DNA of 64,000 nt from the NCBI GenBank assembly GCA_022703055.1, contig JAKLEP010000002.1, positions 22,247 through 86,246 of the forward strand, written 5' to 3'. The notes under the pieces are model-generated. The model had not been told where the DNA came from. It worked only from the letters and a program-made list of their open reading frames with translations, and did no database searches. The stretch is from Candidatus Omnitrophota bacterium (GTDB lineage: Bacteria > Omnitrophota > Gorgyraeia > VGKH01). This document shows, in pieces, positions 1 through 64,000 of this stretch. The position numbers and the translations under genes were made by a program. Within the stretch, counting starts at the first letter, position 1, and the number at the start of each line of letters is the position of its first letter.

Positions 1-466
1 CGACTACTATCAAACAATATTTGCCGGTCTCTGATATGAAAATATCGGGTAAGCTAATAATTTCTCTGAAGGCGTCAGTAAACTTCTCTTTTTCTAAATC
101 GGAATTTATTTTTATAGCTAGCTGGGCAGTCTTGGGGACAATTGCCCTGGATTTGTCTACAAGGTATTTAAAATCATCTTTAACTTCTAATCCGCTGTTT
201 TTAAGAAAATTGAACAGGATCCCACCGACAAATTTTCTGGCAAAAACTTTAAGATCGCTGGAATTGAGATCCAAATACACATAGACAACCTGCTCATCCC
301 TAAATTTGTTTAAGAAGTGCTTAAGTACAGAAGTCTTGCCGCTAAGTTCTCGCCCGATAAGGGCTATATTCTGCCTATAGCCATCTCTAAAATTGCGCAC
401 TCGTTTATCGATAGCTTCCAATAAACTTGTTCTTCCGAAGAAATTATTAAAAGTATAAGCGTTCAT
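1..466 (-). CDS. P-loop ATPase, archaeal-type ATPase (Arch_ATPase/DUF234-like) family; N-terminal part only, C-terminus lies beyond the window start
   Basis: Minus-strand reading frame from ATG at 464-466 (TAATG overlap with the stop of the upstream gene) runs open to position 1. Translation MNAYTFNNFFGRTSLLEAIDKRVRNFRDGYRQNIALIGRELSGKTSVLKHF... carries a Walker-A-like GxxxxGKT motif. Absent from the ORF track because it has no stop in the window. Confidence 0.5.
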   Translation of the reverse strand, partial: MNAYTFNNFFGRTSLLEAIDKRVRNFRDGYRQNIALIGRELSGKTSVLKHFLNKFRDEQVVYVYLDLNSSDLKVFARKFVGGILFNFLKNSGLEVKDDFKYLVDKSRAIVPKTAQLAIKINSDLEKEKFTDAFREIISLPDIFISETGKYCLIVV

Positions 467-1143
467 TACGGTAAATAAAACATCGGGTTCTGCGATGAAT
501 AGCCTTTTCTGATTTCAAAATGGATAAAAGATTGCTTTCCATTATTTAATTTATCAACTTTGGCCAAGGAAAATCCCTGAGTGACATTTTTATTCAATTT
601 TACTTGTGGATTTGCAATATTAGCATAGACGGTAGAAAAATTATCGCCGTGGTCAATTATGATAGTTTTGCCATAGCCTTTTAAGTCTCCTAAGAATGTT
701 ACCTTGCCAGATTTTGATGCTAATACATCTTCCCCTGAAGTTGCATTAATATCAATGCCCTTGTTGACTCGCCCGGAAATTCTTTCTCCGTAATAGCAGA
801 TAACCTTGCCTTTTACCGGCCAGATGAAATATCCCGTTTTGACTGAAGAGCTGCTCGAGCTATCAAGGTCTATGATTTGACTGACTCCGGGAATAAAAAT
901 AAGCTGACCCTTCTCAATTTTAGTAGCGTCGGGAATCCGGTTTGCCCTGACGATTTCATCGAGAGAAACATCATAAGCCTTGGCAATCCTCCACAGCGTC
1001 TCTTTCGGCATAACTTTATGATAGACGCCAGACTTTTTTTGTGTCTCCGGGACACTTAAAACTGCCGATTGATAGCTAACGCAGCCAAAAAGAGATGTCA
1101 TAAGGATTATTACAGCAGTTAAATTTAGAAATTTATTTTTCAT
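466..1143 (-). CDS. LysM-domain M23 peptidase lipoprotein (NlpD/murein hydrolase activator-like)
   Basis: Lipobox signal MKNKFLNLTAVIILMTSLFGC; LysM motif YHKVMPKETLWRIAKAYDVSLDEIVRANRI; M23 motif GKTIIIDHGDNFSTVYANI. Confidence 0.8.
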   Translation of the reverse strand: MKNKFLNLTAVIILMTSLFGCVSYQSAVLSVPETQKKSGVYHKVMPKETLWRIAKAYDVSLDEIVRANRIPDATKIEKGQLIFIPGVSQIIDLDSSSSSSVKTGYFIWPVKGKVICYYGERISGRVNKGIDINATSGEDVLASKSGKVTFLGDLKGYGKTIIIDHGDNFSTVYANIANPQVKLNKNVTQGFSLAKVDKLNNGKQSFIHFEIRKGYSSQNPMFYLP

Positions 1144-1155
1144 ATTTACATTCAG

Positions 1156-1226
1156 AGCGGGCGAGCGGAATCGAACCGCCCTATCCAGCTTGGGAAGCTG
1201 GTGTTCTACCGATGAACTACGCCCGC
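1156..1226 (-). tRNA. tRNA-Gly (anticodon CCC), no encoded CCA
   Basis: Minus-strand sequence GCGGGCGTAGTTCATCGGTAGAACACCAGCTTCCCAAGCTGGATAGGGCGGTTCGATTCCGCTCGCCCGCT folds as a cloverleaf: acceptor GCGGGCG/CGCCCGC, anticodon stem CCAGC/GCTGG with loop TTCCCAA, T-loop TTCGATT, discriminator U. Confidence 0.8.
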
Positions 1227-2512
1227 AATTTTGTTTTTGAACAATTATCTATTAATCTTATTGAACAATAATCTCCGCACATGGTGCAAACATCAGACAA
1301 CTCAGCTTTTGATGAAGTCCTGTAAGCTAGTGCTTTATCCGGATCCATGGAAAGCCTGATCTGCTCTTTCCAGTCTCTTTTTTTACGGGCCAAGGATATT
1401 GCCTTATCCCAGCCTATTGCTCCGTTTATGCCTTTTACGATATCAGCTGCGTGCGCCGCAATGCGCGAAGCAATCAATCCTTCTTTTACATCATCCACCG
1501 ACGGATGCCTCAGATGCTCCGAAGGAGTAACATAGCATAAAAAATCAGCGCCTTTACTGGCAGCAATAGCTCCACCAATTGCGGAAGTTATGTGGTCGTA
1601 CCCTGGGGCAACATCAGTAACCAAAGGCCCTAAAACATAAAATGGCGCACCGCTACAAAGCTTCTTCTGCATAACTATATTATATTCTATTTCATCTAAG
1701 CGAAGATGCCCTGGCCCTTCGATCATAACCTGGACACCTTTATTTCTGGCTCTTCTTGCTAAATCACCAAGTATCTCTAGCTCGGAAAATTGCAACTTAT
1801 CTGAGCCATCTAAAATCGAACCTGGCCTGAGGCTATCTCCCAAGCTTAAGGTAACATCGAACTTTCTAGCAATCTTTAATATCTCATCGAAATGCTCGTA
1901 TAATGGGTTTTCTTGGTTTTTCTGCATCATATAGCTGGCAATCAAAGCACCGCCTCGGCTAACCACATCCAAAACCCTGACTTTATTTTTTAAGAATTTT
2001 AAATGTTTTTTTAAGATCCCGCTGTGGATTGTAAAGAAATCTACTCCGTCTTCTGCCTGCTCGTGAAGGACTTTTAGGATATCGTCCAACGTGATATCCT
2101 TAAAATCTCTTTTTTTCTTTTTCTGATTAACCGAAACTTCATAAATGGGGACTGTCCCGACGGGAATTGTGGAAAGCTTGATTATTTTCTTTCTGATATT
2201 TCTTAGATTGCCGCCAACGCTTAAGTCCATTATGGTATCAGCGCCGTAGCGAATTGCGACTTCTAATTTCTTGAGTTCATCTTCAATACCCGATTCATCA
2301 GTAGAGGTGCCAATATTAACATTGACCTTGGTCTTTAATCCTTCACCTATTGCGCAAATATTCTTAATGCGATGATTTATATTGGCGGGGATGACTGCCT
2401 TTCCTTCAGCTATCTTTTTCCGAAGATAAGCAGGATTTACATTCTCCTCCTTGGCTGCTTGCCGCATCCAAGAAGAAATCTTATTTTTTTTAGCTAGTTC
2501 TAATTGAGTCAT
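1217..2512 (-). CDS. thiC: Phosphomethylpyrimidine synthase ThiC
   Basis: 431 aa; C-terminal CX2CX4C cluster motif CTMCGDYCSIR and the conserved HLRHPSVDDVKEG block. The stop codon lies inside the 5' end of tRNA-Gly. Confidence 0.9.
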   Translation of the reverse strand: MTQLELAKKNKISSWMRQAAKEENVNPAYLRKKIAEGKAVIPANINHRIKNICAIGEGLKTKVNVNIGTSTDESGIEDELKKLEVAIRYGADTIMDLSVGGNLRNIRKKIIKLSTIPVGTVPIYEVSVNQKKKKRDFKDITLDDILKVLHEQAEDGVDFFTIHSGILKKHLKFLKNKVRVLDVVSRGGALIASYMMQKNQENPLYEHFDEILKIARKFDVTLSLGDSLRPGSILDGSDKLQFSELEILGDLARRARNKGVQVMIEGPGHLRLDEIEYNIVMQKKLCSGAPFYVLGPLVTDVAPGYDHITSAIGGAIAASKGADFLCYVTPSEHLRHPSVDDVKEGLIASRIAAHAADIVKGINGAIGWDKAISLARKKRDWKEQIRLSMDPDKALAYRTSSKAELSDVCTMCGDYCSIRLIDNCSKTKLRA

Positions 2513-3142
2513 TTAGTTAAGAAGCTTTTTAAATCTACTAACTCTTTCTTCGATATCTTGCGCCTGGCAAATCGCTTTTCCTACTGCGATCGTGTTTATA
2601 TCGTACTGCCGAATTTTAGGCAAATTTCCCAAATGTATGCCACCAAGGGCAAAAGATGGCAATCTAATACTTCTTTTTATTTCTTTTAAAACTTTTAAGC
2701 CTATTACAGGCTCTTTAGCTTTTGTCGAGGTAGCAAACATTGGTCCAATGCCGACATAATCCGCACCGCACTTTTGGGCAATCTTAGCCTGCCTTAAATT
2801 ATGGCAGGATACACCAATAAGAAAATTATCACCGACGACTTTCCTGGCGATTTCTATAGGCGTATCTTCCTGGCCTAAATGTACACCGTCGGCTCCGCTG
2901 GCCAACGCTACGTCGATATGATCATTTACAATAAATAATGCCTTGTTCCTGGAGAACCTTCTTAATACTTTGGCAAATCTCAAAATATCTCTGGTTTCGC
3001 CGTTCTTAAACCGTAGTTGAATTATATCGACTCCCGAATCAATAATCTTTCTGGCAATCGGTAATAGATTCCCGCCACATAAATCTTTATCCAGGATGGC
3101 GTAAAGCCTGGACTTTTTTAGCTGTCTTTTTTTCCAAATCAT
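2513..3142 (-). CDS. thiE: Thiamine-phosphate synthase ThiE
   Basis: 209 aa; LYAILDKDL start region and ...GADGVHLGQEDT... / GVSCHN / GADYVGIGPMFATSTK motifs typical of ThiE. The stop abuts the thiC start. The true start may be downstream of the annotated ATG. Confidence 0.8.
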   Translation of the reverse strand: MIWKKRQLKKSRLYAILDKDLCGGNLLPIARKIIDSGVDIIQLRFKNGETRDILRFAKVLRRFSRNKALFIVNDHIDVALASGADGVHLGQEDTPIEIARKVVGDNFLIGVSCHNLRQAKIAQKCGADYVGIGPMFATSTKAKEPVIGLKVLKEIKRSIRLPSFALGGIHLGNLPKIRQYDINTIAVGKAICQAQDIEERVSRFKKLLN

Positions 3143-3524
3143 AGATTTTATATCTCAAAGCCTTGAATTGCTGGGAAATTTCCTTATCGAATAATTTATA
3201 AAATTCTTCGATGACCCTCATTGATTCTTTGGATCTCTGGATATTGGCGATGAAGATATCCTGGAAATCCTTTCGTTTCAGCTCTAATTTAACAGATTCT
3301 TTACCGACATCTCTTACAATATCTCTTGCTTGGATAATACTTCTGGAACTCAAGGTTTTTTCAAGCGCATGAGAAACCTTATGCCTGATTTCTTTATAGT
3401 TCTTGGAGAGGGTTTTGTCGTCTAAAATGAAACGGCAGATATCCTCGCAGACTCGAAGACCTTCTTTTAACCGATTCAAATTAGCATCGATTATTCTTAA
3501 TACTTTGCTATCGACTTTTGCCAC
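3087..3524 (-). CDS. Hypothetical protein in the thi operon, overlapping the thiE start by 56 nt
   Basis: 145-aa ORF (MAKVDSKVLRIIDANLNRLKEGLRVCEDICRF...) immediately upstream of thiE in another frame. Basic and partly coiled-coil; no domain I can name with confidence. Confidence 0.4.
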   Translation of the reverse strand: MAKVDSKVLRIIDANLNRLKEGLRVCEDICRFILDDKTLSKNYKEIRHKVSHALEKTLSSRSIIQARDIVRDVGKESVKLELKRKDFQDIFIANIQRSKESMRVIEEFYKLFDKEISQQFKALRYKIYDLEKKTAKKVQALRHPG

Positions 3525-4008
3525 AGGAATTTTTAATTATGGATTTTATAATGTTGGTTGTGGAATATCCTTTAAGATACGGTATAATCTGGACTCTTCC
3601 TCCGTAGGACTCGACAATATCTTTTCCTACCACGTCGTCCTTCTTCCAGTCTCCGCCCTTTACAATAATATCGGGTTTCAGTTTTGAAATTAACTTTAAA
3701 GGGGTTGGCTCATTAAAAATAACGATATAGTCGACGCTGGCAAGTGAGGCCAATACGCTTGCGCGGTCTAACTCATGATTGATAGGCCGATTCTTATCTT
3801 TCTTTAAACTTCTTACTGAGCTGTCGCTGTTTAATCCGACAACCAAACAATCTCCCAGCTTCTTTGAATCTTCTAGATATTTTGCGTGCCCGTAATGCAA
3901 AATATCAAAGCATCCGTTGGTAAAAACCACGGTCTTATTCTTCTTTTTTAAACTCGAAAGCACTCTAGATAAGGCTTCCAGAGTCTTAACTTTATTATTA
4001 TTTTCCAT
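3508..4008 (-). CDS. D-beta-D-heptose 1-phosphate adenylyltransferase (RfaE/HldE domain II, cytidylyltransferase fold)
   Basis: VVFTNGCFDILHYGHAKYLEDSKKLGDCLVVGLNSDSSVRSLK is the HxGH nucleotidyltransferase signature of RfaE domain II; 166 aa. Confidence 0.75.
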   Translation of the reverse strand: MENNNKVKTLEALSRVLSSLKKKNKTVVFTNGCFDILHYGHAKYLEDSKKLGDCLVVGLNSDSSVRSLKKDKNRPINHELDRASVLASLASVDYIVIFNEPTPLKLISKLKPDIIVKGGDWKKDDVVGKDIVESYGGRVQIIPYLKGYSTTNIIKSIIKNSCGKSR

Positions 4009-4010
4009 GA

Positions 4011-4574
4011 TTATATCTGTTTCTCGACGAGTTCGCAGATTATATGCCCGATTGTGATATGCGTCTCTTGAATCCTGGCAGTTACTTTTGAAGAAACGAT
4101 CAAGCTGACATCGGCTGTCTTGGCAAGCAAACCGCCATCTACGCCAGTAAGACCTACCGTCTTTATGCCCATTTCCTTGGCTTTGTTTATACCTGCAATA
4201 ACATTTTTAGCTTTGCCACTGGTTGAAATACCTATAACTAAATCTCCCTTTTTGGCGATAGCCTCGATTTGCCGGGAGAATATTTCATCAAAGCCGTAGT
4301 CATTACCGATTGCTGTTATTATCGAACTATTAGTCGTGAGCGCAATAGCAGCTAAACCACCACGTTCTTTTTGAAATCTCCCCACTAATTCCGCTGCGAT
4401 GTGTTGGCTATCAGCAGCGGAACCGCCATTGCCAAAAAGAATTATCTTATTTCCATTCTTGAGACAATCAATCGCTATCTCCGCAATTTTTACAATCTCG
4501 TCAATATTGTTTTTTATTATTGACTCTTTTACCGCAATCGAATCTTTGATAATATTGGTTATTTCGTTTTTCAT
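4011..4574 (-). CDS. gmhA: Phosphoheptose isomerase (SIS domain)
   Basis: 187 aa; ILFGNGGSAADSQHIAAELVGRF and the GISTSGKAKNV SIS motif. Confidence 0.8.
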   Translation of the reverse strand: MKNEITNIIKDSIAVKESIIKNNIDEIVKIAEIAIDCLKNGNKIILFGNGGSAADSQHIAAELVGRFQKERGGLAAIALTTNSSIITAIGNDYGFDEIFSRQIEAIAKKGDLVIGISTSGKAKNVIAGINKAKEMGIKTVGLTGVDGGLLAKTADVSLIVSSKVTARIQETHITIGHIICELVEKQI

Positions 4575-4583
4575 ATTTTTAGC

Positions 4584-5612
4584 TTAGCCAAAGAATACCT
4601 TGGCAATGTCATAAAGATCCATATCAACGGTCTTTAATTCCTTGACCGCCTCATCCAGTGCAACATCGACTATCTTATTGCCCCGCAGACTAACCATGCG
4701 GCCGAATTTCTTATCTTTTACTAGCTCAACCGCCTTAACTCCAAATCTGGTCCCGAGAACTCTGTCATTTGCCGTAGGAGAACCGCCGCGCTGAATATGA
4801 CCTAAAACACTAACCCTTGTCTCAAAGCCGGTTTTCTGTTCGATTAACTGACCTAAGGCCTCACCGATTCCTCCAAGCCTAACATGGCCGAATGCATCCA
4901 ACTTTTCTTCCTGCACGACCATGCTGCCCTGTTTGAATTGTGCACCTTCGGCTACGACAACGATGCTAAATGTCTTTCCTCTTGCATGGCGCTTTTTTAT
5001 CAATTCGCAGACTTCTTCAATATCAATAGGGATTTCGGGAATCAAAATTATATCTGCCCCTCCGGCGATTCCGGCAAAAGTAGCAATCCAACCCGCGTGC
5101 CTGCCCATAACTTCAGCTACTATAATCCGATGGTGGCTTTCCGCCGTCGTATGCAATCTATCTATGCATTCCGTGGCGATATTTACCGCGGTATCAAAAC
5201 CAAAAGTATAATCCGTGGCGGAAAGATCGTTATCGATGGTTTTAGGGACACCGACGATATTTAATCCTTCTTTGACTAATTTATTGGCAACGCCGAGAGT
5301 ATCCTCTCCGCCAACGGCAATCAAGGCGCTAAGCCCTAATTTCTTGTATGCGTCTTTGGCTTTAGCTACATCGCCTTCTTTTTTATAAGGATTAGTCCTA
5401 CTTGTTCCTAAAATAGTTCCGCCCTTAGGAAGGATGCCTGATACTTTTTTCAAATCTAATTCTTCTACATCGTTCTCGATTAAACCCTTCCAGCCGTTCT
5501 TAATCCCAACCGTTGAATAGCCTTCTAAGAACCCTTTTCTCACCACTGCTCTGATTACAGGATTTAATCCGGGGCAATCTCCTCCGCCTGTAAGAATTCC
5601 TAACTTTGCCAT
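4584..5612 (-). CDS. pfp: 6-phosphofructokinase, pyrophosphate-dependent type by signature residues
   Basis: MAKLGILTGGGDCPGLN N-terminus. GGEDT (Asp at E. coli position 104) and VPKTIDND (Lys at position 124) match the PPi-PFK signature, not the ATP-PFK Gly/Gly. Confidence 0.8.
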   Translation of the reverse strand: MAKLGILTGGGDCPGLNPVIRAVVRKGFLEGYSTVGIKNGWKGLIENDVEELDLKKVSGILPKGGTILGTSRTNPYKKEGDVAKAKDAYKKLGLSALIAVGGEDTLGVANKLVKEGLNIVGVPKTIDNDLSATDYTFGFDTAVNIATECIDRLHTTAESHHRIIVAEVMGRHAGWIATFAGIAGGADIILIPEIPIDIEEVCELIKKRHARGKTFSIVVVAEGAQFKQGSMVVQEEKLDAFGHVRLGGIGEALGQLIEQKTGFETRVSVLGHIQRGGSPTANDRVLGTRFGVKAVELVKDKKFGRMVSLRGNKIVDVALDEAVKELKTVDMDLYDIAKVFFG

Positions 5613-5630
5613 TACGCTCCTTTCTTGTCT

Positions 5631-6245
5631 TTAAGCTCTGCCGTAACCTTTAAAAGGTATTGAGGGCTGTTCTAAATCTGAAGGCGGCTCTGTTGGCTCG
5701 CGCTTCTTCTCATCCTTTTTGGAAATAATCTTTGATATGTGAATACGGACGTTCACGTCTTCTTCTACTCCCAATATGTCCTGGACTCTTCCCTTTATCA
5801 TTTCCTGAACTCTCAGGGTAAAATCAGGAATGTTTACTTCAGAACGTAAAACAATCCTTAAATCTACATGAATTCCTTTTTTATTCACGATTACATCGGG
5901 CCTTACTTCTTTGACTTCCGGCAAATGCGCAGTTAATCTTTGCACCAAGTCTTCAACCGCCGATAGCGAAACGCTTACCTGACCGGAAGGATTAGTGAAA
6001 GCAATGGTTCTTTCTTTCTGAAACCTTCCCAGAATAAGTTGTGCAAAAGATGTGCTGATAAAAATAAGCAGAACTCCGGTCAACCCAACAACGATTCTTA
6101 AATTGATGTCGGTATAAGAAGAAGTCAACAAAAAGATAACCTGATCAAGCTTTAGCAGATGCAAAGTAAATCCGATGATTAAACCTCCCAGCATCGATAA
6201 TACCAGCGTGTAGAATAAAACTCCGATAGTGGAAAAAAATCTCAT
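5631..6245 (-). CDS. Membrane-anchored Asp23/Gls24-family (DUF322-like) protein
   Basis: N-terminal TM segments followed by an Asp23-like C-terminal region (…HVDLRIVLRSEVNIPDFTLRVQEMIKGRV…). Sits next to a second Asp23 gene and accBC. Confidence 0.55.
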   Translation of the reverse strand: MRFFSTIGVLFYTLVLSMLGGLIIGFTLHLLKLDQVIFLLTSSYTDINLRIVVGLTGVLLIFISTSFAQLILGRFQKERTIAFTNPSGQVSVSLSAVEDLVQRLTAHLPEVKEVRPDVIVNKKGIHVDLRIVLRSEVNIPDFTLRVQEMIKGRVQDILGVEEDVNVRIHISKIISKKDEKKREPTEPPSDLEQPSIPFKGYGRA

Positions 6246-6251
6246 TTTATC

Positions 6252-6599
6252 CTAGCCTCCTTGGATTTCGTGGACATTGACATTAATCTCTTTTATATTT
6301 AAATCAGTCGATTTCTCGATTGCATTTTGGATGCTTTCCTGCACGCGGCGGGCTGCTTCCGGAATATGCACGCCATATTTTACGGTTATAGCGACATCCA
6401 ATTTAATCTCGTTATTTTTATCCGTCTCGACTTTTATAGCCCCCGTATTTTGTTTCCCGAGGAAATTAAACAAACTGCCTCTTATCCCTTTATAAATCCC
6501 CACAACCCCATCAACTTCGGAAACTGCTATTGAAGTAAGGGCAGCGATGACATGATTATGGATACGGATTGTCCCCAAATCGTTCTTGGTGTCTTCCAT
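6252..6599 (-). CDS. Asp23/Gls24 family envelope-stress protein
   Basis: 115 aa; GTIRIHNHVIAALTSIAVSEVDGVVG… is a typical Asp23 (alkaline shock protein) N-terminus. Confidence 0.75.
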   Translation of the reverse strand: MEDTKNDLGTIRIHNHVIAALTSIAVSEVDGVVGIYKGIRGSLFNFLGKQNTGAIKVETDKNNEIKLDVAITVKYGVHIPEAARRVQESIQNAIEKSTDLNIKEINVNVHEIQGG

Positions 6600-7961
6600 C
6601 TATGCCTCCGTTTCCTTCTCTTGTTTGACAAATCTTTCAATAAAGTGTGTGGAGATGTCCCCTTTTATAAACATAGGATCGTCCATAATTTTCAGATGCA
6701 CCGGAACGGTTGTTCTTATCGGCGAGACGATAAGTTCTTCCAGAGACCTCTTCATTTTTCTAATCGCCTCTCTGCGATTGGACCCGTGCACAATTAATTT
6801 CGCCAACAGAGAATCATAATAAGGACTTATGTTATAACCGTTATAAATATGCGTATCTATACGTACTCCTGGGCCCCCGGGAAAATTAAGCCTCTCGATT
6901 AAACCGGGGCAGGGAATGAATCCGTTATCGGGGTCTTCGGCGTTTATTCTGCATTCGATAGCCGAACCGTTAAAATCTATATCGTCCTGTTTAAAGGCGA
7001 GTTTTTCTCCCGCGGCAATCTTGATTTGCTCTTTAACAAGGTCAATGCCGGTCACCATCTCAGTAACCGGATGCTCAACCTGGATACGCGTATTCATTTC
7101 CATAAAATAGAAATTCCCATGTTTATCTAATAAGAATTCTATTGTCCCAGCGCTGCGATAACCTGCAGCTTTAGCGCCTTTAACCGCCAGTTCTCCCATT
7201 TTCTTGCGTAATTTATTATCCAAGGCTGGCGAAGGCGATTCTTCTAAAAGCTTCTGATGACGCCTCTGAATGCTGCAATCTCTCTCGCCCAGATGCACTA
7301 TGCGACCGTAGTTGTCAGCTAAAATCTGAAATTCGATATGGCGAGGATGCTCTATATATTTCTCGATATAAACATCTGGATTGCCAAAAGCCGCCTCCGC
7401 CTCAGCTTGAGCCGTCATCAAAGCACTGATTAATCTTATATCATTATGACAGACACGCATGCCTTTTCCGCCGCCGCCGGCAGCAGCTTTAATTATCACA
7501 GGATATCTTAATCTTTTTGCGATCTTAATGGCATCTTCTTTAGTTTTTACTGCGGAGTGGCTGCCTGATACTATCGGCAGACCTGCCTTGCGCATAGTCT
7601 CGCGCGCAGCCATCTTATCTCCCATAAGACGCATGGCTTCAGGGTTTGGCCCGATAAAAGTAATATTGCAGGATTCGCATATCTCGACAAAGTGGGCATT
7701 TTCAGCTAAGAAACCGTATCCGGGATGGATTGCTTCAACGTCAGTAATTTCTGCGGCAGATATTATGGCGGGGATATTCAGATAGCTCTCAGAACTAGCG
7801 GCCTTTCCGATACAAATTGCCTCATCGGCAAAACGCACATGCAAGGAATCCTTATCGGCCTCAGAGTAGACAGCGACTGTCCTTATATTCATTTCCTTGC
7901 AGGCACGAATTACCCGAAGGGCTATTTCACCTCTGTTAGCGATTAGGACTTTAGAAAACAT
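6600..7961 (-). CDS. accC: Acetyl-CoA carboxylase biotin carboxylase subunit
   Basis: 453 aa; [26 protein letters not shown]…, ATP-grasp motifs, [14 protein letters not shown]. Confidence 0.9.
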
Positions 7962-7962
7962 A

Positions 7963-8418
7963 TTATGCAGGCTCTATTAAAATTAGATTTTGACCGAACT
8001 CGACCGGTTCGGCATTATCCACTAAGATATCTACTATCTTGCCTTTGACCTCAGACTTAATCTCGTTCATTAATTTCATGGCTTCGATGATACAAACGAC
8101 CTGGCCTATCTCTATCTCCTGGCCTATCTCAACGAAAGGCGCTGCCTCTGGCGATGGAGCACGATAAAATGTGCCGACCATTGGAGATTTTATCTCTACT
8201 GTTTTTAAGACGGTTTTTTCTTCGGATTTGGCTTCTTTAGAAGCAACGGACGGAGAAGCGATATGCTCGACTTTATATTCCGAAACAGGAGCAAAGCCTA
8301 TTGTTTCTTTGGCCTCTTTCTTAATCCGGATTTTAGTTCCTTCCCTTTCAATCTCAAGTTCTAAAAGATTATTTTCATTCATCAGATTAATCATCTCTTT
8401 TATTTCTTTGAGATTCAT
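7963..8418 (-). CDS. accB: Biotin carboxyl carrier protein
   Basis: 151 aa; biotinylation motif EAMKLMNEI near the C-terminus; ATGA overlap with efp. Confidence 0.85.
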
Positions 8419-8981
8419 CGTGCTATCCTTTCTACGTAGGTTCCTGTCCGGGTGTCAACCTTAATTGTATCGCCGGGATTAATAAACAAAGGAACTCCGA
8501 CTACGGCTCCGGTTTCAAGCGTCGCAGGCTTATTGCCGCTTTTAGCGGTATCGCCCTTTATACCGGGTTCAGTTTGAGCTATCTTTAAATCAATAAAAGT
8601 AGGAAGTTCGACTTTCATCAGCTTACCTTGAAAAAAGTAGGCATTGACATCAAGTTCATCTTTTAAGAATTTGACTGAATCACCCAAGTTATCATCAGAC
8701 ATCACAAAATCTTCGTAGTTTTCCTGGTCCATGAAATGGTACAAATCGCCATCATGATAACTATAGCGTAATTTCTTCTGTTCGATGAAAGCTTCCTGAA
8801 TCTTATCGTCAGTTTTAAAGGTTCTTTCTAAGACCGACTCAGTAGTTAAGCTTTTTAATTTTACCCTTACAAAAGCAGCGCCTTTGCCAGGTTTTACATG
8901 CTCTAAGTCTACAACCATGTAGACGTGATCGTTAATAAGAAGGGTTAGTCCAGTTTTTAATTGATTTATCGAGAGCGCCAC
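8415..8981 (-). CDS. efp: Elongation factor P
   Basis: 188 aa; HVKPGKGAAFVRVKLKSL… conserved KPGKG loop. Confidence 0.9.
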   Translation of the reverse strand: MALSINQLKTGLTLLINDHVYMVVDLEHVKPGKGAAFVRVKLKSLTTESVLERTFKTDDKIQEAFIEQKKLRYSYHDGDLYHFMDQENYEDFVMSDDNLGDSVKFLKDELDVNAYFFQGKLMKVELPTFIDLKIAQTEPGIKGDTAKSGNKPATLETGAVVGVPLFINPGDTIKVDTRTGTYVERIAR

Positions 8982-10017
8982 TTAACACCTCACATTTGTT
9001 TTTTTTGACTAAAACCATGTCTTCAATCCTGATCCCAAACTTACCATTAAGATAAACGGCAGGTTCCACAGTAAAAACCATATTACTAGAAAGTCTTTCC
9101 CTGTTTCTTGATGATATCGAGGGATTTTCGTGGGTTTCCCGACCGACACCATGACCTAAGGAATGACCGAAGAATTTGCCTAATTTTCTCTCATTCAAAA
9201 AGTTACGTGCGATTCTATCGATATCGCAGATTTGTTTCCCTGCCGAAATGTTTTTGATTGCCGCCTCTTGGGAGGCTAAAACTGACTCGTAAATGCGCTT
9301 GAAAGATACAGGTATTGTACCCAAAAAGCATGTCCTTGTCAAGTCGCTTCTATATCCTTGAAAGGCTACGCCGATATCAATTAAGACAGGTTCATTTGTT
9401 CTTAATTTCCGGTTAGTAAGCGGCGCATGCGGCATGGCCGAATTCGGGCCTGAGGCGACTATAGTATCAAAAGCTAAGTCAGCATCTTTAGATTTTATGA
9501 AGTATTCCAACCTCAAAGCCACTTCCCGCTCGGTCAAACCGGGCCTGACAATGCTTTTGGCTAACCTCAGCACATCCATGTTAATCTTGATTGCCTTCTT
9601 TATTCGGGATATCTCTTCCTGAGACTTCTTTTCTCTCAAGGTTTCAACAAAATCAAAGGTAGAAATAAAATCTATCCCCGATACCAGTTCTATCTTTATG
9701 CTTTTGAATTCCGCGTAAGAAAGAGATTTACTATCAAAACCTAGCTTTCTAATTCCCAGATTCTTGGCTAGTCTCGCTACAGTGCCAAAAATTGAACCAT
9801 CAATCTTTATCACATCTATGCCTGTTAAATTATTTCTTGCTTCCGCGATATACCTGAAATCGGTAATAAAGAAACTGCCCCTTTTGCTTATTAACAACCA
9901 AGAATCCCGTGAATCATAATCAGTCAAATAAGCAATGTTGGCGTCTTTGGTAACTAATAAACCGTCCAAATTATCCTGCTTTAATTTATTTTGTAGAAGT
10001 TTTATCTGGTGGGTCAC
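8932..10017 (-). CDS. Xaa-Pro aminopeptidase (M24 family)
   Basis: M24 motifs [15 protein letters not shown] and FTVEPAVY. The start is moved to GTG at 10015-10017 (GTGA overlap with the aroQ stop); the longer ATG-initiated ORF would overlap aroQ by 82 nt. Confidence 0.75.
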
Positions 10018-10451
10018 TTTCTTATCAGGCCTACCGCCGCTTCCAAACCTAGAAGATAACTGTTTATTCCGAATCCGCTGACCTGTCCGGCACAAGCAGG
10101 CGCAGTCAAGGATGTCTGGCGGAAATCTTCTCTGGCGTAAATGTTGGAAATATGCACTTCTACCGTCGGAACGCCGCAGGCAGCTATGGCATCACGGATA
10201 GCGATACTGGTGTGAGTGTAGGCGGCCGGGTTTATCAGGATCGCCTTAAAATCCTTCTTGGCGCTACCAATCAAATCCACTATTTCGCCTTCGTGGTTGG
10301 ATTGAGATATCTCTAATTTAACTTTTAGCCTTTCGGCTTCCTTTTTTAACTTGGCATTGATGCTGTCCAATGACTCTTTTCCGTAGATATTAACTTCCCT
10401 ATTGCCTAATAGGTTTAAGTTAGGGCCGTGGATTACCAAAATTTTTTCCAT
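10014..10451 (-). CDS. aroQ: 3-dehydroquinate dehydratase, type II
   Basis: 145 aa; [19 protein letters not shown]… and the HISNIYARE motif. Confidence 0.85.
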
Positions 10452-10479
10452 TTTATAATCTCCTTTTGGTTCTTATAAA

Positions 10480-10635
10480 TTATTCCTCTGCTTCATCAAT
10501 CAGCATGATGGGGATTCCATCTCGGATCGGATATTTTTTACCGCATTTCTTGCAAACGATCCGCTCATCCTTTAGCTGAACGCTGCCTCTGCAAGCAGGA
10601 CAGGCCAAAATGTCGATCAATTCTTTATCGATCAT
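10480..10635 (-). CDS. Trm112/YcaR-like small zinc-ribbon protein (DUF343)
   Basis: 52-aa ORF not in the track: MIDKELIDILACPACRGSVQLKDERIVCKKCGKKYPIRDGIPIMLIDEAEE, with the CPxC…C..C pattern typical of the Trm112/UPF0434 family. Confidence 0.55.
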   Translation of the reverse strand: MIDKELIDILACPACRGSVQLKDERIVCKKCGKKYPIRDGIPIMLIDEAEE

Positions 10636-10639
10636 TATT

Positions 10640-10999
10640 CTAGACCTCCTTGCCTTTCTCGATATATTTCATTTTGAGCTCATAAAGCATGGTATCGAGA
10701 ACCTTGGATTCTTCGTCCGTTAAGTTTCCCTTTGTCTTTTCTTTGATCATATCCAACGTATCAATCAAGAATCTTGCCTGTTTGATATTTACTTCTTTAT
10801 TTCCGGTAAAGGGGCTTTCTATCTCACCCAAAGAAATCAATGACTGCAAGCTAAGGCTAGTAATAAAATTCATGAAATCAACTTCCGGGACCTGTACAGA
10901 TTCCGGCTTTTGTTGCTCCTGGCTCTTTTCTTTCTCTACCGCGTCTTTCCAGGATTCATCGACTTTTTTCTTATTTTGCTCGTCCATTTTAGTAAACAA
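10640..10999 (-). CDS. DUF1844-family protein
   Basis: 119 aa; …LISLGEIESPFTGNKEVNIKQARFLIDTLDMIKEKTKGNLTDEE… matches my recollection of the DUF1844 EKTKGNLT block. Confidence 0.55.
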   Translation of the reverse strand: MFTKMDEQNKKKVDESWKDAVEKEKSQEQQKPESVQVPEVDFMNFITSLSLQSLISLGEIESPFTGNKEVNIKQARFLIDTLDMIKEKTKGNLTDEESKVLDTMLYELKMKYIEKGKEV

Positions 11000-11798
11000 T
11001 CACTCCCGCATATCCGACGACAGCGGAATAATCGCCGCTTACGTCGCCGCTGGTTTGGTATTTTATAAGTTTTGCCTTCTTGGCACCTAGAATTTTTGTT
11101 GCCGCTAACATTATCACCGCCGGAGCATAACCACACATCGATATATCAAGGTCTTTTACTTTATCAAAAAGCTCGTCTTCATCAAGCTTCAGGATAGCAT
11201 CTATGGCAATTTTATCCTTATAATGCGCAGCTTCCTGCGGCTCGTAATGAGTCATATCGGAGCTGGCGATTATCATCGTCCTTTTTTTATCGGCGAATTC
11301 TTCTATCGCTTTGGCGATACTTTGAGCTATCTCTTTATATATTTTCAGCTCAGCGGGAAATACCGCTATCGGCACAAACTTAAAATCTGGTTTAAAATAT
11401 TGCAAAAACGGGATCTCAACTTCAATAGAATGCTCCTGGGTATGGGCAAGCGAATCCTCTTTTAAGAATTTTGATTTGGTTAAGATTGCCCCGGCTAAGC
11501 TGGAATCGATTTCAACCTTGCCCAGCGGAGAATCCCAAATCCCTTCCGTCATTATACTAAACGGCTTGCCAAAGCCGGTATGGTTTGGCCCGATAAGAAT
11601 ATACCTATCTTTTGATAAGAAACTGGAGGCGGTCTGTCCGGCAACTAATCCCGAATAGACGTATCCGGCATGAGGCATGATTGCACCGAAGGCATCGGTC
11701 TTCTCCGCTGTTTTGTCGATAAAACCCTCTATCTGATTTAACAAAGAAGCTTTTGCCGAGGGGTAAAATTGACCTGAAACCGCCGCTCTTCTAACCAT
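10989..11798 (-). CDS. MEMO1-family protein (AmmeMemoRadiSam system protein B)
   Basis: 269 aa; MVRRAAVSGQFYP… and MPHAGYVYSG motif of the Memo family. Confidence 0.75.
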   Translation of the reverse strand: MVRRAAVSGQFYPSAKASLLNQIEGFIDKTAEKTDAFGAIMPHAGYVYSGLVAGQTASSFLSKDRYILIGPNHTGFGKPFSIMTEGIWDSPLGKVEIDSSLAGAILTKSKFLKEDSLAHTQEHSIEVEIPFLQYFKPDFKFVPIAVFPAELKIYKEIAQSIAKAIEEFADKKRTMIIASSDMTHYEPQEAAHYKDKIAIDAILKLDEDELFDKVKDLDISMCGYAPAVIMLAATKILGAKKAKLIKYQTSGDVSGDYSAVVGYAGVIVY

Positions 11799-12711
11799 TG
11801 AACGTCTTCTCCAGATTTTCTTTTGCTCTTATTAATTCTCCCACAGATGCCTGAGCGTGGGCCTCGATAACCTTTAAGGTGTCCTTTTTGACAAACGGAG
11901 CTAATGTCTTGAAATCGAATTTTCCTGCTCCAGGCGCCAAATGATCTCTGCAGCCGATCAAATCGTGCAAATGAACTCCGATTAGCTTTTTATGGTAATT
12001 CTTTAAATAATCAAGGTGATTATAAAAACCTAATTCCTGCATTACCTGGGCATGACCTACATCATGCCAATAAAAAATTTTGCCTTCCTTAAAGTTATCA
12101 AGGATGATACCGATCTCCTCAAAATTCGGAATCTCTCGATAGTAGTATCTGTTTTCTAAACCCAGATAAATTTCGTTTTTTGACGCGTGTTTAAGAAGCT
12201 CGCCAATGCTTTTTAAAATCTGCTCCAGATGCGGTTTAATTTTTGAGGCTCTTTCTCTGATGAATTCTTCTTTGATTTTTGTATATTCCGGCTTATCTTT
12301 TTTTCCTTTGTCGTAGAGCGCGATTAAATCTACGGTCCTATCTTTCATCTGGACACGCCCGGCGTGAAAAACTACAACCGATGCGCCGATCCTACGGGCA
12401 GTATCAATAGAAATCCTGGTATTCTTAACTGCTTCTTTTCTTTGTTCTTCGTCAAGCGAAGCCAGAGAATAATAGTCCGGCAGAGCGATTTTGGGAGTAA
12501 GCCCAATTGGAATCGGACAATAATTATGGAGGCTGACTACTTTAATACTGCCTTCCTTCTGTAAAAGAACGAATTCTTCGACTAATTCTTTAGTTAAAGT
12601 AAAATTTAACTCTAACTTATTGAAGCCGATTAATTTTACCTCCTGGACCAAGCTTTTTGCTTCGGTGTGCCGGAATATGTTCCAAGAGGTTGATAATGCC
12701 AGATTGCTCAT
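11791..12711 (-). CDS. Sugar phosphate isomerase/epimerase (xylose-isomerase-like TIM barrel)
   Basis: 306 aa; VVFHAG…, …IGVHLHD… metal-binding pattern of the AP-endonuclease-2/xylose isomerase-like fold. Confidence 0.6.
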   Translation of the reverse strand: MSNLALSTSWNIFRHTEAKSLVQEVKLIGFNKLELNFTLTKELVEEFVLLQKEGSIKVVSLHNYCPIPIGLTPKIALPDYYSLASLDEEQRKEAVKNTRISIDTARRIGASVVVFHAGRVQMKDRTVDLIALYDKGKKDKPEYTKIKEEFIRERASKIKPHLEQILKSIGELLKHASKNEIYLGLENRYYYREIPNFEEIGIILDNFKEGKIFYWHDVGHAQVMQELGFYNHLDYLKNYHKKLIGVHLHDLIGCRDHLAPGAGKFDFKTLAPFVKKDTLKVIEAHAQASVGELIRAKENLEKTFNG

Positions 12712-12806
12712 AATAAATAGGGATAAATATAACGGTTTTGTATTAATAATGATATCACTTTAGCCATTTTATGTCAAACATTTAGGCTTAAATTATGGAT
12801 GAATTT

Positions 12807-13460
12807 TTAGTTGTCGAGCTCAAAAGAAATAATAACGTTAAAGGTAAGCTTGGGATAGTTTAATCCGACAGGAAATTTAGGATAAGGCCCTGCATTTTTG
12901 ACGCTTTTTAGCGCGACATTCTGCAAGAATTCGCTGGCCCTGGATTTTTCTTTAAAAAGTTTAATATCTAGCAATTGACCATCTTGCGAGATTACAAAAG
13001 AAACATAAACCTCGCCCTCTTCGTATTTGGTGTAATTCCTGTAGGCCTCTTTCTTAATGTTATCCCTAATCATCTCGTAGTAATTTTTATACATGGGGTT
13101 GTTATCCATCTTGGAATCTAACTTGGGGGTGACTTTCTTCTTCTCTTGAGTCACTACCTTGGAAGACTTTGGCTTATCCTGGACGAGCTTAAAATTCTTG
13201 ACGCTGAAATTTTCCTTCATGAAAGAAGGCAGATCTTTGGGGATGCTCTTAACCACCTGGATTTTATTCTGGTATTTCTTATCCTGCGGATCAAGCAGCT
13301 TGACTTCGCTGGGAAGACTTTTGATATTCTGATAGGTGACTTCCAGCTGTTTCAATGATTTATTGATCTCAATTTGAATCGGCGGAGCCTGAAAAAGAAG
13401 CGCCACATGAAACAAAGCCGAGACAAAAAGTGCTACCTGAAATGTTTTATCCTGTAACAT
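12807..13460 (-). CDS. TonB-like energy transducer (N-terminal TM anchor, C-terminal TonB-C-like domain)
   Basis: 217 aa; N-terminal hydrophobic helix, K/P-rich linker, C-terminal …GEVYVSFVISQDGQLLDIKLFKEKSRASEFLQNVALKSVKNAGPYP… resembles TonB C-terminal domains. Confidence 0.45.
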   Translation of the reverse strand: MLQDKTFQVALFVSALFHVALLFQAPPIQIEINKSLKQLEVTYQNIKSLPSEVKLLDPQDKKYQNKIQVVKSIPKDLPSFMKENFSVKNFKLVQDKPKSSKVVTQEKKKVTPKLDSKMDNNPMYKNYYEMIRDNIKKEAYRNYTKYEEGEVYVSFVISQDGQLLDIKLFKEKSRASEFLQNVALKSVKNAGPYPKFPVGLNYPKLTFNVIISFELDN

Positions 13461-13475
13461 AAAATTATCCCGAAT

Positions 13476-13898
13476 TTATAATCCGCTTATCTCGACCAGC
13501 GCGGATATCCAATCCCTCGAACCTGATTGCGCAAGAGTTACCCAGACGTAAAGAGAATCACCCGAAGAATTAATTGCTTTTATACTGCCTGTCTTATACT
13601 TATCTAGGTTAAGCCTGCATACTTCGCTGACCTTGCCGCTTGTATTATCAACTTTTTTGATCATCCACAGATACCCGTTAGGATTTCCTTCTGAAACACA
13701 GTAATAAAAATTCCCGGAACCGTCAACTGCCGTCGGGCTGTTATAGCTATAGCTCATTTCCTCGGAAGATAAACCTTGACTCACAATGCTGACATTTAAT
13801 CCGCTCTGGCTGAATATGAGCCAACCGGAATTTTCTTCCGCCGATACCGAAACGCACAACAGAAATAGAATCAAAACAAAAATAGTTTTCTTCATCAT
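13476..13898 (-). CDS. Secreted hypothetical protein
   Basis: 140 aa with cleavable signal peptide MMKKTIFVLILFLLCVSVSAEE; no recognisable domain. Confidence 0.45.
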   Translation of the reverse strand: MMKKTIFVLILFLLCVSVSAEENSGWLIFSQSGLNVSIVSQGLSSEEMSYSYNSPTAVDGSGNFYYCVSEGNPNGYLWMIKKVDNTSGKVSEVCRLNLDKYKTGSIKAINSSGDSLYVWVTLAQSGSRDWISALVEISGL

Positions 13899-13978
13899 AT
13901 TCTCCTTTTGTTATAACTATAAATAATTATATTATCTTAATGGAGGGTTTTCGTCAACAGGAATCACATAAGGTATGA

Positions 13979-14689
13979 CTAAGTCAAGGAAAGGTTTTTT
14001 TCGATGAACTTAATAAGCTCTTCCTGAACGGAATAAGGCAAGTTCACAAATTCAACCCCCATACCCGGATGGAGATTATGCTGGATATCTTTATCAGACA
14101 GCCAGACGACTTTAGCATCAAGCTTGAATGTTTTATGCTCCGAGGGAAGATCAATTTTTAAAGTCACCTCATCCCCTAACTTGAATTGTTCACAACCAAA
14201 AATGTATGCGCCCACCGCACTCAAATCCAACAACTCAACCTTAAGGCAATGCGGGGTCCGGCTGTGTTTAGATAATAAATCAATCTGGATATCCAAAGGC
14301 AGCCGCTTAAACCTGCGGCGCATCTGCATTCTTTTAATATTTTCAATGACTCTGTCCTGCTTGAAACTTTTTATCGCTACTTCTTCTTGAGTATGGATAT
14401 CGATTACCTTATCAAGGCCTGCTACGGAAAGAATCTGGCGCACATGCATTGGGACATTCAAGAATTTCATCCTGCCTTTATTATTCAAGACTTCCTTGTA
14501 TGCCAAGGCAAGGGCCGAAACTCCCAGATAGTCGATAAATTCAACCTCTTCAAAATTCAACAAGATATCGTAATAGCCGTCTCTTAAGCAAGTGCCCACA
14601 ACCTCAACCAAATTGGCAGAGTCAGAGTCGATACGGCCGCCAATGTCTAAAATCACCACTCCTTTATCTGTCCTGGCTTTAATTTCCAT
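13979..14689 (-). CDS. STAS (anti-sigma-factor-antagonist-like) and PilZ fusion protein, putative c-di-GMP receptor
   Basis: N-terminal STAS: VVILDIGGRIDSDSANLVE…FEEVEFIDYLGVSALALAY. C-terminal PilZ-like: RRRFKRLPLDIQIDL… and …GMGVEFVNL…. Confidence 0.65.
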   Translation of the reverse strand: MEIKARTDKGVVILDIGGRIDSDSANLVEVVGTCLRDGYYDILLNFEEVEFIDYLGVSALALAYKEVLNNKGRMKFLNVPMHVRQILSVAGLDKVIDIHTQEEVAIKSFKQDRVIENIKRMQMRRRFKRLPLDIQIDLLSKHSRTPHCLKVELLDLSAVGAYIFGCEQFKLGDEVTLKIDLPSEHKTFKLDAKVVWLSDKDIQHNLHPGMGVEFVNLPYSVQEELIKFIEKNLSLT

Positions 14690-14763
14690 ATCTAAAATAA
14701 TATCATTATTACAAAGAAATAAAAATAAAATTTAAAAAATTTTTGCTTGGACACATAATAAAA

Positions 14764-14800
14764 CCCCCACACCAACAATTGTTGGTGTGGGGGTATTTTA
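14764..14800. terminator. Intrinsic terminator downstream of cspA
   Basis: Perfect 30-bp palindrome CCCCCACACCAACAATTGTTGGTGTGGGGG flanked by A-run and T-run. Sits directly after the cspA stop on the minus strand. Confidence 0.6.
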
Positions 14801-14817
14801 GTCTTTTTTAAAAGACA

Positions 14818-15018
14818 CTAGGCTTTCTTTACTTTTACGGCCTGTTCGCCTTTAGGGCCTTTTTCGATTTCGAATTCAACTTCTTGACCTTCAGCTAAAG
14901 TCTTGAAACCTTCGCCTAGGATCGCGCTATGGTGTACGAAAACATCAGTACCGGAATCGGTGGTGATGAAACCGTAACCTTTTTTGTCGTTGAACCACTT
15001 TACTTTACCACGTGCCAT
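14818..15018 (-). CDS. cspA: Cold-shock protein (CspA family)
   Basis: 66 aa; [21 protein letters not shown]…[11 protein letters not shown] motifs; GGAGG RBS. Confidence 0.9.
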
Positions 15019-15075
15019 TACTTACTACCCTCCTTCCTTACTTGTTACATAGTAAATAATGGCGAAATAAAAGCC

Positions 15076-15118
15076 GTAAGGCTAGTAATTCATCGCCTTA
15101 CGGCTTTGAAACTTCTAC
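15076..15118 (-). terminator. Intrinsic terminator after the Cys-rich secreted protein gene
   Basis: 12-bp perfect stem AAGCCGTAAGGC…GCCTTACGGCTT followed by a T-run on the minus strand. Confidence 0.5.
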
Positions 15119-15206
15119 CACTTATTTACTACATACTACCAAATTCTGCCCAAAGTATACCTTGATAAAGGCAATTTGTCAACTAAATTTTAAAAACAAT
15201 ATCGGA

Positions 15207-16181
15207 TTAATTGCACCCGCGAATGCAGCCAGGTTGGCCGTTTTCCTGCCATCCTTGCTGGCTACCGCAGCTATTTTTCACGCCAAAATTGCCAGTTTGT
15301 TCGCTTAAAATGTCCACAGAATTACCACAAGCCTTATTATTGAATAATACAGCTCCGCTTGATTTAAGCTTGATTCCTTGCTTAAAGTTTGTAATATCAA
15401 CATCATGCAACACTGCATCGTTTCCTTTAACAACTATTCCTACACCTTGCTTTATTGTGCTAGCCTGGATATGCACAGGCGAGACAGGACTTCCCTGATC
15501 CTGCGGAGGAGTTTCTGCTGCAGGCACCTGAACTGTCTTTCCTCTAGCACCTCTCGAAGAAGTTTTTGGCACAGGCTGTGAAGCGATCTGCTTTGCCACA
15601 GAAGCAGAAGATTGCACTTTGCCGGCGGCCATTAACGATTGCGTGACTCCTACTAAAGTCACGCCGCTTAAATCAACATTTACTCCAGAACCTGCGATAA
15701 TGAGAATTCCTTCCTGGCCATTATCCTGTAATTCATACCTTCCCGGGCAAATGCGGATATTATCTCCAGGATTACCTGATAAAACTAAATCATCTTTTAA
15801 TGGATAACAAGCCTGGCATTGATGACAGCCGTCATAAGCATCGCTGTTTTTATCATCGCATACTTCTCCGTTATCCAATACGCCGTCCCCGCAGTGAGCG
15901 CGCTTACAATCCCAGCGGCAGGCGTTGGGAATTACGTTGCTATTGTTAGGAAAATCATCGCACTCTTCTCCGCTATCGACCCCGTAATCTCCGCAGCGGG
16001 CCTTAACGCAATTAGTTCTGCAGCCATCGGGGGCAGAATCGCTATTAGCCTGGGCGTCATCGCATTCCTCATATCCTTCTATTACGCCGTTGCCGCAAAC
16101 AGGCACGGCATAAATTTTAGAAGACAACAATAAACAAAAAGCTACGGTTAAAATATAAGCCAGACCGAACCTCTTAGACAT
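15207..16181 (-). CDS. Secreted cysteine-rich repeat protein (Myxococcus-type CGxGxxExGEECDD repeats) with a C-terminal beta-rich region
   Basis: Signal peptide; three CGNGV(IE)…EECDD-type repeats; G/S/T-rich C-terminus. Confidence 0.55.
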   Translation of the reverse strand: MSKRFGLAYILTVAFCLLLSSKIYAVPVCGNGVIEGYEECDDAQANSDSAPDGCRTNCVKARCGDYGVDSGEECDDFPNNSNVIPNACRWDCKRAHCGDGVLDNGEVCDDKNSDAYDGCHQCQACYPLKDDLVLSGNPGDNIRICPGRYELQDNGQEGILIIAGSGVNVDLSGVTLVGVTQSLMAAGKVQSSASVAKQIASQPVPKTSSRGARGKTVQVPAAETPPQDQGSPVSPVHIQASTIKQGVGIVVKGNDAVLHDVDITNFKQGIKLKSSGAVLFNNKACGNSVDILSEQTGNFGVKNSCGSQQGWQENGQPGCIRGCN

Positions 16182-16204
16182 GAATCACTCCTTCCTAAAA
16201 AATA

Positions 16205-16606
16205 TTACTTCTTAATATATTTAATTGCGACCCCGAATAACCTAGTGGTGTATTGAGCGGTAGTGGTAGTACGATAGCTTTCGCCTGAGGCGTGCTTTTC
16301 GGTATTGCCGTATTCGTGGAAGCCTTCCAATTTTTCTTCTTCCCGCAGGATAATTGCATCTGCCCCCATCTGTGCAGCCATATCTTTTAATCGGTCTATG
16401 ACGTGAGAATGAATCGAGGTATTGCCGGTGTCGGCAATAACTTCTCCGATTTTTACAAACTCTACCGGCGGCTGCTCATAAAATACCTTAACATTCTCTG
16501 GGCTTGTAGCCGGATAAACCGTATCGGTGTATTTTTCCGATCCAAAAGTAGTGCAGCCGACTAAAAACATACAAATAAAAATCAGGTAAAACGCTTTTTT
16601 AGACAT
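16205..16606 (-). CDS. Lipoprotein, hypothetical
   Basis: 133 aa; lipobox MSKKAFYLIFICMFLVGC. Confidence 0.5.
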   Translation of the reverse strand: MSKKAFYLIFICMFLVGCTTFGSEKYTDTVYPATSPENVKVFYEQPPVEFVKIGEVIADTGNTSIHSHVIDRLKDMAAQMGADAIILREEEKLEGFHEYGNTEKHASGESYRTTTTAQYTTRLFGVAIKYIKK

Positions 16607-16629
16607 TCATCCTCCTGGAAATTTAAAAA

Positions 16630-16788
16630 TTAAACCGTGCGTTTTCTTTTACGGCGCAATGCTTTGGCCATCCGCGAACAGGCCTGAGCTGAAGTCCCGC
16701 CTTCGGTCAGATGGTTATCGCAAACCGCGGCAAACCCGCGCCGGTTCTTAATCTTAAAGACTTTTACGCTTCTTCCCTGGATTTTCAT
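16630..16788 (-). CDS. Small basic hypothetical protein (52 aa), not in ORF track
   Basis: MKIQGRSVKVFKIKNRRGFAAVCDNHLTEGGTSAQACSRMAKALRRKRKRTV preceded by GGGGAG RBS. Locally GC-rich compared with its surroundings. A structured RNA cannot be excluded. Confidence 0.3.
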   Translation of the reverse strand: MKIQGRSVKVFKIKNRRGFAAVCDNHLTEGGTSAQACSRMAKALRRKRKRTV

Positions 16789-16802
16789 CTTGCTCCCCTA
16801 AA

Positions 16803-17393
16803 TTAATCTTTCGGCTTAATTGAATAAACTATAGATTGTATCCTGGCTATAGTTAGATTTTTAAATTCCGGATAAATTGCGTAGGTTATCTGGTATTGCC
16901 TGCCAGCATAAACAAAAAATATGGAATTACTATCAAAGATGATTTTTCTCGAAGGGTTACTGATTTTAAGCGAAATAAATTTCGCGGCTATCCCGTTAAA
17001 TTTGATGTCGCTCATACTGCCAGGATTATCGCTTACAGAGAAATTTTCTCTAGCATAAAAACGACTCATCGCAACCGAAAAATTCGAAGCTCCTTCATCG
17101 ATCGGCGTTTCGGCAATAAAATCCTTGAACATATCCTTTTCTTTCTGCAATACAGTTATAGTAATAAAGTATCTGGGATAGTCTTCGTCTTTAAGCTCGA
17201 ACCCAAAGGTTTTGACTCCGTAAAAATTCAGGCCAAAATCTGTTTTCTGCTTCTGGGGAGAAAAAGTCCAGTTCTTGGGATAATCTATGCTGAATAATTC
17301 ATTTTCAAGATGTATATCTTGTTTGTTTATCCTCGGTGGGCCGCAACCGGAAGATAAAAAGACTATCAATAAAAGAAAAAATATTCTTTTCAT
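16803..17393 (-). CDS. Lipoprotein, hypothetical
   Basis: 196 aa; MKRIFFLLLIVFLSSGC lipobox; start overlaps the stop of the upstream NTPase gene. Confidence 0.5.
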   Translation of the reverse strand: MKRIFFLLLIVFLSSGCGPPRINKQDIHLENELFSIDYPKNWTFSPQKQKTDFGLNFYGVKTFGFELKDEDYPRYFITITVLQKEKDMFKDFIAETPIDEGASNFSVAMSRFYARENFSVSDNPGSMSDIKFNGIAAKFISLKISNPSRKIIFDSNSIFFVYAGRQYQITYAIYPEFKNLTIARIQSIVYSIKPKD

Positions 17394-17905
17394 TATTTTA
17401 TATTAAATAATTGAAGGATCTCGCGCAAAATCTTATCGAAATTTTCTTTTGTCAAATTAAACAATTTGACGTCTTCCCGTTTTTTGAGGCTTTCTATAAA
17501 TGGAGAGCCTTTATGTTTTATCGTGGCGATGACCACACGCGGGCCCTCGAATATCTCCAATACCAGATTCTTGAAAGTTTCAGAGAATAACTCCATCGGG
17601 CCGATTTCATCGACAAGGATGACTTTTGACTCCTTCATCGCTTTTTTCAAGGCCGGCAAGGCTACTCTCTCGAATCCCTCTTTTAAGACTGCGTATTTAC
17701 TGAAACGATATTCGCTTTTTTTCTCAATATGCGCCAAAAGTCCGGTTGTCCCGTCGAGGGCGCTAATCTTAAACCCAACGCGCTTTCCGTTACGCCTGAT
17801 TTCCTCGGTGTAAAATCCCCCGGCGATTTCCTTTAGCTCCTGAGAAATCTTCTTCACTAGGGTTGTTTTACCAGCGCCAGGTTTTCCGGTTATTAGGATA
17901 TTCAT
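17393..17905 (-). CDS. Nucleoside-triphosphatase, THEP1-type P-loop NTPase
   Basis: 170 aa; MNILITGKPGAGKTTLVKK Walker A; VILVDEIGPMEL Walker B. Confidence 0.7.
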   Translation of the reverse strand: MNILITGKPGAGKTTLVKKISQELKEIAGGFYTEEIRRNGKRVGFKISALDGTTGLLAHIEKKSEYRFSKYAVLKEGFERVALPALKKAMKESKVILVDEIGPMELFSETFKNLVLEIFEGPRVVIATIKHKGSPFIESLKKREDVKLFNLTKENFDKILREILQLFNIK

Positions 17906-17920
17906 TAATTTAAGGAATGA

Positions 17921-19312
17921 TTACCTTTCTGTCTTCAGAATCTCGATTAGGGTATCGACAACTTCAGGATGGAATTGGCTTCCTCTATTGATGTTTAGCT
18001 GTTTCAAGGAGTCTTCTCTGGTTAAGGCCGGCCTGTAGGCGCGCGGAGAAGTCATGGCATCATATGCGTCGGCCACCGAAACAATCGCCGTAAAAATATT
18101 GATATTTTCTCCGTTGATTTTATCGGGATAACCGCCTCCGTCATAACGCTCATGATGACCTCGGACAATTGCCAGCATCTCTTCGGATATCGAAACCGGC
18201 TTTATGATATCTTCGCCGATAATGGGATGCTTTTGAATTGTGTCCCATTCTTCAGGAGTGAGTTTTCCCTCCTTGTTTAAAATACTTTCTTTGATTCCAA
18301 TCTTGCCAATATCATGCAGAAGCGCCGCCTCTTTCAGCAAATCAATCTTATCCTTGGGAAATCCCATTTTTATAGCTATTTTCTCGGCGAAATCGGCGAC
18401 TCTTTCCGAGTGGCCTCGAGTATATTGATCTTTTGCCTCCAAGATTCTTACCAAAGACTGGGCAATGCGATAAAAATAATCGAGAAGTTTCTTCCTTACA
18501 TCAAATAAATTTTCTGACATCTGGTTAAAAGACCGCGCAAGCTCTCCTATCTCATCGCTTGTCCTCACCCTGACGCGGTATCTAAGATCCCCCTCGGAAA
18601 TATGATAAGTTCCTTCTACCAACTCATTTATCGGATTAGTGATACTTTTAGAGATTAACATCCCAAGAAATATTGAAATGAATACCCCAAGAAGAAGAAC
18701 AAGAAAACCCCTCTGTTTAATCCCTTTCTGAAAGGCATAAACATCATCCGCTGCGACATCTACGCCTAACATCGCTATGGCTTTTCCGGTCTTATCGCGG
18801 ATAGGCGCATATCCGGAAAGAAAAACTCCCCATTGGTCGGTCTCAAGTTTCGTGTCTGCAGCCGGGCCGAAGAAAGCCTTGGCTATTTCGGTATATCTAG
18901 TAGCATTAAACTTATCGCCAGGATACGAAGTAATGCCATTGACTAACGGCTCAGGATCAACCACAAACTGCCATATACCCTCTTTATCGGTCTTGGCCAT
19001 TGTATAAATATACTTTATCGGAGGGTTAACTCTCTTGATAGCTCTTAGTTTTTCCGCGATTGTCTTATAGGCCTGGCTATTGACTCCGTCTTTTGTCATT
19101 GGAACCTGCGCCAATGTATCAGCGTCGACAAATAAGGCAGCGGTCTGGGCTATTACCTTTAATTTATCTCTTAGCTGGTTAAACTGCGCATCGTAGGAGA
19201 ATTTGTAAATAAGGTAATTGCTTAAAGTGGCGATAAAAAATAAGGATAGGACTAAAAGCAGGATAACTTTCAGCTGAAAACTTCTCCCGAATGGAATATT
19301 AATTGTTCTCAT
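17921..19312 (-). CDS. Membrane sensor HD-GYP phosphodiesterase (periplasmic sensor domain, HAMP, HD-GYP)
   Basis: 463 aa; TM, periplasmic Cache-like region, TM, HAMP (EIGELARSFNQMSENL), then HD-GYP motifs HDIGKIGI and HHERYDGGGYPD. Confidence 0.8.
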   Translation of the reverse strand: MRTINIPFGRSFQLKVILLLVLSLFFIATLSNYLIYKFSYDAQFNQLRDKLKVIAQTAALFVDADTLAQVPMTKDGVNSQAYKTIAEKLRAIKRVNPPIKYIYTMAKTDKEGIWQFVVDPEPLVNGITSYPGDKFNATRYTEIAKAFFGPAADTKLETDQWGVFLSGYAPIRDKTGKAIAMLGVDVAADDVYAFQKGIKQRGFLVLLLGVFISIFLGMLISKSITNPINELVEGTYHISEGDLRYRVRVRTSDEIGELARSFNQMSENLFDVRKKLLDYFYRIAQSLVRILEAKDQYTRGHSERVADFAEKIAIKMGFPKDKIDLLKEAALLHDIGKIGIKESILNKEGKLTPEEWDTIQKHPIIGEDIIKPVSISEEMLAIVRGHHERYDGGGYPDKINGENINIFTAIVSVADAYDAMTSPRAYRPALTREDSLKQLNINRGSQFHPEVVDTLIEILKTER

Positions 19313-19383
19313 AGGCCAATCTCTAAACTTGTAAGGACTATATTTTACCGAAGTTTAGTAGTTTTGGCAATATAAAAATAGTC

Positions 19384-19420
19384 AGGGGGCGTCCGCCAAT
19401 GCTGCATTGGCGGACGCCCC
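19384..19420 (-). terminator. Intrinsic terminator after spoVG
   Basis: GGGGGCGTCCGCCAATGC…GCATTGGCGGACGCCCCC near-perfect GC-rich stem, followed on the minus strand by TGACTATTTTTATATTG. Confidence 0.55.
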
Positions 19421-19448
19421 CAACTGTCCTACGGGTTGTTAAGCTTAA

Positions 19449-19712
19449 CTATTCGTTTTTATACGCTTCCAGGACTATACTGGAAATCTCTTGCTGTATT
19501 TCTTTAGAGACAAGACTCACGGTATCGTACCAGCGTTTGTCTTTGCCCTGGTCTTTGGGCATACTCACAAACAATCCTTTCTTGCCTTCGATAATCCTCA
19601 AGCCTTTTATCAAAAGCTCGTCGTTAACCAGGATATCTGCGAATGCCTTGACCGGACCGTCGGTCTCTAATTTGTACATCCTGCCGATTTTAAAATTCAA
19701 TCCATTACTCAT
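19449..19712 (-). CDS. spoVG: Septation protein SpoVG
   Basis: 87 aa; …VKAFADILVNDELLIKGLRIIEGKKGLFVSMP… GGAGG RBS. Confidence 0.85.
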   Translation of the reverse strand: MSNGLNFKIGRMYKLETDGPVKAFADILVNDELLIKGLRIIEGKKGLFVSMPKDQGKDKRWYDTVSLVSKEIQQEISSIVLEAYKNE

Positions 19713-19723
19713 CTATGCCTCCT

Positions 19724-20149
19724 TTAAACTAAAAAGTAAAAAGAAAAAAGTAAAAACCAAAAGGCAAAAGTCAAAAGTCTTCTCCGATTCTCTTTCAGGG
19801 TTAAGATGCTCGAAGCTAAAATATTCGATAATTCTGTGGTCTCATTTAAAAGCTCTGTTATATTCTCGAACGGACCTTCGATAGAATCCCTAATTAACTC
19901 TAGCCAAAATTTACTCTCATTAGCTGATTTGAGAGCGTGGCGATAAAAATTAGAGAAATCTTTTTTAGAAGCAGAAACTTGAGCTTCTATAATATTAGCA
20001 CCAACAGAAGTTGCTGAACGTAAAAGCTGCTGAGCCATCACTTGCGATATATAGTCTTTAGGGATGCTTCTAAGAAACTTGATTATATCTGCGGAGTAAA
20101 GATAGCTTCGTTTTCTTAAATTATAAACCTTATTCTTTTTCTCTTCCAT
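19724..20149 (-). CDS. Four-helix-bundle protein (TIGR02436 / 23S rRNA intervening-sequence protein family), copy A
   Basis: …QLLRSATSVGANIIEAQVSASKKDFSNFYRHALKSANESKFWLELI… family signature. The C-terminal approximately 19 aa (NRRRLLTFAFWFLLFSFYFLV) are read out of the flanking AAAAGTAAAAAG repeat. Confidence 0.8.
   Translation of the reverse strand: MEEKKNKVYNLRKRSYLYSADIIKFLRSIPKDYISQVMAQQLLRSATSVGANIIEAQVSASKKDFSNFYRHALKSANESKFWLELIRDSIEGPFENITELLNETTELSNILASSILTLKENRRRLLTFAFWFLLFSFYFLV
19730..19779. repeat. Left terminal inverted repeat of four-helix-bundle cassette A
   Basis: AAAAAGTAAAAAGAAAAAAGTAAAAACCAAAAGGCAAAAGTCAAAAGTC is the imperfect reverse complement of 20150-20200. Confidence 0.6.
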
Positions 20150-20200
20150 TTTTACTTTTTACTTTAACTTTTTTCTTTTTCGTTTTTACTTCTTACTTTT
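20150..20200. repeat. Right terminal inverted repeat of four-helix-bundle cassette A
   Basis: TTTTTACTTTTTACTTTAACTTTTTTCTTTTTCGTTTTTACTTCTTACTTTT; begins 1 nt after the ATG of copy A. Confidence 0.6.
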
Positions 20201-20227
20201 ATTCAATTCAGCGCCATAAGCAAAAAA

Positions 20228-20641
20228 CTATTCAGCCTTTGCTTGTTGTTTTAAAACGCACTTGCCACAAGGCGTCAGGCCCTTAGCTTCGGCCTCAGTA
20301 ACTGACATGCCTGCAGTTTCTTTATTTTTGATTAACGAACATCCTGGCTGGTGATATTTCTTGCCGTTTTTAGTGGCATAGACCATGCCTTCGGTTTTTT
20401 CCTGCTTTACTTGTTTATCGATTGCTTCTTCTTCGCCAAAGCATCTCCCACAAGGCTCCAAGCCCTTGGCCTTGGCATTTTCGATATCGATTGCCTGCGT
20501 ATCTCTATTTTTAATAAACCGGCAATCCTGTTTGTGATATTTTGTACCTTGCTTAGTAACATAGACATCCTCAGCAAAAGCTGCGGAGGCTGTTGTCAAA
20601 AATACTAAACACAAAATCAATGATGCTAATTTCTTAAGCAT
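20228..20641 (-). CDS. Secreted protein with two tandem His/Cys repeats (putative metal-binding)
   Basis: Signal peptide MLKKLASLILCLVFLTTASAAFA. Two ~45-aa repeats, YVTKQGTKYHKQDCRFIKNRDTQAIDIENAKAKGLEPCGRC and YATKNGKKYHQPGCSLIKNKETAGMSVTEAEAKGLTPCGKC. Confidence 0.5.
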   Translation of the reverse strand: MLKKLASLILCLVFLTTASAAFAEDVYVTKQGTKYHKQDCRFIKNRDTQAIDIENAKAKGLEPCGRCFGEEEAIDKQVKQEKTEGMVYATKNGKKYHQPGCSLIKNKETAGMSVTEAEAKGLTPCGKCVLKQQAKAE

Positions 20642-20681
20642 TTCCCCTTTCCTCCTTTCAAAAGCTGCTCGTCCATTCTGC

Positions 20682-22316
20682 TTATGGCTGCTGAATAACT
20701 TTATTATTTAAACAGCGGGATAAATATCCGCCGGTCAAAGCATCAATTGAGGCCGTCAGCTCTTCTAATCTCAAGGTCTCATCCAGCCTTTCGCTTGCCT
20801 CTTCAGGAGGTGAGATTAGAAGCTCTGTCTGAAGCCGACGGCGCTCAAAGTACAATCGTGTTACTTCATCTAAAATTGACTCCCTTAGTTCAACCATTAA
20901 TTTAGAACGGGAATCTATAGATGTCTGGTCCGGATTCCAAATCAGCTCACCCACATCCCAGCTTAATGACAATCCCCAATCCCTCGGACCAACAAATGCC
21001 CTTTCGTAGCTAGAAGATAGAGACGTTGCCACAGTCTTATCGTAATCTAAACTTACTGACGGCATAAGAGCAGCAAGCTGCGCGCGCCTGCGCCAGCTTT
21101 TTATTTTCCGTGGATCAACCTCTGCGTATCTTATCGCCTGTTTCTGGATTTCCTGAATAGAGGGCTCGTCCTTAAATACTTCTTGAGTATTTTTTTGCTC
21201 GTCTCGTTTCATTGCAGGTAAATCCCGGGACGAGCCCCTAAACACTCCTTCATCAGTTGCAGCCCAAAGATTCCTAGAGGAGTCCGTGGCTAGGAAATTA
21301 ATATTATTAGCGGTCATTCCCTTATAAAACTGTTGCCATTTACCACCGTTAAATTCAAAAACACCTTTTTCTGTACCAACAACTAAATTATTATTATCTA
21401 GAAATTGAATACATTTTATATTCTGACTTAACAATCCTCCTGAATTTAATCTCTGCCAGGATTCGCCGTCATCTTGGGAATAAAACAAACCTTCATCTGA
21501 GCTAAAATAAATATTACGAGAGTTCTTGTGATCGATTTTAATATCGGTTATGCGTGATGTTCCTTTTGATTCTTCGGCTGCATAATCGCTATCGCCATTA
21601 TTATTTTCCGGGCTCTCTTGGCCTGTTATGGAATATAATTTATCTTGTGAATCTAAATCCGAGCTTAAAACATATACGCCTTCGATAGTGGCGAGAAAAA
21701 TCTGCTCTGCGCCTGCGGCCATAGCGATAATTTCAATGGTGCCAAGCTTCCCTGATAATCTATCCCAAGTCTTGGCATTATCCCTCGTAAAAAATAATCC
21801 TTCTTTGGTGCCAAGAAGGATTATATCTTTAAGAATCAAAACCGTTTTGCAATAACGCTGCATTTCGTTTTTACCGCGAAAAATATTCTGCCAGCTTTTC
21901 CCCTCATTTCGGCTGATGAATAATCCATCGGCGGTCGCAGCGAATATATCCTGCGGGCAAGATCTATCTTGCGCAAGGTAATTAACTCCTCCAGATTTTG
22001 GAATATTTAGAATCTTCTTATAATATTTCCCCTGGTCATTTGAAACATAAAGAGCGCGGTCAGTACCGACAAAAAATTGATTCCTATCCTCAAAATCAAA
22101 TAATATACATTTAACATTCTTTTCCCTTAAGCCATCGGAAGAATCCTGCCATAAAATATTACTATCGGAACGGGTTATTACTAATAAACTTAAAATAAAA
22201 ACAAAGATATAGACAATGCCAGAAAGCAACCTATTATGTTTGAAATTTCGAATTGCAAACTTAAAAGTCAAAAGGAAAAAGTAAAAAGCACAAGTTAAAA
22301 TTAAAAAGTTTTTCAT
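20682..22316 (-). CDS. Membrane-anchored beta-propeller protein (BNR/Asp-box or Reg_prop-like repeats) with an unknown C-terminal domain
   Basis: 544 aa; repeated …G(K/E)(S/T)W(Q/D)…L… motifs (GKSWQNI, AKTWDRL, GESWQRL, LWAATDEGVF). The annotated N-terminus is encoded by the inverted-repeat DNA of cassette B, so the real start is probably internal. Confidence 0.55.
   Translation of the reverse strand: MKNFLILTCAFYFFLLTFKFAIRNFKHNRLLSGIVYIFVFILSLLVITRSDSNILWQDSSDGLREKNVKCILFDFEDRNQFFVGTDRALYVSNDQGKYYKKILNIPKSGGVNYLAQDRSCPQDIFAATADGLFISRNEGKSWQNIFRGKNEMQRYCKTVLILKDIILLGTKEGLFFTRDNAKTWDRLSGKLGTIEIIAMAAGAEQIFLATIEGVYVLSSDLDSQDKLYSITGQESPENNNGDSDYAAEESKGTSRITDIKIDHKNSRNIYFSSDEGLFYSQDDGESWQRLNSGGLLSQNIKCIQFLDNNNLVVGTEKGVFEFNGGKWQQFYKGMTANNINFLATDSSRNLWAATDEGVFRGSSRDLPAMKRDEQKNTQEVFKDEPSIQEIQKQAIRYAEVDPRKIKSWRRRAQLAALMPSVSLDYDKTVATSLSSSYERAFVGPRDWGLSLSWDVGELIWNPDQTSIDSRSKLMVELRESILDEVTRLYFERRRLQTELLISPPEEASERLDETLRLEELTASIDALTGGYLSRCLNNKVIQQP
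22263..22308. repeat. Left terminal inverted repeat of four-helix-bundle cassette B
   Basis: AAAGTCAAAAGGAAAAAGTAAAAAGCACAAGTTAAAATTAAAAAG is near-identical to the reverse complement of 22682-22731. Confidence 0.65.
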
Positions 22317-22681
22317 CTCTTTCCTTTCAGACTCAAAATGCTTGCAGCGAGAATATTGGATAATTCAATTGTTTCATCAGAGATTATTTTAGTTTTATCA
22401 AAAGGGACTCTATGAGAATCTAAAAGCAAAGAAAGCCAGAATTTGCTTTCATTTGCAGATTTTAATGAATGGCTATAAAAATTAGTAAAATCTTTTTTGG
22501 AACTTGAAGCTTGAGCTTCAATGATATTGGCACCTATTGATGTTGCGGAACGAAGAAGTTGCCTGCCAATTATTATTGAGATGTAGTCTTTGGGTAGATT
22601 TTCGATAAAATTTATAATATCAAGCGCATATAGGTAAGTGCGCTTTCTTAAATCATAAATTTTATGTCTTGGCTCTTCCAT
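22313..22681 (-). CDS. Four-helix-bundle protein (TIGR02436 family), copy B
   Basis: 122 aa; …RQLLRSATSIGANIIEAQASSSKKDFTNFYSHSLKSANESKFWLSLL…; paralog of copy A. Confidence 0.8.
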   Translation of the reverse strand: MEEPRHKIYDLRKRTYLYALDIINFIENLPKDYISIIIGRQLLRSATSIGANIIEAQASSSKKDFTNFYSHSLKSANESKFWLSLLLDSHRVPFDKTKIISDETIELSNILAASILSLKGKR

Positions 22682-22731
22682 TTTAACTTTTAACTTGTGC
22701 TTTTGCCTTTTTACTTCTCATTTTTGACTTT
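22682..22731. repeat. Right terminal inverted repeat of four-helix-bundle cassette B
   Basis: TTTTAACTTTTAACTTGTGCTTTTGCCTTTTTACTTCTCATTTTTGACTTT; starts 1 nt after the start codon of copy B. Confidence 0.65.
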
Positions 22732-22743
22732 AGGATACTTTTA

Positions 22744-22902
22744 TTAATTTTCCTCATAATATTCCTCCATTAGCTTGGCAAGGTCATAGATTATAAAATC
22801 GGGGACGTAAAGATTAGGATACAGAAGTATTCTGTGTTTTAAGGCTTGAAATGTTCTCTCGGTTTTTTTAATTCTCAGGTGGGTTGTTTTGTCCTCTTGC
22901 AT
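22744..22902 (-). CDS. Small hypothetical ORF (52 aa), not in ORF track
   Basis: MQEDKTTHLRIKKTERTFQALKHRILLYPNLYVPDFIIYDLAKLMEEYYEEN with a GGGAGAAAGG RBS-like stretch about 12 nt upstream. Weak support. Confidence 0.3.
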   Translation of the reverse strand: MQEDKTTHLRIKKTERTFQALKHRILLYPNLYVPDFIIYDLAKLMEEYYEEN

Positions 22903-23010
22903 TAACTTGCTGCCTTTCTCCCGTGGACGCTTGGAAGTATAGCATGTATTTGATTATTTGTCAAGGTTGATTTGCGTAAAAGTTAAATTATTATTCAGTG
23001 TAATTATTAT

Positions 23011-23033
23011 AACTTGTTAGTAATTAACAAGTT
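23011..23033. promoter_or_regulatory. Candidate operator: 9-bp perfect inverted repeat AACTTGTTA-gtaat-TAACAAGTT upstream of the XRE/cupin regulator
   Basis: Perfect palindrome about 50 nt upstream of a TTGACA(23083-23088)-N17-TAATCT(23106-23111) promoter-like element and the AGGAGG RBS of the regulator. Confidence 0.4.
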
Positions 23034-23143
23034 GATAAAATTGACCAAAAAATGAAATATTTTTTGTTTATACAATTTAGACTTGACAATTCATCAATGC
23101 TATGTTAATCTTTAGATTAGAAAAACACTTCAGGAGGAATAAG

Positions 23144-23695
23144 ATGAAAATCGGAGACAGGATTCGAGAATTAAGAAAATCGCGCAAGATGACGCTGGTG
23201 GAATTATCACAAAATAGCGGCGTGCAGCTTGCAACTTTGAGCCGTATTGAGAACCTCAAGATGACCGGCACCCTCGATTCCCATATCAACATCGCCAAGG
23301 CGCTGGGAGTTAATTTAAGCGAGCTATACAAAGACATCGGAGTTGAAGAAAAAACTATAGATGTCCAATCGCAGGACTCAAGAAGCGAAGTATTCTTGCA
23401 CAGCGATAAAGCAGCTTATGAGATGCTCACCAACAAGGTACTTGAGAAGAAAATGATGCCTATACTTTTAAAGATTGAACCTCAGGGCAAGACCCAGCAA
23501 GAACAAAATAATCTCGGCACGGAAAAATTTATTTTCTGCCTGGAAGGAAAAATCGAAGCAGTGATAGATAATAAAAGCTCAATACTGAGCAAAAATGCCA
23601 CGCTCTATTTTGATGCATCCCTCCCCCACTATTTTAAAAACTTAGGAAAGACCAAGGCGCTGGCGATATGCGTGATTACGCCACCGGCATTGTAA
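23144..23695 (+). CDS. XRE-family HTH transcriptional regulator with C-terminal cupin domain
   Basis: Start chosen at MKIGDRIRELRKSRKMTLVELSQNSGVQLATLSRIEN (HTH_3), preceded by AGGAGG. The C-terminal half has a cupin-like beta pattern. Confidence 0.8.
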   Translation: MKIGDRIRELRKSRKMTLVELSQNSGVQLATLSRIENLKMTGTLDSHINIAKALGVNLSELYKDIGVEEKTIDVQSQDSRSEVFLHSDKAAYEMLTNKVLEKKMMPILLKIEPQGKTQQEQNNLGTEKFIFCLEGKIEAVIDNKSSILSKNATLYFDASLPHYFKNLGKTKALAICVITPPAL

Positions 23696-23714
23696 TAGGA
23701 GGTCAAATGACGAC

Positions 23715-24077
23715 CGAACTTATGGAGTTTGAAAAACGACATAAGTTCGTAGTCGGAATTTGACCCAGCACTAATTTTATGAATATATATTGGATTTATA
23801 TCTTAAAGAACAAAAATACTGGAGAGCCTTATTACGGATATACAAATAACTTAGACAGGCGTTTAAAAGAACATGATATTGATAATAAATGGAAATTTAT
23901 TGGTTGTGAAGGTTATGTCTCCGAATTAGATGCTAGGGAAAGAGAAAGAAAATTAAAACATTATGGTCAAGCACGAACCCATCTTAAGAACCGGCTTAGA
24001 AAATCATTCCAATAGTAAAATTAGTGCTGGGTTCAATTCGCCCAAGCGACTTATGTTCACTTTGTTCCATAAGTCGC
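23715..24077 (+). mobile_element. Hairpin-bracketed GIY-YIG mini-cassette (putative selfish/homing-endonuclease-like insertion)
   Basis: Layout: left hairpin CGAACTTATG-(15 nt)-CATAAGTTCG at 23715-23749; a 16-18-bp perfect inverted repeat ACCCAGCACTAATTTT / AAAATTAGTGCTGGGT abutting the start (23763-23778) and stop (24017-24032) of the GIY-YIG ORF; right hairpin GCGACTTATG-(12 nt)-CATAAGTCGC at 24046-24077. Confidence 0.45.
23779..24015 (+). CDS. Small GIY-YIG nuclease-domain protein (UPF0213/YhbQ-like)
   Basis: 78 aa; IYWIYILKNKNTGEPYYGYTNNLDRRLKEH matches GIY-x10-YIG…R…E. Confidence 0.75.
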   Translation: MNIYWIYILKNKNTGEPYYGYTNNLDRRLKEHDIDNKWKFIGCEGYVSELDARERERKLKHYGQARTHLKNRLRKSFQ

Positions 24078-24098
24078 GGGCTCATTGAAGGAGGAAAA

Positions 24099-24455
24099 AT
24101 GCCTAAATATAAGATTTTGATCTGTGATGATGAACTGGGTATCAGAGAATCACTAAAATTAATTTTAGAGAAGGATTATGAGATCATTGAAGCTACTAAC
24201 GGCAAAGATTGCCTGGAGAATTTAAAAAACAATCCCGTAGATTTAATCTTAATGGATATCAAAATGCCCAAGGCCAGCGGACTGGATATCCTAAAAGAAA
24301 TCAAATCAATTAATCCCGCCATAAAAGTAATCATGATCACAGGCTACAAGTCGGTCGAAACAGCGACAGAAGCCATCCGCGCCGGAGCTAGCGATTACAT
24401 CGTCAAGCCATTTTCGTCTAAGGATGTCTTGGAAGCAATTCGGAAAATCCTCTAA
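24099..24455 (+). CDS. Stand-alone response-regulator receiver domain (CheY-like)
   Basis: Start at MPKYKILICDDELG after a GAAGGAGG RBS. Phospho-acceptor context LILMDIKMP and the T/K motifs. Confidence 0.8.
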   Translation: MPKYKILICDDELGIRESLKLILEKDYEIIEATNGKDCLENLKNNPVDLILMDIKMPKASGLDILKEIKSINPAIKVIMITGYKSVETATEAIRAGASDYIVKPFSSKDVLEAIRKIL

Positions 24456-24485
24456 AACCAGCCTCTAGGATTTAGGGTTTAGCAC

Positions 24486-24504
24486 TTAGGGTATAGGGTA
24501 TAGC
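24486..24504. repeat. Left inverted repeat of four-helix-bundle cassette C
   Basis: TTAGGGTATAGGGTATAGC directly before the ATG; reverse complement of CCACCCTATACCCT at 24876-24890. Confidence 0.5.
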
Positions 24505-24891
24505 ATGAAACTACAATCGTATAAAGACCTCATTGTTTGGCAAAAATCCATAGAGCTGGTTATAGAAATTTATAATCTTACCAGATTATTCCCTAAAAGC
24601 GAAGTTTACGGATTGGTTTCTCAAATGAGGCGAGCTGCCATAGCTATTCCTTCTAATATCGCTGAAGGATATCGCAGAAAACACATAAAAGAATATATCC
24701 AGTTCCTCTACGTAGCAAATGGCTCAGCTTCTGAACTTGAAACACAAATTGATATCGCTAGAAAATTAGAAGAAACAATAGATTTGGATTATTCGAAGTG
24801 CGATAATTTAATTGCGGAAGTCTTAAAGATGTTGAACGTGCTGATTGCGAAACTTGAAACTAAACGCTACCCCCTCCACCCTATACCCTGA
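24505..24891 (+). CDS. Four-helix-bundle protein (TIGR02436 family), copy C
   Basis: 128 aa; …VSQMRRAAIAIPSNIAEGYRRKHIKEYIQFLYVANGSASELETQIDIARKLE… family signature. The stop lies 1 nt from the stop of the convergent HD-GYP gene. Confidence 0.8.
   Translation: MKLQSYKDLIVWQKSIELVIEIYNLTRLFPKSEVYGLVSQMRRAAIAIPSNIAEGYRRKHIKEYIQFLYVANGSASELETQIDIARKLEETIDLDYSKCDNLIAEVLKMLNVLIAKLETKRYPLHPIP
24876..24890. repeat. Right inverted repeat of four-helix-bundle cassette C
   Basis: CCACCCTATACCCTG lies inside the last codons of copy C and pairs with 24486-24504. Confidence 0.5.
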
Positions 24892-24892
24892 A

Positions 24893-26938
24893 TTAACCAA
24901 ACTTCTTCTTCAACTCATCCATTACTTTTTTCAGCACACCATCATTATATAACTCGATAAAGGCATCGGCGACTACCGGATCAAATTGAATCTTACGGAA
25001 CTTTTTGATTTCGTTCATCGCTTCTTCTATTGATAAGCCTTTTCGGTAGGGCCTGTCGGTAGTCATGGCATCAAAGGCATCAGCCACGCGGATAATCCTG
25101 GCAAAAATGTGGATTGCATCTCCCTTTTGCTTATCAGGATAACCAGAGCCGTCGTAATTTTCATGATGATGCACCACACCCTGGATAATGTCTTCCCCGA
25201 ACCATTCCTTTAAGGGGCCGAGGATTTCGATACCGCGGGTGGGATGCTCCTTAATCTTGGCAAATTCCTCATCGTTAAGCGCGGCCGGCTTCAAAAGAAT
25301 ATTATCCGAGATTCCGACTTTTCCCAAATCATGCAGCTGGGCGGTCCAGTGAAGCGCGCTGATGGAGTTGGGTATGGAATGGATCAAGCGCTCCAGTTTA
25401 TTTCCTAACAACATTGAATATTGCGACACTCTTTCGGTGTGGCCGCGGGTGTAATGATCGCGGGCTTCCAAAGTCTCCAGCAATGATTTCTGCGAGGAGA
25501 CAATCAAACGGATTTTTTCGTTCTTCAATAATAATCCGGCGATGGCGCGGCCGGTCTGATTGGCCAAAGTCTGGAAGGCCTGGAGGTCCTGAGCAGTGTA
25601 GATTTCGTTAGTGATTTTATTACCCAGGTTCATAATACCAACCATCTCATCTTCGCAGAAACTGGGAACGCAGATTTCCACGCCCAAGATGGCCATTTCG
25701 CTTTCCACGGATTCCAGGAATTTTCTTTCGTGCGTAGTAAGATCTTTATTCTGCAGGTCATGCATAATCTGGCCATAGACTGCCGGCTTCTTCTCGTCTT
25801 TTAGATAGGCGACCAACGGGCTGTGGATTGAAAGCAACAATCCCAGCTCTAATTTGGGACGGTCTTTTTTGCGATAAACACAGGACATAAGCGCATAGGC
25901 ATTTTTCTGGTCATTCAGGATAAAAACAGCGGTGTGATCCAAACGCGTAAATGATGACACGTCTCTTACGATAAACGTCGCCATTTCTCTAACGTCTCTT
26001 GCCCTCGCCGTCCTCTCCGCCTCTTTCTCCAGCATCGGCCTGTAGGCGAATTTCTTGGAAAGGTCAGATTCATTCATACGAAGAATAAATTTTATAAATC
26101 TAAATAATGCAAATGCTATCAGAGCTGAAAGCAAAACAGGTACAGTTAACCAAGCTGGACCTAATTTCGGGGAAAGAATTGGCTGAATATAAGAAAGAGC
26201 AATATAAAGCAAGGCTACTGGAATTATAGCACCTATGGAAATGAAAGTTGTCTTCTTGACTAAAATTTCAATATCCATAAGGTGATGACGAACTATGCTA
26301 TAACTAATTATAGCTATATAAATTGCTCCAAATAAATAACCAAACGGATAAATTGCTATTCCATAATTAGGAAAAAAATCTACGGACGCGGAGCTATAAA
26401 TAGTAAATGCTAATAATACATATTTTATTTGGGTTCGTTCCGGAGGTGTAAGTTTCTTGTTTTTAAATAATAAAAATGATGCCAAGAGAATGCATGCGTA
26501 GCTTACCGAACCAATAAAAAATATTAAGAAAACTGGATGCAGAAAACCTGCTATTGGATAATACCCCCAGAAATATAATCTAAAATCTTTTACAACATAA
26601 CTGGTTCCCCATATTAAAAAACTAAATAATATAGAAAACAAATAAAATAATGAAATAATCTTTTGTAGACTTTTTATTTTTAGAACCTCTATGGTACAAT
26701 GTAATCCAGCAACACATATAAAAGCAATAGCTGTGTACCCAATTTTTAACCAGAAAGCAGCTATAGTTTTATCTGTTTGACGATAAGCGATCCCATATGC
26801 GAATAACCAAATACATGTAACTAAACTTAAAAAGAAAAAAACACGGTTAGTGACGTGTTTAGAATTCCTAGATAAAATAAAGAATCCAAGTATCAATAGC
26901 GCTAATGAGATAATAATTTGTGGAAACGAATAATACAT
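24893..26938 (-). CDS. Polytopic membrane sensor with GAF and HD-GYP phosphodiesterase domains
   Basis: 681 aa; at least 7 N-terminal TM helices, a GAF-like middle region, then HD-GYP motifs HDLGKVGISD and HHHENYDGSGYPD. Confidence 0.75.
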   Translation of the reverse strand: MYYSFPQIIISLALLILGFFILSRNSKHVTNRVFFFLSLVTCIWLFAYGIAYRQTDKTIAAFWLKIGYTAIAFICVAGLHCTIEVLKIKSLQKIISLFYLFSILFSFLIWGTSYVVKDFRLYFWGYYPIAGFLHPVFLIFFIGSVSYACILLASFLLFKNKKLTPPERTQIKYVLLAFTIYSSASVDFFPNYGIAIYPFGYLFGAIYIAIISYSIVRHHLMDIEILVKKTTFISIGAIIPVALLYIALSYIQPILSPKLGPAWLTVPVLLSALIAFALFRFIKFILRMNESDLSKKFAYRPMLEKEAERTARARDVREMATFIVRDVSSFTRLDHTAVFILNDQKNAYALMSCVYRKKDRPKLELGLLLSIHSPLVAYLKDEKKPAVYGQIMHDLQNKDLTTHERKFLESVESEMAILGVEICVPSFCEDEMVGIMNLGNKITNEIYTAQDLQAFQTLANQTGRAIAGLLLKNEKIRLIVSSQKSLLETLEARDHYTRGHTERVSQYSMLLGNKLERLIHSIPNSISALHWTAQLHDLGKVGISDNILLKPAALNDEEFAKIKEHPTRGIEILGPLKEWFGEDIIQGVVHHHENYDGSGYPDKQKGDAIHIFARIIRVADAFDAMTTDRPYRKGLSIEEAMNEIKKFRKIQFDPVVADAFIELYNDGVLKKVMDELKKKFG

Positions 26939-26949
26939 ATTTTTAGTAA

Positions 26950-28425
26950 TTAAAGTCCAATTTCTTTATATTTCCATTGTTTTCCGAGGTCCCCAAGTAT
27001 AATTCTTGCTGCTCTTCTACCAGAGAAACTAACTACTGGGATACCTCCTGAAGGAACAAATTCTCCCGTATACCAATGCCCTGCAGCATATAATCCTTTA
27101 ATTGAACAACGTTGTTTAATTTTATATAATTTTGTCCTTTCAAAATCTGGGAGCCACCCTAGACAAGCTCCGTTGGTATTAAGGGTAAATCTTTCAAAAG
27201 TTATAGGGGTAGCAACAAATTTCTTTTCAATATTATTCTTCAAATTTGGGATTATTTTGTTTGCCAAATCAACAATTAAACCAGCAATTCTATCTTTGTT
27301 ATTCAACCAAAATTCTGGAGATTCGTAGTTCGCAAGAATATAAAGACCAACGCTCGTATGAGAATTATAGCACTGTTCAGGATCGTGTAAAGAAGGAAAA
27401 GACATCATGAGATAACGCAAATCATCTTTATTAAATATTCTCTTTGTATCAAACATAGTTTCATCAATATTATAATCCGAGAAATACAAAATATTTGCTG
27501 GATTATCCAAAGCCGATTGCATATCGATATTAAGACCGGCATATACCACGAACATCGACGGCGACCTCACTAGATAATTTATTTTATCTAATTCATCTGT
27601 TTTTACATTTAAAAGGCTAGAGAAGGTTTCATGCGCATCAGCATTAGTAACTATAACATCCGCACGATACTGCTCGCCATTTTCCAACTCAACACCACAA
27701 ACAGAATTATTATCATTTAGAATTCTGGCGACTCTAGCATTTAATTTCATATCGCTACCACCAGTTCTAATAAATTGAGTTAAAAGATTAGGATACGATT
27801 GACTACCTCCATAAGGATAATATCCTGGATCCATTACATACTCTCTAAACATAGCAATACAAGCTAATGCTAGACTTTTATCTGCATGTGCCCCTATATT
27901 CCATATTGATATTGCATTAAGTATTGCTTTTATCTTTTTGTCTTCAAAAAACTCATCTAAAACACTACGAAATGTCATTTTCTTTATTTTTGGATAAACT
28001 GTAAGGAAGAAATCTTTTTGGCTAACAAAGTCAAAAAAACGTTTGATATTTTTCTCTTGTTGCGGAAATTTATCTCTAAACTCGTTAATTGTTAGAGCTG
28101 GATCTGATCTTAAGCATATATCTCCATCTGGTGTTATAATTCTTTCAACCGGATCAAACTGATGGACCTTTAATAAATTAGCAATTTCTAATTCATCTAA
28201 AATTTTACCTAAAATCCCTTTTTTCAATGACCCTAAGTAATGCACCCCAATATCGAACTTGTAGGCACCTAACTCAAGCGATGCGCAACATCCACCAGGT
28301 TTATCGTTTTGTTCTAAGACCAATATTTTTAAACCAGACTTAATAAGGTAACAGGCACAAATAAGTCCTCCTACTCCCGCCCCAATAATTATTGCATCAT
28401 ATTTGTTTGGAACTTTAACGCTCAT
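26950..28425 (-). CDS. FAD-dependent oxidoreductase of the phytoene-desaturase (CrtI/amine-oxidase) superfamily
   Basis: 491 aa; N-terminal dinucleotide fold YDAIIIGAGVGGLICACYLIKSGLKILVLEQNDKPGGCCAS. Confidence 0.7.
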   Translation of the reverse strand: MSVKVPNKYDAIIIGAGVGGLICACYLIKSGLKILVLEQNDKPGGCCASLELGAYKFDIGVHYLGSLKKGILGKILDELEIANLLKVHQFDPVERIITPDGDICLRSDPALTINEFRDKFPQQEKNIKRFFDFVSQKDFFLTVYPKIKKMTFRSVLDEFFEDKKIKAILNAISIWNIGAHADKSLALACIAMFREYVMDPGYYPYGGSQSYPNLLTQFIRTGGSDMKLNARVARILNDNNSVCGVELENGEQYRADVIVTNADAHETFSSLLNVKTDELDKINYLVRSPSMFVVYAGLNIDMQSALDNPANILYFSDYNIDETMFDTKRIFNKDDLRYLMMSFPSLHDPEQCYNSHTSVGLYILANYESPEFWLNNKDRIAGLIVDLANKIIPNLKNNIEKKFVATPITFERFTLNTNGACLGWLPDFERTKLYKIKQRCSIKGLYAAGHWYTGEFVPSGGIPVVSFSGRRAARIILGDLGKQWKYKEIGL

Positions 28426-29489
28426 CTTGTCTTTCGTTTTATAAAATTACAATCTACTGAATATTTCAATAATCTTAAAAATGTATTTTCGTCAAATCGT
28501 GGGATTTCAAAATTTAAGCTCCTTAAACCTTGCATTGTTTTTATTGACGAAATAGATGTACTGGGATTGAAGGTAAAAATTGTATTTTCGAGAAGTCTCC
28601 TTTGGATAGCAGACAAGTTACCAATCTTGAATTCTTCTCTTCTAACAAGTTTTGGCATTTTATATCCAAGATATTTACTGGCAATATAAATCATCTCTTC
28701 AAATAAAATAGTGGTTTCATGGAAAGGATGGTAGGTACAATTCTTTTCTTTAGAAAATTCATTTATTAATAAAATTGCATTAACTAATGAATCTACGCAT
28801 ATAATGTTAGAAGGGACATCCTTAGCGGGATAAACGTCAAATATCTCCATATTAAATAAGTGTATTGCTTGAAATATGCTTTGAAAAGAAGGCGTCTTCC
28901 CAGAAGAAGATTCCCCAAGCACAATGGGAGGACGATAGATATCGATCCATAAACCTTTCTTTCTGAACAAATCAATTTGCTTTTCTGCAAGGAATTTGGT
29001 TTTTTCATATGAAGTATTGAAAGACTGCCCCATATCTAAACTATCTTCCATAAACTTACCTTGATAATCACCGCAGACATATACAGTGCTGAAATAATTT
29101 ACTTTGCGTAATCGCCCTTCAGATATTTTCTCGGCAAAAGATAAAATATTAAAAGTACCATCGACATTGACTTGTTTAAGCGATAGAAAACCTTCTCTAA
29201 GGTTAGTTCCCGCGGCGCAGTGAAAGATTTCATCTATTTGTCCTCTTAAACGTAAAGTATCTTGGCTGTTTATCTCCAAATTCGATTTTCTAATATCGCC
29301 ATTAATAATTTCAAAATTATTTCGAATTTTTGGCAAAGAGCGCTTGTTCCAGAATTCTAAACAGTTGAGAATATTTTTAGGAGAATCTTTACGAACCAAA
29401 CAAAATACCTTATATCCTTTCAGCAATAAAGTTTGCAAAAGATATGATCCTATAAAACCTGTTCCGCCTGTTAAAAAAATAGTTTTCAT
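28422..29489 (-). CDS. NAD(P)-dependent reductase of the thioester-reductase / fatty-acyl reductase (male-sterility NAD-binding) SDR type
   Basis: 355 aa; MKTIFLTGGTGFIGSYLL Rossmann motif and catalytic Y-x3-K (YEKTK). Confidence 0.65.
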   Translation of the reverse strand: MKTIFLTGGTGFIGSYLLQTLLLKGYKVFCLVRKDSPKNILNCLEFWNKRSLPKIRNNFEIINGDIRKSNLEINSQDTLRLRGQIDEIFHCAAGTNLREGFLSLKQVNVDGTFNILSFAEKISEGRLRKVNYFSTVYVCGDYQGKFMEDSLDMGQSFNTSYEKTKFLAEKQIDLFRKKGLWIDIYRPPIVLGESSSGKTPSFQSIFQAIHLFNMEIFDVYPAKDVPSNIICVDSLVNAILLINEFSKEKNCTYHPFHETTILFEEMIYIASKYLGYKMPKLVRREEFKIGNLSAIQRRLLENTIFTFNPSTSISSIKTMQGLRSLNFEIPRFDENTFLRLLKYSVDCNFIKRKTR

Positions 29490-29585
29490 TTCTTTCTAAA
29501 ACAGCAAAATATATTCATAGAATTTATAATACTTTATTTCCTGATAACTCAACTGCAAACCTCGTTCCTTCGTTTATTTTACTTT

Positions 29586-30815
29586 CTACTTTTGTACTTC
29601 CACAATTTTTTTAAAAACTAAGCACGCATTGTTTCCCCCGAACGCGTATGAATTATTGAAAGCTATATTTACCTCTGCTTTGCGAGAATGATTTGGCACA
29701 CAATCTACATCACACTCCGGATCCGGAGTCTGGTAATTTATCGTCGGGGCAATTACGCCTTCTTTTATCGTCAGACAGCAGGAAATCGCCTCAATTGCCG
29801 ATGCTGCGCCCATAGTGTGTCCAAGCATTGATTTGATTGAACTTATAGGAATCTCTTTATATTTTGCGCCAAAAACTTTCTTAATTGCCGAACATTCGGT
29901 TTTATCATTCTGCACGGTTCCGGTTCCGTGCGCGCTGATATAATCTACATCCTCAATTTTGATACCTGCCTCTTTTATCCCTCGCCTCATACATTCCACG
30001 ATTCCTTCTTCTTTGGGCGCGGTCATATGATAGGCATCACAGGATAAACCATAGCCAAGAATCTCGGCATAAATTGTCGCTTTTCTTTTTAAGGCACTGT
30101 CTAATGTTTCCAATAATAGCATTCCGGCGCCTTCGCCGACCAGCATTCCTTCGCGGTTTAAATCAAACGGACGGCAGACTTCCGGGGCCATGGCATAAAG
30201 CCGGCTAAAACCGACCAAATTAACCCGGGAAAAAGCATCCACACCGCCTGCCAGCATAACATCTGCTTTGCCAGATCTGATTAGATCAAAGGCATAGCCG
30301 ATAGAATAATTTCCTGCAGAACAGGCATTAGCAAACATGAAACTATCAACTTTTAATTGCAGTTCATTGGCGAGGTTTCCGACGATATTATTAGTGGGAA
30401 ATAAAATTACGGTTTTATGGCCAATATCTTTTTCGCCCTTGTCTACCCAAAGCTTATCCATCTCTTCTAATATCTGAGCCTCGCCCATAGTAGTTCCAAG
30501 GCAAACGCCCATTTTTGCTTTGTCTATCTTTTTGATATTTAATCCTGCGTCTTCTAAAGACAGGCGAGCAGCCGCGAGCGCCATCTGTGAGGCGCGGCCC
30601 ATGTGTTTGAGCTTTCTTTTATCGATAAACTCCTCTGACTTGAAATTCTTGACCTCGCCGCCAAAGTGTCGTTCGTAGGCAGATGTATCAAAGGCTTCAA
30701 TCTTGCTTATTCCTGATTTACCGGCGATAAGGTTTCGCCAGAAATCAGCTTTGCCAATGCCGATCGAGCTTACCACGCCTAGACCAGTTATAACAACTCT
30801 TCGATTATTCTTCAT
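29586..30815 (-). CDS. fabF: 3-oxoacyl-ACP synthase II
   Basis: 409 aa; RRVVITGLGVVSSIG…, active-site ACSAG, HGTGT, NSYAFGGNNA motifs. Confidence 0.9.
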   Translation of the reverse strand: MKNNRRVVITGLGVVSSIGIGKADFWRNLIAGKSGISKIEAFDTSAYERHFGGEVKNFKSEEFIDKRKLKHMGRASQMALAAARLSLEDAGLNIKKIDKAKMGVCLGTTMGEAQILEEMDKLWVDKGEKDIGHKTVILFPTNNIVGNLANELQLKVDSFMFANACSAGNYSIGYAFDLIRSGKADVMLAGGVDAFSRVNLVGFSRLYAMAPEVCRPFDLNREGMLVGEGAGMLLLETLDSALKRKATIYAEILGYGLSCDAYHMTAPKEEGIVECMRRGIKEAGIKIEDVDYISAHGTGTVQNDKTECSAIKKVFGAKYKEIPISSIKSMLGHTMGAASAIEAISCCLTIKEGVIAPTINYQTPDPECDVDCVPNHSRKAEVNIAFNNSYAFGGNNACLVFKKIVEVQK

Positions 30816-31024
30816 TCTTTTCTGCGATCACTCTTCTGTGAATTATACCTGACCTTCTCGGAAATCCACTGATCAATCATCTTACGATGAAAGCGCCAGT
30901 CCGAGCCGAATTTAAAGGCTGGGATCTTACCTTCCCTGGCATATTTATAAATCGTCGCCGGATGGACATCCAGATACGCCGCCACGTCCCTTAAATCCAT
31001 TATCTCTTTACTTTTATTAGCCAT
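30812..31024 (-). CDS. Excisionase-family (HTH_17, MerR-superfamily) DNA-binding protein
   Basis: 70 aa; LRDVAAYLDVHPATIYKYAREGKIPAFKFGSDWRFHRKMIDQWI is a typical HTH_17 helix-turn-helix. ATGA overlap with fabF. It occupies the slot where acpP/fabG normally sit. Confidence 0.65.
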   Translation of the reverse strand: MANKSKEIMDLRDVAAYLDVHPATIYKYAREGKIPAFKFGSDWRFHRKMIDQWISEKVRYNSQKSDRRKE

Positions 31025-31116
31025 AAATTTTCCTCCTTAAAATTTTAAGCAAATCTTCTAAATTACAAAAAATCATATGTTATCATATGCTATGCTAAGC
31101 TAAATTGTGTTATCTT

Positions 31117-31145
31117 AATATATCTTAAATAGAAAAATTTGTCAA
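31117..31145 (-). promoter_or_regulatory. Sigma70-like promoter for the HTH-fabF unit
   Basis: Minus strand reads TTGACA-N17-TATATT; the 5'UTR contains CATATGATAACATATGAT repeats. Confidence 0.4.
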
Positions 31146-31189
31146 TGATTATTTGTACCTGAATTGAATTTTGGTTGGTTTTCCGACGA

Positions 31190-32110
31190 TTATACTGCGA
31201 GGTTTTCGATATCCTGAGGCTTCTCTAAATTGAAGACTTTGAGCTTTGAATCAATGCGCCTAAGCATGCCTTTTAAGATTTGGCCGGGCCCGATCTCTAT
31301 GAATTCAGTAACGCCCTGGCCTGCCATATAGCGCACTGATTCCTCCCAAAGCACCGAGGCGCTGACCTGGCGCACAAGATTCGCCTTGATTTCTTCGGGC
31401 TTAATCTCCGGCTTGGCAATGACATTGCTGACAACCGGAATTTGCGCCGGGTTAATCTTGGATTTATTCAATAATGCAGATAATTTCTCTCCGGCAGGAT
31501 TCATATAGTAGGAATGGAACGCTCCGCTTACCTCTAAGACTATTGCCTTGAAACCTTGTGCCTTGACTGCCTCAACGGTCTTATCGATATCAACAGCTTT
31601 TCCTGAAACTACCACTTGTCCCGGACAATTTAAGTTGGCAACATAAGTCGCGCAATCTTTACAGATCGCTTTTACTTTCTCAAGGTCCATGCCCAAAATC
31701 GCCGCCATCTTTCCGGGAGTGCTGCGGGCATCCTCCTCCATATATTCGGCGCGCTGCCTGACGATTTTCAAGGCATCTTCAAAACTGAAAACTTCTGACG
31801 CCACTAAAGCCGAATATTCGCCCAGGCTTAAACCTGCAGTAAATTTTGGTTTAAAATTTTTTGATTTAGGATGGCTTTTAAAGGCTTCCAGGACAGCGAC
31901 GCTTAAGGTGAAAATTGCCGGCTGGCAGTTAATCGTGGATTTGAGTTGTTCTTGCGGGCCTTGGAAACAAAGTTTAGTTAGGCTGAATCCCAGGACTTTA
32001 TCGGCTTTATCAAATACTGATTTGGCTTGGGGGGAAATTCGATAGATTTCTTTTCCCATGCCAACATACTGCGAGCCTTGACCGGGGAAAATGTAAGCTA
32101 TATTTTTCAT
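31190..32110 (-). CDS. fabD: Malonyl-CoA:ACP transacylase
   Basis: 306 aa; IFPGQGSQYVGMG and GLSLGEYSAL active-site Ser motif. Confidence 0.9.
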   Translation of the reverse strand: MKNIAYIFPGQGSQYVGMGKEIYRISPQAKSVFDKADKVLGFSLTKLCFQGPQEQLKSTINCQPAIFTLSVAVLEAFKSHPKSKNFKPKFTAGLSLGEYSALVASEVFSFEDALKIVRQRAEYMEEDARSTPGKMAAILGMDLEKVKAICKDCATYVANLNCPGQVVVSGKAVDIDKTVEAVKAQGFKAIVLEVSGAFHSYYMNPAGEKLSALLNKSKINPAQIPVVSNVIAKPEIKPEEIKANLVRQVSASVLWEESVRYMAGQGVTEFIEIGPGQILKGMLRRIDSKLKVFNLEKPQDIENLAV

Positions 32111-32215
32111 AAATAAGTTATTTCAGTTAATGCAGTTATTTCTGTTAGGTCAGTTCTATTCCTTAACTAACGTAACTGGCTCAACTGACTAAACTGTCCT
32201 AACATTTCTTTATTT

Positions 32216-33193
32216 TTACCATTTAATAACTATGGAGCCCCAGACCAGTCCTCCGCCAAAGGCAACCAGGACAACGATATCGCCTTTTTTGATTTTTCCG
32301 TCGCGGAAGGCTTCGGTAAGCGCGGTGGCGGTTGAGGCAGATGACATGTTTCCGTAGCGGGCGATATTCATATAAATCTTATCTTCGGGGACTCCGATTC
32401 TCTTGGCCATGGCCAAAAGTATGCGGATATTAGCCTGATGAGGAATAACGCAATCAATGTCTTTCCAGCTAAGACCCACCTTTTCCAAGGCAATCTTGGT
32501 GGCTTCGCCCAGGAGTTTTACGGCATGCTTAAAGACTTCATTACCCTGCATCTTGATAGTGTGTAATTTTTCATCCACGGTTTGATGAGTCGCTGGATTT
32601 CTCGAGCCGCCGGCAGGAAGAAGCAATAAATCCCCCAATTCTCCGTCGCTGGCAAGATAAGTAGAAAGTATTCCGTTTTCTTTAACAGGAGCTAAAACGC
32701 AGGATCCTGCTCCGTCTCCAAAAAGGACACAGGTGCTTCTATCGGTCCAATCGGTAATCCTAGATAGAACCTCGGTTCCAACAACCAAAGCATTTTTATA
32801 AACGCCGTTAGCGATAAATTGCTGGGCGATAGTTATCCCATAGATGTATCCGGCGCAGGCGGCCGAGATATCGAAACTCGCGGCCTTTTTGGCGCCTAAT
32901 GCTTTTTGCACCCAACAGGCAGTGGAAGGAAACTGCGTATCCGGGGTGATGGTAGCGACAATAATCAAATCTAAATCTTCGGGTTTTAATTTGGCTTGGG
33001 CGAGCGCTTCTCTGGCGGCATTTACTGCCAGATCGCTTGCGGCCTGGGACTTATCGGCGATCCTTCTCTCTTTTATCCCGGTGCGGGTGGTAATCCACTC
33101 ATCGGAAGTATCAACCATTTTCTCCAGGTCCTGATTGGTGAGCTTTTTCTCAGGAACATACATCCCAAGGCCGATGATTCCTACGTTTTTCAT
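32216..33193 (-). CDS. fabH: 3-oxoacyl-ACP synthase III
   Basis: 325 aa; GIIGLGMYVPEKKLTNQDLEKMVDTSDEWITTRTGIKERR…; Cys-His-Asn triad context (AACAGY, HQAN, GGG). Confidence 0.9.
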   Translation of the reverse strand: MKNVGIIGLGMYVPEKKLTNQDLEKMVDTSDEWITTRTGIKERRIADKSQAASDLAVNAAREALAQAKLKPEDLDLIIVATITPDTQFPSTACWVQKALGAKKAASFDISAACAGYIYGITIAQQFIANGVYKNALVVGTEVLSRITDWTDRSTCVLFGDGAGSCVLAPVKENGILSTYLASDGELGDLLLLPAGGSRNPATHQTVDEKLHTIKMQGNEVFKHAVKLLGEATKIALEKVGLSWKDIDCVIPHQANIRILLAMAKRIGVPEDKIYMNIARYGNMSSASTATALTEAFRDGKIKKGDIVVLVAFGGGLVWGSIVIKW

Positions 33194-34179
33194 AGCGCCT
33201 TTATTTCCTCGATGATTTTTGCATTAACATTCTTTTCAATCTCTTCCTTGGCTACGCGGATTGCGTTTTTAATAGCCTTGGCGCTGGAACGGCCGTGTCC
33301 GATAATTACAATACCATTAACCCCCAGAAGCAGCGCTCCTCCGTATTCGGAATAATCCATCTGTTTCCTGAAACGCTTAAAACCTCTCATCATCAAAAGC
33401 GCGCCTAGCTTGCTCCAGATATTGCTGTATATCTGCCGCTTTAAAAACTCTGCAATTACTTCGGCCAATCCTTCTGCTATTTTTAACGCGATGTTGCCTA
33501 CAAATCCATCGCAGACAATGCAATCACATTTTCCGGAAAATATATCTTTGCCCTCAACATTGCCGATAAAGTTAATCTTGGCTTTTTCTAAAACCGCATA
33601 GGTCTCTTTGACATATTCCGGACCCTTTGTTTCCTCTTCGCCGATATTAAGAAGTCCCACGCGAGGATTTGGGATATTTAAGACGTTACGAAAATATGCT
33701 GTGGCCATTACGGCGTACTGCTGCAGATGAATCGGTTTAGGATTAATATTCGCCCCCACATCGACCAATAAAGCCCTGCCGGTTAAAGAAGGGGTAATTA
33801 TTGCGATTCCCGGCCTCTCTATTCCAGATAGAAGACCTAAACTCAATGTGGCAGCGCAAACCACAGCTCCGGTATTTCCAGCGCTGACCATGGCATCGGC
33901 CCTATCGTCCTTAGTCATCTCAATGGCTTTAACTATAGAGGAATCTCTTTTTCTTCTGACACTCGTCGCCGCCGACTCGTCCATTTCAATAACTTCTGAT
34001 GCTTCTTGGATACTGATACGATTGGAAGGATACTTGTATTTTTTAAGCTCTTCTTCGATGGCGGCTTTTTTCCCGACCAGAATCACTTCGATATCATATT
34101 CTTTTACCGCCATTACTGCGCCGCTGACAATCGCACCCGGCGCATGATCTCCACCCATTGCATCTACGGAAATACGCAT
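33190..34179 (-). CDS. plsX: Phosphate acyltransferase
   Basis: 329 aa; MRISVDAMGGDHAPGAIVSGAVMAV…. Confidence 0.9.
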   Translation of the reverse strand: MRISVDAMGGDHAPGAIVSGAVMAVKEYDIEVILVGKKAAIEEELKKYKYPSNRISIQEASEVIEMDESAATSVRRKRDSSIVKAIEMTKDDRADAMVSAGNTGAVVCAATLSLGLLSGIERPGIAIITPSLTGRALLVDVGANINPKPIHLQQYAVMATAYFRNVLNIPNPRVGLLNIGEEETKGPEYVKETYAVLEKAKINFIGNVEGKDIFSGKCDCIVCDGFVGNIALKIAEGLAEVIAEFLKRQIYSNIWSKLGALLMMRGFKRFRKQMDYSEYGGALLLGVNGIVIIGHGRSSAKAIKNAIRVAKEEIEKNVNAKIIEEIKAL

Positions 34180-34182
34180 AAT

Positions 34183-34386
34183 TTATTCCTTTTTCTTTTT
34201 CTCTTCTTTGGTCTTGATTTCAACCACGACCCTGTCTTTGTAAAATCCGCATATAGGACAAATCTGATGCGGAGGCTTCAAGGTCTTACACTGAGGGCAA
34301 ACCACCAGATTCGGCGCCTCAAATTTCCAATGAGTTCTGCGTTTTCTTCCACGTTGCTTAGAATGTCTTCTTTTCGGTAATGGCAT
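34183..34386 (-). CDS. rpmF: 50S ribosomal protein L32
   Basis: 67 aa; MPLPKRRHSKQRGRKRRTHWK… with CPQC…CPIC zinc ribbon. Confidence 0.9.
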   Translation of the reverse strand: MPLPKRRHSKQRGRKRRTHWKFEAPNLVVCPQCKTLKPPHQICPICGFYKDRVVVEIKTKEEKKKKE

Positions 34387-34403
34387 TGTTCCTTCCTTTC
34401 AGA

Positions 34404-34814
34404 CTAAATCTTACAGTTACATTTTTCCAGATTCAAATTCTTTCCGCATTTAGGGCATAAACCTTTGCAATCCGGCTTGCACAGGGATTTGACCGGGAAA
34501 TCCAGGATTAATTCTTCGCGCAGTTCCTGGGCAAGGTCTATAACTTCCTGGCCCTGATCCGTTTCATAAACAAAACGGAATTTTTTATCTATTTTCGTGG
34601 GACAGGCAGCTAAACATCTAGAGCAGAAAACATCAGCTTCGCTGTTTATCCTGGCATTAACCGTGACGGCGTTAATCCCCTTCTCGATGAATGCCTTGAT
34701 TTCAATGGGCTTCTTAAAAACTACCTCTTTTGAAACAATATCTAAATCTGATGGCATTAAGTTCTCGCTTAATTCCAATCCTTCGGCGGGAACTTGCCGT
34801 AAATTTATTTTCAT
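34404..34814 (-). CDS. yceD: YceD/DUF177 family protein (23S rRNA accumulation protein)
   Basis: 136 aa; C-terminal CKPDCKGLCPKCGKNLN motif. Conserved position upstream of rpmF-plsX. Confidence 0.8.
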   Translation of the reverse strand: MKINLRQVPAEGLELSENLMPSDLDIVSKEVVFKKPIEIKAFIEKGINAVTVNARINSEADVFCSRCLAACPTKIDKKFRFVYETDQGQEVIDLAQELREELILDFPVKSLCKPDCKGLCPKCGKNLNLEKCNCKI

Positions 34815-35293
34815 TTCTTGAGCTTCTTCTTGATCTCTTTCTCGACGAAAGACGGGACAAAACTAGATAAATCCGCGCCCAAACCAGCCGCTTCCTTTAA
34901 AAGTTTGGATGATAAAAAGGAATATTGTTCTGATGGCATAAGAAATATCGTCTCAATATCATCAGCCAGCCTTCTATTGGTGAGCGCCATCTGGAATTCA
35001 TATTCAAAATCGGAAATCATCCTTACTCCGCGGATAATCACGTTGATTTTTTTCTTTTTAGCAAAGTCAATGACCAGGCCGTCAAAATCCTCGACTGTAA
35101 TATTACTAATGTTCTTCACGGCTTCTTTAAGCATTGATACTCTTTCTTTAACCGAGAAAATCGGATTTTTGGCCGGATTATGGGCGACGGCAACGATTAC
35201 CTCTTCAAAAATCCCCGATGCCCGTTTAATCAAATCGATATGGCCGTAAGTAACCGGATCAAAACTTCCTGGATAAATCGCCTTCTGACACAT
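34811..35293 (-). CDS. coaD: Phosphopantetheine adenylyltransferase
   Basis: Start trimmed to MCQKAIYPGSFDPVTYGHIDLI… (161 aa); the longer ORF adds 39 non-conserved residues. GGGGGA RBS 8 nt upstream. Confidence 0.85.
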   Translation of the reverse strand: MCQKAIYPGSFDPVTYGHIDLIKRASGIFEEVIVAVAHNPAKNPIFSVKERVSMLKEAVKNISNITVEDFDGLVIDFAKKKKINVIIRGVRMISDFEYEFQMALTNRRLADDIETIFLMPSEQYSFLSSKLLKEAAGLGADLSSFVPSFVEKEIKKKLKK

Positions 35294-35319
35294 TAAACTT
35301 CCCCCTTCAATGAGCGCAT

Positions 35320-35339
35320 CCTTGACAAGCTTGTCAAGG
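35320..35339. promoter_or_regulatory. 20-bp perfect palindrome CCTTGACAAGCTTGTCAAGG upstream of coaD (operator-like, contains TTGACA)
   Basis: The sequence equals its own reverse complement; lies 27-46 nt upstream of the coaD start. Confidence 0.4.
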
Positions 35340-35354
35340 ATTTGCGCGAATTGA

Positions 35355-35407
35355 ACCCCGCCCTTTCTTACTGCGAAGCATAACTGCCGCACAAGAAAGG
35401 GCGGGGT
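35355..35407 (-). other. Strong stem-loop (15-bp perfect stem, 23-nt loop) between rsmD and coaD
   Basis: ACCCCGCCCTTTCTT…AAGAAAGGGCGGGGT; not followed by a U-tract on either strand. Confidence 0.4.
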
Positions 35408-35435
35408 CAAAATTCGACTGACAAACTTACGTTCA

Positions 35436-35999
35436 CTATCGTTCCGTAAATTTGGGCCTCATTTGATAAAAAGACACTAGCGTGTCTCCGTATTTCTTTT
35501 GTTTAAAAAGCTCTAAACTATCTGTCTTTTCAGGAATTATATCTTTTTTAAAATGCTGAATTATTACCAAACCAGAAGGATTTAATATATCACAAGAGCC
35601 TAAGCTTAGCAAGGATTTTTTCGCCAATTCTTGATAATATGGCGGATCTAAGAAGATAATGTCAAACTTTCGTTTTGACTGGGCAAATTGTTCGATAGCC
35701 GAGAAAGCATCTTTGGGTAAAACCTCGTAATTAACAATATTAAGCTTGGAAAGATTATCTTTTAAAATAGCAAGGGATTCGCGGTCGTTTTCCACAAACC
35801 AAACATTGGCTGCGCCGCAAGACAAAGCCTCAATGCCGACTGCCCCGGAGCCGGCGAATAAATCCAGAAACTGGACGCCAACAATAGCCTCGCCCAAGAT
35901 ATCAAATACGGCTTTTCTGGTCTTGTCCTGGGTAGGCCTTAAGCCCAGCTTGGGACTTTTTAAAAGCCGACCCTTTAGTTTTCCCGTTAGTACTCTCAT
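35436..35999 (-). CDS. rsmD: 16S rRNA (guanine966-N2)-methyltransferase
   Basis: 187 aa; FLDLFAGSGAVGIEALSCGA… and the FLDPPY motif. Confidence 0.8.
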   Translation of the reverse strand: MRVLTGKLKGRLLKSPKLGLRPTQDKTRKAVFDILGEAIVGVQFLDLFAGSGAVGIEALSCGAANVWFVENDRESLAILKDNLSKLNIVNYEVLPKDAFSAIEQFAQSKRKFDIIFLDPPYYQELAKKSLLSLGSCDILNPSGLVIIQHFKKDIIPEKTDSLELFKQKKYGDTLVSFYQMRPKFTER

Positions 36000-36000
36000 T

Positions 36001-38097
36001 TTATCCTATCAACATCAAATCCTGAAATTCAGGAAAAGTTTTGTTAAGTTTTTCTCGGATAACAAGATTCGTCCTCGATGACAAAGCTGGATCTTGCTCA
36101 ATTAATTTTATCGCCTCATCCCTTGCTTTCTGCAAGATATTGAGCTGGGTTATGGGATTGGCGATTTTAAGCTCGGAAAGTCCGTGCTGGCGTTGTCCGA
36201 AGAATTCACCGGGCCCCCTAATCTTTAAATCCTCTTCTGCGATTAAAAAACCGTCGCTCATGCTAGAAATCGCATTGATTCTGGCAATAGCATCAGGGCC
36301 TTTTGGATTAGCAATCAAAATGCAATATGACTGGTATTTGCCTCTGCCGATACGGCCGCGCAACTGATGCAGCTGAGCAAGTCCGAATCTTTCCGCATGC
36401 TCAATCACCATTACCGAAGCATTCGCCACATCGATGCCCACCTCTAATACGGTTGTCGCCACCAAAATATCAAGCTTGCCATTTTTAAAATCGATCATGG
36501 CCATATCCTGCTCCTGGCGTTTCATCCTGCCGTGAACCATGCCAAGGCGATAATCCTTAAAAGCGCCTTTTCTTAATTCCGCAAACATTTTCTGCGCAGC
36601 CTTTAATTCAAGAAAGTCGGATTCCTCAATAAGAGGATAAACAATATATGCCTGGCGGCCTTCTTTGATCCTTTCTTTAATGAAATCATAGACTTTCCCT
36701 AGTTTTTCTTCGGGATAAACTTTGGTCTCAATCGGAATTCTGCCCTTGGGGAGTTCGTCAATCACCGAAATATCCAAGTCTCCGTAAATAGTCATAGAAA
36801 GCGTCCGAGGAATCGGAGTTGCGGTCATAATCAAAACGTCAGGATTTGTGCCTTTCTTGGGAAGAAGTGCGCGCTGAGAAACCCCGAATTTGTGCTGCTC
36901 ATCGATAACCACCAAACCTAATTTCTTAAATTTTAATTCTTCCTGGATAAGAGCGTGCGTTCCGATAATTAAATCAATCCTGCCTTCCCGGATTTCTTTG
37001 TAGATTTTCTGTTTTTCTTTATCTTCCAGGCTGCTTGTCAACAAGGCCAAGTTTATTTTCTTAGAAAGACCCTTAATCTGTTTTTGGATATTCTCGAAAT
37101 GCTGATTAGCCAGGATTTCCGTCGGAACCATAAAAGCCGCCTGCCAGCCACCGAAGGATGCGATAATCGCAGCGATCGTGGCTACAACTGTCTTGCCCGA
37201 ACCAACATCGCCTTGCAATAATCTTTGCATAGGCTTCGAAGATCGCATATCATTTTTTATCTCCGCCAGAACTCTTTCTTGGGCGCTGGTAAGCTCAAAA
37301 TTCAGGCTATTAATGAACTCTGACAATGAATCTTCCTTAATTTTATGGGCGATGCCTTGTTTTTGCTTAGCCTGGAGTTTTCTTAAGGCGACGGGAAGCG
37401 AATAAAAGAAAAATTCCTCAAATGCCAGGCGCTGGTATGCCTTCTGCTGAATCTCTTTGTCTTGGGGAAAATGGATATTGATTAAACTCTGGGCGAGGTT
37501 GAGCAAATCCTGGCGCTTGCGGATATCGTAAGGCAACGGCTCCTCAATCTTAGAGATAAATTTATCCAGCGTCTGCTTAACCAGTTTCCTAAAATACCTC
37601 TGGGTTATACCTTCGGATAAAGGATAAATCGGAACCATCCGGCCCAGGCTCAAACTCTCTGCCTCTTTATCTTTTTCATCAAGGACTTCAAATTCCGGCG
37701 AATTCATCTGCAGTGCGCCTTCGTATTCTTCAACACGGCCATAAAGAATCACACTTTGTCCATTTTTAAAAAGCTTCTTTAAATACGGCTGATTAAACCA
37801 GACAGCTGTTATCTTCCCAGATTTGTCACGAATCATAAGCTGAAAAATGCTAAAGCCTCGCCGCCTCCAAGACCTTCTCTCGCCTTTTATAAAAACTTCG
37901 CCCTTAATCGTCTGATATTCGTTCTCTTTGAGCTGGCTTATTGAAACAAAATTAGTTCGATCTTCGTATCGTCGAGGAAAATAATAAAAAAGTTCTTCGA
38001 TGGTCTCGATCCCAAAGTTTTTTAAGATTTTCGATCTTTTGGGGCCAACGCCCTTGAGATACTGAATCGGACTGTCTAATTTATTATCTTGAGGCAT
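36001..38097 (-). CDS. recG: ATP-dependent DNA helicase RecG
   Basis: 698 aa; wedge domain, Walker A GDVGSGKT, DEQH box, helicase C motifs. Confidence 0.9.
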   Translation of the reverse strand: MPQDNKLDSPIQYLKGVGPKRSKILKNFGIETIEELFYYFPRRYEDRTNFVSISQLKENEYQTIKGEVFIKGERRSWRRRGFSIFQLMIRDKSGKITAVWFNQPYLKKLFKNGQSVILYGRVEEYEGALQMNSPEFEVLDEKDKEAESLSLGRMVPIYPLSEGITQRYFRKLVKQTLDKFISKIEEPLPYDIRKRQDLLNLAQSLINIHFPQDKEIQQKAYQRLAFEEFFFYSLPVALRKLQAKQKQGIAHKIKEDSLSEFINSLNFELTSAQERVLAEIKNDMRSSKPMQRLLQGDVGSGKTVVATIAAIIASFGGWQAAFMVPTEILANQHFENIQKQIKGLSKKINLALLTSSLEDKEKQKIYKEIREGRIDLIIGTHALIQEELKFKKLGLVVIDEQHKFGVSQRALLPKKGTNPDVLIMTATPIPRTLSMTIYGDLDISVIDELPKGRIPIETKVYPEEKLGKVYDFIKERIKEGRQAYIVYPLIEESDFLELKAAQKMFAELRKGAFKDYRLGMVHGRMKRQEQDMAMIDFKNGKLDILVATTVLEVGIDVANASVMVIEHAERFGLAQLHQLRGRIGRGKYQSYCILIANPKGPDAIARINAISSMSDGFLIAEEDLKIRGPGEFFGQRQHGLSELKIANPITQLNILQKARDEAIKLIEQDPALSSRTNLVIREKLNKTFPEFQDLMLIG

Positions 38098-38139
38098 ATT
38101 TGCTATTTATGAAGGTAAATTGCGGATTGAAATTAAATC

Positions 38140-38559
38140 TTACTTCAAAAGGATTGTGCCTAACACTATCAGGCCTACTCCTGAGATTTTAGCAATAGAG
38201 ATTTTCTCGGATAAAAATAACACCCCTAAAATAAAGGAAATAATCGGATAGCCCGCTGCCACCGGCACCACTTTGGATAACTCTCCGAATTTTAAAGCCC
38301 GATAAAAAAACATTTGTCCCACAACGCTGGCCAGTATCCCTCCCAGCATAATAAAGATAGCTGCCTGCGGCTTAGCCACAATAGCCTCTTTTACGGTTTG
38401 AGACCTGAATATAACTACCAAGATTAACCCCAGGATTACTCCCAGGCATCTTATTATCAAACCGGGAAAAGGCTCGATTTTGGAAAGCCCAAATTTCTCA
38501 AATAGCGGCGCAGCGCCCCAGAAAAATGCCGTTAACAATGCCCAATAAAATGGTTGCAT
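38140..38559 (-). CDS. Small EamA-like (DMT superfamily) 4-TM membrane protein
   Basis: 139 aa; four hydrophobic helices; …LLTAFFWGAAPLFEKFGL…. Confidence 0.55.
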   Translation of the reverse strand: MQPFYWALLTAFFWGAAPLFEKFGLSKIEPFPGLIIRCLGVILGLILVVIFRSQTVKEAIVAKPQAAIFIMLGGILASVVGQMFFYRALKFGELSKVVPVAAGYPIISFILGVLFLSEKISIAKISGVGLIVLGTILLK

Positions 38560-38560
38560 A

Positions 38561-38965
38561 TTACTCCTTATCTTTTAAATGCTTTTTGATCTCTTCCTCA
38601 AACCTCTGTCTGTAGCCATGCTCAAAAACATCATTAAAATCGTAAATGTTTTTAAAATCTTCGACGCTGTCTTCGTCGGTCTTTTTTAGAAGGCCATTAT
38701 TAACCATATTAAAAACGATATGGCCGAAATCCTCGGTCTTAGTTATCCCCCAATGCTCAAGGACTGATTTTGCCATGGTCCCAAATTCTTCAAAAGCGTA
38801 ATCCTTGATTCCCTCAAGAAGCTCTTGACCGGTGATATGCCCTTGCCTACGGAAGCGTTTCTGAGTAAAAGAAAGCGACCGCATCACAAATTCATAGGCT
38901 TCTTCCTTATAGCGGGGGTCTTTCTCTACAATCTCTTCAATTTTACTAAAAAAATCTTCCTTCAT
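38561..38965 (-). CDS. Hypothetical conserved protein
   Basis: 134 aa; acidic, no TM; 2-nt spacing to the downstream gene. Confidence 0.45.
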   Translation of the reverse strand: MKEDFFSKIEEIVEKDPRYKEEAYEFVMRSLSFTQKRFRRQGHITGQELLEGIKDYAFEEFGTMAKSVLEHWGITKTEDFGHIVFNMVNNGLLKKTDEDSVEDFKNIYDFNDVFEHGYRQRFEEEIKKHLKDKE

Positions 38966-38979
38966 AATAACCTTTTAGC

Positions 38980-39291
38980 TTAACAGATTTTACCGTGCTT
39001 GTAAGGCCTTTTGCGGTTTTTGACCATCTTTTTTTCGATTTCCTTTAGGATATCGATTTTTAATCCGCCACACAAATCAAAAAGCCGGATAAAGGTATCG
39101 GCGATCTCTTCGTTGAAATTCTCCTTATCTTGTTTACGGTAAGCCTCCATTGCTTCGGAAATCTCGGTAACGATAAGCATGAGCATCTCTCCGATATTTC
39201 TTTTATCATCCCAGAAGCCTTTCTGGCGGGCGATCTTATGACATAATCTGGATAAACTTTTTAGGTCTGATCTTAGTTTGGTCTTTTTCAT
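38980..39291 (-). CDS. MazG-like nucleotide pyrophosphohydrolase domain protein
   Basis: 103 aa; …EMLMLIVTEISEAMEAYRK…EEIADTFIRLFDL… EExxE/D motifs of the MazG fold. Confidence 0.65.
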   Translation of the reverse strand: MKKTKLRSDLKSLSRLCHKIARQKGFWDDKRNIGEMLMLIVTEISEAMEAYRKQDKENFNEEIADTFIRLFDLCGGLKIDILKEIEKKMVKNRKRPYKHGKIC

Positions 39292-39400
39292 CTTTTATGC
39301 TCTCCTCGTATCAAATTTTGCCGAAATTCATTAAAGAATATAATAACTTAAACTCGTAAAGAAATCAAGAAAGAATGCACTATAAAATAGTAATAAATAA

Positions 39401-39444
39401 TAGGGCCAGGCAATGGATTAAATATAATTAGTTGCCTGGCCCTA
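39401..39444 (-). terminator. Intrinsic terminator after the sigma/anti-sigma operon
   Basis: 13-bp perfect stem TAGGGCCAGGCAA…TTGCCTGGCCCTA followed on the minus strand by a T-rich tract. Confidence 0.5.
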
Positions 39445-39453
39445 ATATAACTA

Positions 39454-40809
39454 CTATCGCCTAAATAACCTACCGAATAAATATTTGATCACTAACACTG
39501 CCACACCAACCACAACAAGCCAGAAGATTAATGCAAGCGCCACCGGCACAGCTTTAGCAAACAACTTAATTGCATTAATAGAAGTAGTCAATAGCATTTC
39601 TTTGATTATACGCTTGGTCTCATTTAATACCTTAGCAGAAACTTCCGGCTCATGGAAATTAAGCGTAACCGTAGTGAAAGCGACCTGATTATTGAGATAT
39701 TCAATACGATTCTTGAGTGTTTCAATCTCGCTTACTATAGGCGCCAATTCCCTTTCTATCCTTACCGCTTCGGGAATAGTAACTTTTCTTTCTTTAAGCG
39801 CATCAAGCATTTTGTTGTAGACAATTATCTTGGCATCTAACTGCGCCTTAAGATTGGCATATTCCTGGCTCACATCTTGGCTAGTAGAATTGACTCCTTC
39901 GACTTTACCAAGCTTACTGAGCTTATCTAAAGCGGTATCAAATTTCTCTTTTGGGATCCGCATAGTGATAGTTCCAGCCTCGCGGCCTTCCCTATCCTTA
40001 TAGAAGGATGAATTGGAGATAAAGCCTCCTAATTCCTGAGAAATCTGCAGCGCCTGCTGATAGGTATTCTGGCCATTTTCTACTTCGAGGCTGATATTAC
40101 CAATACGAATAATCATCTGGCCTTGGCCAGTAGCCGGCAATATGGGCTGGATCACAATCACAGATGTCTCTTGTCCAGTAGGCTCATTATATGGAGTTGA
40201 CGCTGTCGCGCGAACCATCCCAAATGCTGATCCGTCATATTCAGCTCTAAAGGACTCTTTTCCACCGAGCGCTAATACTTTAGCTTCATCTACCGCAAGT
40301 CCATTGATTGGCTTGCCACCGAATCTTCTGCTAACCGATTTTCCAAACCCAAGCTGCTTCTGGTCTCCAAGATCCCAATACGAAGTCTCTGAAACAGGAC
40401 TATTTAAAGTAGTTGAATAAAAATACTTATCAATCCTGCCGGAGCTTACCGGTTTTCCTTGATAGCTCCTCTTTATAAACGGCTGCATTCCCACAGCTAC
40501 TATCAAAAACAAAATCCCAACGATTACTCCCGAAGGAACCAAAATTGCCAATGGTCTGGTCTTCATGTTAACGCGCCCCCCTTCAAGCTCCTGGCGTAGG
40601 ATTTCACTCATAATAGACGCGTCAAAATCTTCCTTTAGGCTAGGCTCGGGCAATGTCTTAATCTTTTCTGAGACTAGGCGTAATTTTGCCAGTTCTTCAG
40701 CGCAAGTTTTGCATTCACTAAGATGATTATAAACCGCTAACTTTTCTTTATCGGAAAGCTGGTCATCCAGATAAGCGCTCAATTCTTTTAAGACATGTCT
40801 CTTATACAT
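39454..40809 (-). CDS. Anti-sigma factor (zf-HC2 N-terminus, TM, C-terminal DUF4349-like domain)
   Basis: 451 aa; LSECKTCAEEL zinc-finger anti-sigma motif, one TM, long periplasmic/coiled-coil region, C-terminal TM; overlaps the ECF sigma stop. Confidence 0.7.
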   Translation of the reverse strand: MYKRHVLKELSAYLDDQLSDKEKLAVYNHLSECKTCAEELAKLRLVSEKIKTLPEPSLKEDFDASIMSEILRQELEGGRVNMKTRPLAILVPSGVIVGILFLIVAVGMQPFIKRSYQGKPVSSGRIDKYFYSTTLNSPVSETSYWDLGDQKQLGFGKSVSRRFGGKPINGLAVDEAKVLALGGKESFRAEYDGSAFGMVRATASTPYNEPTGQETSVIVIQPILPATGQGQMIIRIGNISLEVENGQNTYQQALQISQELGGFISNSSFYKDREGREAGTITMRIPKEKFDTALDKLSKLGKVEGVNSTSQDVSQEYANLKAQLDAKIIVYNKMLDALKERKVTIPEAVRIERELAPIVSEIETLKNRIEYLNNQVAFTTVTLNFHEPEVSAKVLNETKRIIKEMLLTTSINAIKLFAKAVPVALALIFWLVVVGVAVLVIKYLFGRLFRR

Positions 40810-41386
40810 TACAACCTCCGGTTTCTTTGATAAACGGAAGTAATTTTTCTTTTAAATTCAACCTCGCCCTGTGGATTAACGTCTTTACTGTGCCAAGAGA
40901 TTTCTTTAAGATTCTTGCTATTTCATCGTAATCTAGTTTTTCAAATTCCCTTAAAAACAACGCTTCCCTTTGGAGAAGAGGAAGAGTTTTAACGCAATCT
41001 CTTACTATTCCTGACAATTCGTCAGTATAAACTGTCTCGTCCGGAGAAGGATCGGGACTTGCAAATTCTGCTAATTCCTCGCTGTCTTTATTCTTTGTCG
41101 GCCAAGGTAAAAACCTTCTCTGCCTTCGCCAACGGCTTATAAAGACATTGTGGGCAATGCTAAATATCCAGGTAGAGAACTTTCCGGAAGGCTGATAACT
41201 CATCCTGTTTTTGTGCACTCTTAAGAAAACCTCTTGAGTGATATCCTGCGCTTCAGCCATATTCAGGCTTAGGCGAAAGACAAATCGGTAAACCGGATTT
41301 TTATACCGCCTTAAGAGCTCATCCATGGCCCGGTATTCTCCCTGCTGGTACTTTAGCATTAACTCGTTATCATTCAGATTTTGCAT
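40802..41386 (-). CDS. ECF-subfamily RNA polymerase sigma-70 factor
   Basis: 194 aa; region 2 (…AQDITQEVFLRVHKN…) and region 4 (…LKKSLGTVKTLIHRARLNL…). Confidence 0.85.
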   Translation of the reverse strand: MQNLNDNELMLKYQQGEYRAMDELLRRYKNPVYRFVFRLSLNMAEAQDITQEVFLRVHKNRMSYQPSGKFSTWIFSIAHNVFISRWRRQRRFLPWPTKNKDSEELAEFASPDPSPDETVYTDELSGIVRDCVKTLPLLQREALFLREFEKLDYDEIARILKKSLGTVKTLIHRARLNLKEKLLPFIKETGGCNV

Positions 41387-41504
41387 CTTAAAGCCCTTTT
41401 CTCTTCTCCAACTATTAAACGCACAAGGCGATAAAAAGTTTCAATTTATTTTTGCTTGTCTAATTCTACCCCTGCTTGCATTGTTTTGCAATGCAAAAAT
41501 AAAG

Positions 41505-41538
41505 GCGGCTCCGACTTTAGTTAAAGTCGGAGCCGCCC
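41505..41538 (-). terminator. Intrinsic terminator after the RND efflux operon
   Basis: 16-bp perfect stem GGCGGCTCCGACTTTA…TAAAGTCGGAGCCGCC followed on the minus strand by TTTATTTTTG. Confidence 0.55.
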
Positions 41539-41560
41539 AATCATAACCTCAAATATCGTA

Positions 41561-41854
41561 TTACGTTACGTCTTTCAGCTCCCAGACAAATGCCTTAACG
41601 CCTTCTTTACCTAATTTGGTACGTAATCCTTTCACACAGCTAACCAATTTCTCGGCTTCAGCTTCTTTACAGGCAACATACAGAATATTATTCCGCCCTG
41701 GCCAGATATCATCTCCCATATGAGTTCCAGAGGTTTCCCCAGAACCATAAACACCGGTAATCTTGGTATAATTCTTCACCGGACATTTAGCCATAACCTC
41801 CATTACTTCTAAATCAATTGCTTCATTATAGACAATCATAACCATACGGTTCAT
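41561..41854 (-). CDS. Small PII-like (DUF190/COG1993-like) protein, last gene of the efflux operon
   Basis: 97 aa; …ITGVYGSGETSGTHMGDDIWPGRNNILYVACKEAEAEKLVSCVKGL… resembles the GlnB-like fold pattern of DUF190. Confidence 0.45.
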   Translation of the reverse strand: MNRMVMIVYNEAIDLEVMEVMAKCPVKNYTKITGVYGSGETSGTHMGDDIWPGRNNILYVACKEAEAEKLVSCVKGLRTKLGKEGVKAFVWELKDVT

Positions 41855-41855
41855 T

Positions 41856-44800
41856 CTACTTTGCCTCCTTCATTGCTGCTTTTCTATGAAAGATAGCATA
41901 AAGCGTAGGTACAAAAAGTAAGGTAATCAAGGTCGAGACTAACAATCCTCCAAACATGGTAATACCCAAAGGACGCCAAGTCTCAGAACCAACACCCGTC
42001 GATATGGCTAGAGGCAATAAACCTGCCAGGGTCGTAATGGTAGTCATCAATACCGGCCTCAGCCTATCCTTGCCAGCGTTAGTGACTGCTTCGCGCATGG
42101 ACTGTCCACGCGCCCGCAGTATAATAATATAACTAATCAAGACAATGGCATTATTAACTACTATACCTATGAGCATAATTGCTCCTAAATAACTTATAAT
42201 ACTCAAAGTAGTGCGGGTCAAAAGGAAGCCTAGAACAACTCCGATAAAAGTAAAGGGAATAGAGAACATTATTATAAACGGATCCAGCAATGATTCAAAC
42301 TGCGCAGCCATGACCATATACACTAAAGCCATGCCCAGTAGCAACAAAAGCCCAAGATCATGAAATGCTTTTTTCTGCTCTTCTGCCTCACCGCCAATAT
42401 TTATTGATATGTCGGCAGGCAAAACTATAGAACGCATCTCTCTTTTAATATCTTCAACGATTTTACCAGTGGAACGATTGTAAGCATTGCACTCTACCCT
42501 TACCACTCTTTCTCTGTTTTGACGATCAATCTGCAGCGGACCTGAAGCTTCATAAATTTTAGCTATATTGGAAAGCTTGACTTGAGTATTTGTAACCGGA
42601 GATACAATAGATAAATTCTCAAGATCTTCTATCTTCTGCCTAGAAGACTCTTCCAGCCTGACATAAATATCATAGGTTTCTCCTTTTTCGCGATACTTGG
42701 AAGCGGTTGAACCTTGAATATAAGTCTTCATGCTATTAGCGATAATATTCATGTTTAAACCTAAACTGGCAGCTTTTTCTCTATTTATTTCTATCCTTAG
42801 TTCGGGTAGATGCAAATCACGAGAGATAGACACATCCACGGTTCCGGGTATCTTCTCCATTATGCTTTTAATATCATTTGCTACTTTATTGGTATCTTCA
42901 AATGAATGGCCGATGATCTCCACCTGTACGGCTTTCCCACCCATGCCGGTAATCATTCTACCAATAGGATTACCAACCTGGACATCGATCTTTAAAACGC
43001 CTGGTATCTGTTTTATCTGCTCGCGCAGCAACTGAGCGACATCCCAAGCTGAACGCTTACGTTGAGTTTTAGGCACTAGCTTTACTCCGGCAGTAATAAC
43101 ATTCTCTCCAGAAATCTGCCCCATGGCTCTACCTCTGCCAGGAACCTCGCCTGTACGGGCATAGTAAAATAACGACTCAGAGATATCCTTCTTCATTATG
43201 GTCTCAATTCTTCTTGCAACCTTATCACTTTCTTCCAATCGGGTACCTAAAGGAAGCTCTATAGTCAAACGAACATCTCCCGTATCTTCCTCGGGGGCGA
43301 ATTCATTGCCTACAAAAGGCAAGAGCAACATTGTGGCTAAGAACGCGGCCGAGAATCCGATAATAACTGTTTTTTTATGGCGCAGGCACCAATCTAGCCT
43401 GCGCGAATAGAATTCCTCCCAAGATTTGAACATATTTTCTGAGATAGCATAGAACTTAGCAAGCCATTTAGATTTTTTGTTAGGATCATACGTGGTAGTC
43501 ATCCATTGAGAACAAAGCATAGGGCTAAAGGTAGCGGCGGTAAACAAAGATCCTATAAGAGTAACCGTTACAATCACGGCAAGTTCGCTAAAGAAAATGC
43601 CGATTACGCCAGGAATAAAAAGCATGGGCAAGAAAACAACTACAGTAGTGAAGGTTGAGGCGGCAATAGCCAGAAACATTTCCTGGGTTCCAAAAATCGC
43701 GGCTTCAGTTGGGCGGTTACCTCTCTCTAATTTTCTATACACGTTATCAACGACAACAATGGCATTGTCTACCACCATGCCTGCTGATATAGCCAAAGAA
43801 GAAAGGCTAATAGTATTAATAGTACGCCCGCTCAAGAAAAGATAAATAAAAGATATAAGCAACGAGAAAGGAATAGTCAAAGCGATTATCAAGCTTGGTA
43901 AGAACTGGCGCAAGAAAAACCAAACAACCAATACGACTAAAACAATAGCGAAATAGACTGCGGATTTTAGAGAATTAAGCGAATCTATAATATCCTGCGA
44001 AGTATCAAAAATAGGGTATATCTTAATATCGCGCGGTAAAATACCTTCCAATTCTTTAAGTTTTTTCTTCACCCTAGCTGCCACTTCGACGGTATTTGTA
44101 TCTGATTGCTTCTGAATCATCATCATTAAACCGCGTCGCCCATTAATACGTACATTAAGCGTGACTTCTTTAAAGCTATCCTCTACCCTGGCCACATCTT
44201 TAAGGTAGACGGTTTTCCCGTCGCGTTTTCCTAAAATTACGGAATTGATTTCCTCGGGCGAAGCGAATTCACCGGGCAGACGGAGAAGATAATCTGATAA
44301 TCCGCTTTTTAATTTGCCTAGAGGCTGAGAAATGTTTTCCTGGGCGAGGACATTCTGTATATCAAGAATGGAAAATCCATATCCTTCCAATCGCTGCCTA
44401 TCCAGCCAGATATTAATCTGGCGCTCCAGGCCTCCGAAGAGTTGCACAGTTCCAACACCTGGTAGCTGCCTTAACGCATCGCCAACTCTTTTATCTATCA
44501 ATTCATATAATTCTTTATAAGACTGGTCAGCAGTGATGCCTAAGAAAAGAATCGGAATACTGGAAGTGTTAAATTTAAATATATAAGGATTATCCATTTC
44601 GTCCGGGATATCAGGCAATTCACGTTTGGTCAAGTCAATACGGTCACGCACATCATTGGAAGCAGCATCGATATTTGTTCCCCAGATGAATTTAAGAGTA
44701 ATTATGGATGCGCCTTCTGAAGAAGTGGAAGTTATTTTCTCGAGGCCTGGGGTAGTGGCGAGCTGATTTTCCAACGGCTCAGTGACCTTCACCTCTACGT

Positions 44801-44972
44801 CTTCGGGGCTCGCCCCGGGATATGCGGAAACTACCGTGATGACCGGAGGTTCTATTTTAGGCATGCTATCAATGCCTATGCGGGAAAGGCTATACATAGC
44901 GAGGACAATGATTGCCGAGAATATCATTAAGTTGGTAACGGGCTTTCTTACTCCGAACTCAGGTAGTTTCAT
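41856..44972 (-). CDS. RND efflux transporter permease (AcrB/CzcA superfamily)
   Basis: 1038 aa; 12 TM helices and two large periplasmic loops. Confidence 0.9.
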   Translation of the reverse strand: MKLPEFGVRKPVTNLMIFSAIIVLAMYSLSRIGIDSMPKIEPPVITVVSAYPGASPEDVEVKVTEPLENQLATTPGLEKITSTSSEGASIITLKFIWGTNIDAASNDVRDRIDLTKRELPDIPDEMDNPYIFKFNTSSIPILFLGITADQSYKELYELIDKRVGDALRQLPGVGTVQLFGGLERQINIWLDRQRLEGYGFSILDIQNVLAQENISQPLGKLKSGLSDYLLRLPGEFASPEEINSVILGKRDGKTVYLKDVARVEDSFKEVTLNVRINGRRGLMMMIQKQSDTNTVEVAARVKKKLKELEGILPRDIKIYPIFDTSQDIIDSLNSLKSAVYFAIVLVVLVVWFFLRQFLPSLIIALTIPFSLLISFIYLFLSGRTINTISLSSLAISAGMVVDNAIVVVDNVYRKLERGNRPTEAAIFGTQEMFLAIAASTFTTVVVFLPMLFIPGVIGIFFSELAVIVTVTLIGSLFTAATFSPMLCSQWMTTTYDPNKKSKWLAKFYAISENMFKSWEEFYSRRLDWCLRHKKTVIIGFSAAFLATMLLLPFVGNEFAPEEDTGDVRLTIELPLGTRLEESDKVARRIETIMKKDISESLFYYARTGEVPGRGRAMGQISGENVITAGVKLVPKTQRKRSAWDVAQLLREQIKQIPGVLKIDVQVGNPIGRMITGMGGKAVQVEIIGHSFEDTNKVANDIKSIMEKIPGTVDVSISRDLHLPELRIEINREKAASLGLNMNIIANSMKTYIQGSTASKYREKGETYDIYVRLEESSRQKIEDLENLSIVSPVTNTQVKLSNIAKIYEASGPLQIDRQNRERVVRVECNAYNRSTGKIVEDIKREMRSIVLPADISINIGGEAEEQKKAFHDLGLLLLLGMALVYMVMAAQFESLLDPFIIMFSIPFTFIGVVLGFLLTRTTLSIISYLGAIMLIGIVVNNAIVLISYIIILRARGQSMREAVTNAGKDRLRPVLMTTITTLAGLLPLAISTGVGSETWRPLGITMFGGLLVSTLITLLFVPTLYAIFHRKAAMKEAK

Positions 44973-45874
44973 TGATTATTCCCTCCGTTACCATTACTTA
45001 TTTCAGCAATTACTGGTGCATCATCATATAAACGCTGCTGCCCAACAATCACCACCATATCTCCTTCATTAATGCCATCAGCGGCCTCATACAAAGGTCC
45101 TTCATGTATCCCTAAAGAAATCTTACGCATCTTTGCTTTATTATTGCTAACTGTATAAACATAAGTATCCGGCTCCTTACCCAGAATCGCCTCTTTTAAA
45201 ACCACCGGAACATGGGGATGTTTCTCTATTGTCAGAGAAACACTGACAAACATACCTGATTTAAGATGGTGCTCCGGATTGTCGATAGTAATTTCAATTG
45301 GCGCTGCCCGATTTTCCAAATTTACGACCGGGCTAATCCTTGTAACTTTTCCCAGGAATTTCTCTTGCGGATAGGCATCAACGGTTATTACAGCTTCCTG
45401 ATCGAGAAATACTTTGGGCAAATACACTTCAGGTATATCCAAATAAATCTTCACTTTGTCCATATTAACAACTAGCGCCACAGGAGTCTGAGATGAAACA
45501 TTAGAACCGATATCCACGTAAACCCTGCCCACCACGCCCGACATTGGGCTTTCCACCGGCGCCTTATTAAATTTAAGGCCAACTTCATCACGATCGATCA
45601 AAACGATAGCCTCGCCTTTCTCTACGATACTCCCGTCCTCTTTAAGCTTATCAATGATTTTTCCGCTTACTTTGGGATATACGTTAGCCTCGTCCTGCGC
45701 CTTGATGTTTCCCACATATTCAAGATTTGTCGCCAAATCTTGCAGTTCGACTTTCTTTACCTTAACCGGGATAGCTTGATTGCCGCTATTTGATATTGGC
45801 TTCTTTTCGCAGCCAATGGCCACAAGCAATAACAAAAGTATCAATAAAATATTGAGTCTCTTAAGCATAAACAT
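44969..45874 (-). CDS. RND efflux periplasmic adaptor (membrane fusion protein)
   Basis: 301 aa; signal/lipobox, biotinyl-lipoyl-like and beta-barrel segments. Confidence 0.85.
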   Translation of the reverse strand: MFMLKRLNILLILLLLLVAIGCEKKPISNSGNQAIPVKVKKVELQDLATNLEYVGNIKAQDEANVYPKVSGKIIDKLKEDGSIVEKGEAIVLIDRDEVGLKFNKAPVESPMSGVVGRVYVDIGSNVSSQTPVALVVNMDKVKIYLDIPEVYLPKVFLDQEAVITVDAYPQEKFLGKVTRISPVVNLENRAAPIEITIDNPEHHLKSGMFVSVSLTIEKHPHVPVVLKEAILGKEPDTYVYTVSNNKAKMRKISLGIHEGPLYEAADGINEGDMVVIVGQQRLYDDAPVIAEISNGNGGNNQ

Positions 45875-47139
45875 TATAATTCTCCTTTGGCTTTGTTTAA
45901 CGACTCTTTAGCAATAATGTAGTCATAAATCGCCTGCTTCTTATTAAATTCAGTCAGGCCGTATTTTAAATTAGCATCATCTAAATCTAACGAACTTGCT
46001 ATACCCGAACCGTATTTCTCGTTAACCACCGATAGATTATCTTGATACACGGCAAACTCCGATTCGGTTGATTTGATCTTCGAGACAGCATCCTTTAAAT
46101 TAATATAAGCATTTTTTATTTCCAGAGCAATATCTTTAATGATTTTCTCTTTGGTTAGCTGAGTCTGCTTCAAATCCACGATTGCCTGTTCTACTTTTGA
46201 TTTTGTCGCCCATCCGTCAAAAATCGGCCAGGAAACAGTCAACCCGATAATATTATAGTCATTCCAATTCTTTAGATTTGTTCCCGCGGTGTGTGAACGG
46301 CTGTAATAATCCCAGGAGGCATATACCGAGGGGCGGTTATCGGCTTTTGCCATTTCAATGGCTGCCTTATTTGCCTTTTCTTGTGCCTCATACTGTTTTA
46401 TCTCTGGGCGAATCTTCATGGCGGTTAATAAAGCTTCGTCTATAGCAACATCCCTGGGTTCATAAGAAAACTGACCCTGGCATTGAATCTTAATTTTGTC
46501 GTCAAGGTATAATAAATTCTTAAGCAATAATTCCACTGATTCAACTTCGTTTTGCGATGCTTGGTAGACCTGCTCAACGCTGGACAGCGATTCCTTAATT
46601 GCCAGGATATCAGATTCCGATGCTTGGCCATTCTGGAAACGCGCCTCAACAACAGCCAGGTGCTCCTTAGTGTTTTCCAGAATCTGCTCATTTATCTTAG
46701 CAAAATCTTCAGCCAATAAAAGGGTGTAGAATGTTTTGGTAACGTTAAATATAGTATCCAACTTAGTTTTATCTAAAAGGGCCTGCGAGACTTCAAAATT
46801 GTATTCGTTGTATTTTATGGTGTTGATGGTTTTACCGCCTTTATAAAGATACTGCTTTAGAGTGGCTTGATTAGCGGTCTGATTTGAGGTGCTTGAATAT
46901 AAACCGTTGGTTGATGTAAGGCTGGAGCTTAAAGTAAAAGAAGGATATAACGAAGACCTGGCATCGGCAATCTTCAATTTTGCCTTTTTGACACTCTCAG
47001 CTCCGAGTAAAATATCGCGGTTGTCTCTTAAAGCAATAGCGATAGCTTCATCCAATGTCAGGGGGATAACTTCCTCTGCTCCGGAAAAATTGGCGAAGAT
47101 CAAAATACCTAAAATTGAAATCATAATAACTTTTTTCAT
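45874..47139 (-). CDS. TolC-family outer-membrane efflux protein
   Basis: 421 aa; signal peptide and two OEP repeats. Confidence 0.8.
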   Translation of the reverse strand: MKKVIMISILGILIFANFSGAEEVIPLTLDEAIAIALRDNRDILLGAESVKKAKLKIADARSSLYPSFTLSSSLTSTNGLYSSTSNQTANQATLKQYLYKGGKTINTIKYNEYNFEVSQALLDKTKLDTIFNVTKTFYTLLLAEDFAKINEQILENTKEHLAVVEARFQNGQASESDILAIKESLSSVEQVYQASQNEVESVELLLKNLLYLDDKIKIQCQGQFSYEPRDVAIDEALLTAMKIRPEIKQYEAQEKANKAAIEMAKADNRPSVYASWDYYSRSHTAGTNLKNWNDYNIIGLTVSWPIFDGWATKSKVEQAIVDLKQTQLTKEKIIKDIALEIKNAYINLKDAVSKIKSTESEFAVYQDNLSVVNEKYGSGIASSLDLDDANLKYGLTEFNKKQAIYDYIIAKESLNKAKGEL

Positions 47140-47157
47140 ACTTACCTTTATAATATA

Positions 47158-47595
47158 TCAGCTGCCGTTTTCCTTCTCCAGAATTACCAAAATCTTCTTC
47201 ATCAATGATAAATAAACTTCTCTATCTTCAGGGGTTAATTCCATTAAAATCGATTTCCATCTATTGCACATTCGATCACGGAGAGTCTTTATTTCTCTCT
47301 GTCCTTTTTCAGTGAGAGTCAGATTAATTACCCGCCTGTCCTTTTTGTCCGGGGTCCTCCTAATATACTTGGTTCTTACAAGCCTATCTACTATCCCGGT
47401 AATACTGGGAGCAGAAACTTTCATTTCTTTACATAATTTCGTTGCCTGAGTCGTCCCCTGCTCAGCTACCGCCATCATAATCGTTAATTGAGAAATCGGA
47501 ATATCGCTGTAGGCGATATTACCACGATGCATTCTTCTCATCATCTTAGGCATGAGCATAGAAATCTCTTTCACAATCTGCTCAACCCTATCCAT
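47158..47595 (-). CDS. MarR-family transcriptional regulator
   Basis: 145 aa; winged HTH …ISQLTIMMAVAEQGTTQATKLCKEMKVSAPSITGIVDRLVRTKYIRRTPDKKDRRVINLTLTEKG…. Confidence 0.85.
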   Translation of the reverse strand: MDRVEQIVKEISMLMPKMMRRMHRGNIAYSDIPISQLTIMMAVAEQGTTQATKLCKEMKVSAPSITGIVDRLVRTKYIRRTPDKKDRRVINLTLTEKGQREIKTLRDRMCNRWKSILMELTPEDREVYLSLMKKILVILEKENGS

Positions 47596-47613
47596 TTTAA
47601 TTCCTCCTTCTAT

Positions 47614-47652
47614 TTAGCTATGTTAAATATTTACTTAGCTATATTAAATATT
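47614..47652. promoter_or_regulatory. Two 18-bp direct repeats (TTAGCTATGTTAAATATT / TTAGCTATATTAAATATT) just upstream of marR; candidate MarR operator
   Basis: The repeats are separated by 3 nt; each contains the palindromic core TAAATATTTA across the junction. Confidence 0.35.
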
Positions 47653-47718
47653 AACATACAAAACTAAATTTGTCAAGACAATATTCCAATACCCTTGCTT
47701 TATAAAATATTATTTGAG

Positions 47719-47747
47719 TTGAAAGCTTAAAACTAACCAGATATAAT
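47719..47747 (+). promoter_or_regulatory. Sigma70-like promoter TTGAAA-N17-TATAAT for the YfhO-like gene (leaderless or near-leaderless)
   Basis: The -10 hexamer ends 7 nt before the annotated ATG at 47755. Confidence 0.4.
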
Positions 47748-47754
47748 AGTCCTG

Positions 47755-50112
47755 ATGAAAAACGGATGGCGCATAAATAAAGACTTAATCTCGCTTATTA
47801 TTATTGTTGTACTCTGCCTAGTATTTGCAAGGAATTTCCTGCCATTTAACAAAGAAATCTTGGTCGGCTCTTCTCTGCCGGACGCAGTAGACCTATTTAT
47901 AGCTCATTCCCTAAGCGCTGATTCCTTAAAGAATCTCACGATTCCATTCTGGAATCCATATGTCTTGTGCGGATTACCCGCCCTAGCTGAACCACACCAC
48001 GCCATATTCTATCCATTAAACTTAATTTTCTTAATTGTGCCTATAAACATAGCTTATAATTACTCGGTCTTGCTTCATTTAATTTTGGCGGGTATTTTCA
48101 TGTATGCATTTGCAAGGACTATTCAAATCGATGCTTCTGGCAGTCTTTGCGCGGCAATAAGCTTTGTATTCTCTTCAATCTTTAGCCTGCATATTTTCGC
48201 CGGTCATCTAAATAATATTCTGACAATTACTTGGCTTCCTTTAATATTTCTGTTTATTGAGAAATATTTTAAAACGAAAAATTCTCTTTATGCTATCCTT
48301 TGTGGCATAACGCTAAGCCTGCAAATATTTTCAGGCCATTTACAATATGTCACGTATACTGTTTTGGCATCTGGTTTATTTCTGCTATTTAAGTTCATTA
48401 AACATCCTAAAGAGAGACCAGGGGTTATTAAGATCGGCTTGTATATAATAATCTTGGGAATAGCACTATCGGCGGCCCAACTATTGCCTACTTTAGAATT
48501 CTCCAGGTATTCTACCAGAGCAACCAACGACTATGCATTTGCATCCAGCCTTTCCTTCCCTCCGGAGAATCTAATAACAATCATTATCCCGGAATTTTTC
48601 GGGAATGCACTTAATGCTTCTTATGAATATTGGGGTAGATGGTATTTCTGGGAAGAATGCATTTATGTAGGTATTCTACCTCTTATATTGGCGATTATTG
48701 CCCTGAAGCTGTGCAAGAAAAACGAATATATTAATTTCTTTAGTCTGCTGGCGCTACTAAGTCTTGTTGCGGCTTTAGGATACTATATACCTACACTGAG
48801 AAATATCTTGAGATTCATACCAATCTTCACTATGTTTAGAGCGCACTCCAAATTTATTTTCCTTACCGTCTTCTCTCTTTCAATATTGTCCGGCTTCGGT
48901 ATGCAGGCATTGTTCAATAATACGCAAAAGTCAAAAATAGACAAAAAACAGATAATCAAAATTTATGTATTGATCGTTTTATCTTTGGTCATTGTCTATA
49001 CAATTAAATCCAGGCTTGATTTCTGGGCGCTGTCTTGGTTTAGGATAGTTAAATTCTTCTTATCTATGCAAGAAAGATATTGGCTGTTTGAGTACTGGAA
49101 CCCAGGATTTTTAAAAATGACTTTTATGACAGCTTATCGAGGAGTCATCAAGTTCATCTTGCTCTCTGGCGTAAGTTTTACGCTAATCATGCTCTCAAAG
49201 AATACTAAGATAAAATCACTGATTATGAAACCTATTTTTCTGGCATTCATAATTATAGATCTGTGGTCTTTTTCTGCTAAATATACCAAAGTTATCAATC
49301 TGCCTGAAGTTTTATGGAGCGAAGAGACGGTCAAATTCTTAAAAAGTGACGATACTGTTTACAGAATAATAAACAGAGACTCAATTCCTAATGTATCCAG
49401 CCTTTACAAAATACAAACTACAGAGGGCAACACCGCCCTTTTTCCGCAAGATTACGCAGATTATATGGGGACCTCCTCGCAAATCTTCTATACGGATAAC
49501 AATGTTCTACGCTCCACCCCTTTTACAAAAAACCTAGCTACCACTGGGTTGAAATATCTGATAATAAAAGGTTACACTATAGATTCAAAAGATTTCAAAC
49601 TGGAATTCTCGGATAATAAAATAAAAATTTACAGAAATCTTAATGCCTTACCGAGAGCTTTTATGGTTTTTAAAGCTAAGACGTTCGTCAATAAGAATAG
49701 TGTCATAGCCGAATTTGAGTCTAAAGATTTTGATCCCAAAGAATATGTGATTCTCGAGACGACTGACAAAAACAAGATTCTAGGAATAGCTAAGAATAAA
49801 ACCAATAACGTCCAAATAACAAGATATTCTCCGAACGAAGTGGTAATTTTGGTTAATACTGCCAGCGACGGATACCTGTTTCTTTCTGACGTCTATTATC
49901 CTGCATGGAAAGTTTATGTGGATGGGAAACCTGATAAGATCTACAAGGCGAATATCGCCTTTAGAGCGGTATTATTAGAAAAAGGTACTCACTCGGTAAG
50001 GTTTGTTTACGATTCATTTACTTTCAAATTAGGAATGATCATTAGCCTTGCTACTCTATCATCTCTAATAATCTTCATTTGCTACATATATATCAAATCC
50101 AAAAAAAGATAA
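47755..50112 (+). CDS. Large polytopic membrane protein, YfhO-like / glycosyltransferase-like
   Basis: 785 aa; more than 12 TM helices over the N-terminal 500 aa, then a soluble C-terminal domain and a terminal TM. Confidence 0.55.
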   Translation: MKNGWRINKDLISLIIIVVLCLVFARNFLPFNKEILVGSSLPDAVDLFIAHSLSADSLKNLTIPFWNPYVLCGLPALAEPHHAIFYPLNLIFLIVPINIAYNYSVLLHLILAGIFMYAFARTIQIDASGSLCAAISFVFSSIFSLHIFAGHLNNILTITWLPLIFLFIEKYFKTKNSLYAILCGITLSLQIFSGHLQYVTYTVLASGLFLLFKFIKHPKERPGVIKIGLYIIILGIALSAAQLLPTLEFSRYSTRATNDYAFASSLSFPPENLITIIIPEFFGNALNASYEYWGRWYFWEECIYVGILPLILAIIALKLCKKNEYINFFSLLALLSLVAALGYYIPTLRNILRFIPIFTMFRAHSKFIFLTVFSLSILSGFGMQALFNNTQKSKIDKKQIIKIYVLIVLSLVIVYTIKSRLDFWALSWFRIVKFFLSMQERYWLFEYWNPGFLKMTFMTAYRGVIKFILLSGVSFTLIMLSKNTKIKSLIMKPIFLAFIIIDLWSFSAKYTKVINLPEVLWSEETVKFLKSDDTVYRIINRDSIPNVSSLYKIQTTEGNTALFPQDYADYMGTSSQIFYTDNNVLRSTPFTKNLATTGLKYLIIKGYTIDSKDFKLEFSDNKIKIYRNLNALPRAFMVFKAKTFVNKNSVIAEFESKDFDPKEYVILETTDKNKILGIAKNKTNNVQITRYSPNEVVILVNTASDGYLFLSDVYYPAWKVYVDGKPDKIYKANIAFRAVLLEKGTHSVRFVYDSFTFKLGMIISLATLSSLIIFICYIYIKSKKR

Positions 50113-50122
50113 AGGAATAAAA

Positions 50123-50155
50123 AGAGGCCCCCGACTTTTCGTCGGGGGCCTCTAA
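50123..50155. terminator. Bidirectional intrinsic terminator between the YfhO-like gene and the 5S rRNA
   Basis: GAGGCCCCCGAC-TTTTC-GTCGGGGGCCTC perfect 12-bp stem flanked by an A-run and a T-run. Confidence 0.7.
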
Positions 50156-50161
50156 TTTAAA

Positions 50162-50284
50162 GGAGCATCGACCTACTCTCCCATAGCCTCGCGGCAATAG
50201 TACCATGGGCCCTGAGGAGCTTAACTACCGTATTCGGAATGGGAACGGGTGTTTCCTCCTCGGTATAGACACTCCAAATCTTCA
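50162..50284 (-). rRNA. rrf: 5S ribosomal RNA
   Basis: Minus-strand sequence …CCGTTCCCATTCCGAATACGGTAGTTAAGCTCCTCAGGGCCCATGGTACTATTGCCGCGAGGCTATGGGAGAGTAGGTCGATGCTCC matches conserved 5S helices; ends approximate. Confidence 0.8.
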
Positions 50285-50333
50285 AAAACTAATATTTCAA
50301 ATAACTACTTTGCGAAAAAAGACCTTTAAAAGT

Positions 50334-53308
<2,975 letters not shown>

Positions 53309-53420
53309 CTTGACCACAAATAAAAACCGTCTTTTTCCGCTATATGTAGTTATCAAAGAACCAATCGCAAAGTTACGTGCGAATAAAATTCTTTCTAAAA
53401 GATCTCTTTATGATAATTTC

Positions 53421-53496
53421 TGGTGGAGCAGATGAGATTTGAACTCACGACCCCCTGGTTGCAAACCAGGTGCTCTCCCAACTGAGCTACTGCCCC
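53421..53496 (-). tRNA. tRNA-Ala (TGC) with encoded CCA, in the 16S-23S spacer
   Basis: Minus strand GGGGCAGTAGCTCAGTTGGGAGAGCACCTGGTTTGCAACCAGGGGGTCGTGAGTTCAAATCTCATCTGCTCCACCA. Confidence 0.9.
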
Positions 53497-53626
53497 TGAA
53501 AATTTTACAAAGTAAAATTTTCATCCCGAGCCGTTTTTTGTTTGCGGCGAGGGAGAAAACAATTATTTGTCCCTCGCGACTGAAAATAATCGCGGGTCGC
53601 TCGGGATCAGTTTTGCTTCGCAAAAC

Positions 53627-53702
53627 TGGTGGGCCCAAGTGGACTCGAACCACTCACCCCCGCGTTATCAGCACGGTGCTCTGCCAGATGAGCTATGGGC
53701 CC
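53627..53702 (-). tRNA. tRNA-Ile (GAT) with encoded CCA, in the 16S-23S spacer
   Basis: Minus strand GGGCCCATAGCTCATCTGGCAGAGCACCGTGCTGATAACGCGGGGGTGAGTGGTTCGAGTCCACTTGGGCCCACCA. Confidence 0.9.
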
Positions 53703-53888
53703 AAATCTTGTTTTGATATACAAAGAATGGGAGTCCTATAGCTCTCCAAAAATTATGGGAGCGAAAATAGTGAGCTCCCTAAAAAATAAAATAGCCAAGT
53801 ATTTCCGAGAGTTAAAATTAGCTCTCGTTATTACTTTGTCACTTGGATTTGTTCCATTGTTCCTAATTTTTTATGTAAAAAAAATTAG

Positions 53889-55474
<1,586 letters not shown>

Positions 55475-55511
55475 AAAACTTGGCTATATATTTCTTACAA
55501 AGAACAAAAAA

Positions 55512-55537
55512 AGGCATCGAGACGATGCCTTTTTCTA
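55512..55537. terminator. Intrinsic-terminator-like hairpin about 40 nt upstream of the 16S 5' end
   Basis: AGGCATCG-AGA-CGATGCCT, an 8-bp stem with a 3-nt loop, followed by TTTTCT on the plus strand and TTTTTTT on the minus strand. Probably terminates the small upstream membrane-protein gene, or sits in the rRNA leader. Confidence 0.5.
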
Positions 55538-55636
55538 ACTTCATCCCCTCTTACTTTGGAATCATCCAGTATTGTCAAACTGCAAAAACTTTTTCACAGT
55601 TATAATATGGACCACTCCTTTAAGTGTTGTTGCTTA

Positions 55637-55664
55637 AGTATAACAACAAAAACTTATTTGTCAA
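55637..55664 (-). promoter_or_regulatory. Candidate rRNA promoter (minus strand TTGACA-N16-TATACT with upstream A-tract)
   Basis: Minus-strand reading GTGCAAAAAAATACTTGACAAATAAGTTTTTGTTGTTATACTT. Located about 170 nt upstream of the 16S 5' end but upstream of the terminator-like hairpin, so the assignment is uncertain. Confidence 0.3.
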
Positions 55665-55779
55665 GTATTTTTTTGCACTTATTTTCTTTAATTACAATGA
55701 GTTTTAGCTTTGTAAAATCCGCTCAAACAGTATACAGAAGGGTATCTTTATAATCCATATCGGATTAATTTTACAAATA

Positions 55780-55950
55780 TTACTTTCCGCTATCTTTCAG
55801 AACCAAAGAAAGCAAAAAAGCCGTATTGGCTAAAACTAAAAAGCTAACCGATTTGAAACGCATAAGCGCAACAGAAGGCATACCATAGAATCTAGAAAAA
55901 ATTGCATAGATGACCAAAACAACGCCGATTATCATAAGAATTCTAGACAT
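55780..55950 (-). CDS. Small membrane protein (56 aa), not in ORF track
   Basis: MSRILMIIGVVLVIYAIFSRFYGMPSVALMRFKSVSFLVLANTAFLLSLVLKDSGK; two predicted TM helices; strong RBS AAAGGAGGTG 7 nt upstream of the ATG. Confidence 0.5.
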   Translation of the reverse strand: MSRILMIIGVVLVIYAIFSRFYGMPSVALMRFKSVSFLVLANTAFLLSLVLKDSGK

Positions 55951-56060
55951 TTGCACACACCTCCTTTTTACTGGTATTATTATAAAACAATTGATACTGT
56001 AATATCAACAACAAAAATAAAAAACATTTTCAGTCAACACAGCCTCTTAATCCCAGGTAT

Positions 56061-56798
56061 TCACCGGTTTGCCGCATCTTTAGAAGGAACAATTAATCTC
56101 TTTAAGAAAATCGCCAGGATAAAACTTGCTAGCGCATAAATAAAACTAAAGATTAAAATCATGGGATGGTTATTAAAATATTCGATTATCAAAGTAGGTT
56201 TCTTAAAAACACTCTCGCCTAAAACCGATAGAATAAATTGCAGCCAGAAAATTCTTACCGGCGAACCCAAAATTACAGCTAAAATATATTGAGAGAAACT
56301 AATTTTGGTCAAGCCAGCTGCGAGATCTAAAAACCTGTAAGGCACAAGCGGGACTATCCTAAGGACAAAAATACCCCAGAATCCAAATTGCGCGATATTC
56401 CTATCTAGGCTCTCCAGGCCTCCTCTTAATTTATCCCTGACAAAATCTCTGCCTAAAACTCTGCTTAGATTAAAAAGAACGCTGGCATTAATAATCTCCG
56501 CTACATAAATAAAAATCGTACTCAATAGTGGGCCAAACAGTACTGCCCCTATCACTTTAAAGATGTCCTTAGCAAGCCAAACAAAAAAAGTAATCGCGGA
56601 ATACAAGCAAATAAATATAATACCGGAATACACAAGCGGAAACCTATGCAGTAGGTTTTTATAATAGTTGAAATCAATATTTAAAAACTTGCCGATAAGC
56701 CAAGTCAACAAAAGAAACAAAATAAGAATAAGAAACCTTAAACCGCTTTTTATGGATCTTTTTTTAGTTCCCATACAATTCCTATTAACGAATTTCAA
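56061..56798 (-). CDS. DedA/TVP38/TMEM64-family membrane protein
   Basis: 245 aa; …VLFGPLLSTIFIYVAEIINASVLFNLSRVLGRDFVRDKL… typical DedA core. Confidence 0.7.
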   Translation of the reverse strand: MKFVNRNCMGTKKRSIKSGLRFLILILFLLLTWLIGKFLNIDFNYYKNLLHRFPLVYSGIIFICLYSAITFFVWLAKDIFKVIGAVLFGPLLSTIFIYVAEIINASVLFNLSRVLGRDFVRDKLRGGLESLDRNIAQFGFWGIFVLRIVPLVPYRFLDLAAGLTKISFSQYILAVILGSPVRIFWLQFILSVLGESVFKKPTLIIEYFNNHPMILIFSFIYALASFILAIFLKRLIVPSKDAANR

Positions 56799-56964
56799 AC
56801 TTACTTAAACTTACTTGTATTAAAAAAAATTTACAAATTATACGCTGTGCTGATACCATATCTTGTGCCAGAAATAAAATGCGATACAATATTATGGAGC
56901 AAGCAAACAAAATGAATGGGGCGACAAAATAAAAAACTTCATCGCCCCACTCATAAAACCACTC

Positions 56965-57639
56965 TTATCTACGAGAATATTTCTTCACTACCTCATCGAT
57001 GAATCTACCCGCAGTATCTCTTCCTCCCAAGCCAAAAGCCAAAGCCAAAGCCAAACAAATTGCACCGAAGAAGATATTAAATGTTGTGCTCACCAACACG
57101 GTAGCAATGCCTAACTGCCCTATTGCTATGGTGGCTCCAAAAATTACAATCGCCCAATAGCTTAGGCCGCTTAATAGCTGAGGATTGGGTAAATTCGCAT
57201 TCAAAGAAGTTGTTCTCACTATCCCGGAAACAAATGTTCCGAAAAACATGGCAATAACTAACACAAATAATGCTGCAATAACACGAGGTATATAAGCAAT
57301 TATCCCCTCGATGATCCTGGAGGCTATGGTTAATCCGAATACATTAGTCACCAATACCAATACGATGACCATGACTAACCAATATACCAAAGCACTCAAG
57401 ATCTCGCTAAAAGTCAGCTTCACGCCTCCTTTTGTCAAGATGTCAGCGATGCCTGCTTTTTTTGCCAAAACGTCAAACCTTATTGCGCTCAGAATCTTGT
57501 TTGTCAGTTCTTTCAAGACTTTGGCAAAAATCCAGCCCACTAGGAGTATAATCAAGGCTCCTAAAAGATTCGGAATAAAAGTTGCTGTCTTTGACAGCAT
57601 TTCCTTAATAGGTTCGGCTAAGATTAAATTCCAATCCAT
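56965..57639 (-). CDS. Membrane protein with repeated 'conserved TM helix' segments (MscS-N-terminal-like)
   Basis: 224 aa; four hydrophobic helices with recurring LxxIxxALxVLVIxxxxG-type repeats. Confidence 0.45.
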   Translation of the reverse strand: MDWNLILAEPIKEMLSKTATFIPNLLGALIILLVGWIFAKVLKELTNKILSAIRFDVLAKKAGIADILTKGGVKLTFSEILSALVYWLVMVIVLVLVTNVFGLTIASRIIEGIIAYIPRVIAALFVLVIAMFFGTFVSGIVRTTSLNANLPNPQLLSGLSYWAIVIFGATIAIGQLGIATVLVSTTFNIFFGAICLALALAFGLGGRDTAGRFIDEVVKKYSRR

Positions 57640-57736
57640 ACCTTACCTCCTTTCTTGTTTTTATTATATAGCCGATTATTTCTTATTTCAACAAAAATCT
57701 TCAGAAATATTGGTAGGACACAGGGTTAGGCAGAAT

Positions 57737-58609
57737 TTAGCGCAGGTTGCTTTTTAAAATTATATCTCCGATTTGGAAACCCAGATGCCTTCCTACGACA
57801 TCGCACTTAACTCTGAACAGAAAAAATATCGGGCGGGATTTCACATTGCTTAAGGCCTCAAAATTACCCTGGCCTTTAGAGATAATCATTTGCGCTGAAT
57901 TAAATAGCTTAAGAAATTTCTTATTGCAGTATTGCAACATTACGCCGGGGCCATCGCAGCCGCTAGAAGTTATTCTGGCAACTTTATCTATGCCACAGAT
58001 AATCGCATCTTCCTTCAAAGCGTCATTGATTATCGGATTTTCTCTTACCACATAAATTACTTTTTTGTTCATCTCTTCAATTAACACTTTATCAAAAACA
58101 ACTTCTCCAGCATTATCGGCAATATATAAAACTGAATCTGTATTGTCTAAAGCTTTTTTGAAGGCATCATAATCAAAAATAGCTTTTCTATGAGTATTAT
58201 GCACGTCGAAATCCGGATTTAAAATCGCTTTCGTTTCTTTATCGATATCGAATGAATGCTTTGCGCCGTAGTCAATAATATTTCCGACGATAGCCAATGT
58301 CACAGCTGTAAGCAAGCTATCAGAAGATTTCCTGATCTTCTTTTTTAATTCTGGATACAGTTTAAGCGCCATTCTGTTGCTTTGCATTTTTATCTTCTTA
58401 AAAGGATCTTTCACGCCTGTAATTTTACTCACAAGCTTATAGAGAATCCTGCCCATATAAGGCGGACATTCATTCATGGGATAGCGTTTTAAGACTTCCC
58501 CTAGATCATCTTTAATCCTTTTTTGCTGTAATTCGTTCGCTCCGGCAATCCTGGCCGATTCCCTGGCTTGCTGATAAAAACAAGATATGCAATTTTTGTA
58601 GGTTTTCAT
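57737..58609 (-). CDS. DUF89/ARMT1-like (damage-control phosphatase family) protein, tentative
   Basis: 290 aa; the C-terminal SKGQGNFEAL and upstream DNAGE motifs resemble DUF89. Confidence 0.45.
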   Translation of the reverse strand: MKTYKNCISCFYQQARESARIAGANELQQKRIKDDLGEVLKRYPMNECPPYMGRILYKLVSKITGVKDPFKKIKMQSNRMALKLYPELKKKIRKSSDSLLTAVTLAIVGNIIDYGAKHSFDIDKETKAILNPDFDVHNTHRKAIFDYDAFKKALDNTDSVLYIADNAGEVVFDKVLIEEMNKKVIYVVRENPIINDALKEDAIICGIDKVARITSSGCDGPGVMLQYCNKKFLKLFNSAQMIISKGQGNFEALSNVKSRPIFFLFRVKCDVVGRHLGFQIGDIILKSNLR

Positions 58610-58652
58610 TTAAATTTTGTTTAAGGAAATTGAATTGGTAGGCAAAAATATC

Positions 58653-59366
58653 CTAACGACCCTTCTTGATTTCGTAGGATAGGATAACTGCTTCAGCGAT
58701 ATCTTTCATCGGCACGCGCTTGTCCATGCTAGATTTCCTGATTAAATTATAGGCATCCTCTTCAGAAATCCCCTGCTCCTTCATCAAAATGCCCTTAGCC
58801 TTCTCAACTTTTTTACGAGTCTCCAGCTCTTCCTGGATAACTTTGGTTTTGACTATCAGCTCGGTGTTGGCAATTGCCACAGCCGATTGGTTGGCTACCG
58901 CGCTTAAAAGGTCAATATCCCCTTTGGTAAATTTATAGGCGGTGGTAGTATAGCAATTTATTACACCAATCACTCTGTTTTTCTCAATCATAGGAACACT
59001 TATCATAGAAACCAAGCCTTCCTTCTGGGCTAGTTTTTTCTCTTTGTAGCGGGAATCGTTTAAAACATCTAAAATAACTATAGGCTTTTTTTCCTTGGCA
59101 ACCAAACCGACAATGCCCTCTCCAACTTTTAAGCTTCTTTCTTTAAGATATTCCTGGCTCATCGCCTGAGTTGCTCGAATCTTCAATTGCTGTGAAGCTT
59201 CATCAAGAAGCCAAAGTGCGCAAATCTTGGCCCTCATCACATTAGCGGTAAGCGTGACTATGAGCTTAAGCATATCCTCCAGATACAAATCTGAAGTAAT
59301 AGCCTTACTAATCTTATTTAATGCATCGATATAGGATTTATAAGAGGCTTTGGCCATATTTTTCAC
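58653..59366 (-). CDS. GAF-domain ANTAR RNA-binding antitermination regulator
   Basis: 237 aa; N-terminal GAF-like region; C-terminal ANTAR helix …EKAKGILMKEQGISEEDAYNLIRKSSMDKRVPMKDIAEAVI…. Confidence 0.7.
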   Translation of the reverse strand: MKNMAKASYKSYIDALNKISKAITSDLYLEDMLKLIVTLTANVMRAKICALWLLDEASQQLKIRATQAMSQEYLKERSLKVGEGIVGLVAKEKKPIVILDVLNDSRYKEKKLAQKEGLVSMISVPMIEKNRVIGVINCYTTTAYKFTKGDIDLLSAVANQSAVAIANTELIVKTKVIQEELETRKKVEKAKGILMKEQGISEEDAYNLIRKSSMDKRVPMKDIAEAVILSYEIKKGR

Positions 59367-59432
59367 CCTTGTGAGATAAAGTTATTCTATACTAACTAAA
59401 AATAATTGCAATAAAAAAGTTAAAAAATTTAC

Positions 59433-59460
59433 TTGACAAACGTAAAATAGATAGTATACT
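59433..59460 (+). promoter_or_regulatory. Sigma70-like glnA promoter TTGACA-N16-TATACT
   Basis: -35 at 59433-59438 and -10 at 59455-59460, 31 nt upstream of the glnA ATG. Confidence 0.5.
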
Positions 59461-59475
59461 TTACAATTGTAAAGT
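59458..59475. promoter_or_regulatory. 18-bp perfect palindrome ACTTTACAATTGTAAAGT overlapping the -10/TSS of glnA (candidate repressor operator)
   Basis: Exact self-complementary sequence between the -10 hexamer and the RBS AAGGAGG. Confidence 0.45.
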
Positions 59476-59491
59476 TAATAAGGAGGAAACG

Positions 59492-61033
59492 ATGGCAAAA
59501 GATTATTTAAGTCCGACGGAAGCAGCCAAGATTCTGGGGATAACCAGGCAAGCGGTAATTGATCGTATAAAACACAAGGCTATACTGGCAGAAAAAGCCG
59601 GCAGGCAATATATTATCCCCAAAGACCAGATAAAACCTGGCAAGGAAACAAGGCAAAGAAAGGCTAAAATGCCTCTCTCTATTGTTTCTGAAGAACCCAG
59701 GGAAGAAATCACTCAGGATGCCAAAGAAGTACTGGCCAGCGTGGAAAAACACGCAATAAAAACCATCCAGCTTTGGTTTGTGGATATCCTGGGCATTTTA
59801 AAATGCGTCTCTATTACCGAAGGTGAGCTAAAGGAAGCTCTGGCTCACGGTAAAGGCTTTGATGGATCTTCAGTCGCAGGATTTGCCGAAGCGGAAGAAA
59901 GCGACATAATCGCCAAGCCCGACCCCTCTACATTTAAAATCTTGCCCTGGACCAAAGAAACTGGGCCAACTGCCAGAATATTCTGCGATATCTTGAATCC
60001 CGACCGTTCCCCTTATGAAGGAGACACAAGATACGTCTTAAAACGCGCTTTAGAGCGGGCCAAAAAACTTGGCTTCATCTTCAATGTCGGACCGGAAATC
60101 GAGTATTTCTATTTCAAGGGTGATAAAAAACCCGAGATTATTGATGAGGGATCATATTTTGAATTAATCCCTAATGATCTTGCCAATACCTTGAGGAATA
60201 AAACCGTAAGAATATTGGAAGATATGGGCATCACTATGGAAGCAACTCATCATGAAGTCGCTCCCAGCCAGCATGAAATCGATCCCAAATACACCGACGC
60301 CTTAACCGCCGCCGATAACGTAATAACTTCTAAATATGTCATCAAAGAAGTGGCGCAGCAGCACGGAGTCTACGCCACTTTTATGCCCAAGCCCCTTTTT
60401 GGAGTCAATGGTTCAGGCATGCATGTGCATCAGTCTTTGTTTCACGGACATAAAAATGCTTTCTTTGACAAAAAAGATAGGTACCATCTTTCGACAACTG
60501 CCAAGCAGTTTATCGCCGGCCAACTCAGGCACGCAAGAGAAATCTCTTCACTTGCTGCTCAATGGGTAAACTCTTACAAAAGATTGGTCGCCGGATACGA
60601 AGCTCCGGTTTATATTTCTTGGGCCCAGAAAAATAGGACTGCTTTAATAAGGGTGCCCCTGTATCGTCCGGGGAATGAAAAGGCTACCCGCGTGGAATTG
60701 CGTTGCCCAGATCCTGCCTGCAACCCGTATTTGGCATTTGCGGTTATGCTAGCCGCGGGACTGGAAGGAATTGAGAATAAATATAAGGTCCCTGATCCAG
60801 TTGAGCCGAATATCTATCATATGGCGATGGAAGAACGGGAAAGGCGCAAGCTTACTCCTCTTCCCGGCAACCTCTTCGAGGCTATCTTAGAGACTGAAAA
60901 GAGTAAATTCATCCGAGAAACTTTAGGCGAGCATGTCTTCGATAGGTTTCTATTTAATAAGAAAAAAGAGTGGGACGAATACAGAATCCAGATCTCGCAG
61001 CATGAAATAAAGAAATACCTTCCGCTACTTTAG
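59492..61033 (+). CDS. glnA: Glutamine synthetase type I with an N-terminal approximately 78-aa HTH_17-like extension
   Basis: 513 aa. GS motifs from residue ~80 on: [53 protein letters not shown]. The N-terminus [38 protein letters not shown] resembles excisionase-type HTH. Strong RBS AAGGAGG before the 59492 ATG. An alternative internal start is M60 (MPLSIV…, 59669), which would give a 454-aa GS. Confidence 0.85.
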
Positions 61034-62620
61034 CGCTGCTTTGATAAAATCCCTGAATAATGGGTGAGCTTTATCTGGCTTGGATTTGAATTCTGGATGG
61101 AACTGGCATGCCACAAACCAGGGATGGTCTTTTAATTCTACTATCTCTACGAGGCTAGATTCGGGATTAACTCCTGAGAACACCATCCCGTTTTTCTTCA
61201 TAACCTCGCCGTATTTATCATTGAATTCATAACGGTGCCTGTGTCTTTCAAGGATAGAATTCTTTTTATATGCTTCGTATGCAAGGGTTCCCTTGGAAAT
61301 CCGGCATTCGTATTCGCCAAGGCGCATGGTGGCACCCTTGTCCTTGACCTTCTTTTGCTCCTCCAGAAGGCTTATAACCGGATATTTGGTGTCCTCGTCA
61401 AACTCCGTAGAATTAGCATTATTCATGCCGCAGACGTTTCTAGCGAATTCGATGACTGCAGTCTGCATCCCCAGGCATATACCTAAAAATGGTATTTTAT
61501 TTTCCCGGGCATATTTTATCGCTTTAATCTTTCCTTCTATCCCCCGATAACCAAACCCTCCCGGAACAAGGATCCCCTGCACTCCTTTAAGATATTTTTC
61601 TGCCGAACTTTTTTCAATATCCTCCGAATCTATCTTTTTTATTAATAATCGGGTATCATTGGCTATTGCGCCATGGACTAATGCTTCATAGATAGATTTG
61701 TAGGTATCCTGTAAAGTTATATATTTTCCTACAACCGCAATTGTAACTTCTGATTTGGGGCATCTTATCCTTTTTAAAACATTATTTTCCCAGTCGGAAA
61801 GGTCGCTATCGCCGCATTTTAGATGAAGCAATCTTACAATAAGATTATCCAGCCCTTCTTTATGTAGATTAAGTGGTACCTCGTAAATACTTTTGACATC
61901 AATAGTGGGAATTACTGCTTCTTTATCGACATTGCAGAAAAGAGCGATCTTTTCTTTTGCCTCTTTACTGATTTCTCTATCCGCGCGGCAAAGAATAATA
62001 TCTGGTATGATTCCTATTTCTCGAAGCGTTCCGACGCTATGTTGAGTCGGCTTGGTCTTAATCTCTCCTGCAGACTTTATGTAAGGAACTAAAGTTACGT
62101 GAATATTGATCGCGTATTCTCTGCCCAGCTCAAGCTTAAGCTGTCTTATTGCTTCTAAAAACGGCAGGCCTTCAATATCGCCCACCGTCCCGCCGATCTC
62201 CACAATCACCACATCAATATTTTTCCCGGAAGCTATGCGGGTTATGCCGTTCTTTATTTCGTCAGTTATATGTGGAATAATCTGGACAGTTTTGCCAAGA
62301 TAATCCCCTTTTCTTTCTTTGGTTATTACGGAGTAATAAACTTTCCCGGTAGTAATATTATTATCTTTGGTGAGTTTTGCGCTGGTGAAACGTTCGTAAT
62401 GCCCCAAATCAAGGTCCGTCTCTGCGCCGTCGTCAGTGACATAGACTTCACCGTGTTGATAGGGATTCATCGTTCCCGGGTCAACATTGATGTAAGGGTC
62501 GCATTTGATTAGCGTAACTTTTAGTCCGCGCGACTCAAGAAGTTTCCCAACAGAAGCCGAGGCTATGCCTTTGCCTAAACTTGAAACAACCCCGCCTGTC
62601 ACAAATATATATTTAGCCAT
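61025..62620 (-). CDS. pyrG: CTP synthase
   Basis: 531 aa; [20 protein letters not shown]-terminus and the GICLGMQ glutamine amidotransferase motif. Confidence 0.9.
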
Positions 62621-62641
62621 ATCAACTCCTTTCGGCCATAA

Positions 62642-64000
62642 CTAAGCCTGAATCAATGATTGCAATGAATCTGTCCATTTATAATGCATATCTCTTAAAG
62701 ACAAATCTACCAGCGTTATCTTCTTTGACAAAATCTTGAGTTTGTTTCCGCCTGTTCTGCCGATTATGCGAAACGGTGCACCGTGCTTTCTAGCGATATC
62801 TCTAATCTTGGATGCTGACTCTTCACGACAGGAAAGAATTATGCGAGACTGCGATTCGCTAAACAACAATACATCGGATCTAAAATTATAATTTAAGTTT
62901 ATCTCTGCTCCTATTATGCGCTCACCTGAGATGCAACATTCTGCTAGCGCAACCGCTAAGCCACCTTCGGAACAATCATGGGCCGAATTTACCAAGCCTT
63001 TTCTGATTGATTCCAAAGCTGCCTGCTGCACAGACATTTCTAATTTTAAATCTAACCTAGGCGCATCACCATTTACTAAGCCATGGATAATTTTAAGATA
63101 TTCGCTGCCGCCCAAGTCTTCTTTATTTCTGCCTAAAAGAACGATTATATCGCTCTCTTCTTTAAAATATTGTGTGCAGATTCTTCTTGTATCGTCAATA
63201 ATTCCCACCATGCCTATAGTCGGTGTCGGGTAAATCGCGCCCTTTGGGCTTTCGTTATAAAAAGAGACATTGCCGCTAACAACGGGCAGCTTAAAAAACT
63301 TGCAGGCAGAAACGATCCCTTCTACGCAATTTTTAAATTGCCAAAATCTATCCGGCTTTTCCGGATTGCCGAAATTTAGACAATCGGTCACGGCTGCGGG
63401 TTCTGCGCCCGAACAAACTAAATTCCTCGCTGCCTCAGCGACAGCAATCTGAGCCCCTCTGTGGGGGTTCAGGTAACAGTAACGGCTATTACAATCAGTA
63501 GTGGCGGCTATGGCTTTATCTGTTCCTTTAATTCTCACCACTGCAGAGTCTGACCCAGGCAAGACAACAGTATTTGTTTGGACCATATGGTCATACTGTT
63601 CATAAACCCACTTCTTGCTTGCTATATTCGGCGAAGATAACAACTGCAAGAGAACTCTGTTGCAATCTCCAGGTTCAGATATTTTTGACAAACTTAATCT
63701 GTTTATTTGCTTCAAATAAGCAGGTTCTTTATAGGCGATATCGTAAACTGGGGCGTTGGTTAATGAATGCGCTTGAATTTCAGCTACAATTTCTCCTTTA
63801 TCCTTAATACGCACTATGCCATCATCTGTGACCCTGCCGATTACAGCTATGTTCAAATCCCATTTCTTAAATATTTTCTTTATTACTTCTTCCTTACCCT
63901 TACGAACACAGAGAAGCATCCGCTCCTGCGATTCCGACATCATGATTTCCCATGGCTCCATATCGGATTCTCGACGAGGAACTTTTTGCAGTTCAATATC
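62642..64000 (-). CDS. purL: Phosphoribosylformylglycinamidine synthase subunit PurL; N-terminus lies beyond the window end
   Basis: Frame open to the window edge; EPWEIMMSESQERMLL is the conserved mid-protein PurL block, so the true start is upstream of 64000. Confidence 0.8.
   Translation of the reverse strand, partial: DIELQKVPRRESDMEPWEIMMSESQERMLLCVRKGKEEVIKKIFKKWDLNIAVIGRVTDDGIVRIKDKGEIVAEIQAHSLTNAPVYDIAYKEPAYLKQINRLSLSKISEPGDCNRVLLQLLSSPNIASKKWVYEQYDHMVQTNTVVLPGSDSAVVRIKGTDKAIAATTDCNSRYCYLNPHRGAQIAVAEAARNLVCSGAEPAAVTDCLNFGNPEKPDRFWQFKNCVEGIVSACKFFKLPVVSGNVSFYNESPKGAIYPTPTIGMVGIIDDTRRICTQYFKEESDIIVLLGRNKEDLGGSEYLKIIHGLVNGDAPRLDLKLEMSVQQAALESIRKGLVNSAHDCSEGGLAVALAECCISGERIIGAEINLNYNFRSDVLLFSESQSRIILSCREESASKIRDIARKHGAPFRIIGRTGGNKLKILSKKITLVDLSLRDMHYKWTDSLQSLIQA

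Follow-up and report, generated by a model that had tools for sequence, protein, structure and literature searches.

Four-helix-bundle genes enclosed by inverted heptamer arrays: probable mobile cassettes of the 23S rRNA intervening sequence kind in mRNA operons

The three genes and their arms

The window, the whole stretch of 64,000 nucleotides that was analysed, contains three genes of the four-helix-bundle family, A, B and C, exactly where they had been predicted. No fourth copy was found in the 64 kb. The genes, their flanking arms and the adjacent sites are as follows.

19385..19421, minus strand, terminator-like hairpin after spoVG (17-pair stem with 13 G-C pairs, then a T run)
19724..20149, minus strand, gene A, 141-aa four-helix-bundle protein (PF05635 68.4 bits, TIGR02436 81 bits)
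19726..19778, minus strand, cassette A 3' arm, heptamer array adjoining the spoVG ribosome-binding site (TRF period 7, 7.7 copies)
19726..20196, minus strand, cassette A whole (5' arm, ORF, 3' arm), bounded by the break in the L172 vs L001 blastn alignment
20150..20200, minus strand, cassette A 5' arm, heptamer array up to the start codon (TRF period 7, 7.6 copies)
22255..22737, minus strand, cassette B whole, interrupting the ancestral propeller gene after about codon 4 (boundaries approximate)
22257..22309, minus strand, cassette B 3' arm (TRF period 7 at 22263-22309), containing the propeller ATG
22313..22681, minus strand, gene B, 122-aa four-helix-bundle protein (PF05635 68.9 bits, TIGR02436 78 bits)
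22682..22731, minus strand, cassette B 5' arm, heptamer array (TRF period 7 at 22681-22696)
22755..22757, minus strand, stranded ancestral propeller start codon (ATGAGGAAAAT...), with cassette B between it and the rest of the gene
22936..22964, minus strand, promoter-like site upstream of p52 (TTGACA, 17-nt spacer, TATACT; 11/12 matches; TG before the second hexamer)
24466..24504, plus strand, cassette C 5' arm, TAGGGTT/TAGGGTA array up to the start codon (TRF period 7, 5.4 copies), pairing with 24876-24889 in the fold
24505..24891, plus strand, gene C, 128-aa four-helix-bundle protein (PF05635 127.3, TIGR02436 124.9, NF008911 139 bits)
24862..24891, plus strand, cassette C 3' arm (aaacgctaccccctccaccctataccctga), within the final codons of gene C

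The assignment to the IVS-protein family was confirmed with the HMMs. With 68-127 bits for PF05635 (curated cut-off 33.8) and 78-125 bits for TIGR02436 (curated cut-off 24), all three proteins scored above the thresholds. Proteins A and B are 65% identical and C is divergent. Gene B matched PDB 2RLD (E 1.8e-16), and its AlphaFold model has four helices with a pLDDT of 91 and a TM score of 0.78-0.88 to 2RLD; gene C matched 2GSC (E 2e-23). Both solved homologues have five chains in the crystal. The cassette proteins are basic (pI 8.6-9.5) and show no recognisable nuclease, recombinase or transposase domain. The description of the elements as autonomous was therefore not borne out.

The inverted repeats that had been reported to bracket each ORF were found. 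They are 51 nt long in cassette A (I2, 19726-19776 / 20149-20199, 78% complementary) and in cassette B (I1, 22257-22307 / 22681-22731, 80%). In cassette C a perfect 12-nt core, AGGGTATAGGGT, lies inside about 19-25 nt (elsewhere given as about 12-19 nt). A feature absent from the original prediction is that the arms consist of tandem heptamers, of the AAAAGTA type in A and B and TAGGGTT in C; all period-7 arrays detected by TRF in the window are cassette arms. The predicted stability of the stems held for the arms alone, which folded as RNA with -29.2, -39.1 and -28.6 kcal/mol for A, B and C (z -3.1, -5.3 and -2.8 against dinucleotide shuffles). It did not hold for the whole cassettes A and C, which folded no better than shuffles (z -1.0 and -0.2). 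The minimum-energy fold of cassette C has a 14-bp stem between the arms.

The cassettes run into their neighbours. The final 19 codons of gene A are encoded by its 3' arm, as proposed, and this tail is kept in the orthologues P0047 and P0056. The distance of about 20 nt to the spoVG ribosome-binding site had been overestimated: AGGAGG directly follows the stop of gene A, and 11 nt separate the stop from the spoVG ATG. Cassette B supplies the annotated propeller N-terminus, since the 544-aa call begins at an ATG in the 3' arm that overlaps the stop of gene B (AGATGA); this arm-encoded start, MK(N/H)FLILTCAFYFFLLTFK, is common to the window and L171. The stranded start codon was recognised by alignment with the empty sites of L087, L088 and L172, where ATGAAGAAAA... 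begins the propeller. Gene C stops at 24891, 1 nt short of where the convergent HD-GYP ORF ends (24893). From their sequences, the promoter-like site is probably the start and the terminator-like hairpin probably the end of a transcript p52-B-propeller-p137-A-spoVG. The 23S gene of the window (50332-53315, 2984 nt) matches the full model of 2925 positions and thus contains no ORF-bearing IVS, as had been stated.

Gain, loss and replacement of the cassettes

Related Omnitrophota have a common gene order; at six sites of this syntenic block some genomes carry a cassette and others do not. Compared with the closest species, cassette A is a clean insert of 471 nt: the blastn alignment of L172 and L001 breaks exactly around L001 12486-12956, which corresponds to window 20196-19726. 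The A site is empty in L089, L090 and L172, whereas in L088 both arms are present and the ORF is absent, leaving a hairpin. Cassette B is absent in L087, L088, L089, L090 and L172, where the propeller start overlaps the p54 stop. L171 has cassette B and L088 does not, although their contigs are 98.5% identical elsewhere. At the site of cassette C, L087 has a 16-nt remnant of the 3' arm (ttcaggggttatgggt).

In another lineage, L173, a different cassette type occupies the same junction, and different cassettes begin at the identical junction 'TAAttca|'. In relatives a cassette substitutes for the last propeller codons, and the old C-terminal codons are visible downstream. This and the stranded start upstream of B bear out the claim that the ends invade neighbouring genes. 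No clear target-site duplication was detected; TAAA(A) at the A site may at most represent one. Orthologous cassettes are also kept at one site across species, as at the z site in L087 and L090 and at sites in Ignavibacteria and Phycisphaerae. Arms and ORF were shown to form one insertion/deletion unit, which in related genomes has been gained, lost or exchanged for another between genes and at gene ends. ORF-less hairpins were shown to persist as derivatives of cassettes. Spread between close strains can occur via homologous recombination of the flanks.

The dN/dS ratios were 0.14 for gene A and its L087 orthologue, 0.11 for gene B and L171 and 0.05 for gene C and its L088 orthologue. By these ratios the cassette ORFs are kept by purifying selection, and the cassettes co-diverge with their hosts and do not behave as decaying parasites. 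As their dS is as large as that of host genes, most copies are old and were inherited vertically, and movement is rare.

Architecture across the family

Complementary flanks (z>2) were found in 79% of 140 relatives from many phyla (median z 4.8), and in 79% at least one flank had a significant period-7 signal. The autocorrelation peaked at lags of 7, 14 and 21 nt in both flanks. Cognate arms paired better than non-cognate arms (p=1e-6). The heptamers vary widely among elements, and the two arms of each element match. The C-type relatives have unrelated heptamers, such as TAGGGTN, TAGCTTN, TAGTAGT, TCAAGGG and CGGGTCT, each time with their reverse complement on the downstream side. In arms of the A/B type, a good part of the complementarity is owed to the common AAAAN motif, and non-cognate arms also pair fairly well. 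In 918 kb there were 130 inverted heptamer-array pairs, 101 of which enclose a four-helix-bundle ORF; about 11 are ORF-less hairpins, and some arrays are nested. The arm mismatches had no RNA-specific signature (G·U 102 versus A·C 88, p=0.35), so the complementarity may be a property at the DNA level.

None of about 165 loci has an rRNA, and location outside rRNA is the norm and not the exception for these subfamilies. Many phyla and one archaeon have proteins that are 52-71% identical; with the occupancy of the six sites and the different types at one junction, this supports the predicted colonisation of several sites. The cassettes are co-oriented with the upstream gene in 119/125 cases (95%), compared with 109/135 control pairs (p=5e-4); the gaps in this analysis were 45 and 51 nt. 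Lying about 45 nt behind the host gene, the cassettes have no room for a promoter of their own and would be carried on host transcripts.

Interpretation

Taken together, A, B and C are likely to be hairpin-ORF cassettes that reside in mRNA operons, are mobile over evolutionary time and represent the type of element seen in the Coxiella and Leptospira 23S IVSs. Such a cassette consists of a four-helix-bundle gene of about 120 aa with two inverted tandem-heptamer arrays abutting its start and stop. In the transcript the arms would pair into a stem of 30-50 bp with the ORF looped out, and RNase III may cut this stem by analogy with the rRNA IVSs. The protein is basic and its solved homologues are pentamers; it may bind the arms or their duplex and serve the maintenance or spread of the element. 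Host genes clipped by an insertion would be patched by stops, starts and hydrophobic tails that the arms encode. In the literature we found no description of the inverted-heptamer-arm architecture outside rRNA; for 23S_rRNA_IVP ORFs, locations within cas operons (PMC3936711) and within rRNA insertions of CPR bacteria that are not introns (PMC11270868) have been reported.

A second possibility, clearly less probable, is an element acting at the DNA level. The heptamer arrays would then serve excision and integration, either as terminal repeats bound by protein or as hairpins or cruciforms in the DNA, with the pentamer as the DNA-binding factor, the ORF-less hairpins as MITE-like non-autonomous derivatives and the RNA stem as incidental. 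The missing G·U excess, the arm pairs without ORF, the shared junction, the nested arrays, the basic pI and the five chains in the crystals all fit this reading. However, the protein lacks a catalytic domain and no clear target-site duplication was found. The strong co-orientation and the arrays ending exactly at the start codon would be unexpected, unless selection filters the insertions. Very different heptamers surround very similar proteins, which argues against a sequence-specific recognition of the ends.

It is rather unlikely that the hairpin and its small protein are a domesticated host module, vertically inherited and not selfish, that serves as operon 'punctuation' or as an RNA-processing device, for example by uncoupling or stabilising cistrons. 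The low dN/dS (0.05-0.14), the host-like dS, the orthologous cassettes at the same site and the co-orientation with the upstream gene agree with such a role. The patchy occupancy of the six sites even between nearly identical genomes does not, nor do the truncated or replaced ends of host genes, the similarity of the proteins across unrelated phyla and the many different host contexts.

Very improbable is a retro-mobile cassette, in which an Avd-like protein would assist, as cofactor, a reverse transcriptase encoded elsewhere, the hairpin RNA would be excised, copied and integrated, and the heptamers would arise when a short template is copied again and again. Polymerases that slip on their template typically produce short tandem repeats, and the protein is related to DGR Avd in fold and sequence: PF22296 and NF033474 gave sub-threshold matches, a PHROG 'Avd' family matched C, and Foldseek found 4DWL and 8UB7 (TM about 0.7). 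Yet no reverse transcriptase adjoins any cassette in the syntenic block, the Avd model scores are far under the cut-offs (22 vs 80 bits) and the heptamers vary from copy to copy.

That the inverted repeats are a low-complexity artefact of A-rich upstream and T-rich downstream DNA is hardly credible: the A and B arms are A/T-rich, non-cognate arms of this type pair moderately well and the whole cassette A folds weakly, but this is contradicted by the matched, copy-specific, G/C-containing heptamers of C and its relatives, the periodicity of both flanks, the absence of the arms from empty sites and the arms-only folds.

Comparison with known systems

With MITEs, small TIR elements and free-standing homing-endonuclease genes the cassettes share a small size, inverted-repeat bounds and positions in the gaps between conserved genes or at their ends. 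Presence/absence polymorphism, ORF-less derivatives and a possible spread among strains through recombination in the flanks are also common to them. They differ in that a transposase or nuclease and a clear target-site duplication were not found at the cassettes, and the arms are periodic arrays instead of unique terminal sequences.

The Avd protein of diversity-generating systems (Bordetella phage BPP-1 bAvd) resembles the cassette proteins in its four-helix-bundle fold, its pentamers in solved structures, its basic character and a detectable sequence relatedness. The cassettes, however, have no reverse transcriptase or template/variable repeat nearby, and their proteins score far under the Avd cut-offs. 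To our knowledge, no Avd genes are flanked by inverted heptamer arrays.

Heptamers are the most abundant intergenic tandem repeat of prokaryotes; examples are the TAACTGA repeats of Beggiatoaceae, cyanobacteria and Bacteroidetes and the cyanobacterial STRR (PMC4679880, PMC6344855). Like the cassette arms they have a period of 7, a mostly intergenic location, a fixed orientation and a patchy phylogenetic distribution, and often end a few nt from a start codon (PMC4679880, PMC6344855). The arms of the L053 cassette are TCAGTTA/TAACTGA-like. In the published descriptions the repeats are direct ones that precede a variety of genes, and neither an inverted partner nor a four-helix-bundle gene between arrays is mentioned; the arrays here are inverted pairs around one gene family.

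The likeness to 23S rRNA IVSs that was claimed from the outset was upheld; the closest known systems are the ORF-containing IVSs of Leptospira and Coxiella burnetii. In Coxiella an inverted-repeat stem is cut by RNase III and the S23p four-helix-bundle ORF lies in the loop; two to three tandem heptamers (GACAGAT), variable in number between strains, stand just upstream of the ORF start (PMC4990558). ORF-bearing 23S IVSs are distributed sporadically, which suggests transfer (PMC4990558). The window cassettes encode proteins of the same family, PF05635, and have in common with these IVSs an ORF looped out by a stem of terminal inverted repeats, the tandem heptamers directly before the start codon, the sense orientation in the host transcript and the sporadic distribution. 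In contrast, the rRNA elements reside in helix 25 or 45 of the 23S rRNA and the cassettes at gene ends and in mRNA operons. Decay and a probable lack of translation are reported for the Coxiella ORF, whereas strong purifying selection acts on the ORFs here; RNase III cleavage has been demonstrated for the rRNA elements and would be expected here; and the arms here are longer arrays, of 5-8 units on both sides. The gain and loss of the cassettes as units inside ordinary operons suggests that what has been called an 'rRNA intervening sequence' is in reality a mobile cassette of wide occurrence.

Four-helix-bundle genes and their inverted heptamer arms

The three genes were found as the original prediction had placed them:

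19724-20149, minus strand: gene A, 141 aa
22313-22681, minus strand: gene B, 122 aa
24505-24891, plus strand: gene C, 128 aa

Their predicted assignment to the family of proteins from 23S rRNA intervening sequences (IVSs) held, since all three exceeded the curated cut-offs of PF05635 (A 68.4, B 68.9 and C 127.3 bits; cut-off 33.8) and of TIGR02436 (A 81, B 78 and C 124.9 bits; cut-off 24). A and B are 65% identical and C is divergent; in the following, A/B type and C type denote the respective subfamilies. A fourth copy was not found in the 64-kb window by tblastn. For PF05635/TIGR02436, structures have been solved and, to our knowledge, the function is not known. Searches returned more than 5,000 relatives for one subfamily and nearly 8,000 for another.

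With phmmer, B matched the PDB entry 2RLD (E 1.8e-16) and C matched 2GSC (XCC0516; E 2.2e-23), and both entries contain five chains each. Modelled with AlphaFold, B forms four helices at a pLDDT of 91, and the best structure matches of the model were, in this order, 2RLD (TM 0.78-0.88), 2GSC and the protein Avd of diversity-generating retroelements (DGRs; TM ~0.7). The solved PF05635 homologues are homopentameric according to Lin et al. (2006), as cited in PMC4990558. The family motif R-x3-S-x3-N-x2-E is located in helix 2 (PMC3936711). Its residues R44, S48, N52 and E55 were all invariant in the A/B alignment; in the C-type alignment R43, N51 and E54 were invariant, and in C itself an alanine replaces the motif serine. 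The cassette proteins are basic with a pI of 8.6-9.5. Among them, PADLOC gave zero matches and PHROGs a sole match to 'Avd', for C alone.

The inverted repeats predicted to flank the ORFs were located at A, B and C:

19726-19776 and 20149-20199: arms of A, 51 nt, 78% complementary
22257-22307 and 22681-22731: arms of B, 51 nt, 80% complementary

The repeat of C consists of a perfect 12-nt core inside ~19-25 nt and forms a 14-bp stem in the predicted fold. When the arms were folded with only a short linker between them, stems of -29.2 (A), -39.1 (B) and -28.6 kcal/mol (C) were obtained with z-scores of -3.1, -5.3 and -2.8, respectively. The folds of the whole cassettes A and C were no better than those of shuffled sequences, and B alone was significant; therefore, only the arms-only folds are informative. 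An Rfam search in evalue mode over 19300-25300 found no relevant family.

Every arm is a tandem heptamer array, which the original prediction had not stated. The units are of the AAAAGTA type in A and B, and TAGGGTT/TAGGGTA in C. Tandem Repeats Finder (TRF) detected five arrays of period 7 over the window, all of which are cassette arms. The 5' array extends to the start codon and the 3' array starts where the ORF ends or within its terminal part, so that A and C carry arm-encoded tails. TAGGGTT is also the plant telomere unit TTTAGGG in cyclically permuted form, probably by coincidence.

Gain, loss and replacement among related Omnitrophota

The 544-aa propeller protein was used as an anchor to collect the syntenic block from seven related Omnitrophota (propeller identity 55-75%). 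The host order HD-GYP / response regulator (RR) / HTH-cupin / p52 / propeller / p137 / spoVG is conserved. In the window and the seven relatives, six junctions are occupied by cassettes in a combination that varies by genome.

Cassettes in the syntenic block of the window and of the seven relatives (L087-L090, L171-L173)
Window: C after RR; a GIY-YIG cassette at RR/HTH-cupin; B at p52/propeller; A at p137/spoVG
L087: a different four-helix-bundle cassette at RR/HTH-cupin; one at propeller/p137; A; a 16-nt arm remnant at the C site
L088: C; one upstream of HTH-cupin; one at propeller/p137; both arms and no ORF at the A site
L171: like L088, plus B
L172: propeller/p137 only
L173: a cassette of the A/B type at the C site, starting at the same junction (directly after TAAttca); one at RR/HTH-cupin
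L089: none
L090: one beside HTH-cupin; a GIY-YIG cassette at a further site

L172 is the closest other species (~82% nucleotide identity), and the comparison with it shows cassette A as a clean insert of 471 nt (window 19726-20196). The insert comprises exactly the arms and the ORF, and it lies in the A-rich spacer immediately 5' of the spoVG ribosome-binding site. A candidate duplication, TAAA(A), is indistinguishable from the A-rich target. Over 5.7 kb, L171 and L088 share 98.5% identity; L171 has cassette B, and its first ~60 propeller codons are replaced (608 nt vs 102 nt in L088). Homologous recombination with a donor that carried the cassette is the best explanation for this allele exchange. 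In the p137/spoVG spacer of L088 (9540-9660), and also in L171, the A-site arms are in direct contact and the ORF is deleted between short AAAA microhomologies.

The cassette is thus a unit that is gained, lost and replaced. The patchy occupancy of the six junctions, the clean A insert and the polymorphism of B support the part of the original prediction in which IVS-like cassettes have colonised several sites.

Effects on host genes and transcripts

In all genomes without B, the propeller gene starts with ATGAAGAAA... and overlaps the p54 stop. In the window, this ancestral start, ATGAGGAAAAT (22755-22757), lies upstream of cassette B, cut off from the propeller body, which therefore needs a new start. 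The JGI annotation places it at an ATG in the 3' arm of B, overlapping the B stop as AGATGA (544 aa), and the NCBI annotation at a TTG 29 codons further on (515 aa). In L087, L088, L171 and L172, the propeller gene is interrupted by a cassette five codons short of its stop. A new stop is provided by the arm, and the old C-terminal codons (...IQQP and the stop) are visible downstream of the cassette. With the start stranded by B and the 3' end of the propeller gene replaced in four relatives, it was right to claim that the cassette ends invade neighbouring genes.

The cassettes are packed tightly into operons, with median gaps of 45 nt upstream and 51 nt downstream that are barely longer than the arms. 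They are co-oriented with the upstream neighbour in 119 of 125 cases, compared to 109 of 135 control gene pairs from the same loci (Fisher p=5e-4). In the window, p52-B-propeller-p137-A-spoVG is bracketed by two features:

22964-22936: promoter-like site upstream of p52, 11/12 matches, strong
19421-19385: terminator after spoVG, 17-bp stem

C sits behind the response-regulator gene on the same strand. The co-orientation, the tight packing and the placement in operons argue that the cassettes depend on host transcription, like an IVS in the rRNA precursor.

The arms of A (19726-19778, 20149-20200) are also cross-complementary to those of B (22257-22309, 22681-22731) over 51 nt with 76-78%. Since both cassettes are within one predicted transcript, they could pair with each other in possible long-range folds that would loop out propeller and p137.

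Most of the C-type heptamers start with TAG (window 24466-24503; loci L088 and L091-L170 of relatives), and since 7 is not a multiple of 3, three TAG units give a stop in every frame. All three frames were closed in 65% of the C-type 5' arms, compared to 26% of shuffles, and in 42% vs 31% for the A/B type. The idea that the stop-bearing arrays act as an insulator was dropped as a general explanation because this effect is weak in the A/B type.

Conservation of the cassette architecture in the family

The A/B type was surveyed with one genome per species. More than 580 relatives were found, of which the best 80 are 52-71% identical. These 80 came from Omnitrophota, Planctomycetota, Patescibacteria/Saccharibacteria, Zixibacteria, Ignavibacteria, Dehalococcoidia, Atribacterota, Aminicenantes and one Methanophagales archaeon. 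For the C type, a metagenome scan gave 80 further loci.

Flanks were complete in 140 relatives. The upstream and downstream flanks were complementary beyond shuffles (z>2) in 79% of them, with a median z of 4.8. A significant heptamer periodicity was observed in at least one flank in 79% and in both flanks in 48%. On either side of the ORF, the pooled autocorrelation had maxima at lags 7, 14 and 21, reaching 0.49-0.50 at lag 7 compared to ~0.28 at lags 3-4 and 10. The heptamers are highly variable between copies (TAGGGTN, TAGCGTT, TAGCTTN, TAGTAGT, TAGGCAT, TCAAGGG, CGGGTCT, GGGACAA, GTACCAA, AAGGGAA), and in all copies with these varied units the downstream array is the reverse complement of the upstream array. 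Cognate arms, i.e. the two arms of the same element, paired better than non-cognate arms (p=1e-6). In the A/B type, non-cognate arms also pair fairly well because of a common AAAAN core.

The arrays were then counted in 918 kb, comprising the window and the fetched loci. Since these loci were selected for having four-helix-bundle genes, the finding that 62% of the period-7 arrays lie within 120 nt of such an ORF, in 14.5% of the bases, is not a whole-genome share. Of 130 inverted array pairs, 101 enclose a four-helix-bundle ORF and ~11 have no ORF and form hairpins with 6-32-nt loops, so ORF-less hairpins exist. The remaining pairs are arms of two adjacent cassettes with a host gene between them. 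Other cargo was considered and rejected, as the apparent cases were arms of neighbouring cassettes or ORF-less hairpins. None of the ~165 related loci contained rRNA, and a location outside rRNA is the norm for these subfamilies. Phages were rejected as the main carriers; a collection of viral contigs contained one distant A/B-type and 20 C-type relatives with 35-48% identity.

A copy with the same architecture and AAGGGAA / TTCCCTT arms was found in a cultured cyanobacterium on the Geminocystis plasmid pGM3709_03 (L197). The Nostoc sp. PCC 7120 plasmids gamma (L195) and alpha (L196) carry identical copies beside IS elements, with a CTCTGCC array downstream only. The cyanobacterial plasmid copies are annotated as 'four helix bundle protein' or 'S23 ribosomal protein'.

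In Patescibacteria (L015, L053, L101, L112, L124, L127 and others), several cassettes adjoin a recurrent host gene, the product of which begins with MQFKVPQF.E.EDKIFGP; this gene is sometimes flanked by cassettes on both sides. The operon with this gene appears to be a hotspot, too. Nested arrays were seen in L087 (8573-9217), where an outer AGTAGAG-type pair surrounds an inner AAATTAC-type pair with one ORF. Compound arms occur in L129 and L099, where both arms are themselves hairpins built from two opposed arrays. These arrangements suggest that one cassette has inserted into the loop or the arms of another.

Other hairpins in the window

A second kind of hairpin-ORF cassette and two further oddities were observed:

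23701-24090, plus strand: GIY-YIG cassette
23779-24015, plus strand: its ORF, 78 aa, GIY-YIG nuclease domain (PF01541, 37.5 bits)
32116-32196: ORF-less hairpin between fabH-like and fabD-like genes, -22.4 kcal/mol, z -3.3
30812-31024, minus strand: 70-aa HTH_17/MerR-like (excisionase-type) ORF between a fabD-like acyl-transferase and a ketoacyl-synthase gene

The GIY-YIG ORF is enclosed by a 16-bp stem located at the start and stop codons, with an extra hairpin on each side (RNA fold z -5.45); an Rfam match was not obtained for this cassette. A 65% identical ORF with the same ~80-nt flanks is present in L090 at a different intergenic site. At the site used in the window, L088 has no cassette and L087 has one of the four-helix-bundle kind. 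In L172, the contig ends within the gene found there, the arm of which resembles that of L087.

The hairpin at 32116-32196 has units with a 9-nt period, AGTTAnnnn on one side and nnnnTAACT on the other, and could be a remnant or a relative of the periodic-arm cassettes. The placement of the HTH_17/MerR-like ORF inside a fatty-acid synthesis operon is odd.

Selection and possible mechanism

The orthologous cassette ORFs showed dN/dS values of 0.05-0.14 at a dS of 0.8-1.5, and the flanking host genes 0.08-0.18 at a dS of 0.7-1.1. The cassette protein is conserved. Most copies are therefore old, vertically inherited and functional, and new insertions are rare. Judged by these substitution rates, the cassettes are long-lived and under selection, and are not decaying.

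By analogy with the rRNA IVS, the arms of a cassette would pair in the transcript and would be cut by RNase III. A motif search found no RNase III gene within the 64-kb window, which is uninformative for the whole genome. An RNA-strand signal was sought in the arm mismatches of 79 elements, and G·U mismatches (102) were not significantly more frequent than A·C mismatches (88; p=0.35). This counts against a purely RNA-level reading, and the complementarity of the arms may arise, or be preserved, at the DNA level. In a speculative reading that we consider rather unlikely, the four-helix-bundle pentamer and the inverted heptamer arrays together form an unrecognised self-propagating class with a new mobilisation mechanism, whereby the protein would act on the periodic hairpin ends either as DNA or as RNA. 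In this reading, these elements and their ORF-less remnants would also be the source of a large share of the heptamer arrays in prokaryotic intergenic DNA. Cultivable carriers exist among cyanobacteria and Bacteroides, so the hypotheses on RNA processing and mobility are directly testable.

Comparison with known systems

An IVS is defined by its insertion in a 23S (or 16S) rRNA gene and by RNase III excision without re-ligation; the four-helix-bundle family and its fold are already known, as is the occurrence of its members in rRNA IVSs. As in the rRNA IVS, the terminal inverted repeats of the cassettes form a stem with the ORF in the loop. In the Coxiella 23S IVS, tandem heptamers are located just 5' of the ORF start (PMC4990558), and likewise such heptamers precede the ORF start in the window (TRF) and in the relatives. 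The stem, the looped ORF and the heptamers support the IVS-like architecture that was originally proposed. Unlike the rRNA IVS, the cassettes reside in protein-coding operons, and the 23S gene of the window (50332-53315) matches the whole bacterial LSU model with no ORF-bearing insertion, which agrees with the earlier statement that it has no IVS. The cassettes work like IVSs yet fail the defining residence in rRNA.

Transposons with terminal inverted repeats and MITEs are characterised by these repeats, a target-site duplication and a transposase acting in cis or trans. The cassettes have inverted arms, the A site shows the possible TAAA(A) duplication that cannot be told from the A-rich target, and a profile search found no transposase domain in the cassette proteins. 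Integron cassettes have a single 3' attC and form arrays adjoining an integrase and attI. This identity was rejected, since here the arms at both ends pair mutually, and the cassettes are single, scattered in operons and have no neighbouring integrase. An identity with the DGR protein Avd was dismissed, as it concerned C only with scores far below the cut-offs (NF033474 22.2 vs 80 bits, PF22296 23.9 vs 40 bits), and no reverse transcriptase was found among the cassette neighbours.

Four-helix-bundle and GIY-YIG ORFs have been described in non-intron rRNA insertions of CPR bacteria (PMC11270868), members of the family inside cas operons, where they were read as functionally associated (PMC3936711), and TAACTGA-type arrays that end beside start codons (PMC4679880). 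A full-text search, with most subscription journals outside its scope, found no account of four-helix-bundle genes outside rRNA as inverted-heptamer cassettes polymorphic for presence and absence, and an earlier description is possible. Mori et al. (2019, NAR) reported heptamers as the most abundant intergenic tandem repeats of prokaryotes, with no clue to their function (PMC6344855). The 62% of arrays close to a four-helix-bundle ORF, in loci pre-selected for such genes, and the ORF-less pairs tie the cassettes to this question.

Taken together, the four-helix-bundle gene travels as a unit with its inverted heptamer arrays and is gained and lost in operons, where it clips and patches the ends of host genes. 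We know of no previous explanation for the scattered placement of the family in rRNA genes and cas operons, and the travelling of gene and arms as a unit gives a simple reason for it. This cautions against 'guilt by association' in assigning functions to PF05635/TIGR02436 proteins, and puts the classical rRNA IVS among the landing sites of a general cassette.

Follow-up and report, generated by a model that had tools for sequence, protein, structure and literature searches.

A minimal GIY-YIG gene in the loop of an invariant palindrome within a hairpin-rich repeat of Omnitrophota

Described elements that resemble the locus

GIY-YIG open reading frames (ORFs) occur in non-intron insertions of rRNA genes in CPR (PMC11270868). 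The locus described here lies in a window of 64,000 nucleotides from a Candidatus Omnitrophota bacterium, the whole stretch of DNA that was analysed. Like the intervening sequences (IVSs) of 23S rRNA genes, in which a small ORF is optional and which RNase III excises without religation, its element is an insert with a small ORF that is looped out by a long stem of flanking inverted repeats. Both kinds of insertion are found in transcribed, structured RNA regions and are sporadic among relatives. In addition, a relative of the window protein with 44% identity is itself IVS cargo in a 23S rRNA gene, where it is enclosed by a long perfect stem. The relatives at loci L219 and L220 lie in 23S rRNA, whereas the window copy is located between protein-coding genes, at an mRNA operon junction. 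The LSU rRNA of the window (50332-53315) has no large insert. Two further differences concern the unit itself. The window-type stem is invariant in sequence across loci, rather than site-specific, and the unit possesses two extra hairpins in its terminal inverted repeats (TIRs) and a large family of ORF-less repeats.

The GIY-YIG homing endonuclease genes, including those of I-TevI, I-BmoI and T4 Seg, share with the window gene a catalytic core with Tyr, Arg, His and Glu, a presence/absence pattern of the selfish type, and a position in the middle of a sequence whose uninterrupted version exists elsewhere. However, the window protein has only 78 residues, contains neither a linker nor a DNA-binding domain, and is nearer to UPF0213/Slx1 than to I-TevI. 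The window element also has no self-splicing intron, and its candidate target is a dispersed palindromic repeat, not a conserved host gene.

REP/BIME repeats and REPtrons, in which a RAYT gene lies between inverted REPs, are similar to the element in another respect. In both cases, inverted hairpin repeats flank a central motif or gene, many copies are intergenic, the same hairpins are combined with different centres as mosaic modules, and the structure is kept while the sequence is variable. The protein linked to the present repeats is of the GIY-YIG type instead of an HUH/Y1 RAYT. Each hairpin spans about 60 nt and has conserved internal loops, and the copies are positioned strictly just 5' of start codons, whereas REPs are usually 3' of genes. 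The Correia elements of Neisseria and the enterobacterial ERIC/IRU elements are likewise small TIR elements without a known transposase, which reside in intergenic transcribed DNA near gene starts and form long RNA hairpins. Unlike them, some members of the present family carry a conserved protein gene, the unit has three hairpins, and the hosts belong to another phylum. We know of no sequence similarity between Correia or ERIC/IRU and the element.

An integron gene cassette was considered and rejected. The attC site of an integron cassette lies 3' of a promoterless ORF, in an array next to an IntI integrase. Here the inverted repeat encloses the ORF, the copies are isolated in operons, and no integrase is present among the genes adjacent to the element.

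Structure of the insert and of its empty site

The element separates an XRE-cupin gene from a gene for a single-domain response regulator (Table 1). A promoter-like cluster is found at 22967-23061, upstream only. Within the element there is no promoter or terminator on the + strand, and no + strand terminator follows it. The element is co-transcribed downstream of the XRE-cupin gene. It is adjoined by 4HB (23S_rRNA_IVP) cassettes, whose architecture was said in the original prediction to be the same. The layout of an ORF within an inverted repeat is indeed common to both, but the twin hairpins are absent from the 4HB cassettes.

Table 1. Features of the GIY-YIG element, its host genes and a second scaffold member in the window
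Feature	Position	Strand	Details
XRE HTH + cupin gene, upstream host	23144-23695	+	Pfam
AGGAGG direct repeat, left copy	23697-23702	.	host Shine-Dalgarno; homology to empty site stops here
A-end hairpin	23701-23765	+	DNA fold -20.8 kcal/mol, z = -8.3
Whole inserted element, 386 bp	23703-24088	+	A hairpin, central stem, GIY-YIG ORF, central stem, B hairpin; absent from L135
Central stem, left arm ACCCAGCACTAATTTTA	23763-23779	+	perfect 17-nt inverted repeat; includes A of start codon
GIY-YIG ORF, 78 aa	23779-24015	+	Pfam PF01541 E=2.9e-9
Central stem, right arm TAAAATTAGTGCTGGGT	24016-24032	+	begins immediately past TAG
B-end hairpin, inverted copy of A	24032-24089	+	DNA fold -16.0 kcal/mol, z = -5.2
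AGGAGG direct repeat, right copy	24089-24094	.	Shine-Dalgarno of response-regulator gene (ATG 24099)
Single-domain response regulator, downstream host	24099-24455	+	PF00072 E=2.5e-32
Second scaffold member, ORF-less	35303-35468	-	between rsmD and coaD; nhmmer hairpin profile E=1.5e-12

The central stem agrees with the perfect inverted repeat of 16-18 bp abutting the ATG and the TAG that had been noticed before, its length being 17 nt. When up to three mismatches are allowed, ACCCAGCACTAATTTTA and TAAAATTAGTGCTGGGT are the sole two matches in the 64-kb window, compared with 0.19 expected. Each of the flanking hairpins comprises about 60 nt and is sequentially composed of an outer stem, a 2 x 2 internal loop, a 4-bp stem, a 2-nt bulge, and a 10-bp inner stem. 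The A end consists of the outer sequence TCAAATGA, the foot GAATTTGA, a GA/GA internal loop, the 2-nt bulge and the inner stem CGAACTTATG/CATAAGTTCG (23715-23749). The B end contains the inner stem GCGACTTATG/CATAAGTCGC (24046-24077), the foot TTCAATTCG and the outer sequence GCTCATTGAA. These inner stems are the ones quoted originally, but the hairpins are longer than described. The right hairpin had also been described as almost the same in sequence as the left one and as placed about 20 nt upstream of the ribosome-binding site (RBS). It is an inverted copy, not a direct one, that aligns to the A end as a TIR, and in its extended form it abuts the right AGGAGG. Together with the 17-nt arms, the hairpins constitute TIRs of about 78 nt, in which 59 of 83 aligned columns are identical. 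The RNA fold of the whole region has a z score of -5.8.

The orthologous XRE-cupin/REC junction of L135, with flanks that are 83.5% identical, is an empty site, TAATAAGGAGGAATTATG. In a split local alignment of L135 and the window, the left homology extends to 23702 and the right homology begins at 24088. L135 contains a single AAGGAGG and no hairpin, while the window has an AGGAGG on either side of the 386 bp. Thus, both hairpins are part of the insert. The original prediction had anticipated empty sites with a single hairpin in relatives, left behind by excision, and had considered the hairpins a duplicated palindromic target. Neither idea is compatible with the L135 site, and excision would leave no hairpin. 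Four further orthologous junctions (L138, L141, L143, and L145) are short and carry neither cassette nor hairpin, and those of L137 and L140 have spacers of 50 and 66 nt. A second filled/empty pair is present at NuoB/NuoC, with L004 filled and L221 and L224 empty. Both pairs therefore display the presence/absence polymorphism at a conserved site that characterizes homing endonuclease genes.

Close homologues are located in unrelated operons while the orthologous XRE-cupin/REC junction is empty, in agreement with the proposal of a discrete mobile cassette. The alternative named at the time, a conserved syntenic YhbQ gene, is at odds with the ten different contexts of the gene and with the empty junctions of L135, L138, L141, L143, and L145.

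The AGGAGG direct repeat is clear in the window copy, but is inconsistent across other copies and not resolvable at the NuoB/NuoC pair. A general target-site duplication was rejected. How well the left flank matches the right junction differs from copy to copy, the automated calling of ends is noisy, and the left flanks are often SD-like.

The hairpins had been compared with the ends of IS200/IS605 elements. Such elements and the present one share hairpins near both ends, a strongly strand- and orientation-specific placement, and, in several copies, a left flank that resembles the right end of the element. A single-strand transposon of the IS200/IS605 or REP/RAYT type, or an insertion into a duplicated palindromic target, is nevertheless very hard to reconcile with the locus and has only a slight chance of being correct. 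No HUH/Y1 TnpA is encoded; the sole ORF of the element is the GIY-YIG gene and its neighbours are XRE-cupin, REC, and 4HB genes (Pfam). The B hairpin has the sequence of A in reverse complement, so that the ends form inverted repeats, rather than the two same-strand subterminal hairpins without TIRs of IS200/IS605, and the empty site lacks a hairpin. The window copy also differs in its total size of 386 bp. IS200/IS605 elements insert 3' of a fixed tetra- or pentanucleotide without target-site duplication; an AGGAGG flanks the window copy on either side, and other copies vary in this respect.

The GIY-YIG protein

The 78-aa ORF was correctly assigned to the GIY-YIG superfamily in the original prediction. 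It matches PF01541 with a score of 37.5 bits, above the cutoff of 22.6 (Pfam). The only match in NCBIfam is a sub-threshold one to a group I intron endonuclease, and the protein has no match in PHROG or PADLOC. The AlphaFold2 model (pLDDT 92) adopts a beta-beta-alpha-beta-alpha fold, with strands at residues 4-11, 17-22, and 38-46 and helices at residues 25-35 and 49-77. The protein is composed of the catalytic core and one long C-terminal helix, with no separate DNA-binding module of the I-TevI type. Residues Y7, Y18, Y21, R27/28, H32, E44, R53, R55, and E56 are invariant or nearly so in the protein family. Five of these (Y7, Y18, Y21, R53, and R55) are fully invariant, and G20, R27, R28, H32, and E56 are at least 90% conserved. 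The modelled fold and the conserved Tyr, Tyr/Gly, Arg, and Glu are those expected of a GIY-YIG core.

The top PDB matches of the protein are the UPF0213 structure 1ZG2 and Slx1, and I-TevI and UvrC are also matched. By sequence, the best match is 1ZG2 (E=3.3e-7). By fold, the model is best matched by 1ZG2, and by Slx1 with a TM score of 0.63-0.67. Compared with UPF0213/YhbQ (COG2827), the window protein lacks the insertion of roughly 10 residues, 'GxGAKYTR', and its gene is not a conserved single-copy syntenic gene. Compared with Slx1, it lacks the RING and the Slx4 partner.

The protein family contains 89 clusters of 72-104 aa, and of those with a source name nearly all are from Omnitrophota. 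Between homologues, dN/dS is 0.04-0.14 and dS ranges from 0.85 to saturated. The ORF is under strong purifying selection. This selection, along with the best sequence and structure matches to the uncharacterised UPF0213 family, would fit an ORF that is passive cargo or a UPF0213/YhbQ-like repair-type nuclease with a cellular role and no part in the spread of the element. Such a role is quite improbable. The gene is non-syntenic, occurs in ten genomic contexts and is present in more than one copy on a single contig (P0003 and P0045). It always lies within the same invariant palindrome, even across phyla, and it is missing from a close relative.

A mosaic repeat family and its possible modes of spread

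The family of hairpin-rich elements upstream of gene starts is apparently undescribed. No description of such an element was found in the literature, and Rfam contains nothing relevant for the window at gathering thresholds or for the region at E up to 10. The supposition that the cassette is of a kind outside the standard IS catalogues agrees with the lack of a description in the literature and of an entry in Rfam, PHROG, and PADLOC. The same unit as the window element occurs at at least 10 unrelated loci. Proteins of 58-88% identity are encoded at eight Omnitrophota loci, which belong to unrelated operons and whose arms and hairpins are the same. A DNA scan detected paired arms in at least 32 Omnitrophota-labelled MAGs; the scan required an exact 15-mer, which biases the copy numbers and the arm invariance of ORF-less copies. 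Among the matches listed, at least about 45 loci are ORF-less and at least 10 are ORF-bearing, ORF-less copies being the majority. These ORF-less relatives, as distinct from the window copy, are intergenic, about 150-260 bp long and bounded by TIRs, and resemble MITEs in general form. Their loops are not remnants of ORF deletion, as no similarity to the ORF was found by blastn-short; loops of 71-75 nt and of about 22 nt are families of their own. Viral contigs yielded 61 single matches and no paired arms, indicating that the element is not phage-borne.

The family contains two layers that are separable. The hairpin scaffold is found with other central stems and without GIY-YIG at L068, L008, L029, and L138, and at 35303-35468 in the window. 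At the latter, CCCCGCCCTTTCTT and AAGAAAGGGCGGGG form the central stem, and GGGGGAAGTTTAATG, the start of coaD, follows the B end. Conversely, the central stem is found without the scaffold inside a cobalamin riboswitch, beside tRNA genes and, with different flanks, in genomes of CPR. The CPR locus L225 contains the ORF and stem without A and B hairpins, and one double change, which is compensated, was found in the arms of a CPR copy. Both hairpins are present in every ORF-bearing copy from Omnitrophota. The 15-nt core of the arms is identical in 10 of 10 ORF-bearing loci, although synonymous sites are saturated or nearly so.

The hairpins themselves are conserved in structure. Across 38 aligned modules, compensatory double changes are seen in 14 of 19 pairs, and pairing is kept in 97.8% of cells. 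The stems are almost purely Watson-Crick, and G:U cells (about 9, or about 1-3%) are no commoner than A:C cells (about 6). The alignment displays no G:U excess on the transcribed strand, and a sense-strand RNA signature is rejected. Of the two hairpins, A folds more stably as the sense strand and B as the antisense strand. Read inward from the outside, the two ends are equivalent and belong to one family.

Near-pure Watson-Crick stems and equivalent ends fit recognition at the DNA level, and could be taken to mean that the whole composite is an autonomous transposon. The GIY-YIG protein would then be a structure-specific transposase acting on hairpin-forming TIRs, and copies without the ORF, whatever their central stem, would represent non-autonomous, MITE-like derivatives moved in trans. 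The insert relative to L135 is a complete unit with TIRs of about 78 nt and a 6-bp direct repeat, and the hairpins on every Omnitrophota ORF copy and the excess of ORF-less copies among the matches listed agree with this proposal. After UPF0213, the nearest solved fold is Slx1, which cuts branched DNA. However, in the loci examined no GIY-YIG gene accompanies a scaffold whose central stem is a different one, and CPR has the ORF and stem without hairpins. Copies inside one MAG have strongly diverged stems, which gives no sign of a recent burst, and the direct repeat is not evident at many copies. No known IS transposase is linked to the family in the loci examined, where GIY-YIG is the sole linked protein, and we know of no GIY-YIG transposase in prokaryotes. 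An autonomous transposon is unlikely, though a serious candidate. The same grade applies to the idea that the 78-aa protein is the transposase of an unrecognised class of prokaryotic element, with hairpin TIRs, insertion at the RBS or start codon of operon genes, a large MITE-like superfamily in Omnitrophota, and a palindrome in common with CPR.

The placement of the copies is highly regular. In every scorable copy, a co-oriented gene starts 0-17 nt past the B end. In 17 scorable copies, an ORF of at least 60 aa begins 1-17 nt from this end and is directed away from it. Copies were found only in transcribed contexts, namely operon junctions, a riboswitch loop, and tRNA trailers, with rRNA for the relative. 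The GIY-YIG ORF lacks its own Shine-Dalgarno sequence, and its start codon is base-paired within the central stem. Past the left AGGAGG, the conserved TCAAATGA end contains an ATG, whose frame ends in an ATGA overlapping the nuclease start in L003 and L004. A conserved leader-peptide coupling frame was rejected, since the frame stops elsewhere in the window, L008, L068, and L113.

This placement, the sequestered start codon and the lack of a terminator in the element would also suit a host-retained structure acting at the RNA level. The dispersed hairpins would be intercistronic or 5'-UTR modules for processing and stability, for example sites of RNase III or another nuclease, with hairpins that protect the transcript. 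Many transcripts would form a regulon through their invariant stem, which the small protein would bind or cleave, and mobility would be ancient and incidental. The insertions are old, with dS at saturation, but selection on the ORF is strongly purifying and the arms do not vary in sequence. The stems of classical rRNA IVSs are RNase III substrates (PMC11270868). Such an RNA-level role is unlikely, however. The rarity of G:U pairs without a sense-strand excess, and the stability of A in sense and of B in antisense, are the symmetry of DNA TIRs, not of a single transcript. Presence/absence between close relatives speaks against an essential role, and Rfam has no match. To our knowledge, all characterised GIY-YIG enzymes act on DNA.

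The reading that best accommodates these observations, put forward tentatively and at somewhat less than even confidence, is a homing-type mini-nuclease gene nested in a mosaic palindromic repeat. The first layer is a mosaic of hairpin, central stem-loop, and inverted hairpin that is common in Omnitrophota genomes. The second is a minimal Slx1/UPF0213-like GIY-YIG gene placed exactly in the loop of the invariant palindrome CCCAGCACTAATTTT/AAAATTAGTGCTGGG. The GIY-YIG gene of the window copy may well be a selfish gene of the homing type. We infer nuclease activity, a nuclease target, homing, and the way in which the scaffold moves. The nuclease would recognise and cut ORF-less CCCAGCACTAATTTT/AAAATTAGTGCTGGG palindromes, in the form of a duplex or of an extruded hairpin. 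An ORF-bearing copy would then serve as the repair template, and the gene would be copied in. It would thereby split its own target, like endonuclease genes borne by introns, inteins, and rRNA IVSs. The host may tolerate the element because it brings no terminator, because the Shine-Dalgarno and start region of the downstream gene is kept or duplicated, and because the nuclease start codon is locked in a 17-bp stem without its own SD.

Several points count against homing. The protein, at 78 aa and without a separate DNA-binding domain, is unlike I-TevI-type homing enzymes. For gene conversion, the arms would provide only about 17-30 bp of homologous sequence. The window insertion may have arrived as one composite, which would fit a transposon at least as well, the invariance of the arms could reflect a cis role in RNA (autoregulation or processing), and the empty L135 site could stem from precise excision. 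The nested model would be favoured if the ORF were tied to the CCCAGCAC class only, and the transposase model if it were tied to the total number of scaffolds.

On the nested reading, the identity of the arms despite synonymous saturation would point to a strong, unexplained constraint at the nucleotide level. On the same reading, the elements also affect annotation. They extend or truncate neighbouring ORFs (NuoB in L004 and rsmD in the window), supply stop or start codons, and sit on ribosome-binding sites, so that gene calling and the modelling of operons are biased in MAGs of Omnitrophota and CPR. If the nested homing model is correct, the very small predicted nuclease of 78 aa, with a candidate palindromic target of 30 nt, would be attractive for biochemistry and possibly as a tool. 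It would link rRNA IVSs with small ORFs, free-standing homing nucleases, and REP/MITE-like repeats in a common scheme, in which a selfish mini-gene is hidden in a hairpin tolerable to the host transcript, and would provide a testable origin for the spread of IVS-type cassettes.

Structure and insertion of the GIY-YIG element

The product of the 78-aa ORF belongs to the GIY-YIG domain family (Pfam PF01541, E=2.9e-9). As originally predicted, the ORF is bracketed by a perfect inverted repeat, which measures 17 nt; the left arm includes the A of the ATG, and the right arm starts immediately past the TAG. The arm, allowing up to three mismatches, matches the 64 kb only twice, at the arms themselves (0.19 expected). 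The outer hairpins are each composed of an outer stem, a 2x2 internal loop, a 4-bp stem, a 2-nt bulge and a 10-bp inner stem, with DNA-fold z-scores of -8.3 (left) and -5.2 (right). The original prediction described twin hairpins of nearly the same sequence. Their 10-bp inner stems are present, but the hairpins are longer than described and the right one is the left one inverted. This gives the unit ~78-nt terminal inverted repeats, which are identical in 59 of 83 aligned columns. Folding of the entire region yields three neighbouring stems (z = -5.8). The A and B ends of elements can be distinguished by their outer and foot sequences.

Coordinates of the window element, its neighbours and features of other loci (L-numbers, from genome and metagenome scans)
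Feature	Location	Strand	Details
XRE-cupin gene	23144-23695	+	upstream host gene
Insert	23703-24088		386 bp
Left hairpin, A end	23701-23765		outer sequence TCAAATGAAG; foot GAATTTGA
Left arm	23763-23779		ACCCAGCACTAATTTTA
GIY-YIG ORF	23779-24015		78 aa
Right arm	24016-24032		TAAAATTAGTGCTGGGT
Right hairpin, B end	24032-24089		foot TTCAATTCG; outer sequence GCTCATTGAA
Response-regulator (REC) gene	24099-24455	+	downstream host gene
4HB mini-gene	19724-20149	-	inverted repeat 19730-19756/20149-20180
4HB mini-gene	22313-22681	-	inverted repeat 22284-22300/22688-22704
4HB mini-gene	24505-24891	+	inverted repeat 24488-24499/24878-24889
BNR-repeat protein	20682-22316		544 aa
Second element	~35303-35468	-	between rsmD and coaD
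rsmD ORF as listed	35436-35999		
CCCCCACACCAATT-stem scaffold element	L008 4597-4700; L068 4030-4215		
Bare CCCAGCACTAATTTT hairpin	L073 7613-7647		cobalamin riboswitch aptamer 7480-7707
Bare CCCAGCACTAATTTT hairpins	L085 3746-3797, 4313-4364		
Scaffold hairpin	L097 ~1845		
246-nt cargo	L056 2314-2589		
71-75-nt cargo	L067 6453-; L074 4184-		
81-aa GIY-YIG gene in 23S rRNA gene	L219 1124-1369; L220 1501-1746		own GGAGG; Rfam LSU match 424-2869 in L219

Two independent assemblies of one Omnitrophota MAG contain this protein and locus. Querying metagenomes with the protein of the upstream XRE-cupin gene retrieved orthologous loci; every locus compared is a MAG or metagenome assembly. One ortholog, L135, shares 90% identity in XRE-cupin and 91% in the response regulator. 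Its junction, TAATAAGGAGGAATTATG, contains neither ORF nor hairpin and has a single Shine-Dalgarno (SD) sequence. In a split local alignment with the window flanks (83.5% identity), the left homology stops at 23702 (…TAAT-AGGAGG) and the right homology begins at 24088 (AAGGAGGAAAAATG), which delimits the insert with AGGAGG on each side. The element has thus inserted as a discrete unit at the response-regulator SD. The AGGAGG direct repeat is clear for the window copy alone, not for the other copies.

The short junctions of four further orthologs (L138, L141, L143, and L145) contain no cassette and no hairpin, making insertion the parsimonious direction. The spacer measures 50 nt in L137 and 66 nt in L140. 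Empty sites exist, and L135 shows no single leftover hairpin. Since both hairpins are part of the insert, the idea of a duplicated palindromic target fails. Membership of the IS200/IS605 family, to which the original prediction likened the hairpins, is contradicted on the defining features of those elements, and so is REP/RAYT membership.

Orthologs carry differing cassettes, or none, at the XRE-cupin|REC junction, making it a hot spot. The other cassettes are 4HB (L134, L136, and L142), GxxExxY-like (L139) and DUF559-like (L144), all co-oriented and each with its own inverted repeat. Three 4HB (four-helix-bundle; 23S_rRNA_IVP / TIGR02436) mini-genes also lie in the window, each between long inverted arms that are imperfect and built of simple motifs; the twin hairpins are absent from all three. 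The inverted-repeat arm of the adjacent 4HB cassette encodes the predicted N terminus (22284-22316), MKNFLILTCAFYFF…, of the BNR-repeat protein. This protein is called at 515 aa in another assembly, and its true start is probably further downstream.

Distribution, placement and modularity of the family

Homologous proteins form 89 clusters of 72-104 aa, and those with a named source are nearly all from Omnitrophota. Copies of 58-88% identity occupy unrelated junctions (NadE|PqqD, NuoB|NuoC, CoaE|Rho, SurA|PolX, aspartate kinase|LeuA-like, and GT2|GT2), all with the same arms and flanking hairpins and in the orientation of the next gene. A DNA scan for the exact 15-mer CCCAGCACTAATTTT, with one genome per species, gave at least 120 matches. 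About half of the matches listed are in Omnitrophota (or PVC-labelled) MAGs and have a paired inverted arm; the remainder are single chance hits in other phyla. Viral contigs yielded 61 single matches and no paired one.

The family is large and mostly devoid of the ORF, which is absent from most paired copies among the matches listed. In these matches, ORF-less loops measure 5-8, ~17-26, 49 or 71-75 nt, and several MAGs hold at least five copies. Loops of 235-246 nt occur in four more listed loci, with the GIY-YIG ORF in three and other cargo in L056. The L056 cargo has no clear ORF, and its B hairpin is truncated. The 71-75-nt cargo recurs in place of the ORF (L067, L074, L079, L080, L090, L086, L075, L098, and L121), with TTGAAA…TATAAT-like strings inside some copies. 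In L067 and L074, from one MAG, it is 92% identical between different hairpin stems.

Placement and orientation are strict. In the 17 scorable copies, an outward-directed ORF (60 aa or longer) begins 1-17 nt past the B end. The junction is frequently …CATTGAA|GGAGG-N5-8-ATG, and the ATG directly adjoins in some copies. At A-type ends, the only ORFs found are one or two that start with TTG and whose significance is doubtful (L113 and L076). The nuclease gene runs from A to B, as does the downstream host gene, in 10 of 10 ORF-bearing loci. In a second filled/empty pair, NuoB and NuoC overlap or directly abut in the empty L221 and L224, while in the filled L004 the NuoB stop is the TGA in TCAAATGA of the element and the NuoC ATG immediately follows the B end. 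No + strand terminator or promoter was found within the window element, and promoter-like sites are concentrated 5' of the XRE-cupin gene; the element is therefore transcribed within the operon.

The scaffold of outer hairpins and the central stem are modular. A second element, found in the window with an nhmmer hairpin profile, has the same scaffold and placement, its B end being followed by GGGGGAAGTTTAATG of coaD, and contains a differing central stem, CCCCGCCCTTTCTT, without an ORF. The listed rsmD ORF extends 9-10 codons into its hairpin, and the rsmD C terminus is probably element-derived. Additional stem classes at other loci are CCCCCACACCAATT, CCCTTGACA… and TCCCGCAAAACA. The CCCCCACACCAATT stem is conserved between the two different MAGs of L008 and L068, where its scaffold element lies 1.5-3 kb from a GIY-YIG element.

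Conversely, bare CCCAGCACTAATTTT hairpins without scaffold occur within a cobalamin riboswitch aptamer (L073) and 3-4 nt away from two tRNA gene 3' ends (L085). In L097, a scaffold hairpin begins immediately after a tRNA. CPR genomes (L087 and L130; Parcubacteria, Sungiibacteriota) also contain the central palindrome, altered at 1-3 positions of one arm and flanked by another kind of hairpin, GCCCATTTCGC…GCGAAATGGGC, which suggests that the core module has spread across phyla.

L225 contains the ORF and the CCCAGCACTAATTTT hairpin, and the A/B hairpins are absent. Within the sampled loci, the GIY-YIG gene is linked to a single central palindrome rather than to the scaffold. The main rival reading takes the entire composite, with its terminal inverted repeats, as a transposon and the GIY-YIG protein as its transposase; set beside L225, we regard it as unlikely. 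If true, it would define a new class of element.

Constraint on the protein, arms and hairpins

A confident AlphaFold2 model of the protein has a beta-beta-alpha-beta-alpha fold (pLDDT 92). The top solved-structure matches are UPF0213 proteins (1ZG2, 1YWL) and the Slx1 nuclease domain (TM 0.63-0.67); I-TevI and UvrC match more poorly. Unlike UPF0213, the Omnitrophota proteins have no 'GxGAKYTR' segment. Residues Y7, Y18, Y21, R53, and R55 do not vary, and conservation is 90% or higher at G20, R27, R28, H32, and E56. Comparisons among ORF copies give a dN/dS of 0.04-0.14 and a dS that ranges from 0.85 to saturated. Thus, the nuclease-fold gene has been maintained, and its copies diverged from one another long ago. 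An ORF that is passive cargo seems very improbable.

Despite this dS, the 15-nt arm core is identical across all ORF copies. The DNA pattern used for scanning does not explain this identity, because copies found via the protein share it. A Taylorbacteria (CPR) copy with 55% protein identity displays one compensated double change, ACTTATTTT pairing with AAAATAAGT. The arms are therefore constrained both in nucleotide sequence and in pairing.

The outer hairpins, unlike the arms, vary in sequence. They are 97.8% paired over 19 pairs in 38 aligned modules, with both-side changes in 14 pairs and 173 double-change cells versus 46.8 ± 6.1 in shuffles; slid controls reduce the paired fraction to 21-36%. 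G:U cells (~9) are not commoner than A:C cells (~6), both counts being small, and the two strands do not differ in G:U counts (32 and 31). Stability is greater in the sense orientation for the A hairpin and in antisense for the B hairpin. This symmetry suggests, without being decisive, an inverted repeat in DNA with arms that either pair on each strand or undergo homogenisation as DNA, rather than a single functional transcript. An RNA-level regulatory role retained by the host appears quite unlikely.

An rRNA-borne relative and a proposed homing-type model

A 23S rRNA gene houses a 44% identical relative (protein cluster P0088; L219 and L220), which is surrounded by a long perfect stem and has its own GGAGG, and so forms an intervening sequence (IVS) bearing a putative nuclease. 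This agrees with the reported location of GIY-YIG ORFs of CPR rRNA genes in non-intron insertions and with the reported removal of classical IVSs by RNase III (PMC11270868). The relative possesses its own SD and sits in 23S rRNA, whereas the window copy sits in an operon junction.

We tentatively prefer a nested homing-type model, giving it a little under an even chance. We infer nuclease action and do not count it among the observed features. The GIY-YIG gene would lie in, and split, a palindrome recognised by its own product. The nuclease would cut ORF-less copies of the palindrome, and the gene would be copied in during repair and so spread, while the hairpin context would render the insertion harmless to the operon. 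Homing genes borne by introns, inteins and IVSs follow the same logic.

Follow-up and report, generated by a model that had tools for sequence, protein, structure and literature searches.

An Omnitrophota Gene Module Joining an amxFabF2-type Ketosynthase, a Thioester Reductase and a CrtI-family Flavoenzyme to a 7TM-GAF-HD-GYP Sensor Contains a Strain-variable Cassette

Introduction

Among the described systems closest to the locus analyzed here is Cluster I of anammox bacteria (kuste3603-3608), which comprises amxACP, amxFabZ, amxFabF2, amxFabF-mut, the flavoenzyme PDH and a B12 radical-SAM protein. Its layout is given in PMC4790861, and it has been described as exclusive to ladderane producers (PMC10139942; bioRxiv 10.64898/2026.05.19.726425). 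The PDH family has no known activity; anammox homologues failed to replace CrtI in E. coli (PMC4790861), and the role is still called unresolved in the 2026 literature. FAS-II/phytoene-dehydrogenase clusters of Desulfotalea and Geobacter (Rattray 2009, PMC2649909) and the antiSMASH “ladderane” clusters belong to the same gene class, FAS-II paralogues accompanied by an amine-oxidase/CrtI-like flavoenzyme. Earlier work on Omnitrophota metagenome-assembled genomes described clusters of the antiSMASH “ladderane” type and detected their expression, but assigned them no function.

Two kinds of signaling system are also relevant. In the DSF/Rpf system of Xanthomonas (RpfF synthase, RpfC sensor kinase and RpfG REC-HD-GYP protein), a fatty-acid signal is coupled to a kinase, a receiver (REC) and an HD-GYP protein (PMC4159695, PMC3609779). 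The comQXPA loci of Bacillus are polymorphic signal-plus-receptor loci (PMC4408185). In these and in agrBDCA of Staphylococcus, close strains differ greatly in the signal genes and in the N-terminal, membrane-embedded half of the receptor but share a conserved cytoplasmic half. The polymorphism of ComP and AgrC is located N-terminally.

Locus Organization

The window, a stretch of 64,000 nucleotides from a Candidatus Omnitrophota bacterium, contains the features listed in Table 1. The genes yceD-rpmF-plsX-fabH-fabD lie on the minus strand in the canonical order that the first-pass annotation had described, and the plsX-fabH-fabD block scored above cut-off for TIGR00128, TIGR00747 and TIGR00182. 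The five upstream genes, which serve malonyl-ACP supply and acyl-ACP use, are context and lie outside the variable module. The first three genes of the canonical plsX-fabH-fabD-fabG-acpP-fabF operon, with yceD-rpmF upstream, are present above equivalog cut-offs, but fabG and acpP are not; an HTH_17 gene and an amxFabF2-type ketosynthase (KS) gene are found there instead, and (HTH_17-)FabZ-KS occupies this place in the relatives L083 and L054.

Table 1. Features of the locus, in coordinates of the window
Feature	Position	Strand	Basis or remark
yceD	34404-34814	minus	upstream housekeeping gene
rpmF	34183-34386	minus	upstream housekeeping gene
plsX	33190-34179	minus	upstream housekeeping gene
fabH	32216-33193	minus	upstream housekeeping gene
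fabD	31190-32110	minus	upstream housekeeping gene
fabD/HTH_17 intergenic gap, 165 nt	31025-31189	minus	sequence
Sigma-70-like promoter, TTGACA-N17-TATATT	31117-31145	minus	11/12 match, in the 165-nt gap
HTH_17 gene, 70 aa	30812-31024	minus	PF12728, E 1e-15, 58 bits
Ketosynthase (KS) gene	29586-30815	minus	amxFabF2-type beta-ketoacyl-ACP synthase
KS/SDR spacer, 96 nt	29490-29585	minus	sequence
Stand-alone thioester-reductase SDR gene, 355 aa	28422-29489	minus	PF07993, E 1e-43, 150 bits
CrtI-family FAD flavoenzyme gene	26950-28425	minus	PF01593, PF13450
7TM-GAF-HD-GYP sensor gene	24893-26938	minus	PF16927, GAF, PF13487 (114 bits)
Sensor variable half, HisKA_7TM, residues 1 to ~220	26278-26938	minus	GC ~0.31
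Sensor conserved half, further TM helices, GAF and HD-GYP	24893-26277	minus	PF13487; motifs
Stand-alone REC gene	24024-24455	plus	convergent with sensor gene

In tblastn searches, probes from E. coli and B. subtilis revealed no acpP, fabG, fabZ or fabI in the 64-kb window. Queries from related clusters (ACP, FabG, FabZ, CLF, AAR-like, nitroreductase and B12-rSAM) likewise found nothing in the window, and Pfam identified no other FAS gene among its remaining large ORFs. These searches bear out the earlier statement that acpP and fabG are absent from the window; ACP, FabG and FabZ would have to be encoded elsewhere. The CLF-like KS partner that fuller clusters carry alongside a dedicated ACP, FabZ and FabG is missing as well. 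The reduced version in the window may behave differently from the fuller clusters; alternatively, its KS may also fill the role of housekeeping FabF.

The gene junctions were read directly from the sequence. The stop codon of the HTH_17 gene overlaps the start of the KS gene (ATGA), that of the SDR gene overlaps the start of the flavoenzyme gene by 4 nt (also ATGA), and 11 nt separate the flavoenzyme stop from the sensor start, all as annotated beforehand; the earlier wording allowed the 4-nt overlap to be that of SDR and flavoenzyme, KS and SDR being instead 96 nt apart. No terminator-like site was found in this 96-nt spacer. The genes may be co-transcribed. The same arrangement is present in independent assemblies (JGI, ENA and Logan), which excludes an assembly error.

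Recurrence of the Module and the Sensor Link

At least 22 other loci, drawn from Omnitrophota, Planctomycetota, Nitrospirales and Elusimicrobiota, combine a KS, a PDH, an acyl-thioester reductase (NAD_binding_4 or AAR-like) and a HisKA_7TM-GAF sensor; in several of them REC and HD-GYP genes are present as well. In at least four phyla the KS and PDH genes adjoin and often overlap each other, and thioester reductase and 7TM sensor co-occur in most of the loci read. KS, reductase and CrtI-like flavoenzyme constitute a conserved specialized lipid module. The first-pass annotation had proposed such a role in place of housekeeping synthesis, and this part of it stands; its identification of the KS as fabF and its view of the HD-GYP gene as an oddity required correction. 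The reports on the antiSMASH “ladderane” and FAS-II/phytoene-dehydrogenase clusters mention no thioester reductase, 7TM-GAF sensor with REC and HD-GYP, or variable cassette, and no publication was found that does.

The reductase of the window is an extended SDR of the NAD_binding_4 type with TGxxGxxG and YxxxK motifs. PF07993, proposed beforehand as a check, was matched (Table 1), as were the N-terminal half of PRK07201 and TIGR01746 (133 bits, below the TIGR01746 cut-off). The profile and motifs are common to fatty acyl-ACP/CoA reductases (cyanobacterial AAR, NAD_binding_4 FARs, and the R-domains of MxaA, AusA and CAR). The best PDB match and closest solved relative is the terminal reductase of MxaA; unlike such terminal domains, the SDR stands alone. 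In other loci its slot is taken by an AAR/PigE-N-like acyl-ACP reductase. Wherever a reductase is present in sensor-linked loci it is one type or the other, never both, which argues that reductive acyl-ACP release is the conserved step; the stretches read in L026, L089 and L101 contain no reductase.

The HD-GYP domain of the sensor is intact in translation (HD, HHExxDGxGYP and DAxDAxxxxRxYR). Its link to lipid genes, previously regarded as unusual, proved to be recurrent, the HisKA_7TM-GAF sensor following the same enzymes in the 22 or more other loci, usually as a histidine kinase. Eight loci (L083, L054, L087, L088, L101, L103, L108 and L111) combine a 7TM-GAF histidine kinase with a separate downstream (GAF-)HD-GYP protein. 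Among the loci whose intervening genes were read, a stand-alone REC lies between the two in L083, L087 and L088, and an un-annotated 124-aa ORF, 36% identical to a REC, does so in L054. The window sensor aligned over residues 2-525 with the L083 kinase (32% identity) and over residues 403-667 with the L054 GAF-HD-GYP protein (44%). It is a one-protein version of the kinase, REC and HD-GYP set of its relatives, in which kinase and REC are bypassed. The plus-strand REC of the window is orthologous to one that is paired in relatives with a second 7TM kinase, HK547, which is absent from the window.

As in DSF/Rpf, genes that would divert a FAS-II intermediate toward a fatty-acid-derived molecule lie together with those for a sensor kinase of the membrane, a receiver and a phosphodiesterase of the HD-GYP type. 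The present module differs in lacking an RpfF-type crotonase, in its proposed release by thioester reduction as opposed to hydrolysis, and in its HisKA_7TM-GAF input, REC and HD-GYP being separate proteins in the relatives. Fused 7TM-GAF-HD-GYP proteins that are more distant (41-44% identity) have no lipid genes next to them, so a tie to this chemistry does not hold for the entire sensor family.

A Strain-variable, AT-rich Cassette

The strongest feature of the locus, beyond the reach of the first-pass annotation, is that the SDR gene, the flavoenzyme gene and the 7TM part of the sensor gene form an AT-rich, strain-variable cassette. The AT-rich block extends from ~29615 to ~26015. GC3 is 0.27 for the SDR gene and 0.24 for the flavoenzyme gene, and low values for the two (0.20-0.31) persist in L086, L083, L046 and L054. 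In syntenic relatives (L086, L046, L094 and L093), flanking genes are 57-95% identical and the C-terminal part of the sensor is 81-95% identical. The HisKA_7TM part, however, is only 24-43% identical between strains whose C-terminal sensor parts are 81-91% identical, and for L046, L094 and L093 identity over sensor residues 1-200 is 28-43%. The flavoenzyme is 31-34% identical in L046 and L094 and absent from L093, the SDR is 39% identical in L046, and in these loci the gene order of the cassette is swapped or an enzyme family is replaced.

The downstream breakpoint, at about sensor residue 220, coincides with the end of the Pfam 7TM domain. The upstream edge is the KS/SDR spacer, into which an extra 7TM histidine-kinase gene is inserted in L086. 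In the more distant L083 (flanks 47-58%), flavoenzyme and 7TM part are 53% and 52% identical to those of the window, indicating that the cassette type of the window is older than the split from L083. The cassette variants available number only five, all from metagenome assemblies.

Proposed Pathway and Its Alternatives

The reading that best accommodates these data, which we regard as a substantial but still tentative possibility, is that a side branch of fatty acid synthesis yields a modified fatty aldehyde or alcohol that is read by the adjacent 7TM domain and so governs c-di-GMP hydrolysis. The housekeeping system, whose PlsX, FabH and FabD are encoded just upstream, would supply the KS with acyl-ACP and malonyl-ACP, from which it would build a dedicated acyl-ACP. 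The chain would be modified by the CrtI-family PDH, most likely by introduction, isomerization or saturation of a C=C bond, and freed from ACP by the thioester reductase as a fatty aldehyde, possibly continuing to the alcohol. Within the membrane, the HisKA_7TM domain would detect this hydrophobic product, and the sensor would act through GAF on its HD-GYP c-di-GMP phosphodiesterase. Most relatives use this input domain to drive a histidine kinase, after which come a receiver and an HD-GYP protein as individual proteins. Because SDR, PDH and 7TM part are exchangeable as an allelic cassette, the variant produced and detected would differ from strain to strain, as in pherotype systems. The likeness to comQXPA and agrBDCA lies in the hypervariable signal genes and receptor half; the known systems signal with peptides and act through kinases, in contrast to the lipid signal and c-di-GMP hydrolysis proposed here. 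Several points count against this signal reading, among them the missing ACP, FabZ, FabG and CLF-like partner and the distant fused sensors that have no lipid genes beside them. L093 combines KS, AAR-like reductase and sensor without a PDH, which is thus dispensable there. The PDH family has no known activity, and its anammox homologues did not replace CrtI in E. coli. The hypervariable AT-rich block could also reflect a recombination hot spot, or diversifying selection on a surface lipid with hitch-hiking of the 7TM region.

It is possible, though rather unlikely, that the module serves membrane-lipid remodeling, yielding a structural lipid (an ether-lipid fatty alcohol or an O2-independent unusual unsaturated chain), with the sensor monitoring membrane state in the manner of DesK. 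The position directly downstream of plsX-fabH-fabD is consistent with this, as are the glycolipid and acyltransferase genes downstream in L087. Membrane lipids, ether-linked alcohols among them, are the presumed products of the anammox relatives of KS and PDH, and amxFabZ and amxFabF prefer C6-C8, near the usual branch point of anaerobic unsaturated fatty-acid synthesis. A general membrane sensor, however, would not be expected to swap its transmembrane domain together with the enzymes yet keep its cytoplasmic part, and phospholipid acyl chains need no thioester reductase. Moreover, no DNA-binding regulator of lipid genes serves as output, this role falling to c-di-GMP turnover or a stand-alone REC.

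We consider it distinctly unlikely that the product is a surface or host-interaction lipid under diversifying selection, with this lipid or the exposed 7TM loops targeted by phages, predators or hosts and the sensor N terminus carried along by linkage. The persistently low GC3 and allelic replacement of the cassette are also features of O-antigen and capsule loci. One report describes Omnitrophota as ultra-small with host-dependent traits (PMC10066038), which would suit such a lipid. The cassette nevertheless contains no glycosyltransferase or export genes, and functional pairing accounts more readily than linkage alone for a breakpoint exactly at the 7TM boundary within one reading frame.

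The Ketosynthase

The best PDB match of the window KS was 9s5h_B (amxFabF2; 502 bits, 56% identity), followed by the ishigamide polyene KS (358 bits), with canonical FabFs at 347 bits or less. Identity to E. coli FabF was 39.5%, and the TIGR03150 score (448 bits) was below the cut-off of 493.75. The fabF of the first-pass annotation is therefore not a canonical FabF but an amxFabF2-type KS. The Cys-His-His triad and Phe gate are intact. In a neighbor-joining tree without support values, in which one canonical FabF served as outgroup, the window KS grouped with amxFabF2-like enzymes, and it is 51-64% identical to KSs adjoining CrtI-like genes in other phyla.

The module shares homology with part of anammox Cluster I and with the antiSMASH “ladderane” clusters of non-anammox phyla. 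In fuller non-anammox relatives there are, in addition, a dedicated ACP, an Ape-type FabZ and a second KS that is CLF-like, lacks the triad and groups with amxFabF-mut. The window version differs from Cluster I in having lost ACP, FabZ and CLF partner and in carrying the thioester reductase and 7TM-GAF sensor in place of the B12 radical-SAM protein. The exact Cluster I layout (ACP-FabZ-KS-KS-PDH-B12 rSAM) was found in L008, whose KS is 71% identical to 9s5h_B (668 bits).

That the KS is simply the sole elongating FabF, with the SDR, CrtI-like and HD-GYP genes as independent neighbors, seems very improbable. Its position is that expected of fabF, its GC is host-like, it passes the PRK07314 subfamily cut-off (433 versus 387 bits), and the 96-nt spacer and the L086 insertion show it to be separable from the cassette. 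Against this stand its placement in the tree, the KS-PDH adjacency across phyla, and the joint occurrence of thioester reductase and 7TM sensor in most loci. The KS may also serve housekeeping elongation in this lineage.

The Flavoenzyme

The flavoenzyme matched PF01593, as anticipated, together with PF13450, and its FAD-binding motif is intact in translation. The structural model (pLDDT 92.9) matched 4rep (TM 0.80) and 4dgk, and ~60 full-length homologues were found (30-88% identity). It is ~30% identical to the PDH of the Cluster-I-type L008, and in a neighbor-joining tree without support values it fell within a clade of sensor-linked PDHs, sister to anammox PDH. It is a CrtI-superfamily FAD enzyme of the FAS-II-associated PDH family and a relative of kuste3607.

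A carotenoid or other isoprenoid pathway with a true CrtI/CrtISO, or ladderane synthesis in Omnitrophota, is scarcely credible: the CrtI fold, CrtI/CrtISO/CrtD as best family matches, and the homology of KS and PDH to Cluster I speak for one or the other, but every carotenoid model scored far below cut-off (134 bits against 238 for TIGR02734), neither crtB nor crtE occurs among the annotated ORFs (a set that omits ~20 ORFs in 1-19 kb), the anammox homologues lack CrtI activity (PMC4790861), the B12 radical-SAM, CLF, amxACP and amxFabZ genes are absent from the window, and reductase and sensor occupy the place of the Cluster I genes in non-anammox loci.

The HTH_17 Gene and Its Upstream Region

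The first gene of the module encodes a small excisionase/MerR-like DNA-binding protein (43 bits against TIGR01764, cut-off 28.8), to which a regulatory role may be ascribed. Orthologues likewise open the module in L086, L083 and L093, and in L009 one lies ahead of a KS-like gene. Homologues occur in two further sensor/HD-GYP loci, before AAR-like reductase genes in L103 and directly before a GAF-HD-GYP gene in L137.

The 165-nt gap upstream was annotated at first pass as holding a good promoter. Gap and promoter-like site were both recovered, the latter being the best sigma-70 match in 11 kb, but such sites as a class are no commoner than in shuffled sequence (28 found versus 29.1 ± 5.5). The site is kept in the close relative L086, which is weakly informative. 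A good ribosome-binding site, AAGGAGG, precedes the HTH_17 gene, and a direct repeat, CATATGAT-AA-CATATGAT, lies within the gap at 31089-31072.

Gene organization and assignment of the ketosynthase

Re-reading of the sequence bore out every coordinate of the first-pass annotation. On the minus strand, yceD, rpmF, plsX, fabH and fabD are followed, after a 165-nt gap, by the genes for an HTH_17 protein and a ketosynthase (KS) and, after a second gap, by those for a thioester reductase (SDR), a CrtI-family flavoenzyme (PDH) and a sensor. The ATGA overlaps at the HTH_17/KS and SDR/PDH junctions are both readable. The window lies within a 486-kb contig (Ga0116241_10000035) of JGI metagenome 3300010429, and the same genes are present in an ENA assembly.

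Positions of the features discussed, in the window and in related loci (L-numbers)
Feature	Source	Position	Strand	Length	Remarks
Sensor	Window	24893-26938	-	681 aa	HisKA_7TM-GAF-HD-GYP; starts 11 nt after PDH
PDH	Window	26950-28425	-	491 aa	Amine-oxidase/CrtI type
SDR	Window	28422-29489	-	355 aa	NAD_binding_4
KS	Window	29586-30815	-	409 aa	96-nt gap to SDR
HTH_17 protein	Window	30812-31024	-	70 aa	Pfam/HMM domain call
Putative allelic cassette	Window	about 26278 to 29585	-
Promoter-like site	Window	31145-31117			TTGACA-N17-TATATT
Direct repeat	Window	31089-31072	-		CATATGAT-AA-CATATGAT
Receiver gene	Window	24024-24455
HAMP-HD-GYP protein	Window	17921-19312
STAS-PilZ protein	Window	13979-14689
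PF05635 genes	Window	19724-20149, 22313-22681, 24505-24891
PF05635 gene	L083	5301-5696
PF05635 gene	L086	5517-5909
GIY-YIG gene	Window	23779-24015
GIY-YIG gene	L086	1826-2206			Between rpmF and plsX
GIY-YIG gene	L093	17852-18106
Second 7TM kinase	L086	7266-8909		~545 aa	Inside cassette
Second 7TM kinase	L094	395-2038		~545 aa	Inside cassette
Second 7TM kinase	L093	12571-14193	-	~545 aa	Beside own receiver
Second 7TM kinase	L083	15458-17104	-	~545 aa	Beside own receiver
Nitroreductase gene	L003	1548-2147			One gene away from PDH
Nitroreductase gene	L084	9403-9999			Adjacent to PDH
Nitroreductase gene	L085	444-1040			Adjacent to PDH
Nitroreductase gene	L087	7948-8529			Adjacent to PDH
WbuX-like gene	L020	6682-7809			Beside AAR-like reductase
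WbuX-like gene	L087	5278-6348			Beside AAR-like reductase
RND efflux operon	Window	41856-47595	-
rRNA operon	Window	50160-55476	-

The absence of acpP and fabG from the window was likewise upheld. Probes from E. coli and B. subtilis found no match to ACP, FabG, FabZ or FabI in the 64 kb, probes from related clusters found none to ACP, FabG or FabZ, and Pfam revealed no further fatty-acid genes among the other large ORFs. Because PlsX and FabD require ACP, acpP is presumably, from the way these two enzymes work, encoded elsewhere in the genome.

The proposed promoter upstream of the HTH_17 gene is the best σ70 match in 11 kb, but sites of its class occur at the frequency expected by chance from shuffled sequences. 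It was set aside as evidence for the module, such sites being regionally as frequent as in shuffles and conservation in the related locus L086 being uninformative at that distance. About 28 nt downstream of its -10 hexamer lies a direct repeat with a CATATG palindrome in each copy, of which L086 retains only the first; the HTH_17 protein could bind this repeat as its operator.

The ketosynthase, first labeled "fabF", retains the Cys-His-His triad and the Phe gate, which align with C164, H304, H341 and F401 of E. coli FabF (with the motifs placed by pattern). The protein passed the broader PRK07314 subfamily model (433 bits; cut-off 387) but scored 448.4 bits against the TIGR03150 FabF equivalog model, below the cut-off of 493.75. 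Among all solved structures the top match by a wide margin was chain B of PDB entry 9s5h (502 bits), followed by the ishigamide polyene KS (358 bits) and canonical FabFs (347 bits or less).

Entry 9s5h holds two different KS chains. Its chain B is 71% identical (668 bits) to the KS of L008, a locus whose layout, ACP-FabZ-KS-KS-PDH-B12 radical SAM, is exactly that published for the anammox ladderane gene set "Cluster I" (PMC4790861). The ishigamide KS has been described as the nearest structural neighbor of the anammox ketosynthase amxFabF2 (2026 preprint, Granatino et al.). Because of the two chains, the L008 match and the ishigamide KS as next neighbor, we infer that 9s5h is the amxFabF2/amxFabF-mut heterodimer of that preprint, with amxFabF2 as chain B. 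With 56% identity to chain B as against 39.5% to E. coli FabF, the window KS is closer to amxFabF2 than to canonical FabF, and on these comparisons we assign it to the amxFabF2 type.

A partner of the amxFabF-mut kind (a triad-less second KS, here termed CLF-like), a dedicated ACP and FabZ are absent from the window. The 2026 preprint explains amxFabF heterodimerization by the net charge of two elements, the helix-loop-helix and the interacting helix. Tried here as a clue to KS homodimerization, this measure showed no pattern dividing ketosynthases with and without a CLF partner. Comparison of the relatives' FabZ proteins with the PDB did not discriminate either, amxFabZ-type and canonical entries scoring alike.

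The flavoenzyme and the reductase

PDH reached 133.8 bits against TIGR02734 (cut-off 238.1) and 135.6 bits against the CrtISO model (cut-off 586.9), and lay far under the cut-off of every carotenoid model. An N-terminal FAD-binding GxGxxG...E motif is readable as IIGAGVGG...LE. The predicted structure (pLDDT 92.9) matched 4rep (TM 0.80, E 9e-33) and 4dgk (E 4e-25) in Foldseek searches, so that a fold of the CrtI/CrtD type is predicted with high confidence.

About 60 full-length metagenome homologues of PDH were found, at 30-88% identity. In a neighbor-joining tree without support values, the copies beside a 7TM sensor formed one group, the sister group of which united anammox PDH with copies likewise located near KS pairs in Thermodesulfobacteriota, Acidobacteriota and Chthoniobacterales. 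More distant members of the CrtI family, less than about 29% identical, had no KS, reductase or sensor context. [quoted passage not shown] The role of anammox PDH is still called unresolved in the literature of 2023-2026; kuste3336 and kuste3607 failed to replace CrtI in E. coli (PMC4790861). A nitroreductase-family (FMN) gene, absent from the window, lies close upstream of PDH in four relatives, and its product could be the reductant of the flavoenzyme.

SDR scored 149.9 bits against PF07993 (NAD_binding_4; Pfam cut-off 20.1), with its TGxxGxxG and YxxxK motifs readable as GGTGFIGS and YEKTK, and 133 bits against TIGR01746, under the cut-off of 213. The other reductase encountered, an AAR-like protein of ~370 aa, matches, along its whole length, the acyl-ACP reductase of cyanobacteria and the reductase portion at the N-terminus of PigE. 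The loci read encode either an NAD_binding_4 SDR or an AAR/PigE-N-like reductase, never both, and the stretches read of L026, L089 and L101 hold neither type. That the two families alternate in one slot argues for reductive release of acyl-ACP as the conserved step. Beside the AAR-like reductase, two loci encode homologues of a WbuX-like PP-loop amidotransferase that are 64% identical to each other.

Distribution of the module across phyla

DNA surrounding homologues was fetched from genome, metagenome and assembly collections, and the window proteins were mapped onto it. At least 22 other loci combine PDH (in a few, the reductase alone) with a KS, mostly a thioester reductase, and a downstream HisKA_7TM-GAF sensor of about 715-790 aa. 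Where both could be read, the KS is 51-64% identical to that of the window, and its gene often overlaps that of PDH. The loci derive from Omnitrophota, Planctomycetota, Nitrospirales, Elusimicrobiota and one MAG labeled Rhodocyclaceae, and the fuller ones also carry a dedicated ACP, an Ape-type FabZ, FabG and a second KS. A metagenome scan with the conserved part of the sensor returned only three close relatives.

Nine relatives (L004, L006, L009, L020, L026, L084, L087, L088 and L089) carry a second KS together with dedicated ACP/FabZ; in all nine it lacks the Cys-His-His triad and groups with amxFabF-mut. Since these clusters are not from anammox bacteria, the KS/CLF-like pair, as classified here, is not confined to ladderane producers and is widespread outside them. 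Recent literature treats the pair as special to anammox. FAS-II clusters with phytoene-dehydrogenase-like genes were noted outside anammox in 2009 (PMC2649909), and antiSMASH gives such clusters, in Omnitrophota as in other phyla, the tag "ladderane"; they are expressed, and no function has been proposed for them. The literature yielded no description of alternative thioester reductases, of a conserved 7TM-GAF sensor with receiver (REC) and HD-GYP proteins or of a variable cassette, and nothing relevant on the sensor association or on Omnitrophota lipids.

The sensor and its link to c-di-GMP

The HD_5 domain of the window sensor (PF13487) scored 113.6 bits, and the HD motif, LHDLGK, and the HHExxDGxGYP motif, HHHENYDGSGYP, are readable in the translation; the C-terminal part is a predicted HD-GYP c-di-GMP phosphodiesterase in which these motifs are present. 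In most loci the sensor is instead a histidine kinase, with a separate (GAF-)HD-GYP protein encoded downstream of it in eight (L083, L054, L087, L088, L101, L103, L108 and L111). Intervening genes were read in four of these: L083, L087 and L088 have a stand-alone REC gene between kinase and HD-GYP, and L054 an unannotated 124-aa ORF, 36% identical to a receiver, that is probably also a REC. One fused 7TM-GAF-HD-GYP protein stands in place of these components in the window, L086, L046, L093 and L094. Residues 2-525 of the window sensor align to the L083 kinase (32% identity) and residues 403-667 to the GAF-HD-GYP protein of L054 (44%). Judged by these predicted domains, the link of the module to c-di-GMP is conserved.

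More distant fused sensors (41-44% identity) do not adjoin lipid genes, so that the lipid module cannot claim the whole sensor family as its own. An origin of the window sensor by "fusion by deletion" found only partial support, since the protein is overall closer to these unlinked fused paralogues than it is to the kinases (26-32%); a paralogue of like input architecture may just as well have replaced an earlier protein. The window receiver was rejected as a remnant of the kinase-REC-HD-GYP triad, since its ortholog is another REC, the partner of HK547, a second 7TM histidine kinase found in the relatives. This second kinase changes place between loci and is missing from the window, which leaves the window receiver gene an orphan. 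The window also encodes a STAS-PilZ protein and a second HD-GYP protein whose HD-GYP part is 42.5% identical, so that several c-di-GMP components lie within 15 kb.

The closest functional precedent, by analogy, may be the DSF/Rpf system, whose signal, a fatty acid derived from FAS-II, is detected by a kinase acting on a REC-HD-GYP protein (PMC4159695, PMC3609779). The kinase and separate HD-GYP protein of the eight relatives may be comparable; the window has the fused protein without the REC of the triad, and the DSF signal synthase RpfF (crotonase family) has no counterpart domain in the module.

A strain-variable cassette

The SDR and PDH genes, together with the sensor gene over its first ~900 nt, have a GC content of 0.28-0.36 (GC3 0.24-0.27), as against 0.41-0.49 (GC3 0.42-0.51) in KS and the other fab genes. 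The same contrast is present in L086, L083 and L046 and is weaker in L054. Recent horizontal transfer is an unlikely cause of the low GC, as low GC3 persists where the cassette proteins are only 27-53% identical to those of the window.

Amino acid identity to the window proteins in four syntenic relatives
Locus	Flanks	Sensor 260-681	Sensor 1-200	Cassette enzymes
L086	58-95%	95%	91%	Same type: SDR 90%, PDH 88%
L046	59-91%	91%	43%	PDH 31%, SDR 39%, order swapped
L094	58-85%	91%	34%	AAR-like reductase + PDH 34%
L093	57-86% (one gene 37%)	81%	28%	One AAR-like reductase, no PDH

Within the sensor, the breakpoint lies near residue 220, at the end of the Pfam 7TM domain. The identity pattern between the window and L046, L093 and L094 indicates that the stretch between the conserved KS and the conserved GAF-HD-GYP part behaves as an allelic cassette comprising SDR, PDH and the 7TM part of the sensor. 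In the much more distant L083, PDH (53%) and the 7TM part (52%) are as similar to those of the window as the flanks are (47-58%), and for this reason the cassette type of the window predates the split from the L083 genome.

In comQXPA and agr, the signal-making genes vary together with the membrane half of the receptor. The cassette, by analogy, follows this pattern. Among five variants in all, every one from metagenomes, the sensor diverges as at a pherotype locus (28-43% over residues 1-200 against 81-91% over 260-681, with flanks at 57-95%), and the enzymes vary in like manner, CrtI at 31-34% and SDR at 39% identity, or are replaced. Polymorphism of comQXPA is documented (PMC4408185).

A diversity-generating retroelement was considered as the source of variation on the strength of weak bAvd-like matches of neighboring small PF05635 ("23S rRNA intervening sequence protein") genes. 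No reverse transcriptase was found among the annotated window ORFs (about twenty ORFs in 1-19 kb are unannotated), and the swapping of whole enzyme families counts against such an element. The PF05635 genes shift within the operon (fabH/fabD in L083, HTH_17/KS in L086), behaving, by position, like mobile insertions, and small GIY-YIG genes also shift between relatives, which suggests homing-endonuclease-like mobility.

Proposed function and alternatives

The gene set probably does not serve plain housekeeping fatty acid synthesis but is a specialized "ladderane-like" FAS-II/PDH module in which release is reductive. In the mechanism proposed, the KS would make a dedicated acyl-ACP as a side branch of FAS-II, PDH would change the unsaturation of the acyl chain, and the reductase would free the chain as an aldehyde or alcohol; the matching 7TM domain would then read this product and govern c-di-GMP hydrolysis. 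Built from sequence comparisons, the chain as a whole is put forward tentatively, with doubt slightly outweighing confidence.

Structural remodeling of membrane lipids, with the 7TM protein as a membrane-state sensor, is rather unlikely. A surface lipid under diversifying selection is a weaker candidate still. There is little to recommend a housekeeping FabF with unrelated neighbors. Carotenoid or ladderane synthesis is scarcely credible despite the CrtI-type fold and the amxFabF2-type KS, with no crtB or crtE among the annotated window ORFs (about twenty in 1-19 kb are unannotated) and no cobalamin-dependent radical-SAM gene beside PDH in the window or, among the loci, anywhere except L008.

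A broader form of the signaling proposal is speculative, and we regard it as possible but doubtful. Omnitrophota and their relatives in Planctomycetota, Nitrospirota and Elusimicrobiota would use lipids for strain-specific cell-cell or self-signaling, each strain turning its own fatty aldehyde or alcohol variant into a c-di-GMP signal through an exchangeable cassette of acyl-ACP reductase, usually a CrtI-like flavoenzyme, and matching 7TM input. In anammox bacteria, that KS/CLF/ACP/FabZ/PDH core would have been taken over for ladderanes, with the B12 radical-SAM enzyme alongside it. Should the cassette prove to be such a signal-receptor pair, an uncultured phylum would possess the lipid equivalent of the peptide pherotype systems, with c-di-GMP as its output; if the recruitment took place, most of "Cluster I" would not be ladderane-specific.

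The ladderane papers describe Cluster I as exclusive to anammox and leave the roles of PDH and the paired ketosynthases unexplained. The core occurs in several non-anammox phyla, with the thioester reductase and sensor replacing the radical-SAM enzyme, and the step specific to ladderanes is thereby narrowed down to the gene for this enzyme. The non-anammox homologues are more tractable for working out the role of PDH, and the "ladderane" gene clusters of non-anammox MAGs gain a testable proposed function.

Upstream of the module, at a distance of 11 kb, are the genes of an RND efflux system (MarR, outer-membrane factor, HlyD-type adaptor and AcrB-type pump); that it exports the lipid product is no more than conceivable. 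The window also contains a complete 16S-tRNA(Ile)-tRNA(Ala)-23S-5S operon, which could fix the exact position of the organism within Omnitrophota.
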